Below are positions 1 to 64,000 of a stretch of DNA of 64,000 nucleotides, in pieces. Position 1 is the stretch's first letter; each line of letters starts with the position of its first letter. The DNA lies in NCBI GenBank assembly GCA_030704615.1, contig CM060731.1, positions 19,902,001 to 19,966,000 of the forward strand, read 5' to 3'. Made by a program: the position numbers and the translations under genes. The notes beneath the pieces are model-generated. The model saw only the letters and a list, made by a program, of their open reading frames with translations, searched no databases and was not told the DNA's origin. Origin of the DNA: Takakia lepidozioides (taxonomy: Eukaryota > Plantae > Bryophyta).

Positions 1-779
1 GGTGTGGAGTTCTTCCCCAAAACACCCCAACCCTACTTATCACAATCTGAAATGCATCTGCTTCTCTCTGTAGTCCAACAGGCATTCGCCTTTTTGTCTC
101 CATTGTCCCACCATTGGGGTCAGAAAGTGTTCACCCCAAAGCTTCTCCTCACCTCTATTATATGTTTTTGGATACTTCCCTGCTGCCACACTGGCAGTAA
201 CTTGCCAAAGTCACTCCAAACCACCACAGATCTACCCAACGACCTAACTTACAGAATTCAATAGGCATCTTGCGGCCGAGTCTGATGAGAGGGCAACACG
301 GGCTGAAATAGGTTGAAGAAGAAGGTGCCCTACCACATTGTCCTTAACCTGTCCTGACCCATGGAGGATTTGACCGATGACCTCTTGTGTGTGCTTCTTG
401 TGTCTGTAGTCAGGTAATGTCGGATTGGTCTGTGAGATCGAACCACTAGGGCGTAGCTGAGTAGTCAGAGATTGAAACACGCTTGCTAAGACCAAGCTGA
501 CTCTCCCAAGAACGGCGAGCTCGCTTCTCCTCGTCTCGTCTCCTTCTCCTCTTCTCCTTCGTGCATCATTTGCTCAACGCCTCCATCCCACGCCCCTGCA
601 TATCCTGCTATCATCGCATTCCATCCCTCAGCTATGTGGTGTGGCGCAGGAGACAAAAAAACGCCAAGTCCTAGCCCTCCTTTCTGTTCACGATTACACT
701 AATGGGCAACCTTATTAGCAATTTTTTAACTTTTTAAAACCTAATGGGCAACCTTATTTGCATTATATGTGCCTTCAAA

Positions 780-1095
780 ATGACACGTGTAGTGATGTAG
801 TTGTATAAATAGAGCTCTGAAACCATCTTCAGTCATGGAGTCATAAGATTCCATGAAACGTCGTCCACGTGTAGTCAAACATATCACACTAGTCATATAA
901 ACCATCCCTGTCATCATGGTCAACAATGTTTGACCAATGCTCCCTAACTTTCCGGAGTCATGTAGTGATATCCATTACTACAAAGTCATAAAACTAAAAT
1001 TGTAATGCATTTCAGCGCTCTGTAGTCATCTACCTAGTGCAGTTTTTATGACTCCGCCAAAGCCGTAGTCCTAAAAACGCTCATCTCTTGTAGTG
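780..1095. mobile_element. Terminus of a CACTA (En/Spm) DNA transposon inserted into the PPR pseudogene
   Basis: tcttgtagtg at 1086-1095 is the reverse complement of CACTACAAGA. It is preceded by repeated (gt)agtcat subterminal motifs. The PPR sequence resumes abruptly at 'act atggctgaacg', where the other PPR units read 'aacactatggctgaa'. The other end was not identified. Confidence 0.65.
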
Positions 1096-2500
1096 ACTAT
1101 GGCTGAACGAGATGTGGTGTCGTGGAGTGCGATGCTTGCGGGGTATGCACAGCAGGGGTGCGGGATGGAGGCTCCAACCTATGAGCAAATGATGGGGGAA
1201 GGGGTGAAGCCCGCCGACATAAGATTTGTGTGTGTTTGCAGTGTGTCTGGTAGCCGTGGAAAAGGGCAAAGAGATCCCTGGTGACATGATTAAATCTGCA
1301 ATTGTTCCAGATGTCATCCTGAACACTGCTCTGGTGGCCATGTATGCCAAATATAGTAGCATTGAGGATGCCAAGGGAGTGTTCAAAACTATGGCTGAAT
1401 GAGATGTGGTGTTGTGGACTGTGATGCTTGCAGGGTGTGCAGAGCAGGGGCGCTGGATGAGGCTTTGGAGACCTGAAAGCAAATGATGGGGGAAGGGGTG
1501 AAGTTCATCCACATCATGTTTGTGTGCGTTTGCAGTGCGTGTGCAAGCCTGGCAGCCCTAGAAAAGGGCATCGGAGGTGCATGGTTGCATCACCAAAGCT
1601 GGAAATGTACCAGATGGATTAATAGCTACAAGAAACCTGCATGGGTAGATGGTCAATTAGAAGCCGCAGCAGCAGCGGCACAATGATAAACTCAGGCACT
1701 GGTAATGAAGGCACCTTCTTCAACACATTTCACCCTGTTTTTCCTTCTTGTCAGAATCGGCCCTAAATTTTCATGTTGAATTCTGCAAGTTAGCTGGTTG
1801 AGTGAGCCTTTGATAGTTTGGAGCGACTTTGACATGGTACTGCCAATGTGACAACAGGGAAGTATCCTGGAATAGGTAAGACAAAGAGAAGTTGTGGAAT
1901 GAATACTTTTCTGACCCCAGTCAATGGTGGGACAACCGAGGCAAAAAGGTGAATGCCTGTCAGATTACCAGATGTCATTCTGAACACTGTCTCTGCCCTG
2001 GTGGACATGTAGGCCAAATGTGGGTGCATCGAGAATGCCAAGAGAGTGTTCAACACTATGGCTGAATGAGATGTGATGTCGTGGAGTGCGATGCTTGCAA
2101 GGTATGCACAGCAGGGGTGCGGGATGGAGGCTTTGGAGACCTATGAGCAAATGATGGGGGAAGGGGTGAAGCCCGCCGACATAACGTTTGTGTGCGGTTT
2201 GCAGTGCGTCTGGCAGACCTGGAAAAGGGCAAAGAGATCAATGGTGACATCATCAAATCTGCAATTGTACCAGATGTCATCCTAAACACTGCTCTGGTGG
2301 ACATGTATGCCAAATGTGGGAGCATTGAGGATGCCAAGGGAGTTTTCAACACTATGGCTGAACGAGATGTGGTGTCGTGGAGTGCGATGCTTGTAGGGTG
2401 TGCACAGCAGGGGCATGGGATGGAGGCTTTGGAGACCTATGAGCAAATGATGGGGCAAGGGGTGATGCCCAACCGCATCACGTTTGTGTGCAAGTTCCAG
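1096..2500 (+). pseudogene. Tandemly duplicated, degraded PLS-class pentatricopeptide-repeat (PPR) gene fragments
   Basis: Repeated motifs DVILNTALVDMYAKCGSIEDAKGVFNTMAERDVVSWSAML.GYAQQG.G.EAL.TYEQM..EGVKP..ITFV, with stops and frameshifts. A non-PPR block is duplicated at about 1635-1712 and 2540-2617. Confidence 0.85.
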
Positions 2501-2617
2501 ATTACCTATGATTCCCTGTGGATCAATATCTACTACCAACCTGCATGGGTAGATGGTCAACTAGAAGCTGCAGCAGCAGCGGCACAATTGATAAAATCAG
2601 GCACTGTTAATGAAGGC

Positions 2618-3000
2618 TGTCAAGTTAAATAAGCACAGTGTGAAAACAACTAGAATAAAGCTAGTTATTTGTATTTAACACTTGGATTTAGGTCAAGTGT
2701 TAAGTTAGGTGTCAAGTTTAGTTTGACACCTGAACCGCCTTATCTTCACGAGAGCGGCAGTCGCGCAGCTCATCTCTCTCGAGTTGAGCCTGCGCGACCG
2801 AGCTCCTGCATCGTTTAGGACTGAGTGTGCTTATGATGGGAGTATAGGTTGTTGTGGGGTGGAGTCCCCATAGCTTGGGGTGCCCCTGGCTCGACTTCTG
2901 TTTTAACAAGTGATAGCGATGGATTTCATGTTGTTTCTGGTGTGAACAATGTGTCTCTTAGCTTGTTCTATCACTCGAGAGAGATGAGCTCTTACCTGTG
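2618..3000 (+). mobile_element. LTR-like repeat starting TGTCAAG, inserted into the PPR tandem unit (3' end not resolved)
   Basis: Homology with the first PPR unit (…taatgaaggc|accttc) breaks exactly at …taatgaaggc|tgtcaag. 2618-2990 is homologous to the reverse complement of 17700-17976 (shared cacttgga, gctcatctctc, ggggtgc..tggctcgact, tcactcgagagagatga). Confidence 0.55.
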
Positions 3001-4457
3001 AGTGCAAGGTAGGAGTTGAGGGTTAGCACTTGTATGATTACCTGTGTGAGAGTAGTGCTTAGTTTAAGAAGCTTAAAAATATAAAAAAATATAATATATA
3101 TGCAGGTTTCGATCAGCGTTGGTTCTGGCATGAGGCCGCCGGGCAGGACGGAGCTACACTGCATGGAAGCAGCCTTCGTTTTGGTCAGTGAGGAGACATC
3201 ATATAGTAGCAGCGATTGGCCGTTGGGAAACTGACCAAGTGCGAGACTTAAAGGGGTACCTGTGATCGAGCAGATGGGTAGAACTTCTGTGCCTGGAGAT
3301 GGCCGATCTGCTCGCCTTAGTTCGATGTGCACAGACCAGAAGCGGTCAGGAAAGGCAGCGGAAGAGCAGGTGGAGCTGGTGTAGTGGAGCCAGTTGAAGG
3401 AGGAGCTGTAAATCTGCCCCCTCCAGTAAATGCAGCGCCAACATGTAGAGCACGGCGCAGCGAGCTGGTTGAAGGTGAAGGCCCCGAGAGAGAAAGCCTA
3501 GCAGCAAAGTGATGGAGAACGGGGAGCCCATTGCTGGCATATCATCAACACTGCAAAACCAGGAGTCTCACAAAGCTTCATGCTACTTGTGATTGTGGCT
3601 GGGAAAGCTGCTTTCACCTGGTCGATTATATGCATAAGCAACCAGCTTCCTGACAAAAAGGGTTGTTGGGGGCATTGTTGATTTCGGGGAGTGCAAGGTG
3701 CAAAGTCGTTTTTAAGTGCTTCAGGTTTGTACAAAGCCAAGTAGCTGTTGCTACCTTGCACCTTGGTTCCACCATTTTGAGGTGGAAACTGGTGGAAAGT
3801 CGAATGGTGGTTCACAACCCAGCTTTCAACTCAGCACACTGCCCGAGTCCAAGTTTGTCACCATATATCTGACACTGCTCCTCCGTCCCGCCAATGGTTC
3901 TGATTGTTGAAAGATAAGTTCTTCCTTTAAGACCAAGTCCTCTCAAGTCCTCCTGACTTGGTGCAGGATTGTGGCGATACAGGTCAAGGGAGCTCCAGCT
4001 CTACTTGTCTCATCATTGAACACTTCCAACTGATCACTTGCCTCTACTGTCATTTCGGCGTCAAGGGTACTTACTTCTGCACAGGTGCTGGTCCTGGGAG
4101 TCTTAGTGCGAGATACCACATTCATTTAATTGGTGCAGGAATATGAGCTCTATCAGCTTCTGAACTCCAGACTTTCCTGATTATCCCTTTGTCTGGTGTA
4201 TGGGATGAACCCGTCTGAAAACACCAACGATGAGCAAGGTGACCCGAACTGGGCAACAGAGAACTGGGACAACCCAGGTGCAGTTGGTGGCCTTGACCAG
4301 ACCTCAAGGCCGTACTCATCCAACCGGTTAGAGTGGAAGATGGGAGGTGTGATGGTATTCATAGTATTCATGCAGCTGCCTTGGTGGGGACAGTGAATGC
4401 GAGACTGGCAGCTCAACTGGGCATTGGGATCGTAATTCAGTAGCAGGCTGATTGGAG

Positions 4458-4694
4458 TTAAAGAGGTTTGGTCATGCCAGTGTCCGAGCAGCCACTGAAT
4501 CTTGGGTCAGATTTTTTTGAAGGTATGTTGCATTGCAGTAGGCAGTGTTCCAGGGATTCTGAAACCCCAAGCGAGCAGCATGTGCAAAGCAGTGCACGGG
4601 TGAATTGAAGCCAACGCCCTACCTTTAGAATTCTATTTGCGATCTGCCAGAGAAAGACAGCCAGCTTTGCAGGATGTTTGATTGAGGGCAACAC
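4458..4694 (-). mobile_element. LINE (L1-type) ORF2 C-terminal zf-RVT fragment
   Basis: PAKLAVFLWQIANRILKVG…CTCC…ESLEHCLLQC matches the zf-RVT pattern of plant non-LTR elements. Confidence 0.65.
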
Positions 4695-5405
4695 TGCATA
4701 GCGAGGCCAGTGATTTGAATGCCGCTGAAATCTGTCACGGAAATGACCTGATTAGGTTTGGCTGAGCATGTAACCAAGTGTCAGGCAATGGAGGCAACGG
4801 CCCTTGCTGGAGGATGCATATCCAAGATGCAGGGATGGTCTGGATGATGCTGGCATAAACTGCATTTCCTCTGGCTGCTCCTACAATCTGGTTTATGTGC
4901 CCCTGGCACTATAGTGCTGAGCCCGATTAGATATTTCCGATCTGGTGCTTTCCGGGGTTGCATTGTAAGTGTTCCTGCTTTTGTTGGGAATATTGGTGCA
5001 AAGGATTAAGGCTCAGCATAGCTACGGATCTCGACTGGAGGAGAGCCAGTCACTGGGAACGAGGGAACAAGAAACCAGGGAACGGGGAACCAAGACAAGT
5101 ATTGAAAATAGAGTTTTCCTTGTATTTGTTTTGTCTTATATAAAAAAAGAAAAAGAAAAAAAAGGTGTTATGTTTAAAAAGCCTGGTTGGTCATATCTTT
5201 GTCAAATGAGCTCCGTTTGACTCAGTTCTTGAGGGGATAGCTGCAGAAAGGGGATATCTACCTATAGCCTGGTTTTTGGTTTTGGGACTCTGCTAAAAAT
5301 CTATGGAATTTTTAGAGTGTGAGTGTGCCATGAAAGATCCACAATTCTGTTTCTAGAACCTGTTCTGGTCTATATGAGAGACAAATCTGTGGATGTTCTT
5401 CTTGT

Positions 5406-6155
5406 ATGGCTGGGGGAAATGAGGACGTAATTGAAGGGCAAGTCTCGTCTCTTAGCCTGTGCACACAAGGGGACATGATTTATGTTTCCCAAGGAACTCA
5501 GACTGATTTGAGTGGAGAACAGTTGGATGAGTTGATTGCATACTGGGAGTCAGGCATTAGCAGTAGACAACAAACTGCTGTAGTTGGCGTTGATGGCCTC
5601 AATGTTGCTTTGGATAGTCAGAACTCTGTTGGAGCCAGCAGTTCTGAAGCTGTAGGTGAAATACCAAAGTGGGTGAAAGCTAGGCTTGGAACACAACCAA
5701 AGACAGCCCCAGGGACCAAGATGTCCAGCCACAAGGCCGTGGTGTACTGGAGCAGAGGAGCAGGAGCTGCACAAGTTTGTGCAATCAGACATGGTTGCAG
5801 CCGGATACGCTCTGCACAAGGCAACCACGAGCGGGGGTTCATTAGCAATGACAAGTTTGTTTTGCTTGAAGGAGATGCAGTCATTCGCAATGAGGACACC
5901 CGCAACCGTCTCAAAGCTTTCGAGTTGAGAGACTATCAAACCCTACCTTTGTTTTCTTTCGTGTTCAGTGAGCGGGAGATAGGGGAGTATTGCTTTGTCT
6001 CTACCTGGCAGAAAGAGGAGGAGGGTTGGTTAGAGCGAGCTACTGTAGCTTGGGACAAGGTTAGTGGCAGGTTTCTGGACATAGATATACCTCCTACACC
6101 TTACCATCATGCAGAGCGAGGCACTTTGAGAGAAGTCTGGCAGTTGATAGCATAG
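5406..6155 (+). CDS. 249-aa accessory ORF upstream of gag, function unknown
   Basis: Uninterrupted ORF. The homologue at 14881-15547 (-) keeps the same start context (tgtATGGCTG) and similar residues despite many synonymous-type changes. Confidence 0.7.
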   Translation: MAGGNEDVIEGQVSSLSLCTQGDMIYVSQGTQTDLSGEQLDELIAYWESGISSRQQTAVVGVDGLNVALDSQNSVGASSSEAVGEIPKWVKARLGTQPKTAPGTKMSSHKAVVYWSRGAGAAQVCAIRHGCSRIRSAQGNHERGFISNDKFVLLEGDAVIRNEDTRNRLKAFELRDYQTLPLFSFVFSEREIGEYCFVSTWQKEEEGWLERATVAWDKVSGRFLDIDIPPTPYHHAERGTLREVWQLIA

Positions 6156-6676
6156 ATCAGGATTAGATCTTGCTTGGGCGGGCTTCTATTCTTCCCCTCC
6201 ATCTCTGTACTATTTTCATTACCTTGTACTCGTAGTTGCCAAAGCCTCTCTTGGTGGAGGCCAGTCAGTCCGGGGTTTTGGGCTGGGCTATTCTGCAGGA
6301 TGAGCATTGCAGCTGGATTTTGGTGTGGGGGTGTTGATGTTTTGATTTCTTGTGTTTGGATCCTCCCCAACACCTGCATGCTTGACTGTGCGCCATGTTG
6401 GTTTTGTGTGGGCGCTTGCTTTCATAGGGATTAGGCCGGATTTGATCACCGATCAATCCTAGAGTATGCTGTCGGTGATGAGGCTGGAGTGATGACCAGC
6501 AAGACCACCAGTGTTTCTTCTATGGTGAGGCTGGGTTGATGACCAGCCAACCATAGGAGTTCTTGCGGTGGATGCAGGTGCAGGTGCCCTGAGCCACTGG
6601 GATATGATCCTTAAACTGCAACAGGTGCCTACCCTGTGTCACTATTAGTATTAGTAATAGAGCCTTATAGTGTCAC

Positions 6677-9229
6677 GTGGGGGAGGTGCACATTGTGAGT
6701 GTCATCACGGAGTTACCCAGGGGTTCTGAGGGGAGTACGGCTACAGGCAGTAGCAGTGAGAGTGGGTTCACCAGACGAGGTGTTCGTTTCAGACCACCTT
6801 CACCTCCACCCTCAACTAGTGGAGAGTCAGACACAGACTCGGAGGCTTCATCAACAGGTGTGCAGTTTCATTCGCCATTGTTGTGGGACGACATGGAGGA
6901 GATGTATGGAGCTACCAAGGGGCCTCGTAGGTACTCTGGAGCTGTGGGCACAATCGAGTTGGATGACTTTATCCAGGAGTTCGACAGCTGGTGTGATTTG
7001 TAGCAGATGCGCAATCCACAGCTATTCACCCCATTCATGGCGTGGAAGGGACTGTTCCAGCATTTGGAAGGCCCGCCTATGGACGATTACCATGAGTTCA
7101 GGCGAGGACATGAAGCAGAGATTGAGAAGTGGAGGATGTATTGGTCACCTGACTACGTCTCCATTACTTGAGGCACGACGCGACCAGTAGCTGCATCAGT
7201 ACCAATATCTCCCACTGCAAGCACTAGTAGTGGAACAAGTAGTGCCGGTACTTCTGCAGGTGGTACCAGTTCAAAAGGTGCTACTACTCCTCCTGCCACA
7301 ACTGCAACACATGTGCCTAGATTCAACCCGGTGGTGGAGTTCTTCCAGGAGTTGCGGAGGAACTACCAAGGTGTATGGACAGAGAAGCTGCGAAGTTTGC
7401 AAGACTTCCAGCGCAAGTCCAGTGAGAGCTTGCGAGAGGCCTACACTCGTATGAGGCGCTTCATAAGTGTGACCCGAGGGGTTACTGAAGCTCAGGCAAT
7501 CCAGTTCTGGTATGGAATTTTGGACAAGGAGCTCAGGAGAAGGGTGCGGGATGCAACCCTGTTACAAGCAGCCCAACCCACATTAACAGATGTGTTTCTG
7601 CTGGCTGAGCGGATTGAGCTCAACATGGTGGAGGAGCGAGTTGTTACCATTGGGTTTGGCAAGGACATGTCTGCACGAGGCGCAGCTGCCAGCCCACAGG
7701 CACAAGGGACTACCCAACAGCGTGGTCAGGGGGGCAAGGTTTCCCAACCCAAGTTCCATGGAGCTTACAGGGGACCTCAGGTGCAGAGGCCCGTGGCATC
7801 TTTTGCAGGCCAACAGCAACCAGGGGTGATATGTTGGACATGTGGAGGACCCCATGTCAAGAGAGATTGCCTAGAGAGTGGCAAAAGGCCGGCACAAACA
7901 CAGCCTGCACAGTTGCAGTGTGGGCATTGTGGCAAGTATGGGCATGGAGATGCCCAGTGTTATGACTTGCATCCTGAGTTGCGCCCAGGCCAGTTCCAAG
8001 GGAACAATGGTGGCCGGGGGCGAGGTGGACCAGCCCAGAGAGGACGAGGTGGTCGGGCACGAGGTGCAGGCCAAGGGCAAGCTCAACATGGCCAAGGACG
8101 CGGAGGTCAGGGTGTTGACCAAGGCATGGCCAACCGGCTTCAGCAGCTAGAGCAGAAGCTCGCTGCCATGGCTACAGCTCAGGCAGTACCGGCTCCCAGG
8201 CGGGATGGTCCACCTCCTGCTCCTGAGGGAGAAGATATGGGAGGCATGGGATTCATGTGCGGAGCAGCACTACCACTAGAGCAGGTGGAGTCTGCTGCAG
8301 CCGTGACTTGAGCAGCAGCACGAGTTCCTGAGCCACGAGGTGCAGAGGTGGAGTTGGATCCACAACGTGGGGAGGCAAGCCGTCAGGCGAGGCTGCCTCA
8401 GTCATTCACCTTGGCGGAGACAGTGTCAACGCCATCCATGGCACCTAGTTCTCGCCCGACTGTTACCGAGGCGGAGGTTTCTATGCCATTGGGGAGAGCT
8501 ACACGTGCATCACTGACACCTGCTGCCAAGGCTAGTGCAGCCGGTGTGTTGTTGGGGGCAGCCACCTTTGTGTGTCAAGCCCCACTATTCTTGGCAACCA
8601 TGATTGCGACGCGGGGGTAAGACCAGCTGCAGTGTTCAGACTAGCAGCAACACTCTGTGAGAGTGGGGAGGTCACTTCATCTTTTGCGGAGTTACTGGAA
8701 GGTGTAGTGGCAGAGGGATCCTCGGATTTGAGGGTCAAGACTGCCACGGCTGCGCCATGGCAAGCTGCAGCTGCCAGGTTGACAGAGCTACCAGCTAGGC
8801 TAGCCTTTGAGCGCGTCATGGTGACACCTGGAGTTGTCTTGTTAGACAACCAGGATGGCATTTTCTCTTTGAGTGGACCGGCAGGCAAGAAGTACCGGCC
8901 ACTGCGGGTCTTGTTGGACTCGGGAGCTCAACCATTGATGTTGGGCAGAGCTGCTATTGCAGGTTTGGGCCTCATGGAGGCGGATATGGAGCCTTGTCCT
9001 TTCCAGATATAGACATCTCTGGGAGGATCAGAGCAGGCTCGGGGCATGACACGACATCAGTTGGCCATTAGACTGCAGCCGGATCATCCTATCGATGGCT
9101 CAGTAATGCGAGCCAAGGCCATTGTGACAGTCGCGGTCTCTTACGATGTCCTCGTTGGTGGGGCAGTGTTATACCCCATGGGCTTCACCCTGGACTTTTG
9201 GGAGGAGTCAGCATTCTACAGGCCTGGAT
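6677..9229 (+). pseudogene. gag (capsid-like region and two CCHC knuckles) plus aspartic protease of copy 1
   Basis: LRSLQDFQRKSSESLREAYTRM (Gag homology region); CWTCGGPHVKRDC and CGHCGKYGHGDAQC; protease VLLDSGAQP and YDVLVG. ORFs at 6677, 7313 and 8348 share one frame, interrupted by point stops, with a 1-bp deletion near 8610. Confidence 0.88.
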
Positions 9230-9406
9230 CCATTGTGGGGTACGAGCAAGGATTTGCAGCAGGTTGCTGATCGACGGGTGCAACAAGCCTGGGTAGAGGC
9301 TTTTGTACCGTCAGGAGAGGAGGAGAGTGCGGGTATTGCACCAGGACCACCTCAGTTGTCACCATTGGATACCACACCTATTGTGTGGCAGTATCCGGAT
9401 GAAGGC

Positions 9407-10335
9407 ATTTGCCTTCTGGACTTGTTTGGCGGGATCAGCACCGGATTGGCTGCTATGCTACAGGCAGGTGTGCGGGTAAGGCGTTACCTGTATGTGGAGA
9501 GGGATGAGACTGCACGACGTGTCTCACTACGCCATGTTGCTCAGTTGGTACAGTAGTACCCTGCTTTGTTGCCAGTGACCAACAAGCCTTGCCAGCAGAC
9601 ATTTCGTTGCTGGGGGCGCCGGATTTGGAGCAGGTTGGCTCCATTGATCTGGTAGTGGCAGGTTGGCCCTGCCAAGGGCATTTATCAGCCGGGCATGGCA
9701 ATGGATTGCAAAACTCGAGGACGGGTCTGTTTTGGGAGATGGTGCGGATTTTGCGCCACTTGCAACTTCATCAAGCTGTATCGCCAACATACATCTTGGA
9801 GAATGTGCCACTGATGGGCAATTCTCGGGCCAGGGTGATGGCCAGTGTGCATCAAGTCCGTCGTGGCTTGGGTCAGCAGTGATGCTGGATGCAGCTGCAG
9901 TGGGATCACGGGCTCATCGTCCACGGCTATGGTGGACTAACTTGATGCCACCTGCACTGCTCAAGCGTGCATTTGATTGGGTGCAGCGGCCAACACACCT
10001 CATAGTGGACAACATTTTGGACACAGGGAAGCAGTCTCAACGTGTGAGACACGATGACCGTTCGCCTTTGGCAGTGGTCAACAGGGTGGGTCAACCACGA
10101 GCAGCATTACCTACACTGCTCAGCTTCCCAGGATCCCATGCTTTTCGGGATGGTGGACCTGGCCTCCTGTGGGATGCTCAGTTGCAACAGTTAGTGGAGC
10201 CTAATGCCAACGAGCGAGAGCGGGCAATGGGGTTTTCCACTGGGACCACGGTGGTGCCTTCTCTTTCTGAGGCATCACGTCGTCAGGTGTTGGGGCAAGC
10301 AATGGATCTCAATTGCTTGACCTGGATTATCAGCT
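9407..10335 (+). pseudogene. DNMT3-like C5 DNA cytosine methyltransferase domain inside the retrotransposon polyprotein
   Basis: Motif I LLDLFGGISTG, II YLYVERD, IV DLVVAGWPCQ (catalytic PC at 9667-9672), VI YILENVP, VIII AHRPRLWWTN, IX ERERAMGFSTGTT, X RRQVLGQAMD. Canonical motif order; one stop and two frameshifts. Confidence 0.92.
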
Positions 10336-10641
10336 TGGCTATGGCTGAACAACGTAGAGTGCGGAGTGCACTTCCCTTGACGGTCTCTCTGCCTACCGAG
10401 ACGGTACAGGCAGCGAGTGGGGGCGAGCCGGTGAGGACCACGGGGTGTAGACATCCATGGCACACGTGGGAGGTGCTCGAGGTTCAGAGGGAGTTGGCAG
10501 CCAAGGCAGCTGTGATGGATGAGGTTGGGGATTCTTCTCGGGATGAGGAGGTTCTAAATGATGAGATGATGGGGCAGGCTGAGGCCTTGTCATTGACTGA
10601 GCAGGAAGGGAGTACTGCTCAAGAGGTTGCAGCATAGCAAC

Positions 10642-11141
10642 NNNNNNNNNNNNNNNNNNNNNNNNNNNNNNNNNNNNNNNNNNNNNNNNNNNNNNNNNNN
10701 NNNNNNNNNNNNNNNNNNNNNNNNNNNNNNNNNNNNNNNNNNNNNNNNNNNNNNNNNNNNNNNNNNNNNNNNNNNNNNNNNNNNNNNNNNNNNNNNNNNN
10801 NNNNNNNNNNNNNNNNNNNNNNNNNNNNNNNNNNNNNNNNNNNNNNNNNNNNNNNNNNNNNNNNNNNNNNNNNNNNNNNNNNNNNNNNNNNNNNNNNNNN
10901 NNNNNNNNNNNNNNNNNNNNNNNNNNNNNNNNNNNNNNNNNNNNNNNNNNNNNNNNNNNNNNNNNNNNNNNNNNNNNNNNNNNNNNNNNNNNNNNNNNNN
11001 NNNNNNNNNNNNNNNNNNNNNNNNNNNNNNNNNNNNNNNNNNNNNNNNNNNNNNNNNNNNNNNNNNNNNNNNNNNNNNNNNNNNNNNNNNNNNNNNNNNN
11101 NNNNNNNNNNNNNNNNNNNNNNNNNNNNNNNNNNNNNNNNN
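10642..11141. other. Scaffold gap (500 N)
   Basis: Run of exactly 500 N; the round length suggests a gap of unknown size. Confidence 0.99.
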
Positions 11142-14100
11142 GAATGTCTTTGGCAGGGCCAACCTGCCACTACCAAATGAATGGAGCCAACCCGCTCCAA
11201 ATCTTGCGCCCCCAGCAAAGAGATGTCTGCTGGCAATGCCTGCTGGTATCCACAAACTACAGACACCGGCAACAACTTAGGTACTGCTGCACCAGTTGAG
11301 CAACATGGCATAGTGAGATGCGTCGTGCAGTCTCATCCCTCTCCACATACAAGTAATGTTGTACTCATACACCTGTTTGTAGCATATCAGCCAAACCAGT
11401 GCTGATCTCGCTAAACAAGTCCAGAAGGCAGATGCCTTCATCCGGGTACTGCCACACAATAGGTGTGGTGTCCAATGGTGACAACTGAGGTGGTCCTGGT
11501 GCAATCACCGCACTATTCTCCTCTCCTGACAGTACAAAGGCCTCTACCCAGGCTTGTTGCACCTGTCTATCAACAACATGCTGCAAATCCTTATTTGTGC
11601 CCCACAATGGAGTATGAGCAACCATGGCAGGCAATTCCGCCGTACCATGCATATCATCCTGTTCTGCTGAAGGTGACACATCCTCTGCATGAGCATTGCC
11701 TTTTAGCAACTCTCTAGGCCAAGTCACTGCACCTGTGAAGGCTGCTAGTGTCGGCATCGTGCCCCGATGGGCAGCAGCAACACCCCCAATGAATGTCACA
11801 GGAAGTTGCACCCACCGGCCATCCCCTGACTGCCATCCAGGCCTGTAAGAGGCCGACTCTTCCTAAAAATCCAGGGTGAAGCCCATGGGGTACAACACTG
11901 CCCCACCAATGAGGACATCGTAAGAGACCACGTGTGTCACAATGGCCTTGGCTCGCATCACTGAGCCATCTAATGGCCAACTCACGCCGTGTCATGCCCC
12001 GAGCCTGCTCTGATCTTCCCAGAGATGTATGTATCTGGAAAGAACATGGCTCTATATCTGCCTCTGTGAGCCCCAAACCTGCGATAGTAGCTCTGCCCAA
12101 CATAAATGGATGAGCTCCCGAGTCCAGCAATACTGGTAGTGGCCGAAATCTCTTGTCCGTCGGCCCACTCAAACAGAAAACACCATCCTGGTTGTCCAAC
12201 AAAACAACTCCAGGTGTCACCATGACGCACTCAATGGCTGGCCTAGCTGACAGCTCCATCAACCTAGCAGTTGCAGCTTGCCATAGCACAGCCATGACAG
12301 TCTTGACCCTCAAATCCGAGGATCTCTCCGATACAGCACCTTCCACTAACTCCGTAGAAAATGAAGTGATCTCCCCACTCTCATAGAGTGTCGCCGCTAG
12401 TCTAAACACTGCAGCTGGTCGTACCCCCGGCGTTGCAATCATGGTCGCCGAGAACAATGGGGCCTGACATACAGATGTGGCCGCTCCCAGCAGCACACTG
12501 GCTACACTAGCCTTGGCAGCAGGTATTGGTGCTACCCATGTGGCTCTCCCCAAGGGCACAATAACCTCCACCTCGGTATTCGTCGGGTAAGAACTAGGTG
12601 CCATGGATGGCGTCGACACTGTCTCCACCAATGTGAAGGATTGAGGCAGCCTAGCCAGACGGCTTGCATCCCCATGCTGTGGATCTAACTCCACCTCTGC
12701 ACCTCGTGGCTCATGAACTCATACTGCTCCTCGAGTCATAGCTGAAGCAGAATCCACTTGTACAAGTGGTCATCCGAGTGTTGCCCCGCACATAAATCCC
12801 ATGCCTCCCATGTCTACCATGTCTCCACCGTCAGGATGACGCTGCTAAGGAGGAACAGGAGGTGGACCCTCAGGTCTTGGAGCCGATACCACCTGAGTTG
12901 TGGCTATGGCAGCAAGTCTTTGCTCTAGCTGTTGAAGCCGGTTGGCCATGCCTTGGTCAACGCCCTGACCTCCACGTCCTTGGCCATGTTGTGGTTGCCC
13001 TCGTCCTGCACCTCGTGCCTGACCACCTCGTCCTCTCTGAGGTGTTCCATTTTGCCCTCGGCCACCATTGTTCCCTTGGAACTTGCCTCACCACAACTCA
13101 GGGTGCAAGTCATAACACTGTGCCTCTCCATGCCCATACTCGCCACAATGCAATTGTGCAGGTTGTGCTTGTGCCGGTTCTTTGCCGCTCTCTGGGCAAT
13201 CATTCTTGACATGGGGTCCTCCACATGTCCAACACACCACCTCTGGTTGTTGTTGGCCTGCAAAAGAAGCTACTGGCCTCTGTACCTGAGGTCCCCTGTA
13301 AGCTCCATGGAGTTTGGGTTGGACAACCTTGCCTCCCTGACCACGCTACGGGATGGTGTGTTGCGCTTGTTGATTGGCAGACATACCCCATGGCATGTCC
13401 TTGCCAAACCCAATGGTCACTACACGCTCTTCCACCATGTTGAGCTCAATCCGCTTAGCCAGCAAAAACAGATCTGCTAAGGTGGGTTGGGCCGCTTATA
13501 ACAGGGTTGCATCCCGCACCCTTCTTCTGAGCTCCTTGTCCAAAATTCTATACCAGAATTGGACTGCCTGAGCTTCAGTGACCCCTTGGGTCACACTTAT
13601 GAAGCGCCTCATACGAGTGTAGGCCTCTCGCAAGCTCTCACTGGACTTGCGCTGGAAGTCTTGCAAACTTCGCAGCTTCTTTGTCCGTACCCCTTGGTAG
13701 TTCCTCCGCAACTCCTGGAAGAACTCCATCACCGGGTTGAATCTAGGCACATGTGTTGTAGTCGTGGCAACAGGAGTGGTAGTACCTTTAGAACTAGTTC
13801 CACCTGCAGAAGTACCGGCAACACTTGTTCCACTACTAGTGCTTGTCGTTGGAGATGTTGGTGCTGATGCAGCTACTGGTAATGGAGACGTAGTCAGGTG
13901 ACCAATACATCCTCCACTCCTCAATCTCTGCTTCATGTCCTCGTCTGAACTCATGATAATCGTCCATAGGCGGGCCGTCCAAATGCTAGAATAGTCCCTT
14001 CCATGCCATGAATGGGGTGAACAACTGTGGATTGCGCATCTGCTGCAAATCACACCAGCTGTCGAACTCTTGCATAAAGTCATCCAGCTCAATTGTGCCC

Positions 14101-15917
14101 ACAGTTCCAGAGTACCTACGAGGCCCCTTGGTAGCTCCATACATTTCCTCCATGTCGTCCCACAACAATTTCAAATGAAACTGCACACCTGTTGATAAAG
14201 CCTCCGAGTCTGTGCTAGACTCTGCACCAGATGAAGGTGGGGATGAAGGTGGTATGAACCGAACCCCTCGCCTCGTGAACCCATTGACAGTACTGGTGCT
14301 AGTGTTGGCTTGTCTTTCTGAACCCTCTGGCAACTCCGTGATGCCCGTTGTTATCCAAACCTGTCCATGTGACACTATAAGGCTCTATAACTAGCTCTAA
14401 CAGTGACACGGGTGGGCACCTGTTGCGGCTTAAAATGTCATGTCCCAATGGCTAAGGGCACCTACACCTGCATCTACCGCAAGAACTCCTATGGTTGGCT
14501 GGTCATCAACCCTGCCTCACCATAGAAGAAACACCGGTGGTCTTGCTGGTCATTACTCCAGCCTCACCATCGACAACATACTCTAGGATTGACCGGTGAT
14601 CAAATCCGGCCTAATCCCTATGAAAGCAAGTGCCCACACAAAACCAACATGGCGCACAGTCAAGCATGCAGGCGTGGGGGGGATCCAAACACAAGAAATC
14701 AAAACATCAACACCTCCACACCAAAATCCCTCCGAAGTGCTGCTCCTGCAGAATACCCCAGCCCAAAAACCCCGGACTGATCACTGGCCTTCACCAATAG
14801 AGGCTTTGGCAACTACAACTACAAGTAAAGAAAATAGTAAAGAGAGGGAGGGGAAGAATAGAGGCCCGACCACTCAAGATCTAATCCTGATCTATGCTAT
14901 CTACATGATGGTAAGGTGTGGGAGGTATATCTATGTCCAGAAACCTGTCACTAACCTTATCCCAAGCTTCAGTAGTTCGCTCTAGCCAGCCTTCCTCCTC
15001 TCTTTGCCAGGTAGAGACAAAGCAATACTCCCATATCTCCCGCTCACTGAATACTAAAGAAAATAAAGGTAGGGTCTGACGGTCTCTCAACTCAAAAGCT
15101 TTAAGACGGTTGCGGGTGTCATCATTTTGAATGACTACATCTCCTTCAAGCAGAACAAACTGTTCGTTGCTAATGAACCCCCGCTCGTGGTTGCCTCATG
15201 CAGAGCGTGTCCGACTGTAACCACGTCTGATTGCAAAAACTTGTAGCTCCTGCTCTGCTCCAGTACACCACGGCCTTGTGGCTGAACACCTTGGTCCCCG
15301 GGACTGTCTTTGGCTGTGTTCCAAGCCTAGCTTCCACCCACTTTGGTATTTCACCTACAACTGTAGAATTGCTCTCTCCCACAGCACTCTACCCGTTGCC
15401 TGACTCCCAGTATACCACAAGGTCATCAAAATGGCTTCCACTTAGCTCAGTCTGTGTGCCTTGGGAAATATAATTTTTTTCCCCAACTGTTTGAAGACTC
15501 AACGAGGAAATGAGCCCTTCAATGGCATCATCATCCCCTCCAGCCATACACTAATCCAAAAGAGCGCCAGGTGTGTTACCAACACAAAACTCAATGATCA
15601 TCCATTCAATTGAAGTAGTTTATTCAATAGGCCTCAAATAGATATGGGGAGGGTCTAATTTACATTAGAAAAAATCTATATATTTTGGCCAGGTCCAAAA
15701 ACTTAAACCCCTTTCTGTAGGTTCCTGTGCAAGTTTGAGGTCAAACAGGCTCTGTATGCCAAAGATATGGCCAAACAGGCTATGTAAACATAATATTTGA
15801 CCTTAAATGGTAACAAATACAAGGAAAAAAAAAATCAATTAATTTCCTTTGGTTCCCCGTTCCCACGTTTTATGCGATGCCCTGCAGGTTCCACGTACAG
15901 TCACCGTTCCCAAGTGC
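11142..15917 (-). mobile_element. DNMT-carrying retrotransposon, copy 2 (inverted, degraded, cut within the DNMT domain by the gap)
   Basis: Reverse-strand homologues of the accessory ORF (15547-14881), gag (about 14375-12700), protease VLLDSGAHP, and DNMT motifs I (ICLLDLFSEISTG) and IV (LVVAGWPCQ). Confidence 0.88.
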
Positions 15918-17108
15918 CCATCGATTAATGCACCAACCAAATTGAATTCACCAACGCAATGGTGTACGCTGATGCAATACATCTGCTGTCAGCCGCCTCT
16001 ATGAATGGATTGAAAGAGCCAGACATATGAATATCAAGGTCAGACATGAACCTGAATTGAGACCACACTGCTACCCGTAAGCACTTACACGGCCCCAACA
16101 GGTCACCTCGCGATGAAGCAACAACACACTAGCTGCAACACATCCAATATAGGTTCATCATGTACACCTTGTAAGAAAACCCTCTTGGAAATCTGAATCC
16201 ATGGACCTGGTGCGTGTAGCAACTTCCAAACAGCCAGTCTTATACCACAGTCTCAAGTGAGCTGGTCGCCTCAGACTGTCATGCGTTGAAGAACTTGCAA
16301 ATTGTGTCTAGCAGATTCGGCCTCCCAGTGACATCTCAACTCACAGTGGGCTATGGGCTTACCACTGCACTCATGGGCAGGGCAATTTCCGGGTCTAGCT
16401 CACCAGCCAGAGCAAAGAAAAAAAAAAAAATCTCGGCCAGCCTTTAACTTGTATCATATGGGAGTTATGCAAAACACCTCCCCTGGAAGTTTCGAAGCAT
16501 TCCTGCAGCAGCTGTGCCTAGCATGCATCTGGATAATTTCAACTTGTTTGAGTTTCCATACTCTAATTCCAACCCCAGCGCTTTCTTGTCAAAGCATGGA
16601 AGCAGAGTGAAGCCTGAGGAGGAATGGAGCTGCAGACCGACGTACCTCGATCGACGTACCTAAACAGCCCTAGCTGATTAACCGAGCCTCACCGTCACCA
16701 TGGCCCCCATCCTTCTTTGCCACCGTGGTGATGGTGCATGTCAAACCCCTGACATCATGGGAACTAGCGATTGACGAATCTGAACCACTCTGGATCCACA
16801 GGTACTTGCTTCGTGCCCTCATTTAAATCTTCAATCGCCTCACTGGCTTTCAGCTTAATTGTTCCATTCTGGAACTACCCTGACGCAGGTAATTTATTTC
16901 TCTTACAGTCACCATGCTGAGATGTCGAATGAGTATAACCCCATGGAGCTGTGATCACCCACTATCAATCTCAGTACTCTTTGCGATGCAGCTCTGGCAT
17001 ACTAGCAGCAAAGCAGATGTCTTGGACTAGGTATATACTGCAAGAGAACCATCCAGGCGGCTCCGCACATATGCTCAAGTACGTGTGAGGAAACTTTGAT
17101 GTAGCACT

Positions 17109-17976
17109 TGTCATATTCGAACCATTGGCGGTGTTATAACAGCCGAGAGCACGCCAGGAAACATCGGCAGCCAAGAAAAATCAGAAAAATCAACCCGAGC
17201 ACAGAGAAGGAGGGACTTCGGGAGCATTTTAGCTTCAACCTCACTACTCCATGGACAATATGCCAGCATAACGTCATTCCATTTCAAATGCCATCATCTG
17301 CTGCTTCATTCCGGGCTGTCCTACCTGGTGTCCCACATGACACCTTCCTTTTATAGGGCCCACCCCCCAAAGGGGCACTAGCTGCAAGGCGAAGTGGCTC
17401 TTAGTTACTCCGGCTACGGCCAGAGTCTTCTCTCTCTCCGGGCTGTCCTTTCCCACGCATCCTCTAGCAACTGACTTGGTTCTTCATTTTAAATATTATT
17501 CTGTATGGACAAGAACAACCTCCAGCTACGGCCGGAGTCTTCTCTCTCTCCGGGCTGTCCTTTCCCACGCATCCTCATACTCGGACTGACTTGGTTCTCC
17601 ATTTTAAATATTATTCTGTATGGACAAGAACAACCTCCAGGGAGTTTGCCAAGCTGGTGGGTTTTTCTATAACTATTCCCCCACTAAATAAGCTAGACAT
17701 CATCTCTCTCGAGTGATCAATAACTAAAAACCATTACTCACACACAGAGTCGAGCCAAGTGCACCCCATGCCGTGGGGAATCCACACCTAGCGCCATAGC
17801 CATTGCGCGAGAGGCTGAGAGATGAGCCTCTCCACGATTGCCGTGAGGATAAGCATCCTCAGGTACCAAAATATTTTAACACATCATTTTGGCACTTAAT
17901 CTAATTCCAAGTGTCTAAAAATATTAACTGGTTGAATTCTAGCTAATTTTACACTATATGCATAAATTGCTTGACA
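17109..17976 (-). mobile_element. LTR-like repeat (TGTCA…TGACA) with an internal tandem duplication of about 114 bp
   Basis: 5-bp inverted termini; TATA-like ctataaaagg on the - strand near 17350; homology to 2618-2990; duplicated unit at 17412-17640. No target-site duplication seen, so the 17109 boundary is tentative. Confidence 0.5.
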
Positions 17977-18209
17977 AATTGAATTAAGTTTGGACGTAAC
18001 ATCTTCCAATTCCATTGATGAGAAAGGTGCTAAGAGATTCGTAAGCTCTACAGAAGAGATGACAAAAGGGAAACAAGCCAAAATGTCTTGTTTGGAGGTA
18101 AGATGTCAAGCAGAAGGAGGTTTCTTACTGAAAAGAGAAGAGAAGTGAAAAGCTACAAATGTTGTCATCTCCTTTGGCTTCATAAGGGAATTGTACATCT
18201 TTAAGCAAG

Positions 18210-18790
18210 CTGATTATGGTCACTGATTACTTGACCAAGTGGGTAGAAGTCCGGCCTTTGCATACCCAGAGTTTTGATGTTGTGGCTCAATTCTTCTTTG
18301 ATGAGAGATTCTTTTGCGGCATGAGAGATCCTCATGGACCAGGGTAAGGAGTTATGTAATCAGCTATTCACGGTGATATGCTTCAATTTTGGTGGGAAAC
18401 ACGTGGCTACAGCTCCTTATCATCCACAGACCAATGGCTTTACAAAGCGTTTTAACCAAACTCTTTTGTCGAATGTTGGAGAAGAATGGTGCACTACCCA
18501 GGGAGTGGGATACTTTCTGCCCTTTTTCTGCCCCTTATACTCTTTGCTTACCGCACCGCTGTGCATGCTAGTACCAAAAAGACTCTTTTTGAATTGTTGT
18601 ATGGATGCTCAGCTTGTGTCTCATCCACCATTGAGACAGATCATTTGCCGTTGAAAGCCTTGCTTATTCCTCGTGAACTAACTGGACGTTTGGCTAGATA
18701 GGCTTTGATTTTACAGGGTTATGATTTTCAGATCTCTTACAAGCAAGACAAAGAGAATGTTAATGCTGATGCATTGACTCGTGGGGAAAC
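18210..18790 (+). mobile_element. Gypsy integrase-core fragment followed by an RNase H tail (rearranged relic)
   Basis: TDYLTKWVEVRP, DQGKELCN, TAPYHPQTNG.T.RFNQTL, then TDHLPLKAL…GRLAR*ALILQGYDFQISYKQDKENVNADALTR. Confidence 0.85.
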
Positions 18791-19199
18791 TAAGCCTCCT
18801 GCCCCTTACACTACTCTAGATGATATCGTTCATGTTCTTTCTTCCCCTTCTGTTACTGCACACCTGTCACTGATCCTTATGCATTATGTCATCTGCTGGA
18901 TTTCCCTTATGTTCCTCCCGATCTGCTAGATTCTTGGGATCTAGTTCAATTTGATGTTCCTTAAATTTCCTGCTTGGTACTTGGCAATGCTCGTAGGTTG
19001 GCAATCTGCAGGGTCCTTAGACACTCCGTCTACAGTCATCCATGTTGTAGATGCAACCTAACCTCCCGATGCCAAGATACACAAAAAGGCAGATGCATGC
19101 CATCCCGGCACCATCTCCTCGTTCATCTCACCATGCCACCGAGCTCCAGTGTCATCCTGCTGGCTCGTGCATGGATTGCGACTCAATGCAGCTGCTCAG

Positions 19200-19780
19200 T
19201 CACTCCCCCCCCCCACATCCGCATTCCTATTGACCAAACCCGGTCGATACATAACCTGAAAGTTATACTCCTGGAGTATAAAGCCCACCGTGCAAGCTCC
19301 CCCGTAAGCTTGTCTGACTCCATCAACCACTTGAGTGGCTGGTGATCCGTGACAATGGTGAAGAGATTGTCGTATAGATAGCACCTGAAGTGTGCCACGG
19401 CCCACACTGCAGCTAAGCACTCCCCCTCATATGAGCTATACTTAGACTCTGCAGCGTTGTTCGAGCGGCTAGCATAAGCCACTACGAACTCTCTTCCCTC
19501 ATCATCCACCTGTGTGAGCACCGCTCCAAGCCCCAACATGCTCCAATATGTATGCACATGAAAGGGACGCCCCCTGATAGGTCGTCTCAAGATCGGCGTC
19601 GAGGTCAACCTCGCCTTGAGCTCCTAAAAAGCTCGCTCTTGCTCATCTTCCCACTGCCACTCCTGGTCTACCTTGGTCAGCTTAGTTAGAGCCTTTGCAA
19701 TAGCACTTAATCCCTTGACAAACCGTCTATAGTAGTTTGTCAACCCCATGAAAGCTCGAACTCGGCTCACATAAGCCAGG
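19200..19780 (-). mobile_element. Gypsy RT-connection and RNase H fragment
   Basis: RAFMGLTNYYRRFVKG; GLGAVLTQVDDEGREFVVAYASRSNNAAESKYSSYEGECLAAVWAVAHFRCYLY; TDHQPLKWL. Confidence 0.9.
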
Positions 19781-19784
19781 TGGT

Positions 19785-20090
19785 GCCAGAGATATACATA
19801 AGGATTCGGTTGTGTTGGACTACCTCCGTACTGGAGACACGGCAGCTAATGTGACTGCCAAGGAGAGGGATCGGATCCTACAACGAGCCAAGAGGTTCAA
19901 GTGGGAGGGGATACACCTGCTTCGAGTGTGGGAGGATGGTCGGGTGAGGATTGTGCCTCACCCAACATAGCGTGCATGATTAGTGCGGCATGCCCATGAG
20001 GAGTTGGGGCATTTGGAGTGCGACGCACTCATAGTTTACTGCAGGGGCAGTATTGGTGGCGTGGTATGCACACAGAGGTGCAACAGTTCA
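19785..20090 (+). mobile_element. Gypsy integrase N-terminal zinc-binding fragment, inverted relative to the adjacent RNase H
   Basis: ERDRILQRAKRFKWEG…HAHEELGH…LQGQYWWRGM. Confidence 0.8.
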
Positions 20091-20687
20091 TGGAAATCGA
20101 CTGGCCACGAACTTGAACGAAACTTACCAAGAGTAGAGTCAGACAACAATCAAGTGTTTTCCAGTGATGGCCATTGTTCTCCGTTGTTTCCACCCTTGTT
20201 ATTTATTCACCTTTCTTGACGAGTTGCATGCTCGCCGTGTGCTATCCATCCATGATGCCAAAAAAAACATTGGTGGGACATTGATAAAGCTCAGCTCTGC
20301 ACGCAAGTTTGCAACTAATTTAACAAACGTGTCAAGTATTTTAACATAGTTTAGGTGGGATAGACGGTGTGTCTTTGCTTATAACATGGTTAAAATGCAT
20401 GCAAATCCAAACTCAAGAGCCATGGTCCATGCTTGATATATCAATTGTTGCGTGGACGACGTGCTCTCCTTCTTCCAGAGGGGTCCAATGTCAAGGCGCA
20501 TGACGATCCTGTCCATCCGACTGATCTGGTCCATTTTGAGCTGGTGTTTGATTCTTACATCAACATGGAAGGACGCACTGTGGGGTGAATTTTGCAGATT
20601 TGATCAATTTTTCCGACTTCCTCTTTTGAAATTCCGGTTTGTGGACCTTAGTATTGAGTCTTCCAGATCTCTTTTTGTGTCTTCTTA

Positions 20688-21019
20688 GAGCATCTCCACT
20701 GGGGGTACACCAAACAACACTGCAACGGTAACCTCCTGCCGCCTCCAACACTCCCCTCCCCCAGCGGCAACCCCATCAAACTACCTTGCACATGTCCTTT
20801 TGGCTGACGTGCCTTGCTCCGGAGGGACCACCTGGACAGACTCTGCCTTACCCTCACGCCATAAATGCAGGCAGCCGTGTTTTTTAGTGGCTCCAGCAGG
20901 TACCGGCCGGATTGGGCCTGTATCCTTCACGAAAGTACAGGCCACGGGGGTGCGGATAACACGACCGGGGGCTCCTTTGCTGTTGTCGGGGCATTTAGGG
21001 ACCCCCGGTGGAAATGCTC
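20688..21019. mobile_element. Tourist-like (PIF/Harbinger) MITE, 332 bp
   Basis: TIRs gagcatctccactggggg and cccccggtggaaatgctc (16/18 match), flanked by TTA on both sides (20685-20687 and 21020-21022). Confidence 0.9.
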
Positions 21020-22224
21020 TTAGTATTTAGATGAACACCACATGTAGTCCCTGTCAAGTTTTTCACATCGAAGGGTTTTGCCCTCGACCCAACTTGCAGG
21101 TGTCAGGTTTTTCTTTTGGCAAGTTTTTTTTACCCTACAGTGGAGGGTGTTCATCTAGTAGGACTTATATTTTACCTTATATTTTACCTCGTGGAGCTTA
21201 GGTTTTCCATCGGGGACTAGTTTGACCTTACTCATCCCTCCTGACAGAACTTTTGAATTACTCAATGTTTTGGGCTCCATACCATAACATACGACCATTA
21301 GGTATCATGAATCCTACACGGTAATCATAGAATGGTGGCTGCATCCTGGCCGTTAAGATACATGACGGTGGACATTCATTACCCTTGTGGCTCGCTATAG
21401 AGACTCTCCATCCAACACCACCACAAGATAAAAAGCTACACATATACTGTGGTTTTCCCGAGGTTGGTTAGCGTGTGAGTAGGGCTTACGCCAGCAGAGA
21501 GGCATGTTTCGCATATTCCTCAAGAATCCGGAGAATATGCGGTAGAGAAACCAAAATCTACTCACGCAAAAAAAGAAAACCGAACCATCTGAAAACCGTG
21601 CTTACGCGACAAAACTTGTGAAATTAATCGCCCAAAGCTTAATTCACGTGAGCACAAAGACCCACAAATATATCTGCCAAAACTCAAAGGTCAGCGAACG
21701 TAAACAATGTGGCTTTCAAGGTAAAACATTGTGTGTAGAAACAAGAACTACCCAAAAAAAGGGTTTCGCTGGCGAAACGCAAACGCATCTTAGGTTTTGC
21801 CAGCGAGACTTGGGTTTCGTCGGCAAAATTGGTGTGGTTTGGTTTTTTTTAAGGTTTCTCTCCTTTCAAGCTCCTTCTATATGTTTTAACATTATATTTA
21901 GACACCATGAAGACCCTATTACCGCAGAAAGACCCTATGTCCGTCTATTACATGTATTTTTGCTGGCATACATCCCCCATAACCGCGGATCCTGCTCACA
22001 CGACGTTTTCTTGTGCTCACTCCGTTTGTGCTCACAGTGTGCTCACATCATACCAATCCCCATTTGCCAAGAGCTCTTGTATAGTTCTAGCCAGGCTAAA
22101 GCAATCTCAAAATAGACTTGTTATTAGAGCTAAAGTAATCCTCAAATGGACTTCCTTCTTTTATCTTTGCCTTCTCCAAACTTGGAGTTACTTTAACAGT
22201 CTCTAACTTCCTCTCTAAGTTAGC

Positions 22225-23400
22225 GAACACCAAAAGTTGTGCATGGTTAATGGCCAGAAGTCTAATTTCTTTGACATTGACCAAGATGTAGCTCAAGGTT
22301 GTGTCCTCTACCCACTCTCTTCAATGTTTTCATATTCAGCTCCTTGAAAATGTGGGTTATCCCATCCAATCTTCAGGAGTTGATTTATTGTGCAAAGAGG
22401 TAGTTTAGCCTATGGAAGCTAGAAGCCAATGCTAGTAAATGCGCAGTGGTGGCCTTCAACAATTGTGAGGAGCGAGGAGGGTAGTGAAGAGATCCCTCTG
22501 CTCCCTTCCTCTTGGTGTTCAGTTTTCCTCCAATTGTAACTGGGGTGCGCATATACAAAAGATGATAAATGCAAAGCTGGGTCTCACTCAATTTTGCCAC
22601 TGCAAAAGGATAAATACTGAAGTTAAAAAGACCATGCTTTGCAACATTAATAGGCCTACCTTGGAGTACAAATCCGGGGTGACAACTCCAACAATGCTAA
22701 AACTTTAGAATCCATTCGGTTTTTGGTGCTCAAAGAGATTACTACATCGTGCTCTAGAACAGTTAACATGACTGCTCAGGTTGGGTTTGGAATACCCCCC
22801 TTGCGCTCTCAATGTGATGAGTTCAAGGTCAGATGGTGGGGTCAGTGGAATCGCACGCCTTATACCCGATACCCTGAGATGATCGACTCTATTTTTGAAA
22901 GCAAGAGCGTCCTGTTAATCAGGCCAAGTCCTGGCCGAAAAGGGGGTTTTCCTGAATGTTAGGCAGAAAGAACTGACCCTGCTAGATGCAGCTGACTTGG
23001 AGGCTGAAGTGTCTAAGGTCGTGATGGAAGCCCGAAGCACGTCCAAACAAAACAAAACGAAGTTAGGCATAAAACCTCCCTGAACTTGTTTCCAGTATAT
23101 GCCATGGGTTTGGACCTTAAGGATGATGTCATAGGCCTAGCTACCCTCGGCACTGACTGAAATTTAAACTCAGGGCGGAGCCAACCTTTGAACAGTAAGA
23201 TGCAGAAAGGAAAGGGAGATTGTCAAAGCCCAAAGAGCCGCCTAAAGGCAATATCCATTTTCTGATACAATGTCCGGAGTATTCTCATCAGAGCGACCCT
23301 CTTCAGGACCATCAAGCACATCGTCCCTGCACCTCTGTTCACCGACTTTCAAAAATCTCGAGGCTGAGCCTAAAGCCCTCACCTTGTTGGGGTCATTGTA
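22225..23400 (+). mobile_element. Degenerate 5'-truncated LINE, same family as 25746-27339
   Basis: NFFDIDQDVAQGC, LGVQFSSNCNW.AHIQ, EVKKTMLC and HFLIQCPEYSHQ all match the minus-strand copy. Confidence 0.85.
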
Positions 23401-23899
23401 GTAAAAGGCCCCTCTTATGACCAAGTGTCCAACTTTTTTGTCCTACATTCTGCTACCATTATTCAACACTAATGTACAATTTTGCTTCCCTTTCCATACT
23501 GGAGGCATAAACAATAATTTGATTTGGTCCCTAAAGAATGAAGGTGCCATTGGTTTACTCTTATAACCCCAAGCCTGAACTGAAACTACTCACCACCACC
23601 GCCTCATGGAACCTGCACTGCTAAGCCATTCTAAAGACAAAATCATATCAGATGCAATAGATTGAAATGCTGTCATTCTAAAGACAAAATCGTAACACGT
23701 GCAATAGACAGAAGTGCTCTCATGATCCACAACACTTACAAATACATATACTCTCATTCTAAAGATCATATCAAAACAGGTGCAATAGATAAAACTGCTC
23801 TCTTGTTAGTTGGCCTTTAATCAATTTCAACACTTTAGAACCATCTTTCAATAGTAGTACAGATGCCCAAATCAAGAGCCCTTGCTCAGCCTAGGAATG

Positions 23900-26800
23900 C
23901 ATGATTTGGATGGAACACTATGATCTCTGGGAGAAGAGCAACAGCGAGCCTATAGCAACAGCAGCTCATCAGAAGCGCCAACAGCTGTGCCAATTCTAGA
24001 AAGCATTTGGAATAGGTAACATACATTGAGGTTCGTTGAGATATCGGATGGAGGACGGACATGTCAATGCAGTGCATAAGCCAAGCCCCTGCATTCAAGG
24101 ATAATAATGTCAGATTATTATGAGGGTTATTTATCCTCCATCACATGCCATGTTACCACGTAGCTATGCTTCCTATTACAAAATCATGGGCCTTTCTTTC
24201 TAAAATTAGAGAAGATCATGGGAAGGGAGGAATAATACCCGTTGAATAAGTGTCGACTTCTTGGGCTTGCCAGAATACTTATGCCCCGTGATTTTCATCC
24301 AGTCTTCTTGTATCTCCTTACGGGTAAGGACTAGGTGGAGTTTGGGCAGCTTCAAGGGGGGAGGAGCAGGTTCTTCATTTGCCAAGCGCTGAGCAACCCG
24401 CTTGGAGCGTTTGGTGGCCCCCTTGGTACCACTGTTGGGTAACGCAGGCAATGTTGGCTGCACAGCTTCGCTACTTCGGTTCCTGCCACACTCGCAAAAA
24501 GCTGCACTTAAAATCTCCACATTTGCACTTAAACATGTATGAAAGTATCCCGCTAACTACACCCATACTCACTTTGATGAGCATGCAATTGGCTCATCTA
24601 CATTGACGTTGAGAGGGGGCCCATCAGTTGGTTATGTCAGACGAAAAGAAGCTTTCTCTGTGAGTTTAGGCATGAGTAACTCATTTTCAGACATGCCTAG
24701 CTTAATTCAGACTTCTCCAAAGCCTGCTTTCTGCATTACTAAGACAAAAGACACTGCAATTGATTATACATGCTAACCCTTGTCTTCTTTCCGACACAAA
24801 ATCTTCCAAAAAATCTCCCCATGGCTGACTCAAGAATTCACACTTGACGGAAAATGCTAACTTGCCTTTACACAAAATCTTCCAGAAATCTACTCATCAC
24901 GTCACTCCGATCTCCAAATGAACTTGATAATAGCCCCACAAATTTGTCCAGAAAGCACTCTACTATATTGATTTATACTCAGTTTACGCCAAGTGCATGC
25001 CTGACATACGTTTGGCATGGCTTCTCAGACTTGGTAAGAAGAGGGACAATGACAGTCTCTTTTGAGTGGACCTTCGTTGAACTTACAGAGCACCTACCAC
25101 CTCCTGAGTGGAGGTGAGGCTATCTCTGATATGCTAGACAAGATCAGTGGCTGGTTGCGTAAACTACAAGCTTGCTACTAGAGCAGTCATCCTTAGCAAA
25201 TTAAGCACTTCCTCAAAAGCTCAAAGTTTTGACAATAGGGTACCTTGTCAATGACCGCAAGCCACGCTCTGCCTCATCCTTGGGCGGGGTGAATGACCGT
25301 GGCAAGCGTCTTTGTCTTCGGCGGAGCGGTTGAGCCACCTGCTGCTGTGGGGCAAGCTGATGTGGCTGCCGCCGAGCTGGGGTGGCTTGTGCAGGCTGTT
25401 GCTTACACCGACGCATCCTCCCACCTTCTCCTTCTCCTGGGCCTACAGAATCCTTAGTTGTGTTTTGAGCAGCCCGCTTTTGGTCACCTTCGTGTTCTTT
25501 GCGGGGCTTTTTGGCATCTGAGCGTTGCCGCTGATGCTGTTGTTTTTTCCCTCGAGATCGTTGATTGATAGGCGTGGCTTCAGCTCCCTGTAAGTCTGTT
25601 GCAGGCTCTTCTCCTTCCCCATCTCTCTCCTCTGACCCTTCGTTCCTTTGGAGCTTCACAACATCCTCGTCACTGAGATCCCTTGAAATATTAAGGACCA
25701 ACCAAGACAGTGTTACTCCTTATAGCACCAAACTGATGATATTTAGTGGCATAAATAGATTGTACTCATAAGACGTTGTTTGCCGTAGCCTTGTGGCATA
25801 AATAGATTGTACTCATAAGACATTGTTTGCCGTAGCCTTGTGGCCATTGACCCCACGCCCAGTCTGAACGGAACATATAGGGACAGAAACTACCTTTGTC
25901 AAGGGCTGACGCCGGTAGTATGATTTACCTTGGAATAAACAGTTGATCCGAGATTTCCAGATATCCTCCAGAAATCCCTTCACACAAGTATCAATCTGAT
26001 GTGTGTGATTTGCCCAATAGCTAGACCCCAAAAGGGCCTGGGCTTTTGGCTCAGCCTCAAGATTTTCAAAGTGGTTAAACAGAGGTACAGGCACAATTTC
26101 CTTGATGGAATTGCAGAGGGTGTCCCATTGGTGAGAGTATCCAGGACAATGAATCAGGAATATTGTCTTCAGGTTGCCCACACAACGGGCACTTACAATC
26201 CCCCTTTCCTCTCTGCGACTGTTTGTTGTTCAAAGGTAGGCTACCCGCCCTGAGTTTGAATTTTCAGTCTAGTGCCGAGGGTGGGTAGACCCTTGAGGTC
26301 ATCCATGATGGCCTCACCCATGTCACAGACTGGAAAGAGGTTCAGGGAAGTTTTCTGCCTAACTTCATTTTCTTCAGACAATTTCCTGGCAATAGACATG
26401 GCTTCAGAAACTTCAGCTTCTAAGCCAGATTTATCCAGCAGGGTCATGGCTAGTGGACTAAGATTCAGATCCTTGAAAATCTCTTCTACCCTTTTCCGCC
26501 AGGATTTAGCCTGTTTGACAGGGTGGTCCTGCTTCCAAGATTTAGAGTCGATTAACTTAGGATATCTGGTATTAGCCATACGTTGCAGCTGACCCCACCA
26601 TCTGATTTTGAATTCATCGCGTCGGGAGCTTAAGGGAGGAATGCCAAACCCACCCCGAACACCACATTAGCTGTTTTGGAGCATGCTGACATGCACTCCT
26701 TGAGCACCCCGACTTGGTTGGATTCAAGAGACTTAGCCTGGTTGGAGTTATCAACCCATACAGCAGATGCATACTCCAAGGCCGGCCTGATAACGCGGCA

Positions 26801-27711
26801 AAGCATGGTTTTTTTGACTTCAGAGTTGATCCCTCTGCAGTGGAAAAATTTAGTGAGACCCAGCGCTTTGCGTTTGCCAGATTGAACCACTCTTTGAATA
26901 TGTGCTTCCCAATTACAGTTGGAGGAAAACTCAACACCAAGATAGGTGTAGGAGGGGAGAACAGGGATCTCTTGGCTTCCCCACTGCCACTTGAGATCGC
27001 CTCCTCCTTCCCCCCGGTCGTTGAATGCCACCGCTGTGCATTTACTGACATTGGCCTCTAGCCCCCAAAGATCAAAGTATCTCTTCGCGCAATCTATCAG
27101 CCCCTGGAGGTTGGAAGGAGTCTCCCCTATGCCTGCGAAGTCATCCGCAAACATAAGGGCTGGTATGGTGGCATCACCCACCCTTAACCCAAATCCCTCA
27201 CTTTCCACATCCTCCAGTAGTTGATTGATGAAAACATTGAAGAGCAGAGGGGAGAGGGTACATCCTTGAGCTACACCTTGGTCTATGTCAAAGAAATTAA
27301 ACTTCTTAAATTGTGGCATTGAATTGTGGCATAAATAGAGATGAAGTCAGAGAGCAGCATAGGTGAAGTTAAGACCAAAACCACTTTCATTGAGGTCCTA
27401 CTACACTGATGATAGTCAGTAGCATATACCAAAACCAGCATTTATAGCTTTCCTGCTTTAGTTTCATACACTGCTGCCAATCCAACATTCCAACATCATT
27501 GCTGATGAGCCCTTCAAACACAAAGAAGGTCAATGAAGGTATGCACCAACATCCAACACAAGTAAGGACTCAAAGCACACTTGCACAGAAGACAAGAGGG
27601 GCCCTCAAAGCCATACCTTTTTCCGTAAAACAACTTCATGCCAGTACCCTCCATGACCTCACTGTCATCATGACGCTTACGCCCACCATATGTAGCACGG
27701 GAGCTGGACAT
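23900..27711 (-). CDS. DUF1639-family protein gene (multi-exon; 5' exons and exact ends uncertain; LINE in an intron)
   Basis: Exon 24501-24239 encodes KLHLVLTRKEIQEDWMKITGHKYSGKPKKSTLIQR and splices GT-AG in phase 0 to 24088 (GLGLCTALTCPSSIRYLNEPQ). An upstream charged exon lies at about 25683-25244. Confidence 0.6.
25746..27339 (-). mobile_element. 5'-truncated non-LTR retrotransposon (RT plus C-terminal CCHC) with a 14-bp TSD
   Basis: GVAQGCTLSPLLFNVFIN and LMFADDF RT motifs; CPLC…FLIHCPGY; gtggcataaataga at 25746-25759 and 27326-27339. Confidence 0.93.
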
Positions 27712-29418
27712 GAGAATGCAAGGAGATATTATTACCCAATATATCTCAATCTATGCTATCACTAATGTCACAATCGAATCTACTTCTCCAGACACACCAC
27801 CCTTGTGAAGGCATGGTGCTTTTCTTGGAGTTGAACAGGGTACAAATTGAGTATAAACAATGCAGGATCCAATTGCTCTTCTACACTCACCAACTGAGTC
27901 AACACCTACCTGCTCAATTCCCGCTGCCATTCCATGAACCTCTCGCTTCTCACAACAGCCCTTCGCGTTCCTGTTGGCTGCATCCCGAAAATCAAAACAT
28001 CCCCAGACATGTAAGACACTGTTTGCTCAAGTTTGAGTGAGCCAATCCTGTTCTATGCAACCCACCATGTATGCAATATCACAAGTCCAAAAGACACATG
28101 GAGGCCAGTATACAGGCCTGTCCCAGAAAATGGGCTGAATAATTTCTCTGAAGTGAAAAAAAACCCATCTAGAAGCACAATAAAAAATCCAAAAACTACA
28201 TCAACAGATTACCTGAATCCTACCAACAGAAGCAGAAGTATCTTTGGAGGCAAATGATGAAATTGCAATCACAAAGCACCCTTATTCTTGCCAACATTTA
28301 TCTGGAAAAATGCTACAATTCTTAAAGAACTCTGATTAACTTGCCACACCGGCTGATCATTGCAATCAAAAATCCGTACAAGCTCAAAAGGCGCCAACGT
28401 GCCTTGAGCAATTCAAAATACCAGACAAACGTGGTGCACTCACCCAACTTCGACATTCAAGAGCTAAACCCAATCAGACAGAATTTCACAGACCCCACCA
28501 AATCAAATCCAACCCAAAACAACGTACCGCATCCACTGTCGCTGCAGCCATGCCCGGGGCTTCTGATCTTCAAAGTTAGAGCAGCACCCAAGAGCAGGAG
28601 CTGGGTGGGAAAACTCAAGAAAATGAGAAACAAAACCCACAAGCCAAAAAATGGGTGTGCAAACCCAGAGCAAGAGGCAGAGCAAAGCAGCATCCTCACA
28701 AAGAGAAGAGAAGCGGAGAAGCTCGTCGTCAGTTGCGCCAGGACTTGGGACTCGCCCCTCAACCGGCCCAGCCGGTGGCCAGAGGAGCCCGGTCCCCATA
28801 GCGACCGCCCAGTCCCGGTAACAGAAAAACCCACGGTGGGGAAGAAACCTCTTCAAACAGTAGTACTGTGTTCCCGCAGGACAATTCTATCCCGAGCACC
28901 ATCCCTACAGACCAGGGACTTTGACTAAGCTTACTGACGTTATATATATGCAGACACAACTGAATTGCCCCTGCCCCTTCCCGCACATTTACTGTACGTA
29001 CTGTCTGTTGAGATGTTTGTTTTCAGTTTGTGATTCTGATTGAGAGCATTGCAAGACTTTCCCGATGTAAGGTAGAATTGCAGCTCGCTTGCATTCAGCA
29101 TTTATTGTTCTGTCCTTGGTTTGGTTAAATTTTTCTTTGCAATGTGTCGCCACGCAGTTGATGAAATGGCCACCCATTCTTGTGCTCCTAAACTCCTATT
29201 GAAGGAACACATTTTCTTGTCAGGGCAGGGCCATGAGCTTTCAAGTGAATTGTTTATTCTTCGGAACCTAGTTTTAGATGTGCACGCCTTGGCGATGGAC
29301 TGAGGTAAATCAGATTGATCTTGTTCTTTCCAGTGTGATGTTGGATTGCAGTGGTTTCTCGAGATGAAGTTGTGCTGTTTTCCCGATGAGGAATCTGCTT
29401 GCCTGGATGCTTTTCCAG

Positions 29419-31640
29419 ATTGGCCCCTCAGCCCTTCCAAAGGAGAGAAGGCAAATATCAAGGTGACGATTCGGCTCAATCTGCATGGAATTGTCTCTGT
29501 GGAGTCTGCCACTGTAAGTAAGGGTGTATCTCAAACATTTAAAAGATGTAATCTGGGTTGTGGAAGCCTACTCTTCAGTGAGGAGTACCACTGATAGTTG
29601 TCATCCTACTTGAAGATGATTTAGGAGGAAGAAGTGGAAGTGCCTGTGACAAAGTCAAACTCCCAAGATGCCAAGGACGTTTCTGCAACGGATACTGGAA
29701 AGGATGTCGGTGCGGGCGGGCAAAAATCTTCGGAGGGGAAAGATACTAAGATGGAAGAGGCAGATGTCACTGAGCCTGGGGCTATAGCAGTGGTACTGAA
29801 TATGGTGTACCCTCAGCTGATGAGAAGACAACCAAGATGGACACTGAACCCTGCAAGGTAGTTCACTAACCAAAAGCCTTTCAGCTTGTATCCTGTGCTG
29901 CTCACTGGACCTGTTGGCCTCCATATGTTTTGCATTGAAGTTCTCCAAGAGGTTGATTTGCCTCAGTGCTTTGCAAGGGCAACATTTTTTTTCTGTTGCA
30001 TTTTCCATACATTGTGTAGTGTACTAGGTACCCTCTACTGCTTTATTCAGAGTTATTTGCAAACTTCATTTGTCACTATAGAGGTCTCCAATGCTTCCAT
30101 GTGGATAGTTACGCCCCAATTACATGGAAAACCCAGGAATTGCATTCACAAATGGGCTGTCAAGCTCTAATGTTTTTCTAGTTGGATTTCTAGTGCAGCT
30201 AAATATAACCCAAATTTGTTGTTGGTGGCTCAAATGAGCATGTTTGAAGTTGACTGTTGGCAGTAGAATGTCCTGTTGAATATGAGAACTAGACAGCAGC
30301 TGACATAATTTGACATTTTTAAACTTCCGTTTGGGTTTATGCTATAGCTTTCCTGCGGAGGTTCGGGCTCTAGTAATTCTGGGTTCATATTTTACTGTGA
30401 TATGGAGTATTTTGGCCAACTGGGGACCATTTGTGTTCACAACACAGTGTGTGGTTATGCTGTGATTTCGGGTAATGTGTGTTAATAATCATGGCAATAT
30501 CTGTCTGCTGTGCACTGGACAGTCCATCACTGGGTTTTACACCCAGAAAACCACAGGGAAGGAAGAGTTGCCAGATTCTCTTTTGTAGGAGTACTGCTGT
30601 TCTCTTGAATCTTCCACCTACGTGCAACCTTTGGGGCTTAGGCTGTCCTCTGAAATGGCCCTACATTCATTCTTTGTCTTGCTAATTATAGTAGGGCTAC
30701 TTCCACCTCGAGAGGTGTACTTTAGAATAAAATATATCTCTTTCGTGGAAATATACAACTGTCTAGATGACTTTTGACACTTCCTGAACTTTGGTTGTTT
30801 TCTTCAATCAGCTGTATGAAAGACTGCAAGATTATGTCACCTCAGAGTTGTCTGCAAAGCGTCAAGAAACGGAGGACTGGTTGTATGAGGATGGGGAGGA
30901 TGAGATCAAAAGTGTTTATGTCGCCAAGCTGGTAGAACTCAAGAAGGTAATCGAGTAACCTCTTCAGTTTCATTAGTGTGATGGTGTTTCTCTTTTCTTT
31001 TCATTTAGTACACTGATGCGTCATTTTCAAGGGCTCTCATGACTAAGGTCGTATGGATGTCTTGAAACATGATATCATTACTGAAGGGCGGTCTGTAAAA
31101 CATATGCCTATAGAGAGTGTACATGAGAAGGCTATTGTTCAAGAGGAAATCAAGAAGATGCTGGATGCAGGTGTCATTAGACCCTCTATTTCTCCTTGGG
31201 GTAGTCTCATCATCCTGGTAGCTAAGAAAGATGGGTCTACTAGATTATGTGTTGATTTTCGTAGACTCAACACCATGACAAAGAAAAATGTCTACCCTCT
31301 TACTCGTATTCATGAGACCCCGGATCAGCTGAATGGAACCACTATCTTCACCTCCTTGGATTTGGGTCTGAGTTTTGGCAAGTTTTTTAACCCTTAAAAC
31401 TTGGAGGGAATGTATTCATTTCATATGCGAATCCTCGTGAAGCAAACTGATGTGGGTGGATGATGATGGCTGAACAGATTTTGCAAACCAATCATGACGA
31501 AGTCAAAGCCACTGCACCAAAGCCAGCCTTGACCACAGAAAACAAGGCCTCTGAGCCCAAATGATCACATTGCAGCTAGTGGAGAAATGCCTGTCCATGA
31601 AACCATGGATATTGACAACAAATCATCCGCACCTGATCTG
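29419..31640 (+). pseudogene. HSP110/HSP70-14-like chaperone pseudogene fragment (intron-containing, partial)
   Basis: GEKANIKVTIRLNLHGIVSVESAT; MI*EEEVEVPV; ETEDWLYEDGEDEIKSVYVAKLVELKK; RFCKPIMTKSKP. The ATPase domain is absent and a stop is present. Confidence 0.85.
31035..31390 (+). mobile_element. Gypsy reverse-transcriptase N-terminal fragment
   Basis: IKKMLDAGVIRPSISPWGS.IILVAKKDGSTRLCVDFRRLN..TKKNVYPL.RI…FTSLDL. Confidence 0.92.
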
Positions 31641-31749
31641 ACACCATGTAGACTTTGTTGTGGAATGGTCTTCTTCTTGAGACACATTGATGCCAAGTTG
31701 TCATTGTGTGACATTCAGAGATGTCAGTAATACATCATCAAAAAGTCTG

Positions 31750-32160
31750 AAGTTTGAAAACAAACAAAAATCGTTTCGATGGGGAACCGTTCATTCGCCC
31801 TTTCAATCAATTTTGATCGATCCCATACTTGTCCACGACCTGTTAGATGGTATGTAGAACATACTGGCGAAGTTTGAAAACAAGCAAAAATCGTTTGGAT
31901 GGGAAACTATTCGTTCGCCCTTTCAATCAATTTTGATTGATCCCATATTTGTCCATGACCTATCAAATGGTATGTAGAACATGCTGGCAAAGTTTGAAAA
32001 CAAGCGAAAATCATTTGGATGGGGAACCATTCGTTTGCCACGTAAACCACTTTTGATTGATCTCGTACTTGTCCAAAACCTATCATATGGTATGTAGAAC
32101 ATGTTAGCCTAGTTTGAAAACAACATAAAATCATTTGGATGGGGAATGGTTTGTTCACCC
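31750..32160. repeat. Tandem array, 120-bp unit, about 3.4 copies
   Basis: agtttgaaaacaa…atggtatgtagaacat recurs at an exact 120-bp period (31751, 31871, 31991, 32111). Confidence 0.92.
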
Positions 32161-32949
32161 TGGAAACAAATTTATCGCAATAGGCCCATGAACACTCCAA
32201 CACAAGTGGGTGCAAAACGTGCAGGCTTTGAGCATTGTTTGGAGAGATATCGTTGTTTTCCATTGCACCGGAACAAGGGCGAGAAAATGTCGTTGAAGTT
32301 TGGAAAGGCGTTGCCCTAAATAAGATTCCACAATTCAAATATTTTGGGAACTTGAGAAACTGCGTTGGGCGAGAGAGTGTGCTTCTTTGTGTCTGGTGTG
32401 CAAGACACAATGCGAGGGAAGGGATGAGAGACATTGTCTATAAATGTATCACAATCCCATCACTAAATTGCCCTGTAATTGAGATGCAAACAATGTTGGG
32501 TTGTACACAATGAGGCAGCAGTACAGACAGCAAGCGTGGGCGAAGTTGATGACGAGATCGCGCTAAATATCGATGAGGTCGTGTCAGAGTAGACAGCCAT
32601 CGCATTGTGCTATTGCCTCGTCATCTCTCTCCTCCATTCCCATACAACCAGCATATAGCCCAGTGGTAATGGGCACATACCACGTTGGATGTGGTTGTGG
32701 GTTCAAACCACCGTCTGGTGTGTCATGAAGGTGTCCACGTTCCTACTGGAAGGTAGTAGTCCTTTGGGGTCAAGTGACACCATATATTATATATATATTA
32801 TCCTCCATTCCCCTCCTCATGTTAGATATTTCTCACTCTCGCTCTTTCGTATATACTTGTTTTCCGTGCACCTCTGGCACCGCCATTGCTCCAGTGTCCA
32901 CCCCATGTTCCAACACCTCCGATGTTGGGATGTTCATGGATTCCTCACC

Positions 32950-33600
32950 TGATAATGGAATGCACTTTGTACTATCAGTGACAAAAATATTGTGGAGTTT
33001 CTCTAGCAGGTTTAGGCTAAACTCTATAACAGAGTCAATAATCCAGTACATAGAACTTGAAATTCCACCAAAGTTTTTGTAGGAAATCAGTTTACAGCTG
33101 ATCCACTCCTGAAAAAGAAGTAGCGGTGCCATTGTTGACACAATTATCAGTTGTGCAAGCACAGAAAATGTATTAGTGGGGGCATTGGTAATCCACCGGC
33201 ACTTCTTTTTGTGTAGCTTGTAAATATCCATCACATTTGTCTCTTTAAATGAATCCCAAGTATTAGGTCATGCAGCTCATATGTGACATCTTTCCGAATT
33301 ATCTCAGATTCAGACCATATCTCATTCCCGTCTGAAGTCGTTCCCCATAAGTCATCATGAAAGGCTGGATCATGATAGGCCCATGAATGTCTAATGCATA
33401 TAAAGCACACATATTCTTCCTCTTGTATTTTATTTGGAAGAGGCGTCGTTCCCCATCCTTCAAATTTCTATCGTTTGGCAAGAGTCTTTGGTAGATGCTC
33501 AGTGAAGGAACCAGGTTGATCATTTTTTTAAAGCTTGTACATGAAGTACGAGAGAGAAAGGCAAGAGAAACCAACAACACGAAACTTGTAGATGGACTAT
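32950..33600 (-). mobile_element. Penelope-like retroelement RT remnant
   Basis: IYKLHKKKCRWITNA…FS.LA…MYWIIDS…IFVTDSTKCIPL resembles the PLE RT pattern PKLHK…R(F/W)I…WI..S…D…IP. Confidence 0.5.
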
Positions 33601-34922
33601 GAGGGAGGAACAAACCACATTCTCAATAGGAATACCATTCAATCAATAGAAACAGTAGGGATTATAGGGAGGGCAAATATGATGGTGATACAGAATGTGT
33701 TTGCTCTAGGAGCTGCTCGACCCCCTTCTTGCAGATCCTTTTGAGACTGAATATAGAACTGCATGGGAGTCTCAGCCGTAGTTTCCTCCCCTCACACAAA
33801 GTCTATCGAAAAAACTTCGACGAAAGGAAAAAATAATAAATAAGAGACCACATGGGGAGGACCCGTGGTCGCGACGGACGTACCAGGAGCGGTGGTGCCG
33901 TCGCAGTGAAGCGCACAGGACTGACGCGTGTGAAAGGAATGCATGTAATCCATGCAAGCCCTACCATACGTGTTATGACTTGTGATGGAAGTCCTAGGGT
34001 TGAGTCCAAGTTATGGAGCCTTCTTGTTCTTTCCAATCACTTAATGCATAAATTGCTCCAAAAGAGCACCTTCATTCTCTCTTTCTATGTTCTTTTCACT
34101 TCTTCCTTTCCTGCCCTCTTTACTATGAGATCCGTATGAGACTCAACTGCCCTCATAGAAGTCTTCCATTATGAGGATCAGAGGTGTCAGAGCAAATAGG
34201 AAATACAAGTCATTGTCTTCCTTGAGGAGTCTCCCATGGGTACTCACGCATGCATGAAACTATTCATCCAGGGGTTTCATTTATTCATAGGTATGGATGA
34301 AATATTCCCATTACACCTGTCTTGATCTAATCCATTTGCGTAGTCCTGCCTTAGAAAGGCAGGGCCTAGAGCAGATCGAACACTCAAAGTTCCAGTCTTG
34401 CATCCATGGGATCCATGTGTGTAAACGGTTGGTGGGTGTTTATGAGTGACGTTATTGGACTGTGGCTGGGGCAGAGGATCGGTGATTATGGCTCTGTCTT
34501 TGGCAACGTCCTGTGCTGCCTGAATAATAATACATATACTCAATGATCTGCGTTCCGCGTCGGTGGATTGTCGGAGTTCAAATCAGTTCATTGGTTTCAA
34601 GGTAAGATAAGTGACCAATTTCAGGAGTGTCGGCAAGATGGGGAGGAATTTGGTTCAAATCTGTCTCTCCTTCAAGCAACCAACTGTTGTTTAGTGGTTA
34701 GCCCAGTTCAGTAGTACACCGTGGATAATGTGTTGAGCCACAGGTTAGGCCTGCTTTCAGCTCTTGACAGAGGTAGGAAATTGGTCCCCGTGTTGTTTTA
34801 GGATAGTATCCATGTCAGGGTTTGCGCAGGGGTTGGAAGATTTGTATTCCTTGGTGGGAATACAAGGAATACACTTGGTGACTCAAGGATGATTTCTTGG
34901 TGGGAAGCAGAGAGCGGCAGTC

Positions 34923-37900
34923 ATGGCAGACGTAGCAAGCAGAAATGCAGCATTGATGTGCCGCATTGTCCAGCTAGAGCATGGTAATAACCCTGTAACC
35001 TTATTGTGTGAGAGAGAAGAGGGCAGTTTGGGAGGAGGCATCTATGGGTACGTTATGGTAAATAAGATGAAGGAGGGAGGCAAGGCTGACCGATTCTCAT
35101 TACAAATTGTGTCAATAAATGCATCTACGTTTCGGCTTCATTGTCATGAGATGGCACAATTGATTGGCTTTGATAAGTGCAGAGAGAGATGAGCTGCAGA
35201 AGGACATAGAGACACTGTGTCTACAGAAATCAGGGGTTCCAGAGAGCATGGATGTTGCCACCCGCATGCAAGCCCGAAGGTGGGTCAATGAGGTCTCTTT
35301 CTCTATGTAGCTAGTGCACGAAGTGTTCTCGTCATCGTTGACTGAGAATAAGTACTGGTTGTGGCATCTGGGGATCCCCTTTGTTCCCTCTTTTCTCTTT
35401 GCAAAAGTCCTTCTTTACTTTAGTTGCCCTCATTTAATCAGTAAGCAGTCCAAATGTGTCCTCCTTCACTTTCCAACGAGAATTGGGTAATACTGTTTTA
35501 GTAATGGTATTAAAGAATTACAGTATCCTGCTTTTATTGTTATTGAGAGAATTGCTAGACCCAGAGCTAAACCATTGGATTTTAGATAACATGTATGAAA
35601 AGCATTAGACCAACTCAAGGGTTGTAGCAGGGCCACTGGTTTGGAGCAGGAGCTGGAAGCATGCAAGGAAAAGGTGGCTCTGCTTACACGTGATAATCAT
35701 AATCTGCAAGAAGAGCTGACTGAAGCTTATCGTGTCAAGGTATTGTCAGAAATTTAATGAATACTTGCCTACAAATGGACTAAGCATCATACAAGCAGCT
35801 TGGCCCTTAAATAGTGTGCTGAAGCACTACCCTTACTCATTATAATTGTCCTTCTGGAAAAACTTTCAATCATATCATATGAGGGACAAGAGTTGATGAC
35901 ATACCAATGTCTCTGCAATGATTGAGCTGGTTCAAGGCAGCTGGAGCTCGGTGCTCATAATCCCTTGTCCTGATGCATTTCAGTTTCCAAGCATCTTCAG
36001 TAGAGATGGCTCATGGGTTGTGGTCCACCCATGTCTAACCAGGGTGTATGGTGCAGGGCAGGATCGCCGATGCATTTAAGGCTGCAATTGAGAAGGTGAC
36101 ACCCTTCTTTAACGTCCATCGGATGAAGAGCTGCATGGGACCATAATGTGATACTTCAGCTGTATGTCTCATAGATGGTTGTGCAGCCAGAGGGCAAATA
36201 TTTCTGGCAATGTTTGTATTTTAGCAAGGAGTTATCTCCGATTTGGGAAGTAGTCACGTTCCTTCAGATTTTCTCCACACTTGGGGCAAGCTCTTGAATT
36301 GTTTGTAGATCATTAATCTTTCATGGTGGTAGGGATCGAAAGCCAAATCAAACATTCTGCAAATGCTGCCTCCATCAAGCTACAACCCATCAAGCTCAGG
36401 CCTCCATTTGTGTACTGGGTGCAGAACAGTCAAGTGGAAAAGGAGGTGAAGTTCTTTCAAAGTAAGGTGGCTGCAGCCCTTGCTGAGAGGGACAAGGCTG
36501 TTGTGGAGGTGAGCTGCAACAAAGGATGGTTGTAAGTAGTTGCCTCGCTGCTGCAACATGCTCAAACAACATGTTGGGTTCTTTAAATATGGGTCATTTC
36601 GTGACTTCAGCTATGAACTAGGTTTTTGTAGTTCTGAACTGTGTGACTTACTCGCCATTCTTTGCTACAACTAGTAGTGCTAGCCTGGTGCTGGAGGCAC
36701 TGTGGTTGTCCCGTGTTTGAAAGCAACATATAGCTATGGTGCAGTGCCCACAGACGTGAACCACCTGGCAAAGATCAGGCTCATCTGTTGAATGTTTAGG
36801 GGCAACTGATTGTCTATGCAATAAGAACGTCTGAAACAATTTGCCCTGGTAAGAGGGTGCTAAAAAGTGCATGCCGAATATGGAGGGAGTAGTATTCTCC
36901 TCGCTCTGGCTAATATCACTCTAATTATGGAAGCCATTATGCAGATCTCCCCTTTTTTGAAACCATGATCGTAATCCCTTTTCCCTGGATGCTCGTGTGC
37001 AAGGAGGGTGGACATATATACCCAGTTGAGACTGTTGGATGCTAGAAGTACTATGCCTAAAACTGTAAGGATTGAACCAGTCCAACTGTGCTCTTCTTCA
37101 AAGAATTCTACATGGCTGTTGGAAAGTGCCTTCACCCAAGCTTTAGCTTTAATATGGTAACCTTAGTATCGGCTTGCTCTGGGACAGGTAGAGAGGGTGC
37201 ATGAGAACGCGAAGACAACAGCTGCTAAACTTCAAGACCTTTACAACAGGTGTGGCTTTCAAACTCTCGACATATTGCAATCAGGAATTGGGGACATCTG
37301 TAGTTCCCGTTACATTTTATCTAGGCAGGAGTGGTGAATCTAAGTACGCTCAAGGGCATTGCTTGTGAGATGCAGATTAGATGAGGCAACAGCAGAGTAC
37401 AAAGAGCTGGGGATACACTGTGGAGAATTGGAAAAGAATGCAGACAGTTTCAGTGTTCAGTTAGGTACGCAAAACCAGGTAATTCCAATCCCAATTTGCA
37501 TCTTATCCGTCCTTCTTGGAACTCCGTAAAAACAGCATATGTCCAACGTCAACACTCTTACAATGAGATCTTATCGCAGGTCTTTCTAGTCAAACTGAAC
37601 TAGTCAACTGGATTCGTGGCAAAGAGCTGCTTTGAAGCTGTGAGGTCCTTCTGCATTGGTCTGATTTTTGTGTATCTTTTGTGGACGAGTAGGGAGGGAG
37701 ACAGGGAGACAGACAGAAAGGAAGAAGAAGATTCACCATTCACAAGGCACCTCTTTCTTGAAAATGAAATAAGACATGATATTATGAATGTTCTGGAAGC
37801 AGGTGCTAGAGAGGTTTTGGAAGTTACGGGTAACTGCACTTGGGCATCCAGAAGAAGATGAGGAAAACCAGGCCCTGCAACCGCTCGACAAGGCAAAAGC

Positions 37901-40900
37901 TCTTCTTGATGATGCAGAAACCCAGTGGACATATGGAGAAAGTTGGCAGCGAGTTGAGGAGGTACGTCAGCAAGCTGTTGAGGTGGAATCTGAACTGGTA
38001 ATTAATTATCTTAGTCATAGGAACACTGTTGAATGCTGACTGTGGGGTTTTAGATTTATGCACTTGTATGACTTATTGGAACAAAGGAACTTGGGGTGTT
38101 GGATTTAATCTGTTTCTTACTTCAGTAACGAAGATTGTCAAAGGAGACTTGACTCTTCAAGTAGTCCAGCCAAAATTTTAGAAATTCTCAGGTTCAGTAC
38201 CACAGCACTGTCCAGGGGTGTTGAATAACCACTACTCCTTCCCACAGTAATAATTCCAACCATTTGAGCGTTGAGAAGTGGTTGGACATGGGTAAGGAAA
38301 AGAAATTCCATGAGCCAAATCGGCAATAGCCAAAGGAAATTAACTCTTGGTTTGCCTGTGCATCTAAAGAGACCCAAACATTTTTTTTTTACATCAGTGA
38401 ATAGAGAAGTGCCTTGCCCTTGTGTGTTTCTCAACACAACCTAGATCCAACCATTTGTTATTATCATAGTATTGCATGGTCATTTGCTACAATAGTCTAG
38501 GGCCACCGCTAATCTTTCCTGCAGTAAAAATCTAACTAGTCGAACTTTGAGATGTGGTTGGACATGACTAATGGCAACAAAATCCATGAGCTAAATCAGG
38601 AAAAGCCAAAAGAAGTCAATTCTTGGTGCACTCATCCCGAAAGAGACCCAAATATTTGTTTTGTCATGGAGGAGTAGTGAAGTGCGTTGCCGTCCTGTGT
38701 TTCTCAACAATGTAGTGCCTGTGACTTAGAATTCAAATTTGTGACCATTGTAGTATTGCCTGGTCATTTTGCAGTCAGGGCAGATGCTTGTTGATTACCA
38801 CTCCCTGAGCTGGCTTGCATTTGCTTAGTCCAGGAGGAAGATTTAGGTATTGTCATGAGTGGACTATTTTCATGCATTTCAGGCCACTTACAAGGAACAG
38901 TTGGAAACTGTTACGTCCACTTTTGAGAAACGGCTCGCCGAGGTAAGCCACTTGTTATGAGCCCTGTTGGGTATGCATTTTTATATCTAATTGAAACCTT
39001 GTGTGCCTCCTTTCCCTGCCTGACATTGGTCACTAAACAAGTTATGCAGAGAAAATGAGGCAGAATGAGGCTTCAATTGACTTCCATGGTGGGCTGAAGA
39101 ACTACCCATAATTTTGTTTGGTACAATCCACCAAGATGTTTTGGTCCAAAGATTGTCTGCTTAGAGACATTTATTAAACAGCACCGTCATATAGAGGGAA
39201 GGTTGTAAGCAATTTTTCTGTTGCATTTCTCTGAATTCAAACATCTTGTCAGTCTTTTTCTTTTTGCTTCTCTCAAAGAGATACCTGTTGAATGAGTATC
39301 ATTTGTGATTGTGTCTTTGGGTGTAGGAGTAGGTGTGGTGGTCTTACATCATCAGAGTACATCTATGCAGGAGTGGCATGCGCGGTGTCTAGCAGAGGAA
39401 AGGGCTTCTTCCTATAAAGTTGATCAAGGTCAAGCTGAGGAGAAGGCTTCCTCAGTCACAGCACAGCTGGTACATCTCTCTCCCTCTCTTTCCATTACAT
39501 TAAGAAGATTGCACTGACTTTAAAATCTTGAGGCTGAGCCTGAAGCTCTGAAGTGAGTTTCAGACCCTCATGGATCTCTAGTTAAGGGTTGGTATCTTAT
39601 GAGGACCCCGCCATTGAGGGTATGTTATGGCCAACAATCTCAGGAACAGTCAAGGTGTGCATCTTTTCTCTCTTTATTGTCGTCGACAAATCAGACAACA
39701 ATCAATGGATGATCAACTCACAAGAGACCTTTGTTACAGAATTTATTTTTACTTGCCTGTGCGGTTTCGCAGGAACACCTAAAGGAAAATATGACATCCA
39801 AGCTCCAGCAAGTCCACAGTGCACATCGTGAACTGAAGACTGAGATAGCTGGCTTGCTCGAGGAGGAAGGAAAATGGCTAGACAGTATGTGGGTTGGTTT
39901 GCAAGCTGTCATGGACCTTTCAAAGGCAGTGGCAATCCAACAGGAACCTGTTGACAAATTTGAGGAGGAAAGGGGACCCCCACGAGATGAAGGGGTTCCC
40001 CCATCGGAGGCCTCCCCATCGGAGGCCTCCCCTTCATCAGAAGAGATCGAAGAAGTTCCTTCTGGGGACAATCCTGATGAGAACAAAGACTCAATGTCAC
40101 CTCTGGCAGCTGCAGATGCACCTCAGTTCGGGCCAGAGAACATAGAGGAGGACCCTCCTGGCAGGGAAGCCATCATTCCTGAACTGATGATCACACAGGT
40201 AAGTTCTTAATGCTTGGTTTTGTATAACCTTACCAGTTGAACCAGATCCTCTATCAAAAGCGCAGGGTTTTGTCACAGCACAGCTGCAGTATCATTACGT
40301 CTCCAAAGGTGGTTCACCATCCGAATCGGGTTTCATAGGGGTGTTTGCAGGCCAGGACTTACCCCTTTGATGTGTGTAGGAGGGGCACTTTTCAGCAGCA
40401 GCGAGCAAGGAGAACAGTTCAGTGGACGTGGACGTGGATGACTACAGCAGAAAGGCCCTTGCCCAAGCATTACATGAAAAGGTTTGAAGATCCTCAATGT
40501 TGCTAGCATTAATATTAACGCAGTGATGATATAATTGTTTTTGCTCTTGACGTACTATTTCTCACTTCATGGGGACCACACATGCAGTACATCTTATTGT
40601 TGAATTGCACTGCAGGTGGAAGCCCTTCTACTGCTTTCACAGCAAGAAGAGAGGTACTATATGGAGTCTAAAACAATCCAAGCACTGGAGGATCAGATCA
40701 AAGAACTCAATGAGAAGATTGCACAGGTTTCAGTCATTTCTCTGAGAAAGTGTGATATTGGGAGTTTCTTTATTTCTCTTGTGGAAGATGCTACCTTAAT
40801 TTCTTAACAGTGAGTTCTACATGTGCATTTCATAGTGGCGACGACAAGGTTATAAGTTGTGGGAACCGTAGGTGACAAGTGAGAAGGTGTCGGCTTTGCT

Positions 40901-42960
40901 GGAGGTAGCACAACTGCGACAAGATGGCCAATTTCTTGAAGAGCGTGAAAGGTAAAACTGTACAGGTGTTCCTTTCCAGTGTTTTGTTTTCATTCCAATG
41001 GAAAAGCCCTTGAGCCACATATTGAGGTGCTAATGACAAGGTTTATAGTATGGTGGAGTTCTGCAAACTAGTCACAGATTGTGTCTCATTGTTTACTCGT
41101 AACAGGCCAATATGCACGACTTAAGTGACTTGACTACTGCCCTAAATCTCTACCTCACAGCACCCAACATACAACAGAATGTTTTGTCCTTTCCACAGTT
41201 CAAGCTCATTAATTGTAATTTTCTTTTGTAGATTGCGTTGCACGTGGGAGTAAGGCTTTAGTTGATGTTATGTGCAGCATTTAGTACCTAGAAGTATTCC
41301 CAACTTGCTGTCTAACTGAGCCAGATCAGTTTTATTGAGAGGGATAGTAGAGCCAAATCAAAACCAGTACTAGTGTTCATTGCAATGCTTGAAAGTTATT
41401 GCTAGATGGTTGGCCAATTTGGGGACTGGACGGTGAGATACTCCAATCCCTCACTGAGTTTGGGATCAAAGGGCCAATTTCAAAATATGTACCTGACACT
41501 CCGGTATCTTCATGTAGGCAGCTCGTCCGCATCCTGCAGCAGCACCGCAGCACCAGTGCTAGCGGGCGCTTGTTACCAGCCAGTTGGTCAGAAGCCAGGG
41601 TACCACCTTCCATCCTTGAGACGACGCTGGCAGTGGTGAAGCATGGGGCTGGGACAAAGTCATCACTCAGTGCCACAGGAGGGTACCTTAAGAGCTGGCT
41701 AAGAGGGTTGGAAATATCTGGGCCTGGTCTCAAGGGCTCTTCAGATCCAAGTAACTGTAGCAGTGTTAGTGATGTGACCAAGAGCAGTCAAGCCAATGAG
41801 GCAATTGGTTTTGCGACGTATGACCCCTGCTTTATCTTGTACTAGAAGGATTGTTGGGAACTAATCTGTATTTGGTATGAAATTGAGGAACTTGTGATCA
41901 TCAACCATTCCTTGTGAGCATTGGCTTTGACATCTTTGAGGTCATTGTTCCCACAATTGTTAGATCACCTGTGTGCGGCTGACAATGAACTATGGCACTG
42001 AGAAAGAAAGGGAACTAAAGTGAGAGATATGATTTGGTACACATTCTCAGATGCTTTTGACAACATATGTCTCAACCAAAAGTTTTATGTAAAATGCAGG
42101 TTGAGAGTGGAGAATGCAGCTCTTCAGGAGCGGGTTGCAGGTGTGCTGCATCTAACTGAATCAGCACACCGACTACGAATGACACTTGTCAGAGTATGTT
42201 AAGTTTCTGGCTTCTTCCAGACTTCAGGTTCTCTTTGGCAATTTGTGACAGTAGCTCTTGCCCTTCTTCTTTTTGTGCTCAGTTCTTCATAAAAAGCAAC
42301 AAGACTCTTTTGTGAACTGTCTACAAAAGACTTAGTTGAAACAGGACCCCACTAAAAGCTGGAGAAGGACACTTTGTGACTTCGGTTGCTGGAGTTAAGA
42401 CAAAGTTAACAGTAATCACGCTGAAGAACTCCTTTGTATGGTAGGTTGGCTCTATTTCTCTACCCACAGAGGTCCGGTGATGCCATTGGTGTATCTTGGT
42501 TGCATCCAACTTGAAGATCAGCAAAGAATTACTTCGGTCATTCTTGATTGTATTTATATTGTGAGCTCGTCACGGATCTGCGACCACATTCGAGACCAAC
42601 ACACTGTCTTCCTTGCATATGCAGGCTGCAAGTGATTCTCAGAACGAACAGACACAGCCATCCATCAGGGCTGCTGTGGATGTTGTGGAGGGAGTAAGTG
42701 TAGAGGCCCGTCGCCTAAAAGTTGCTCTGGGCTGCTCACTGCCGGTGAGCTGGTCAGACCCTGAAAGTGGCAGATTGGAAGCTGATGGAACTGGTAGCCT
42801 CTCCTCTAACAAGACAATCATATCAAGCGTTGAAGGAAAGGCCCATGCTGCGCTTGACATTGCATCAGCAGCAGGTATGGAGATGGTGGAGCTTTTGCTG
42901 GCAACTTCAGAGTTGCAAAAGGCAGCTCTGATGTGTAGGTTAGGCATGCTTTCACACTGA
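34923..42960 (+). CDS. Coiled-coil 'myosin heavy chain-related' protein, MEE13/At2g14680-like, multi-exon
   Basis: GT-AG exons encoding RIVQLEH/ERDELQKDIETLC, GLEQELE…NLQEELTEAYRVK, VEKEVKFFQSKVAAALAERD, ALAQALHEK/VEALLLLSQQEER, RLRVENAALQE, RRLKVALGCSLPVSW. The family assignment is from memory. Confidence 0.8.
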
Positions 42961-44475
42961 GGCCTCGTGAGAATGAAGATATGGACTGGAGTGATGAGCA
43001 ATATCTCTGCAGCACCACTCTCTGATGGCTCCTGAAACCCTTGTCCCAGGCAACTTGAATTTGTTTCATGGATGCTCCACTGTCAGTTTTTAATCATCAT
43101 TTCTATGTTTGTAAGTCCTTGGAAATTTAAGCTGCACCCTCAATTTAGACTTGATGTGTGGGGTTGATAATCGCGACAGTACAGAGAGAATGTACTCGCA
43201 AGACATTGTCTGCTCGGTGACATTGTTTGCTCAGTGCTATAGCCTTGAGGGCGTCGACCATGTGTCCAATTTTGTGAGGAACAAAAAGAAATAGATGCTA
43301 CCTAGAGGGGCTTACTCCAGTAGCGTGATTTACCTTAGTAAAGATAGTTAGTTCGGGTTTTCGAGATATCATCAAGCTGCCTAGCAATTATATTCCAACA
43401 GGGCAGGGGCTTCAGGCTCAGCCTCAGGATTCCCACCGAGTTAGAGTGAGAGACGGGTCCATGTCGACCCTCCGAGAGAGCTATCACTGTCGCTAGATTG
43501 CATAGCCAGAGAGGGCAACAAATTCTCATAATTGGGAAACTGGAAGACGGTAACATTTGTGCTCTCGTAATCCAAAGGGTCGATTTTCAGCCGCCTCGAC
43601 CTCCGACAGGCGCATGCAGAAAATACAACCCCACTTGAATGTGGCTTTGATTAACACATGTTCTTCCCTGCAGCAGAGCCAAAAGACAGTTTGGTTGAAG
43701 GTCATGAGTTGCTCACACAATCTGAACTTCCACATTTTCTTAAGTAAAGACTATCCATGCTTGAGATAGCTCCCTCAAGGGATAAACCCCGGATTCAAAC
43801 TGTACACAATGTGCTGACTGTTGTAAAGTCCCATATTTGCTTAGCCTAGAAATGGCCCGTTTCATCCAAAATGGCAATACACATCCATAGTATATTTTTT
43901 TGGCGTATAAAGTCGGTAAACCGTTACAATGATATCTAGGTTAGGGTTAGTTTTGGCTGGTGGCTCGATCCTCGCCCTTCATCAAATCCAAGGCTACAAG
44001 GCAGTGCCGTGGGCTTTGGCTTGTGACGCCTCGCCACACGGCGGGCCACTAAAGCTAGGGCTTTTGTATAAAGACGGCGCCCTGACCTTGGTGTACTCAG
44101 GTGTTAGTGTATATGTGATTTTGGTGTACAAGCTTTGGATGAGAGCTGCTTTGTGTCAGATCCGTGTGTTTGATCCTCCTCTCGCGCGTTGCTTGCTCTT
44201 TCCACTCGCCCCTTTGTTGTGCAACCTTGCTTCTTGAGAGGAAAGGAGTATATGCTTCAGGCTTGTTTTATGGTGGAGAGAAGCCGGGTACCATAGGCGT
44301 TGGTGGATCTTGTCTGCGCTGTCAGGATCAGTTAGGTCTTTTTTCGCGGGATCTGCTCTACATCCTGATGCCTAAGTGGTTCGCTAATGCGTGTTATCAA
44401 TGGCGGCTCCTCGCCTTGCCATATTTTCTCATGTTGTTGCGATATTGCCATCTCACAATGCACGTTGGGGTATGA

Positions 44476-45811
44476 TTGCAGGGAATGGCTGTCGTTCGTG
44501 ACTTGTCTTGTGTAGCTCGCAGAGAAGAGGAGAGCCTATTTCTTCAGATTAGTGTGGCGCTTACTGTTGAAGCTAATCCTAGTGTGGAGACTGACCCTGT
44601 TGCCGCTTCCCATTCTGCTGGTGTTGTTATTGTTGTTCCTCCCGTTGTTGAAGCCAACCCTGTCGTTTCTCACCCTGCTGACGTTCTTGCTGTTGCTAAC
44701 ACTACCAACGGCGCGTAGCCTGGCAGTGTTGCCTTGCCAGCGTCGCCACTTCCTGAGCCTACTGCTTGCGTTCCAGCCCTTGTTGTTTCATTGGGTTCTC
44801 CTGGTGGTAGTGATTATGACAATTTAGATGAGGCAGAGACGTGGTCGCCAAGGTTTGAGAAATCTGACAGCTCTCTAGATAGTTGTGACCCGGAATATTA
44901 TAATTTTGACAACTTTGTTGATCCGGGCCCTGAATATTTCGAGAGTAGGCAGCAAGCAGCAGAGTTAGAGAGAAATATCGAGTTGTCGCAGGAAGTAGAT
45001 GATTTGTTGTGTGAGATATGTGACGAGGATCAACTTTGGGTTTGAGCGTGTAGAAAGAGCTGTCGTGGGTGATCATGCTGCATTAACCAGTCATCACGAG
45101 GCCCTGTTCACGCAACCTTTGCTTGAGCCTTGTGCGGTAGTGTCCAGAGCCAGACAGCTTGCTAAGCGAGACTTTGAGTTACGCAACGAAGAACGTCTAC
45201 CGTCCAGAACGATCAAGTCGCGTTTTCTGCACCATCGTGAATTGACCTGGTTAGAAGTTGGCTTGTATTTACCTCTTTCTGGTGTTCGAAGTGCGGAGCT
45301 TCATCATAGCCCTGGTGTGATAGGGCGAAGTTGGTTGTCGTTAATGTTACAAGGCACAAGGGCTTTGATCTTAAGGGCATTACGGTTTCAGCTCCAACCC
45401 TGCGCCTTGGCACCTACTTATTCACAGTTGATTGATGGTCTGAAGGGTGGGGCCTTGATAGTGCAGTCGTCTGATCTAGTAGTCTTGGGTGTGGGTACTA
45501 CCTTTGCTTCACAGCGAGTGGTTCGCCCGAGTGCGTTTGAGAGATTGAGTGACTATTCAAACTCGGCTGTGCTTTCGCGCACATGGAGAGAGGGTGACAC
45601 AACCCGCGTTGGTTTTTGGCTTAAGGGAGCATCTAGTGTGAGGGCTATTTTGTTTAAGGTTCACTCAGACGTCTTGTCTAAGGCTTGGAAGGCTTGGCGG
45701 GTCTTGGAAGAAGCTCTTTGTAGAGGTAGCGAGAGAAAAATAACACAATTACTCGCTGAACTAGACAACACTTGGGGCAAAAGGGCTCAAATTGTTCCTG
45801 AGACTTGCTGA
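44476..45811 (+). other. Two overlapping unassigned ORF remnants, probably TE-derived
   Basis: 44476-45045 is one frame with a single TAG; 44999-45811 is an open 270-aa frame. No motif recognised. Confidence 0.3.
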
Positions 45812-46689
45812 GAATTCACTGGTGTCACACCATCCCACCAAGCTCTCAGTTCACATAGTGCAAAGGTGTTTTACTCTGGAGGGTGAGGAACCTGAAGTTA
45901 ATTGGAGATATTTAATAAATAAGGGAAATCAGCCCATCTCTAGAAAAAAAGGGTAGCTATTAGCATTGCGTCTTGCTTTCTCTTCTCTTCTTTTGTTTTG
46001 CTCCTTGTTTGCAATCTTTGCTGAATATACATTCCAAAGCAGAGCCTTTCCAAATCAGCCTCTATGGCACTTTCATAGAGGTTGTTTTTCCCCTGGATTT
46101 TTTCGTTCTCTTTGTTATAAAGTTCAAGGTATCCACTCCCCTTTCGGAAAAAAAGAAAAGGAAAAAAATTACTAATCCATCATTTATGTATTTTATTTAT
46201 TTATTTTTTGAGAAGGGAGAAACAGCCCCAAAATTCCATTGCAGGAAAAAATAACGGCCATCCAGATCAGTTCTAAATTTGACTCTTGCTTTATTACTAT
46301 ATACAACTAAACATTGGCTTGTTGTTCCACCTAAGTTTAGAAGTGGTATCCATCCATCTATCTTTTGTTGATAAAATGGAACGGTAAATGGAAATCGATT
46401 GAAAGGTGGAATAATTGATAGTCAAAGAAATAAGAAGTAATTTTTGATTGATAGGCAAAGAATTTTTTTAATTAATATTTATTTCAGAGTATTTTCTTTA
46501 TTACTATTTAAATGAATATACAAAGGGGTACCTCCCCTTTCACCTATATATATATATATATATACACACATGTAAACTAAATTATTTATTATATTATTTA
46601 TTACATATTTTCTGTTTTCTATCTTTGAAATTGTATTATATAATAGTTTAAATATTTATAATCTCTAATGTAGGAATGTCTCTCACTGA

Positions 46690-46835
46690 GAGTGGCGCCT
46701 TATGGCAGCCTGGCACTCAAGGGTTTTCATTTTTTTCCCTTCAAATAATTCCTTAATAAAGTTCGATCCAGGGCCACTATCCCCTGTTCATTAACCCATA
46801 AACGATGAAGCGACCCGAATCGGGTCGCTTCAGTC
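46690..46835. repeat. Dispersed repeat (second copy at about 58534-58620) followed by a perfect 13-bp hairpin
   Basis: atggcagcct..ggcactcaagggtttt..tcccttcaa..aataaag is present at both sites; tgaagcgacccga-a-tcgggtcgcttca at 46806-46832. Confidence 0.75.
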
Positions 46836-48579
46836 GGGCACCAGGTCTACCTCCCTGGATGTGAGTGGATGGAGGTGGGTCCCGAAGGTAAAGTGAGGGG
46901 GTTAAGGAGAAGCACACGTGCGAATTTAAAGCACCCTAAACTATTAAAAGCTCTGGTCCCTAGAATTTTTCAAAGTGCAAATTCAGCATTGACTTGCCTA
47001 CGTGGTAGGCCAAATGAGGAATCTTGAAAACAACATCTAGGGCTGAGATTTTATCAAAATTCCAAATTTTTTTGACAAGGCACTATGTAATGTTGCACTT
47101 ATTTACCTAAGGAATTAGAAAACAAATATCATGTCATGGCTCTACTTGGGTAAGAAGCCAAACCATGATAATTTACCCCCTAGATTTCACATACAAAGCA
47201 ACCCCCCCAAATTTTTGGCAAATTCACCTGAAATTTGGTGTGAGGGTTTGGGATACAGCACTACACTAGAATATGGCACTTTTTCTCCCAGTAAAATTTT
47301 GCAACATTGATTTTTTGCTTAGTCAAACATGAAGTTTTGGTTTTTTGTTTTTTCAGAAAATACACTATTTTCAATTGTTATAATCTCCCAAACAAAACGA
47401 CGGAATCTCCCCAAATTTGGGGGTGCTTGTGCATCTGGTAGGTAGGTATGACTTTGTACTGTTCATCCACGTGGATGAACAGGGGTAGGCAGTTACAGGC
47501 TGACGTATGAGGGTGGATCCCCATTTTGCCCCAAAATCCAAAAGGCAAGTGATATATGAAGCCCGGGAGTTGAATGTTGCCTAAGCGGGCCTGCCTGCAT
47601 GGCCCCACCCCCGCCCTCCGCCTCGCCCCCCCCTCGTGGCAGCGCCGCGAACCGCGGTTGCCGCGCCAGGCACCCCCGACTCTCGTTCCACCTGCCGCCC
47701 CTGCGCCGGTCCCTTGCTCGCAAAAATATTGCCCCACATTGAAGTCAGTATTACTCTAATGCACGCATCCATCATGCATGCCCCATGAATGCAAGAAGTA
47801 CAGCCATCGCATCATGATTTTACCATCGTACAGTCCTGTATGTGTGAACATGGCTCCTCATACTCTCATATTAAAGACCGTGAACATTCAAATTTGAAAT
47901 TTGAAATTTGAAACAACATTCAATGTACCTCCAAAACGAATGGACGTCATTTAACGATGATTGTTGTCATCCAGGTGATTGACCACCTGTCCCCAGCATC
48001 TTCGTCCCCTCATTCTCTGTCTCCGAAATTGTGTTCTCGTCAGTGCGTACACACAAGCGGAAGGGGACACTTTGCATATGAGACATTTTGCTTCAGTATT
48101 CATGTCGCTTGAATGGTTCAGTCATCTTCATCGCCCACAATCTGTAAACTGCAGAGGACAATCTCGAGAAACAACTCAGACGTTCCCTCCATCGAAGTGC
48201 TTTCACAGGTTGTCACCACCATAACTCTTTGCTCCTATTGTCCCCCTTGGGTTTTCTTTCTGCTGCACACCATGAAGTAGCCTTCCCAATGTGCGTATTC
48301 AGAGTTTTCATTTTTATCATTTCCCTGTTATTGGCCTTCTCTTCAGATTCTCTTAGAAGTCCTTCCTCATTTTGTCTTTAGGATTCACTATACATATTGT
48401 CTTTTTTCTTGCAGCACTGTTGCTCTCGCCGGCCTCTTTTATCACTTGCCCTCGGGGTTGAGGCAACATTTCAAAAATATCCAAAGGACGCGTCTGAACA
48501 GTGGATCCAGAACTCAACGGAAGTCGTGTGGGCAGTATGTTTGGCCTTTGGAGGCCATGGAGACAATCAAGAAACAAGT

Positions 48580-49712
48580 TTCCAGAAGCGCCTAAGGTGG
48601 CTACAAGGAATAAAGCTGGATGGCTATGACATTTCTGGGCTTGGCCTTGAGTTCATAGGCAAAGGTTGTAACGCATTGAAAGAGCAAGTGTGAGCAAGTG
48701 TCGTGGCAAAACAAACGCTGGCAACACATGTCTTGTGGTGGGTTGCACAGGTCTGCACAAACTGGATCTCACTTGCTTCCGTGACCTCATAGATAGAACA
48801 CTCAGATAGTCTGGTAGCAATCGCATCAACCTGCAAGGGTCTTCTGAGCCTCAAGATGGAAGCTTGTGGCCTTATCTCACAACTCGGCTTGTCCTGGTTA
48901 TGCAAAGAATGCCCTTGTCTGTAAGAGCTTGTTTTCACATATAGCAATATCGATGATGTCCAATGGGATGTTTGTCCTACTGTCTCATTGGAGCCATTGT
49001 ATGTGACAACAGGACAGTGGATTGCAACAGCCATGAAATTGAGAAAACACGGGATCAGAAATAGTGAATTGTGTCCAGGGCTTCAGCTCTTGGCATTGGA
49101 AGAGATCTTGAGTGTCTCATGTATTTCCTGATAAGTGATCTAAATAGGCTTCCCTGTCAGTTTTCAGCATGATGGTTCCATCCTATACATAGCAGCAGAT
49201 TAGGTACTTGACCTCCTCTTTTGATTATGTCTGTATGTTGCAGGATTGAAGTCGATTGCAAGATACACAGCCCTTAGGTTTCTGAAGTTGGGCTTTTGTG
49301 TAAACCCATGAGGGACTTGCATACATTAATTGGGGGCAGTTGCTGCAACCTACGAGAGCATGATGTATTGGTGGCCACACTTCCAAGCATCGCCAAAACC
49401 TTTTGCTACATGGAGGAGACAGATCTTTTTGTAAATTCCCCTCAGTTTTAAAGTTGTTCTTGAACAGGTGGTTCGGTGTTCAGTATGACAATATATGGGC
49501 AGTGCACGGTATACTGGCTAACACACTTGTAAGAAGGGGGCCGGTGATAGAGTTTTGACAAAGTGGTTGGGTGAACTGGCAGGTCTCAGAACATCGGCGA
49601 TGCTGGGGTGGCAGCAATTGCAAGTGGTTGCCCCTATTTGAGAGTGATGAACCTTTCCTATTGTAGGCATGTTATACATGTCAGCATGCACTCACTCGCC
49701 CTAAGTGAGAAA
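48580..49712 (+). pseudogene. F-box/LRR-repeat protein 3-like (FBL3-type) LRR pseudogene fragment
   Basis: LQGIKLDG..IS..GL..IGKGC..LKE; IASTCKGLLSLKMEACGLI; GLKSIARYTALRFLKLGFC; IGDAGVAAIASGCPYLRVMNLSYC. Contains stops and intron remnants. Confidence 0.8.
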
Positions 49713-51242
49713 AATTACGTGATCAAACATGAGCTAGGATTTCTGGAGATCGCCACCGGGCTGCATTCTGCGGACCAAGCTAACTCCACTTCCCTCCGCA
49801 ACTGTGGACATCTTGAATAAGAACACTTTCAACGACCCCTGACTAGGAAAGACATTATCTTGAATGAAGTCGTACATGCTTCTCCGCTTCAATTCCAGGA
49901 TGCTATCCACATAACCTGTGCTCCCTGTCCCCACTCTGAGTGCGTTGATTTGGTTGCATACATTGGGCGAACTAAGGGTCGAGAAATAGTCCATAACGAC
50001 GTCCAGTTTCAAAATGTTCTCTTCCGCTCCTCCTAGAATGTGTTTTTGCAAGAAGCTCTTGCTTGCAGAAAGTGCAATTGCAAATGGCGGTGCATAAGGA
50101 GCATTCTCCACCTCATGCCGTAGAAGTCCCCGAATTGTTTCAAGACTTTCCTGACAATCCCCTTTCGATATGGGATGGGTATGATTGCCGAGATGAACAC
50201 AAGCTCGGGTCAGGCCGCGAAAACGATGGAGCACATAGTACATGCGAACCTTGCATGTGCCAATGCATGTTGGGGCCGTTTTGCAATATTTGCAGAGCAA
50301 CGTCGTGTTTTTAGGAGGTGGGCACCCCACTTCGAATGGGTTATCCGCGTAACCCTCCCACTCTGTCTCGTTTGGGGAACCTCTCAATGACAGGCAGTTG
50401 CAGACTTCATTTCCATAATGGAGGTGCCCAACGCAGACTGATCTTTGGAAAGACAAGCCATGAGGGTTATGTATGTTGGTTGTCTTAGTTCGACACCAAG
50501 GGTGTCCGTCGTGCTTCTTGTCCATCCCTTGCATGAGTCCCGCCAAACCTCCACAGGACGTCGGAGGTGGCAACATCTCCATCAAATTTTGCGGGAAGGT
50601 ATTTTGCTCTTACAATATTAATTGTCCCCCATGCAATTCCACGCACGTCACTTCTGCAGTTTGGCAAGCCTTTCATAGACTGCAACTTTGGAACGACGTT
50701 GTCTATTTCCTGCACATCCAGTTCTTCGACAAAAGATAGGTGTGTTGGAGGTGGTGGAATCTCGGAGATGTCGTCGTCACCCGAGCTTTTCGAGAGATCG
50801 ACAAAAGTTGTTGAAGTGCTGGTGTCCTCTTTTTAATTGTAGCAGGTATGAAGGCCGGAGCCACTGAAGCAGTAGTTCCTGGTGTGAGTGTCGAACCTGC
50901 AGACGATCGTCGTTGATCCCCGTGCACGCGGTACGTGCCCGCTGAAACTCTCCATTGTCTACGGTCATCGCACACGAATGGCTCCAGAATCATCATACTA
51001 TTGACCCTACCAGCGGAGTCGTGCACTTCTTTCTCCACATGCATAGTTCCAGCTTGTAGATCCAAGCTTCTACAAAGGACATCCTCCCCCACGATTGCCA
51101 TCCCATTGGCGTCAGGCACTTTGGTGAGGAGGAGCGATTTGTAAGCACAATAGAATTTTACCAACTCACCTGTGAGAGCCATTCGCAAAGCACACAAAAG
51201 TACGGGTACAGTGTCCAACAAAGTGTGCCAGCACTGGAGCAA
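49713..51242 (-). mobile_element. Mutator-like (GCM-domain type) transposase pseudogene, C-terminally truncated
   Basis: GMDKKHDGHPWCRTKTTNI…CVGHL…CKYCK..PTC…C…RACVHLGNHTHP (Cys/His DNA-binding region), then KVFLFKMS…GSGVSLVRRMQPGGDLQKS*LMFDHV (start of the catalytic domain). Confidence 0.75.
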
Positions 51243-51926
51243 CGATCCGTACGTCTATGGATAGCATCAAACAACATGCTCGAAGGGCCCAGACATGAAT
51301 GTCACCGCCGATGCACGGATGGCAGGATGAGCAGTTTTCATTTCACTGTGGACCAGGCCATCTATCCTCATCCATCCATATTACCTAACTAACAAGGTAT
51401 CCTATGTAACCATTAACTGCCTGTATCCAACGGTTTTTTACAGACACCAGCCGTCCAGCCACCCGTTCATTCTATCTTCAGATGTGATGTGTCATAACTG
51501 AAGATGAAAAACAGCTAGGATGAAATTGTTTTACCCGTCAAGATTTCGAATGAGTAGGGGACGTGGAGAAGACACCACCACTGAAGTGACAACCAAAAAT
51601 TCCACTTGTGTACGGTTGATGATAGTAGGCGCGTACGCCAATTTTATACAACCTTATTTTAGCGTGACTCTGAACCGCCTAGGGACGACGTGTCTTGCAT
51701 GCAGATGCTCCACGCCACACCGCCGTTTCTCCACGAAGCTGGCATCTTGGCGTTGTAGGGGCGGCGGAGAGGCAAGTGCACTCTCTCTTTCTCGCACCAC
51801 TTTTTTCCTCGCTAGCTGCAATCCTGGATCCTGTCGATAGCGAGACTCCCTCTCGAGCTAGAAGAAGGCGCCGCCGAACTCTGTACTTCACATCTAACAA
51901 ACAAAAGGTTACGGGCGAAGGAGAGA

Positions 51927-54900
51927 ATGAAAAAGATCCGAATGGAACTCATGTTGGGGGAGGACACCGGGGAGGGAGAGGCCGGAGGAGAGGCAGAGGG
52001 AGAGGCCGGAGGAGCAGTTGCGCGACAGTCTCCAGAGGGTTTAGCCGCGGTGCAGAAGGAGCCCAACAAGCTACAATATTTTGAGGGTGGACAGGAGGAC
52101 GCCTGGACCCGCCTCCAACAACAATCTCAGGTAGTCCGCATAATGGAAGAGACACCGCCGAACGAAGTTCGTGGTTTTGTCACCCACCAGCCCGATCTTC
52201 TGGGACCTGTCCTCCCACACAAAGTGAAGGAGACGAGTCAGGCGGGAGATGCACCTTCGAGCGCTGCGAAGAAGCAAGCCGAGGTGCGTTTGTCGTTCCA
52301 TTTTCCTTAGTTTTTCAACGACAGTAGTGATTCAGTTTGTATGGTAGATCCCAATCAACCTTGCGTCAACGTAAGGTCGATTTGCTGCTAGCGGGAATGC
52401 CCGAGTCGTGAATGACGGACAATAAGATGGTTCTCTTGTACAACCCCTCAATCAACCTTGCGTCAACGCAAGGTTGATTCAGGTGACAGATACAGACATC
52501 CGAAACGAACTCTTGTGGCATGGAAGAAACATCCACGGCGGTTTTGGGCAGACCTTGCACAACCTTGCGTTGCCGCATGGTTGAATGGAGTGCCATTTCA
52601 ATGATTGTCACCAAGTACTGAAGCCCGCAAAACAACCTTGCGTTGACGCAAGGTTGTTTGGAAGTCATGTCGATGCCTGTTTTTGCTGCCGTTCCCACAC
52701 TTGCATGCCCAAGAATCAACCTTGCGTCAACGCAAGGTTGATTTTGGCCCGACTTGAGTGTCGTGGTTCTACTTTTTTTTAACGCTTGAAGCTTACAGAA
52801 CAACCTTGCGTTGACGCAAGATTGTTTTAAGAGTCCTGTCAATATCTCTCTTTGCCTTCACTCCCACCGTTGCAAGCCCACGAAACAACCTTGCGTCAAC
52901 ACAAGGTTGATTTGGGCTGCAGTCCAGTGTCGTTTTGTTCTACTTTATTTAAATGTTTGAAGCTCACAAAACAACCTTGCGTTGACGGGCTACAGTCCAG
53001 TGTCGTTTTGATCTAATTTTTTGAACGTTTGAAGCTCACAAAACAACCTTGCATTGACGCAAGGTAGTTTGGGAGTCCTGTCAATGTCTCTCTTTTATTA
53101 AACAAAATGACAGAAAAACATGCAGTGGCATGGCCCAAAACAACCTTGCGACAAATCAAAATGACACTAGACTGTAGCCCAAATAAACCTTGCGTTGACG
53201 CAAGGTTGTTTGTGGGGCTTGCAACGGTGGGAATGGAGGCAAAGAGAGACATTGACAGGACTCCCAAACTACCTTGCGTCAACACAAGGTTGTTTTGTGA
53301 GCTTCAAATGTTCAAAAAAGTAGATCAAAACGACACTGGACTGCAGCCCAAATCAACCTTGCGTTGACGCAAGGTTGTTTGTGGGGCTTGCAACAGACTT
53401 CGTGACTAATAAATCTTCCGGTTTTTAGAGGAAAAGGAAAAGGAAAAGGAAAGACCCTGCCAGAGACAAAGCAGAGGCAGAGTATGAAGATGATGAAGAT
53501 TGCGTTGACGAACGTTACGCAGACAGAGCAGAGGCTATTAGTGGGGGACAAAAGGTGAACTCTTCAAAGGTAATCATGTCAATGGAAATTCATGGGGGAG
53601 ATCTCCTTATCCCACTCTGCAGAATGATATCAATGCCCGCTGTCTGGCCAGCACTCAGAAACGACATGAGGAAACTCAAAAATGATTTTGTGCATGGGTA
53701 TGTGAAGTTCTATGTTTCCACAACTGACACAAGGGAGAAGAGTGCCCTGTATCAGAAGAGATTGAGCAAAGTTGGGATCCATGTTGGCGTGAAGTAAACA
53801 GGGAGTTCGAGGCAAACTATCCAAGAAGGCTTCCACGAAAGTTTTCATGGGGAAGATGTTTTTTGTATGGGATGGCAATCACCGCTTGCTTGCCTAGATG
53901 GACTACATATCCGAATTGCACTTTGACGAAAAGGATTGGCACTGGAGCGTTCATTCTATGGTCCTGGATCACATAGGACGAATCACACAGCTACTGACTG
54001 TCATGCACGACATCAACAAGTAAATTTTCCAAAGTTGTTGTGCGCCCACAACCAGGTCCCATGACTCAACTTGAAATGGAACTAAACGCCACTCAAGTAT
54101 TTCCTGAATTGTGTCGACCGCCTCCCCCTGTGGCCTCTTTCACTTCAGAACAAACCCTCTGTGACATAACTAAGTTCCCAAGTCCACCACCCCTTAGTAT
54201 GCGATATCCCACTAATGAGGTTGTTATTGTACATGCAGTAAGCACTGTCAGATCTTCCGTGACCCCAGCTAACTCAGTGCTTAAACATGGGACATAGCCT
54301 CCCACCCCCAATGCGATGGTTCTCGCAGTGCCTTCGCCCATGCGACCTTACCACATCTTGTTTGATGTGTTGATACACCTCACAGTACAGAGGCTACTAC
54401 ACAATTTCCTGGTGATGTAGAAGGTAGCGTCCGGGCATTCAATAAAAATGCAACCACTGTCACATTTGCCCACCAAACCCACTCCCATCCATACCATGGT
54501 TGCTGCCAAGGCAAAGGATGCGCTGCCCCAACCAGCACTTGCATTGCAGCGCAAACAAAACCATGTCCAGGTATCCAGTGCCATTGTGGTTTTTTGAATG
54601 TGAACGGTCTCTCCTCTCCAGATTGGAAATGATGTATGTATGACGTTGCACATGCATTGACATATTGGGCTCCTGGATGTGCAGGATATGTGATGGCTTC
54701 GAAAACGTATTGTGAGTTGCGACGTCCGTGCACCTTTTTTCATGCATGATATGGTATACCTTCCATCCACAGTTTGCAAGTGGCCCGCATGTGCATAATT
54801 ATGTGGGCGGATTCTCACAGCAATGAGGTATGTGCCTTTTTTGTAGGCGGGCCAGTGGTGCAGTGGTGGCAAAAACACATGACATATGGTTTTTGAAGGG

Positions 54901-55580
54901 CTCTCGGGTTTCGCAAGTTCCTCTTAGATTAGAAGATGTAGATGACTTGCTCTCTGCAAGGGGGTGGATCAGTGACCGTCTGATGGACTTCTGGGTGTCA
55001 GCTAAAATACTTTCTCTTCCTGAACATGTGTGCAATAAAATCCGTGTGCTAGATAGCTTCACATGGATATGCCTTCGCGATCATTGTGCAAAGCAGGCAA
55101 ATCAGGTCGATTCTGTACGGACTTGGATACAAAGACGGTTCCCCTTCCTCAGGATTGAGGGTGTTGTGCCAATTTTATGCAAGTGAGTGTCATGTGTACG
55201 CATTTCTAGCTTCTTGTTACCGTACCTTGGATGAAGGCGGTGCTCCATTGCCACATGTGGACTACCCTGTTGTTATTGCCCTGCTGTGCAATGACCATTA
55301 GAGTCTGGTTATTTTGGAACTGTCTCGCTACCTTCACTTGAATAGCATAAGACGTTTGCACAAGCACCGTGCTTTCAAGCCATTGTTTGCTACTTTCCGG
55401 GCCATGGTCAGAGGAATCAGCCCAGAAAGCCCATAGTGGAAGGATGCTACTGACCTCAAGCGGTGGTTGTGCCCGCCTGTTCCACAGCAGACCAACACAT
55501 GGCAGTGTGGTCTGTTTGTAGCTCATTACATTGATTTGTACTTCGAGCAAACGTACTTGAATCCACAACCTCGGTAAGAG
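51927..55580 (+). pseudogene. Transposon accessory gene: NLS, ParB/Srx-like domain and Ulp1 (C48) protease, degraded
   Basis: Exon 1 ends at 52283 (GT) and exon 2 starts at 53429 (AG) in frame: RKRKRKRK…IPLCRM…FFVWDGNHRLLA. Downstream: GWISDRLMDFW, VLDSFTW, NDH*SL, VPQQTNTWQCGLFV. Whether the two domains form one gene is uncertain. Confidence 0.7.
52350..53392. repeat. Array of about 13 palindromes AACCTTGCGTYRACGCAAGGTT, period about 84-85 bp, with an internal inversion
   Basis: Copies start at about 52357, 52454, 52561, 52634, 52718, 52802, 52887, 52973 (partial), 53045, 53142 (half), 53186, 53270 and 53355. Two spacer types alternate. Confidence 0.93.
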
Positions 55581-58500
55581 GCAGCTGGTGGTGGTTTACA
55601 TGATGATTTGCCTCCTATTTTAGTTGTGGACTATCAGGTGCTCGCACAATGTACTGAATCCATGTATCGGGTAGAATGACGCTTCAGTTACAATCATTTA
55701 TCACTTACAATGAACATGTAGATCCTTCCGAAAAATGTATGAATGTCTTCCAATGATCATTGCTTGTTCATTCTTTTGCTTTTGCATTCTTTGTTTTTCT
55801 TTCTTTGCAACTCACATCAGACTGGTTCCCTGCTGAGGCCGTGTGCGAGAAAATGTACGAACTTCAAGACATTATTTTGCACGAGCTTGACGGTCACCCA
55901 TCGCACGAGCCTCCATATGCACACGATGTAAACGTCCCAGGAAAGTCGGTAAAGTGTTGTGACATTGGATACAATTGACTACAGAAAGTATTATTTATTA
56001 ATTGTGGGGCTTTCAGGCCTTCTGTCCTGCCAGGGTTATGGGTGTACAAATTCATACATTGTTGCGAGATGTCTACCTTCCTGTTCTGAATTTTGTGGTC
56101 CTTTGCTTCCCACAACTGTGTGTTATTCTTTTTACAGGCAGCTCATTTCCGACCGTCAGTGCACGTTCTCTGCTTTGTTTTGTAAGTTCGCTTCAATCCT
56201 TCTTTCCTACCCCCAGGCAACCCTTCTCTACATTGGGGTCATGCTATTTCGGGATGTCTCTTCCTTGTCTCTAATGTTTTTTTATTCACGGGCATGCTGT
56301 TCATGACCATGATGGCAGCCAATGGGATCCCCTCTACCCCACAATGTGAACACACTTACTTCACAGTGCCACATTAGTGTTCCGTTTCCTTGCTTACATG
56401 TACTGTGTAGTGACATAATGCCCAATACTTCGGACTAGGACTGTTTCAACAAGTATATGTTGAGAAGCACTGGTAAATGTGGTATTTCAATGTAGCTCCC
56501 TACTTGCAACACATGCCTACATTGCAAATACAAGCAAGCCAGCAACTGCATGTAATGGAAATTGCTGACACATGCACATACCATTCCATGCAACAGTCGT
56601 AAATGGGCATAATGGACACCCCAATACAATCAGTCTTTCTCACAATCACATGAATGTTATTGTGCCGGTGCCAGTGTGGCAATTGGTCTCTGAGCTATGA
56701 TATAAAATATAACTCGTGCCAAGCACTTGTTCTCTACACGCCAGGAAGTCCAGTGTGTTGCACAATGGTAAATCAACGAAGTGTAGGGTTCTCTATGCTA
56801 CATGCCCTGATTTCCCAACTATTGCCCCCACACCCTTTATATGCTCAAACTGACCATAGCTGCAATCAGACTTCCCTAATGGCAACAATGCAGGAACTAA
56901 TGCATCATGCAAGTACGATTCCAGACACAAAAACCAAGCAGTGACCCAAACAGTCGATTTTTACTTCTTCATCAGTATAATCCTTCCTCTACACAAAAAT
57001 ACCGAGAGCTTAAAGCCCAAGTCTCTCCTTCATGTCACCATCACCACCTCCACTTCTCTACCTCACTACCATCTCCCAAAAGCAAGAAAAAGCACCTTCT
57101 CACAAAACTGCCTTAAAACCCAAACCCCATTTGCTTGTGCAATTACTACACCTGCAGCTCCTATAGTCGACCACATCAACTAGCCCTATCTGGAAAACTA
57201 ACTCAGCCGCCATAGTAGATACTGACTAAGGAACAGGAAAGTAAATCGCAACCAAAAACTAAGGCATGTAGGCTGATGTCTGCTCCAGAATACAAAGTGT
57301 CAGCAGCTCGCCATACCCGTGCTTCTGTGCTTGCATGAAGACGCCGTCACTTATAAATCCCGCCGATCTAGGGCACATGGATGTCTTCATCCAATGAGTC
57401 ATAATTCATCCATCACTGCCATTCATCCAACTACTTAAATGCTGTAAAATCTTAAGTACTTAGCCCATCAAACAGCTGTAATAAAAATAACCACATATTC
57501 ACACTACAATGGTCCATATATTTTCCTGTCTATGGCACAATGTTTGAACACATGGGCCTCTCCAATCCCCCATCTCTCTTCCCCCCTATCTTTGTTCAAA
57601 CATATGAAAGGATTGAATATGGTGATGTTTCCCCTCGTCGTATACCTGCTCTCCTCCATCTTCACCGAAGCCTATGCACTTCTCTACAACAATGGTGCCT
57701 GACAACTTTAAAAAAAAAAACTGTTGAAATGTCCTTTCATACTTCGGCCCACATCCCTATCTCCCAAGGAATCTCCAGTTCTTCGCTTCATCCATTTAAG
57801 GGACCTGAGATCTGATAAATGCTTGAGGTTGTAAAAGTGGAAAAAATGTGGATACTAATGCACCAGCCCATACCCATGTTTTGGTGAGCAAAGAAATTAG
57901 TCGTAGGATTGACTCACTAAAAGAACTACTACACATCCATCAATTAAAAATGTTGAAGGTAACCAATTCAAGATAGAAAGACAAGATATAAACTTTTGAA
58001 CTAATGCTTAAAATTGAATATGATTGCGATGAAAATACTACAATATAAATAATTGAGAGAATTTGATAAAGACTTTATAACCAAGGGAGGTGCATTCATG
58101 GTAGATTTTATGTGGGGGAGTTATAATATGGACTTACCATTTATTGACAGTGATGTATGGTCTCTTCTTTAGAGGGGAGCCAACAAATGGCTAGTGGCTC
58201 CTCCTTGTGAATAGTGAAACCCATTTTCATCTATAATAAAAATGAAAAATCATCTGTTTTTTTTCATCAGTTGTTCAATAACATGGATATTACTTAAAGC
58301 AGGTGTTACCTGGAGAAGGCACATAATGGAAATAAGAGGAGGTGACATGTAGGCCGGAAGACACAACATGGGCTTGCGATTTATGACATTGATGCGTAGT
58401 CTCCTCGTTAGAATAAAGAAGAGCCAATAAATGCTTACAAGGCGGCTGCCCTTGTCTCTTGTTTAATTTTTTAAGAGAAAAAACTATTTGAGTTTCTAGA

Positions 58501-59499
58501 GACTTTTGTTGGCCAAAAAAAAAAGAAAAAAGGGCCTAATGGCAGCCTTCGGGCACTCAAGGGTTTTATTTTTTCTCCCTTCAATAACTCTCAATAAAGC
58601 TCCGAAGGGCTTCCTCCCCTTTTCCTAAGCAAAAAAAAAGAAAAAGAAACCGTAAAAAAATTACAAAAACAAATCTGAATTCATCTCCAAATTTTTTCCC
58701 TGGATGGATATCTTATGCAAAGAAGTGTATTATTGTGAGCACAATTTTCTAGAGTGAGCACATTTTTGTTTTGCTTTGTTGTTTCTTTTTGTAAGAAGGG
58801 ATGGGCACATTTTCGTTTTTTTTTTTTTTCCCCCCAACAGGGGAATTGTATCCCTGTTTAACTTACTTTATTATAAAATATTTTGGGTAGGCGAAAAAAC
58901 CACCTTACAAGTTATTTCTATTTATTCGGGGGAAAAAAATTAAAACCCCTTTTTCGTTAAGTTAGTTCCCTATAACATATTTTTTTGTGCATATTCCTAA
59001 AAATATGTGGAGTATCCTATTTTGCTCATACCCCACATAGATTCCTAGAATATTCTTTGTTCCAGTGGTTTGGGTGGGGTAATGCTCAGGGTCTGGCAAT
59101 TTTTATTTTTATTTTTATTTTTAATAAAGGTCTGGCAATTATATCGTTCTACAATAAACTAAATGGCCAACGCCTTTTATTAGGAAAAAAAGAAAAAAAG
59201 AAAAGTTTATATAGGTATATATTCCTATAATAGTCCGTGAGCACAGCTTCATATGTCAAGTTTCCTCACTTTACAACACATTTGTGAAGGCAAGCTTGAA
59301 ACCCTAACAGTCCTGAAACCCTCAGATTGGAAGTAGGTGCTGGAGATATGAATAAGAAGCAGGATGCATGCAAACATCTTACCATTCAACTGGTGACACG
59401 CTTCGGATTTCTCTAAGTGTTTTTCAATACTAGTACCTTTGAGTGCAAAACAAACTTGAAGATTTGCTGTGAGAGAGAGAGAGTAGAGAGTGAGCAGCT

Positions 59500-60609
59500 A
59501 TGGCGACGGAGGAAGAGCTGGAGATTCCAGAGGCCAGCTTGAGGAATGTGATGGAGCAGGATCAGCTGAAGTGGATCTTTGTGGGAGGAAAGGGTGGGGT
59601 GGGGAAGACGACATGCAGCTGCATGCTAGCCGTGCTTCTGGCCAAGGTGAGGGCAACTGTGCTGCTAATTTCCACGGATCCTGCGCACAACCTTAGCGAT
59701 GCTTTCTGTCAGAAGTTCACGCGTGCCCCATCGTTGGTGAAGGGATTTTCGAACCTTTTCGCCATGGAAGTGGATCCAACCGTGGAGAGTGATGAGTTGG
59801 AGCAGATGGAGGGGGTTGGGGGATTTGTGTCAGAATTGACGAATGCAATTCCTGGGATTGATGAGGCCATGAGCTTTGCTGAGATGTTGAAACTTGTTCA
59901 GACCATGGACTATTCGGTTATCGTGTTTGACACGGCGCCCACAGGCCACACACTTCGCTTGCTGCAGTTTCCGTCAACTCTGGAAAAAGGGCTGGGCAAG
60001 ATGATGAGTTTGAAGAACAAATTTGGTGGCTTGATTACTCAGGTATCGCGGATGTTCGGGGTAGGGGATGAGTTTGCAGAGGATGCTCTGTTAGAGAAAT
60101 TGGACAGCATTAAGCTCGTTATTGAGCAGGTTAATGAGCAATTTCGCAACCCTGATGTGACAACCTTCATCTGCGTTTGCATACCGGAGTTCCTTTCCTT
60201 GTATGAGACCGAGAGGTTGGTTCAGGAGCTGACACGGTTTGAGATCGACACTCACAATATCATCATTAACCAAGTGCTTTTCTCAGAAGATGCAGAAGGG
60301 TCCCAATTGCTGCAAGCACGGGTTCGGATGCAGCAGAAGTATCTCGATCAGTTCCGTGAACTCTATGAGGATTTTCATATCACAAGTTTGCCACTTCTTC
60401 CAAATGAGGTTCGTGGAGTCGAGGCTCTTACATCGTTTGGCGTAAATTTGTGCACGCCTTACAGGCCCGCAGCAGGTTCTGCAGAGGGCGTTGTAAATGG
60501 AAGGATCCGGGAATTAGAAGAGGAGACAGCCACACTACGTGCACTTGTCTCGGAGTTACGGGCTGAGTTAGAGAAGTCACGCAAGGGCAAGCAACCGGTG
60601 GAAAGTTGA
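59500..60609 (+). CDS. GET3: GET3/ASNA1 (ArsA-family) ATPase for tail-anchored protein insertion, GET3a-type, intronless
   Basis: Intact 369-aa ORF: [57 protein letters not shown]. Confidence 0.97.
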
Positions 60610-61609
60610 GTTTATCTTTTGCTGGCTCGTTCAAAGGTATTTCATATGTTTCTCGGCGATACATCCACAACTGCACAAGTCGGTCGAAAGTGCACTATCG
60701 CTGTTTAGACTGGTCTAGAAACTGCCCCAAACCTACATTTTGTGCATCCTTTCTCATATTCACCAATTGAGGACAATTTTGTATGACTTGAATTACTGTT
60801 TTGTTTGCTGCTTCTGAGATCATTTCTAGAAACGAAGGTACATCCTTGTGTTAGTTCTTCACTCAGTCGGAGCTCAGCACTCTGTGTATGTGAGGGTTTT
60901 GATGCTTCTGCAGTGTCTCTGTGGTCTAAACGTCTTACCAGGTTTGAGGACATGTTACATTAACTGAATCTCTTGAAAGCTAATTAGATTTCAGCAGAAA
61001 ATACCTGAGATTTCTGGCAGGCCTTTGAGAGTGTATTCTCCCCATGGCTACTATGCATATGCTAGAGGGTGAAATACTACAAAAGTTCTGGGGGTGTTGA
61101 TCCACAGTTAGCGTGGCTCTGGTATTATCCCGATAAGGACAGGGCTCAAGTGTGCTGAGGGATCTGATCATCCTGTGGAAAGTTGCCATTGGTGCAGACC
61201 TTTGTTTTGCACTGGCATTTATGGATGTGTGGTCAATGGAGGCTGCGTCATACCCCACCATGTTACCTGTTAACCTTAAATCTGTAGCCTTAGTTTCTGT
61301 TGTATATCCATATGGCTTTGGAGCTTGAGTAGCAACAGCAGGGATAGTGGCATTCAATGGCCTAGGCAAGATCTTCTCGTAGGTTTCCACTTTTCTTTGA
61401 TGTCATCAAGATTATAACAAAAGTTCTAGGCTTTTTTTTGTGTTGGATATATTAAATCAGTTGTTGCTTCTTGAATGGAGGAGTCCAGTTCTCAGTATGG
61501 TGTGAGTATTAAGTGAACAGAAGAACCCTTGACACTTGGATGGAATCTATTCATATCTGTGGGCCAATCTTTACAAATTGAGCTGATGGGTGCTTGATTT
61601 GGCTCTGCA

Positions 61610-61782
61610 GATTTTGCAACCCTAGCATGACCAAGTTGAGGCTTTTGGTACCAAAGCCAGCCCCGACTGCAGAAAACTAGGCCACTGAGCCAGAGGACTG
61701 CTTAAATGGACCCACAGAGGCTTGCGGAGAAAAAACCTGTCCATGAACCTGTGGACATTAACAGCTTGCATCTGCACCTGAT
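61610..61782 (+). pseudogene. Isolated HSP110 last-exon fragment
   Basis: cag|attttgcaaccctagcatgaccaag…ccaaagccagcc…cctgtccatgaa…gcacctgat aligns with 31476-31640. Confidence 0.7.
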
Positions 61783-63124
61783 AGAATGAAATGCAGACAG
61801 AATAGGTAAGACTGGAGGAAGCCTGCTGGCATGTTTGTCTATGCTAATGACTAATTGACTAGGTATCTGTCTTTTCCTTCTCTTCCTCCTTGTGGCGTGC
61901 TTTCAAAAGAGTCATGTCTTTTTGACGTTCTTCCTAGTGCTTCACTGGGCCTCTTGGAATAATTGTCATAGAAGGAATGCACATTTGGGTCTATGTAAGC
62001 TTGAAATGGCTGTCATAAAAGGGATTGGCTGATCAACATACACTTGATGGATTTATGTAAGCTAGGCATAGATGCAGTGATCTGTGTGCTGCAGGTACCG
62101 AATTGGTAGGTAGTGGAATGAGCATTTGAGAGCAGTGACAGAGAGCTCCGGAGGGACAGCCACATATGTGGCTCTTGTTAGTAAGTGTGGGTGGTGATGA
62201 TTGATGACCACAGTCCAGCAATAAAGGCAACAAGAGATTTTTTCTATTTATATGCAAGATTCTGGTATTCATTTGGTTATGTGGGTATCACTTGTTTGCA
62301 TCTGTGCTGCTTGCCATCTCTTTGCAAGGGTAGGTGAGGTTTCATGGTCCCCTTCAAATGGGCTGGAGTGTTTTGAGGATGTTCAACATGGTTATCTTAA
62401 CAGGTGATTGAAAGTTGGCAATGGGTGCCAATGCAGAAGGCATGCAAGATAAGATGTATGTTTTATGTCACAGGATGAGATACTCTTGTGAAATTAGGCA
62501 ACATTTTCTTGAACATTTCTTGAATGTTGTGAATCATGTAGAGTAGGGGTAGTTAATTGATTAGTGGAAGTAGTTGCTCTAAATTTTGATGTCAGTTCTC
62601 AGCCCTCTACAGTTTTGTCCCTAAGGAGGGTTGCTTTTACATCTAGAAGGAGGATGCATGCAAGATGGAGCAGGACTACTAATCTGCAACACCTTTCTCC
62701 TTAGTAGATATAGATCCTTCACCAATACCCACGCATTCAGTAGCTGAAAACAACAGAAGGAAAGGAAAGGAAAGGAAGTTTAACATCTACAGATCATGCA
62801 GTTCTATGCACAGACCATTGAGTGCTACACATGGACGGATGTTTCTTTACTGAGAGTGGAACCCACGATTACCTGGTTGTGCACAGGCAGGGCACAAACA
62901 CCCAAGCCCATCCAATGGCAAGCACGGGAGAGCGGAGGGGGGAGGGGGGACGCTAGGGCTGGAAATGGACGTTTAGATTGGAAGAAGCAGTGTTTAAGCC
63001 CTTCAGTGCAGACCAATTGAGTGGGTATGTATCGGGAGTGTGAAAAATAGTGGCTAGCCACCATAATCATAATACCGGCTTCAAGAAGTAGACCTTCAAA
63101 ATGAGTGCTGTCGCAAAACGTACT

Positions 63125-63945
63125 TCACTGGAAAATTTTATGGAGGCCCACAAAAAGATCCGAGGAAATCGACAGAAGCAATGGCAGGTTGGGGTGCCAG
63201 GCGGCCTTAAAGACCCTCTTCTGATGGACATTGAGAGTCTGCACAGGTTCCCTACTATTATACCTGATGTCAAAAACATGGATCTTGGGGTCTGTAGACC
63301 CTGATGCACAATACAGGCCGTCCGGGGACCATGACTGGGAGACGTAGCCCGATTGTGTCTCACCAGCTTCTTGTATCCAGCCAAACGCATGCAGCTCTGT
63401 TCTTTGCACCCTTATGTCGAACAATCGCAGCTGCTGTGCTACGGTCCTGTGTACAGTTCACAGCAGAGGTGATTATCTTCCTGTTTTCCAAGGGAAGGGA
63501 GGGAGGAGAGACAGATGTTAAATGACTAGACTGACAGAGCAAGACCAGAGAAAGAAGGCCCTTGAAGCAGGACAGGAAGAAAGAGGGGATGGGGCTACTG
63601 CCACAATGACTATGGACCATTCCCAGCGTACTCTCAGATGCAGATACCATCACTCATTCTTCTTGGCAAATGAATTATTGTATCATGCCTATGGAACTCG
63701 TGAGTGAAATTGCAGAGATTGTTGCTCTGACAGTAATCTCACTACGACAACACAAATTCTTGACGAAAAATATCTGGACTTTCTATGTACTTAAGTAAAG
63801 GGGAGGGCAACCCACCCAGTTTGCACCATGAAAAGGTTGAAGTCTGCAGGATTGGGCAGCACTCCCAACGCCTTGCTCTCCAACATGTGCTGGAATACTG
63901 TTCTTCCATGCCCAGGATCCACTGCAAACAAGCGCTTGTCCATCC
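63125..63945 (-). CDS. WD40-repeat protein, last two exons (gene continues beyond the window)
   Basis: Exons 63945-63816 and 63446-63125 join in phase 2: …PNPADFNLFMVQTG/TVAQQLRLFDIR…WSPDGLYCASGSTDPKIHVFDIR…HQKRVFKAAWHP…stop. Confidence 0.88.
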
Positions 63946-64000
63946 CTGCAGTTCAAAATAAACAAACTGTCATGTTGATGTATGTTTGAGGGCCGACAGG

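Follow-up and report, generated by a model that had tools for sequence, protein, structure and literature searches.

A DNMT3-like cytosine methyltransferase in a Ty3/Gypsy retrotransposon family of bryophytes, including Takakia lepidozioides

Why some retrotransposons should carry an enzyme that ordinarily silences them has been a standing question since 2018, slow to resolve partly because the known hosts, dinoflagellates and Klebsormidium, are hard to work with. The closest described element, KnitGypsy-Dnmt3 of Klebsormidium nitens (de Mendoza et al. 2018, PMC5890265), resembles the bryophyte family reported here in being a Gypsy element whose DNMT3-like domain is intronless, unpermuted and subject to purifying selection, and its text describes a DIRS-like repeat arrangement despite the Gypsy domains, comparable to the split repeats of the bryophyte relatives. 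Its methyltransferase is said to lie in the Pol open reading frame with reverse transcriptase (RT) as well as RNase H (RH), whereas the bryophyte domain ends ORF1 before a conserved stop codon, and the text compared here contains no description of self-priming, target site duplications (TSDs), junction anatomy or a PHD finger (PMC5890265). The hosts also differ, being embryophytes here. PAT, Toc, Kangaroo and Ngaro elements share the A1-B1-A2-B2 repeats, and the PAT group has a putative methyltransferase, but as described in the text of PMC4157794 they encode a tyrosine recombinase without an integrase, in contrast to the present family with its DDE integrase, TG...CA termini and TSDs of 4 bp; the PAT-group enzyme is of the adenine type according to the text of PMC5890265, versus the C5-cytosine type here. 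Bryophyte Gypsy elements of the Tcn1/Tf1-Sushi type are likewise self-primed rather than tRNA-primed, but carry a chromodomain where our family has a PHD finger, DNMT and permuted ends, and the main text of that survey uses neither 'PHD' nor 'methyltransferase' (PMC6317226). The same unpermuted order of motifs, with DNMT3 signature segments like those seen here, is found in the host DNMT3 of non-flowering plants, as presented in the text of PMC6453930, and in animal DNMT3A/B. The kind of element is already known from KnitGypsy-Dnmt3, and a land-plant report was not found in print: beyond PMC5890265 and the papers citing it, in a search that most subscription journals lay outside, we found neither DNMT-bearing elements in land plants nor split repeats combined with an integrase.

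The window analysed here is a 64,000-nt stretch of the moss Takakia lepidozioides (GCA_030704615.1, contig CM060731.1, positions 19,902,001 to 19,966,000). It contains two dead, decayed copies of one old multi-copy Ty3/Gypsy family of bryophytes. Copy 1 runs from 2618 to 10641 on the forward strand and copy 2 from 17976 to 11142 on the reverse strand, head to head across an assembly gap of 500 N (10642..11141). Only the 5' ends of both are visible, and because of the gap no RT or integrase can be seen 3' of the copy 1 DNMT. A contig from run X8 extends some 1.8 kb beyond 10641. The start of copy 1 is given by a paralogous empty site (1683-1745), which stops matching exactly at 2617/2618; the preliminary description, which placed the element at 6677..10641, had its stated parts right but its extent too short. 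The 5' terminal repeat A1 of copy 1 (2618..2973) begins with TGTCA and terminates in CA, and shares an identical start and approximately 66% identity with the end of copy 2, where A1 and the primer-binding site occupy 17700..17976 on the reverse strand. Since the 2.1-2.5 kb between A1 and the common interior differ between the copies, the link from A1 to Gag within the window rests on position. A further frame of 273 codons within the internal region on the 5' side (5334..6155, forward strand), also present but broken in copy 2, had a weak third-position bias, and neither a Pfam family, an Atlas match at ≥0.9, nor a counterpart in 80 metagenome loci was found for it. RH and integrase occur in the window only as detached pieces, apparently of the same family: an RH fragment at 19115..19770 on the reverse strand (73% amino acid identity to the RH of Marchantia P0014, 76% DNA identity to the loci) and, inverted relative to it, an integrase start at 19788..20080 on the forward strand (78% DNA identity to the loci).

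The coding region of copy 1 contained, as first reported, Gag, two zinc knuckles, an aspartic protease, a linker and C5-methyltransferase motifs in that order, and no introns were found. Gag spans 6671..8620 (core 6893-7669), with three internal stops and zinc knuckles at 7832-7870 and 7919-7960, and is 65% identical to Marchantia Gag; it is followed by the protease region at 8614..9228 (DSG at 8917), a linker at 9230..9403 and the DNMT at 9404..10352, all on the forward strand. Pfam matches to Gag and protease were weak and below the cut-off (E ~0.02), while the profile check proposed for the methyltransferase returned DNA_methylase with an E-value of 4e-11 on 9580-9879. The DNMT is now split over three frames, with its catalytic motif codons intact (motif I at 9425, PCQ at 9667, ENV at 9799, AHRPR at 9912, and ERAMGF and RRQVLG near 10219-10290). 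In its present state copy 1 is no single open frame: it is interrupted by stops at 7001, 7169, 8309, 9010 and 9554 and by shifts of frame near 8611, 9577 and 9870, and lacks approximately 220 nt at 9229 compared with the longer linker of copy 2. Copy 2, whose Gag-protease-linker-DNMT portion reaches motif IV (11142..14384, reverse strand; ~85% identical to copy 1), retains a single frame through the C-terminus of the protease, the linker and motifs I-II, and in four natural relatives (P0003, P0005, P0049 and P0051) Gag-protease-DNMT is a single protein.

By sequence and modelled fold, the predicted enzyme is a DNMT3-type C5 methyltransferase, in agreement with the earlier assignment. The motifs I, II, IV (PC), VI (ENV), VIII and X are unpermuted, and phmmer searches with the DNMT of a relative gave an E-value of 2e-11 to DNMT3A versus 4e-4 to DNMT2/HhaI and ≥2e-3 to DRM. 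Foldseek with a relative's model, of middling quality (pLDDT 66), returned DNMT3 throughout the matches listed, and animal DNMT3A/B were the best PDB matches by both sequence and fold. Identity to DNMT3A is merely 21-23%, the PWWP, ADD and DUF3444 targeting parts are absent, and insertions longer than those of DNMT3 follow motif II and occupy the target-recognition region. Catalytic residues were retained in nearly all loci (P 59/59, C 57/59, E 57/62, N 60/62). Between lineages the DNMT is under purifying selection: the 0-fold/4-fold transversion ratio between window and loci was 0.14 (0.08-0.23), compared with 0.13 for RH. Among the loci alone no selection on the DNMT was apparent: the ratio was 0.85 (0.57-1.46) for DNMT and 0.88 for RT, and NG86 gave 0.60 versus 0.39, but within-lineage values say little about selection on the DNMT because post-insertion decay dominates them, RT included.

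Relatives place this DNMT in an old and wide clade rather than in a capture special to Takakia. Among 31 matches, the 13 named land-plant relatives came from Marchantia (11), Calypogeia or Sphagnum, bearing out the land-plant host, and DNMT amino acid identity across liverworts, mosses and the Takakia host was 64-79%. The DNMT was present in all 80 metagenome loci; in 49 it was followed by the beginning of RT, and in at least 10 all seven domains stood in the order Gag-PR-DNMT-RT-RH-INT-PHD, so that copies joining the methyltransferase to RT and integrase do exist, as had been proposed. The Ty3/Gypsy assignment also stands, with Ty3 as the best PDB match of the relatives' RT/RH (E 4e-48) and an rve integrase core, H2C2 and PHD present; at the C-terminus of the relatives a PHD finger was found and no chromodomain match, and no tyrosine recombinase was detected in them. 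Clusters at 50% identity scoring E≤1e-30 numbered 225, and the full-length relatives examined, one chlorophyte among them, were polyproteins. In algal-type relatives the DNMT is located within Pol, flanked by RH and INT, and in the more distant P0178, P0182, P0185, P0187 and P0212 it shares an open frame with RT and RH. Searches returned no relatives from viral contigs (query P0178) or genome contigs (query P0003), and no named Klebsormidium sequence was among the relatives' matches. The DNMT tree (IQ-TREE quick search, 61 rows, without bootstrap, outgroup or host DNMT3, and leaving out near-duplicates, spliced models and matches <200 aa) and the RT tree (FastTree, weak deep nodes, no named reference RTs) include no Klebsormidium sequence and give no order of events.

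In relatives, RT-RH-INT-PHD lies in the same frame as the DNMT with a stop between them. This in-frame stop, 17 codons ahead of RT (codon -17), occurred in 38/40 collapsed loci (TAG in 26, TAA in 12) and was directly followed by CAACCC in 36, compared with only 8-11 of ~60 reached by chance CAG>TAG decay at other sites. Its counterpart in the window is the TAG at 10635, followed in the same context by CAA C (10635..10641, forward strand), a predicted readthrough site. The DNMT closes ORF1 as Gag-PR-DNMT, which upholds the preliminary placement between protease and RT but not the assignment to Pol proper. Because the conserved stop separates DNMT from RT, the enzyme is likely to be produced at about the level of Gag, with RT-INT arising by readthrough. 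The CAACCC context differs from the readthrough consensus CARYYA (1/40 match), and a candidate stem-loop 3' of the stop scored z -0.1 to -2.5.

Alongside the PHD finger, predicted self-priming and split, permuted end repeats go beyond what was first described. In copy 1 a perfect inverted match of 17-18 nt joins 2767-2783, the predicted transcript 5' end (2767..2783), to 2974-2990, the putative primer-binding site adjoining A1 (2974..2990; both forward strand), and this pair is unique in the window except for a hairpin cluster at 52.4-53.4 kb. Pairs of at least 9/11 at A position 150-185 were present in 13/20 loci, and the window pair differs from the loci in its letters on both sides with pairing kept. 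A tRNA-type primer site was rejected, as the letters after A1 lack the initial TGG and pair with A itself. Tcn1/Tf1-Sushi elements have normal LTRs. For the present family, the structure of the ends, the TSDs and the link to RT are taken from Sphagnum-like relatives rather than from the window copies, whose 3' half disappears into the gap. Their ends read TGTCA...GACA, the primer-binding site is directly 3' of A1 and the polypurine tract directly 5' of B1, and among seven insertions with both ends a 4-bp TSD was exact in four and matched at 3 of 4 positions in two. Two complete identical terminal LTRs are absent; instead the 5' end carries A and the 3' end either B or B-A-B, giving overall forms A-body-B or A-body-B-A-B with CA|NN|TG junctions. 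The 3' forms comprised 10 B, 6 B-A-B and 2 cut short, with split repeats complete in L028, L056/L078 and L066 and limited to the 3' part in L006, L040 and L071. B before A1, and the form A-B-A-body-B, were each found in 0/21 loci. The A2|B2 junction was CA|GT|TG in 6/7 loci, which corresponds to an LTR right end joined to a left end defined by the polypurine tract. Such repeats appear best explained by an integrase re-cutting circular cDNA inside the LTR.

We consider it probable that the DNMT is packed into the particle in Gag-like amounts to methylate the element's own cDNA, and that integration starts from circular cDNA that is cut again within the LTR. Occasional readthrough at UAG-CAA-CCC would supply RT and integrase, and the element's protease would release the DNMT from the polyprotein. 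Self-primed reverse transcription would produce an ordinary cDNA with an LTR of B+A, which could close into 1-LTR or 2-LTR circles; integrase would then cut CA|GC|TG, the palindrome separating B from A, and insert the product, and retroviral integrase is described in PMC1905944 as able to cleave a palindromic 2-LTR junction. Insertion of 1-LTR circles would leave A-body-B copies that are dead ends, and insertion of 2-LTR circles would leave A-body-B-A-B copies with the capacity for a new round of transposition. The cDNA would arrive pre-methylated and resemble the heterochromatin of the host, and the PHD finger may direct the cDNA to such heterochromatin; methylation of cDNA was already put forward for dinoflagellate elements in the text of PMC5890265. 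A bolder version, doubtful when taken as a whole, envisages a green-lineage Gypsy clade that would integrate circle-first at an internal palindrome instead of by linear-cDNA end-processing, with the bryophyte DNMT3 co-packaged at Gag stoichiometry before the readthrough stop and methyltransferase plus integrase acting as a modification-restriction pair that chooses the junction. If true, this clade would supply land plants with de novo methylation from a mobile source, and LTR finders would overlook it.

Other explanations share parts of this evidence. The DNMT might be the protective half of a restriction-modification-like pair, methylating one CAGCTG junction or similar internal sites; integrase would then open the circle at a single site, and the resulting copies would stay competent for transposition. 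Each strand of the junction palindrome does contain two CHG cytosines, and in the loci the palindrome decays through transitions, though such decay is expected anyway from host methylation, and one of the two possible 2-LTR cuts was seen while the other was found in 0/21. Split repeats and a methyltransferase also co-occur in KnitGypsy-Dnmt3 (text of PMC5890265) and in DIRS/PAT elements, but Ngaro and Viper have the repeats without the enzyme (both in the text of PMC4157794), and with A-body-B in the majority (10/16) any protection must be leaky; we regard this explanation as unlikely. An equally unlikely account has the repeats copied from an RNA running A1 to B2, as in PAT and Ngaro, with the inner B1-A2 junction bridging and no ordinary LTR cDNA, the DNMT still marking cDNA. 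The arrangement is the same A1-B1-A2-B2 as in PAT elements (text of PMC4157794), the A2|B2 junctions are uniform, as templating predicts, and A-body-B-A-B is accounted for as the sole form. Against this, the primer-binding site after A1 and the polypurine tract before B1 sit where a B+A LTR needs them, and a DDE integrase and TSDs are present where no tyrosine recombinase was found in relatives.

Less likely again is action in the nucleus, on the host genome or integrated copies rather than on particle cDNA, whether as self-silencing that limits harm or as marking of insertion sites. Production at Gag level would yield much enzyme, host DNMT3 performs de novo methylation in Physcomitrium (text of PMC6453930), and self-restraint is raised as an option in the text of PMC5890265; yet the DNMT has none of the PWWP, ADD or DUF3444 targeting parts, fusion to Gag predicts delivery into particles, and the algal-type position between RH and INT points to the cDNA complex. 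That the DNMT is a neutral passenger recently captured from a host DNMT3 gene, the outcome against which the preliminary description had set its own reading, agrees with the near-neutral within-lineage ratios but is already largely refuted and hardly credible, given the between-lineage ratio of 0.14, 64-79% identity over liverworts, mosses and the Takakia host, 225 clusters at E≤1e-30, the polyprotein nature of the full-length relatives examined, one of them from a chlorophyte, and just 21-23% identity to DNMT3A.

Two equivalent B|A palindromes are present in a 2-LTR circle, and the circle model leaves the absence of A-B-A-body-B (0/21) unexplained; A-body-B copies could alternatively originate if B1 and B2 recombined. 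A large enzyme excess per particle is predicted from where the stop lies, and for a DDE integrase permuted ends would be an uncommon path. Many copies of the family are present in Marchantia polymorpha, a model for genetics in which methylation mutants exist, and cDNA methylation, readthrough and circle-based integration are therefore directly testable. Having no terminal repeat, the common A-body-B copies would be missed by standard LTR annotation, and the family inflates DNMT gene counts in bryophyte annotations.

All components that the preliminary description had read in the window element are encoded at 6671-10641: first Gag, including its two zinc knuckles, next an aspartic protease (PR) followed by a linker, and last a C5 cytosine methyltransferase. 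Pfam matched DNA_methylase on 9580-9879 (E 4e-11) and matched Gag and protease only weakly. In this copy (copy 1), 12 of 12 checked motif codons of the DNMT3-like methyltransferase (DNMT) are intact. The copy is a dead element: its coding sequence is interrupted by five stops, changes frame three times and has lost a stretch at 9229. Copy 2, in opposite orientation across a 500-N gap, is ~85% identical, and one of its frames holds the protease C-terminus, linker and motifs I-II. Within public DNA from the same organism (run X1), 47,592 short contigs matched 5000-10641, with identities ranging from 99+ down to below 90%, and many of them disagree with copy 1 at its breaks; the window element is therefore one of a multi-copy family, the contig number being no copy number. 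The gap between the facing copies (10642-11141) is a round 500 N, and their head-to-head layout may be a scaffolding product. Both copies also contain an extra 273-codon frame with weak third-position bias (5334-6155 (+), ~14860-15700 (-)), for which neither a counterpart in 80 related loci nor a family match was found. Detached RNase H (RH) and integrase (INT) pieces, apparently of the same family, lie at 19115-20080, and scrambled integrase/RH and reverse transcriptase (RT) remnants from other Gypsy elements at 18200-18800 (+) and 31095-31337 (+).

The gap masks the DNMT-to-RT link in the window itself, and the junction is visible in relatives. A metagenome scan confirmed 211 stretches, the best 80 of which were retained as loci; DNMT was present in 80/80, with an RT start behind it in 49, and at least 10 of these 80 carried Gag-PR-DNMT-RT-RH-INT-PHD in a single piece. 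Querying with the DNMT C-terminal piece returned 31 longer proteins, 13 of them named (Marchantia (11), Calypogeia, Sphagnum), and a quick DNMT tree placed the window copy in a 14-row group with liverwort and moss proteins (SH-aLRT 99) and the loci with Sphagnum fallax. Profile searching added 35 further long polyproteins, mostly with DNMT between RH and INT (one named, the chlorophyte Haematococcus), and 225 clusters at 50% identity scored E<=1e-30. Together, these sequence comparisons indicate that the window DNMT is a member of an old, wide clade and not a local capture. The polyproteins that place DNMT after RNase H and before integrase and also carry a PHD finger (P0195, P0028, P0179-P0211; one from Haematococcus lacustris) represent a second architecture, which takes Gypsy-DNMT3 beyond streptophytes. 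A second, distant DNMT-bearing Gypsy family (~37% identity), likewise with DNMT ahead of RT, occurs in the same host DNA at L066:940-6200 (-) and L066:19111-20362 (+).

In 38/40 collapsed loci, the frame that DNMT and RT share is interrupted by a stop codon (TAG 26, TAA 12) at 17 codons ahead of RT, with CAACCC following in 36; by comparison, ordinary CAG>TAG decay within DNMT peaks at 8-11 of ~60. Copy 1 ends in TAG CAA C (10635-10641), 94 codons past DNMT, and locus L001 has its stop 79 codons past DNMT within a 96-codon DNMT-to-RT spacing. Most bryophyte-group relatives terminate 50-130 residues past DNMT. Five NCBI gene models join DNMT to RT through spacers of 1-75 residues, short against the 96 codons of L001, as if a predicted intron had removed the stop. 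ORF1 thus consists of Gag-PR-DNMT. The proposed position between PR and RT of a Gypsy pol holds for the order PR-DNMT-RT, but DNMT closes ORF1 before the stop. RT-RH-INT-PHD would then be made by readthrough; the context UAG-CAA-CCC resembles UAG-CAA-UUA of TMV but departs from the CARYYA consensus. Gammaretroviral readthrough is given as 6-9% (PMC13517186), and, if readthrough is right, each particle would hold DNMT at ~ten times or more over RT.

The DNMT domain of a relative matched DNMT3A/B/C (E 2e-11) far above DNMT2, HhaI and DRM, and all listed matches to its predicted fold were DNMT3 (TM ~0.56, 21-23% identity, model pLDDT 66). Catalytic residues are kept among 63 collapsed loci (Pro 59/59, Cys 57/59, Glu 57/62, Asn 60/62); decay at CpG codons affects the motif VIII arginines (38/60). 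Using 0-fold/4-fold ratios from transversions only, window versus loci gave 0.14 for DNMT (0.08-0.23) and 0.13 for RH; Gag and PR, whose 4-fold sites are saturated, fell below 0.1. Among loci alone, every domain, RT included, looks neutral (DNMT 0.85, RT 0.88), and NG86 scored DNMT at 0.60 and RT at 0.39, which we read as a record of post-insertion decay in old copies. Between window and loci, the dN/dS check shows purifying selection on DNMT, and the reading of DNMT as a neutral passenger is rejected.

Elements in the loci open with repeat A (~339 nt, beginning TGTCA) and close with repeat B (~113 nt, finishing in GACA), and seven insertions with both ends showed an exact 4-bp duplication (4), one mismatch (2) or a damaged 5' end (1). 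The 11 nt following the 5' repeat (A1) pair with A position 150-185 in 13/20 loci, ~30 nt behind the TATA box where intact; 11 nt is also a detail of Tf1 self-priming. The self-priming layout of the loci is shared with Tcn1/Tf1 elements (PMC6317226). Both window copies begin TGTCAAG (2618 and 17976). In copy 1 the self-priming pair is perfect over 17-18 nt, in letters differing from those of the loci, and the match to a paralogous empty site stops exactly at 2617, one nt before the copy starts. At the 3' end, a purine tract lies immediately ahead of B1, and distinct insertions end in B alone (10), B-A-B (6) or broken off (2); B preceded A1 in 0/21 loci. At B|A the junction reads as the palindrome CA|GC|TG (GC kept in 4/8), and at A|B it reads CA|GT|TG in 6/7. 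At L051:6343-6589 and L065:8602-8848, an inverted 3' region plus repeat B stands right before the primer-site region in place of A1, an arrangement that autointegration may have produced.

Primer site and purine tract delimit the LTR as B+A, so that the A|B junction, joining the LTR right end to the purine-tract-defined left end, equals a 2-LTR circle junction, while the ends of inserted copies map to the palindrome B|A further in. This suggests that integrase would open circles at CA|GC|TG, 1-LTR circles giving A-body-B and 2-LTR circles A-body-B-A-B, the sole form to carry R at each of its ends. In vitro, the integrase of HIV-1 can cleave a circle junction that is palindromic (PMC1905944; PMC1180852). 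The alternative 2-LTR product, A-B-A-body-B, was never seen among loci, an absence that circle cutting leaves without explanation; the rival account of the split repeats is PAT-like templated copying. For DNMT, the most likely role would be methylating cDNA inside the particle, its rivals being protection of one junction and activity directed at the host genome. The element's PHD finger is similar to those in KMT2C, CHD4, KDM5 and PHF21A; because several of these read unmethylated H3K4, it may steer the element to silent chromatin.

PMC5890265 describes KnitGypsy-Dnmt3 of Klebsormidium, an element whose repeats are DIRS-like and whose Ka/Ks is below 0.2, and treats it as acquired in that lineage; the paper's main text, as available, nowhere names Marchantia. 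The available text of PMC12344493 and bioRxiv 10.64898/2026.05.21.726589 speaks of 'streptophytes' only, and that of PMC6453930, PMC10952607 and bioRxiv 10.1101/363937 deals with host methyltransferases without mentioning such elements. The literature searched yielded neither a report of a land-plant DNMT-bearing Gypsy element nor an account of such permuted end anatomy for an integrase element. Our comparisons show that the land-plant Gypsy-DNMT3 family is real; its enzyme is encoded ahead of the conserved stop, together with Gag, and its permuted ends are known from relatives.

Elsewhere in the window, an intact intronless 371-codon GET3/ArsA ATPase frame (59494-60609 (+)) best matches Ceratodon (80%), followed by Calypogeia, Sphagnum, Riccia, Marchantia and Physcomitrium (77-78%) and angiosperms (near 70%), which identifies the host as a bryophyte; the frame may be a retrocopy. 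The ~295-nt repeated units at 1096-2617 look like decayed PPR-type coding repeats, and copy 1 interrupts one of them. Also present are an old inverted duplication (22256-23394 / 26024-27306; ~1.1 kb, 70% identity) and a hairpin- or MITE-like cluster (52450-53410) in which direct and inverted repeats are nested and have long, perfect arms.
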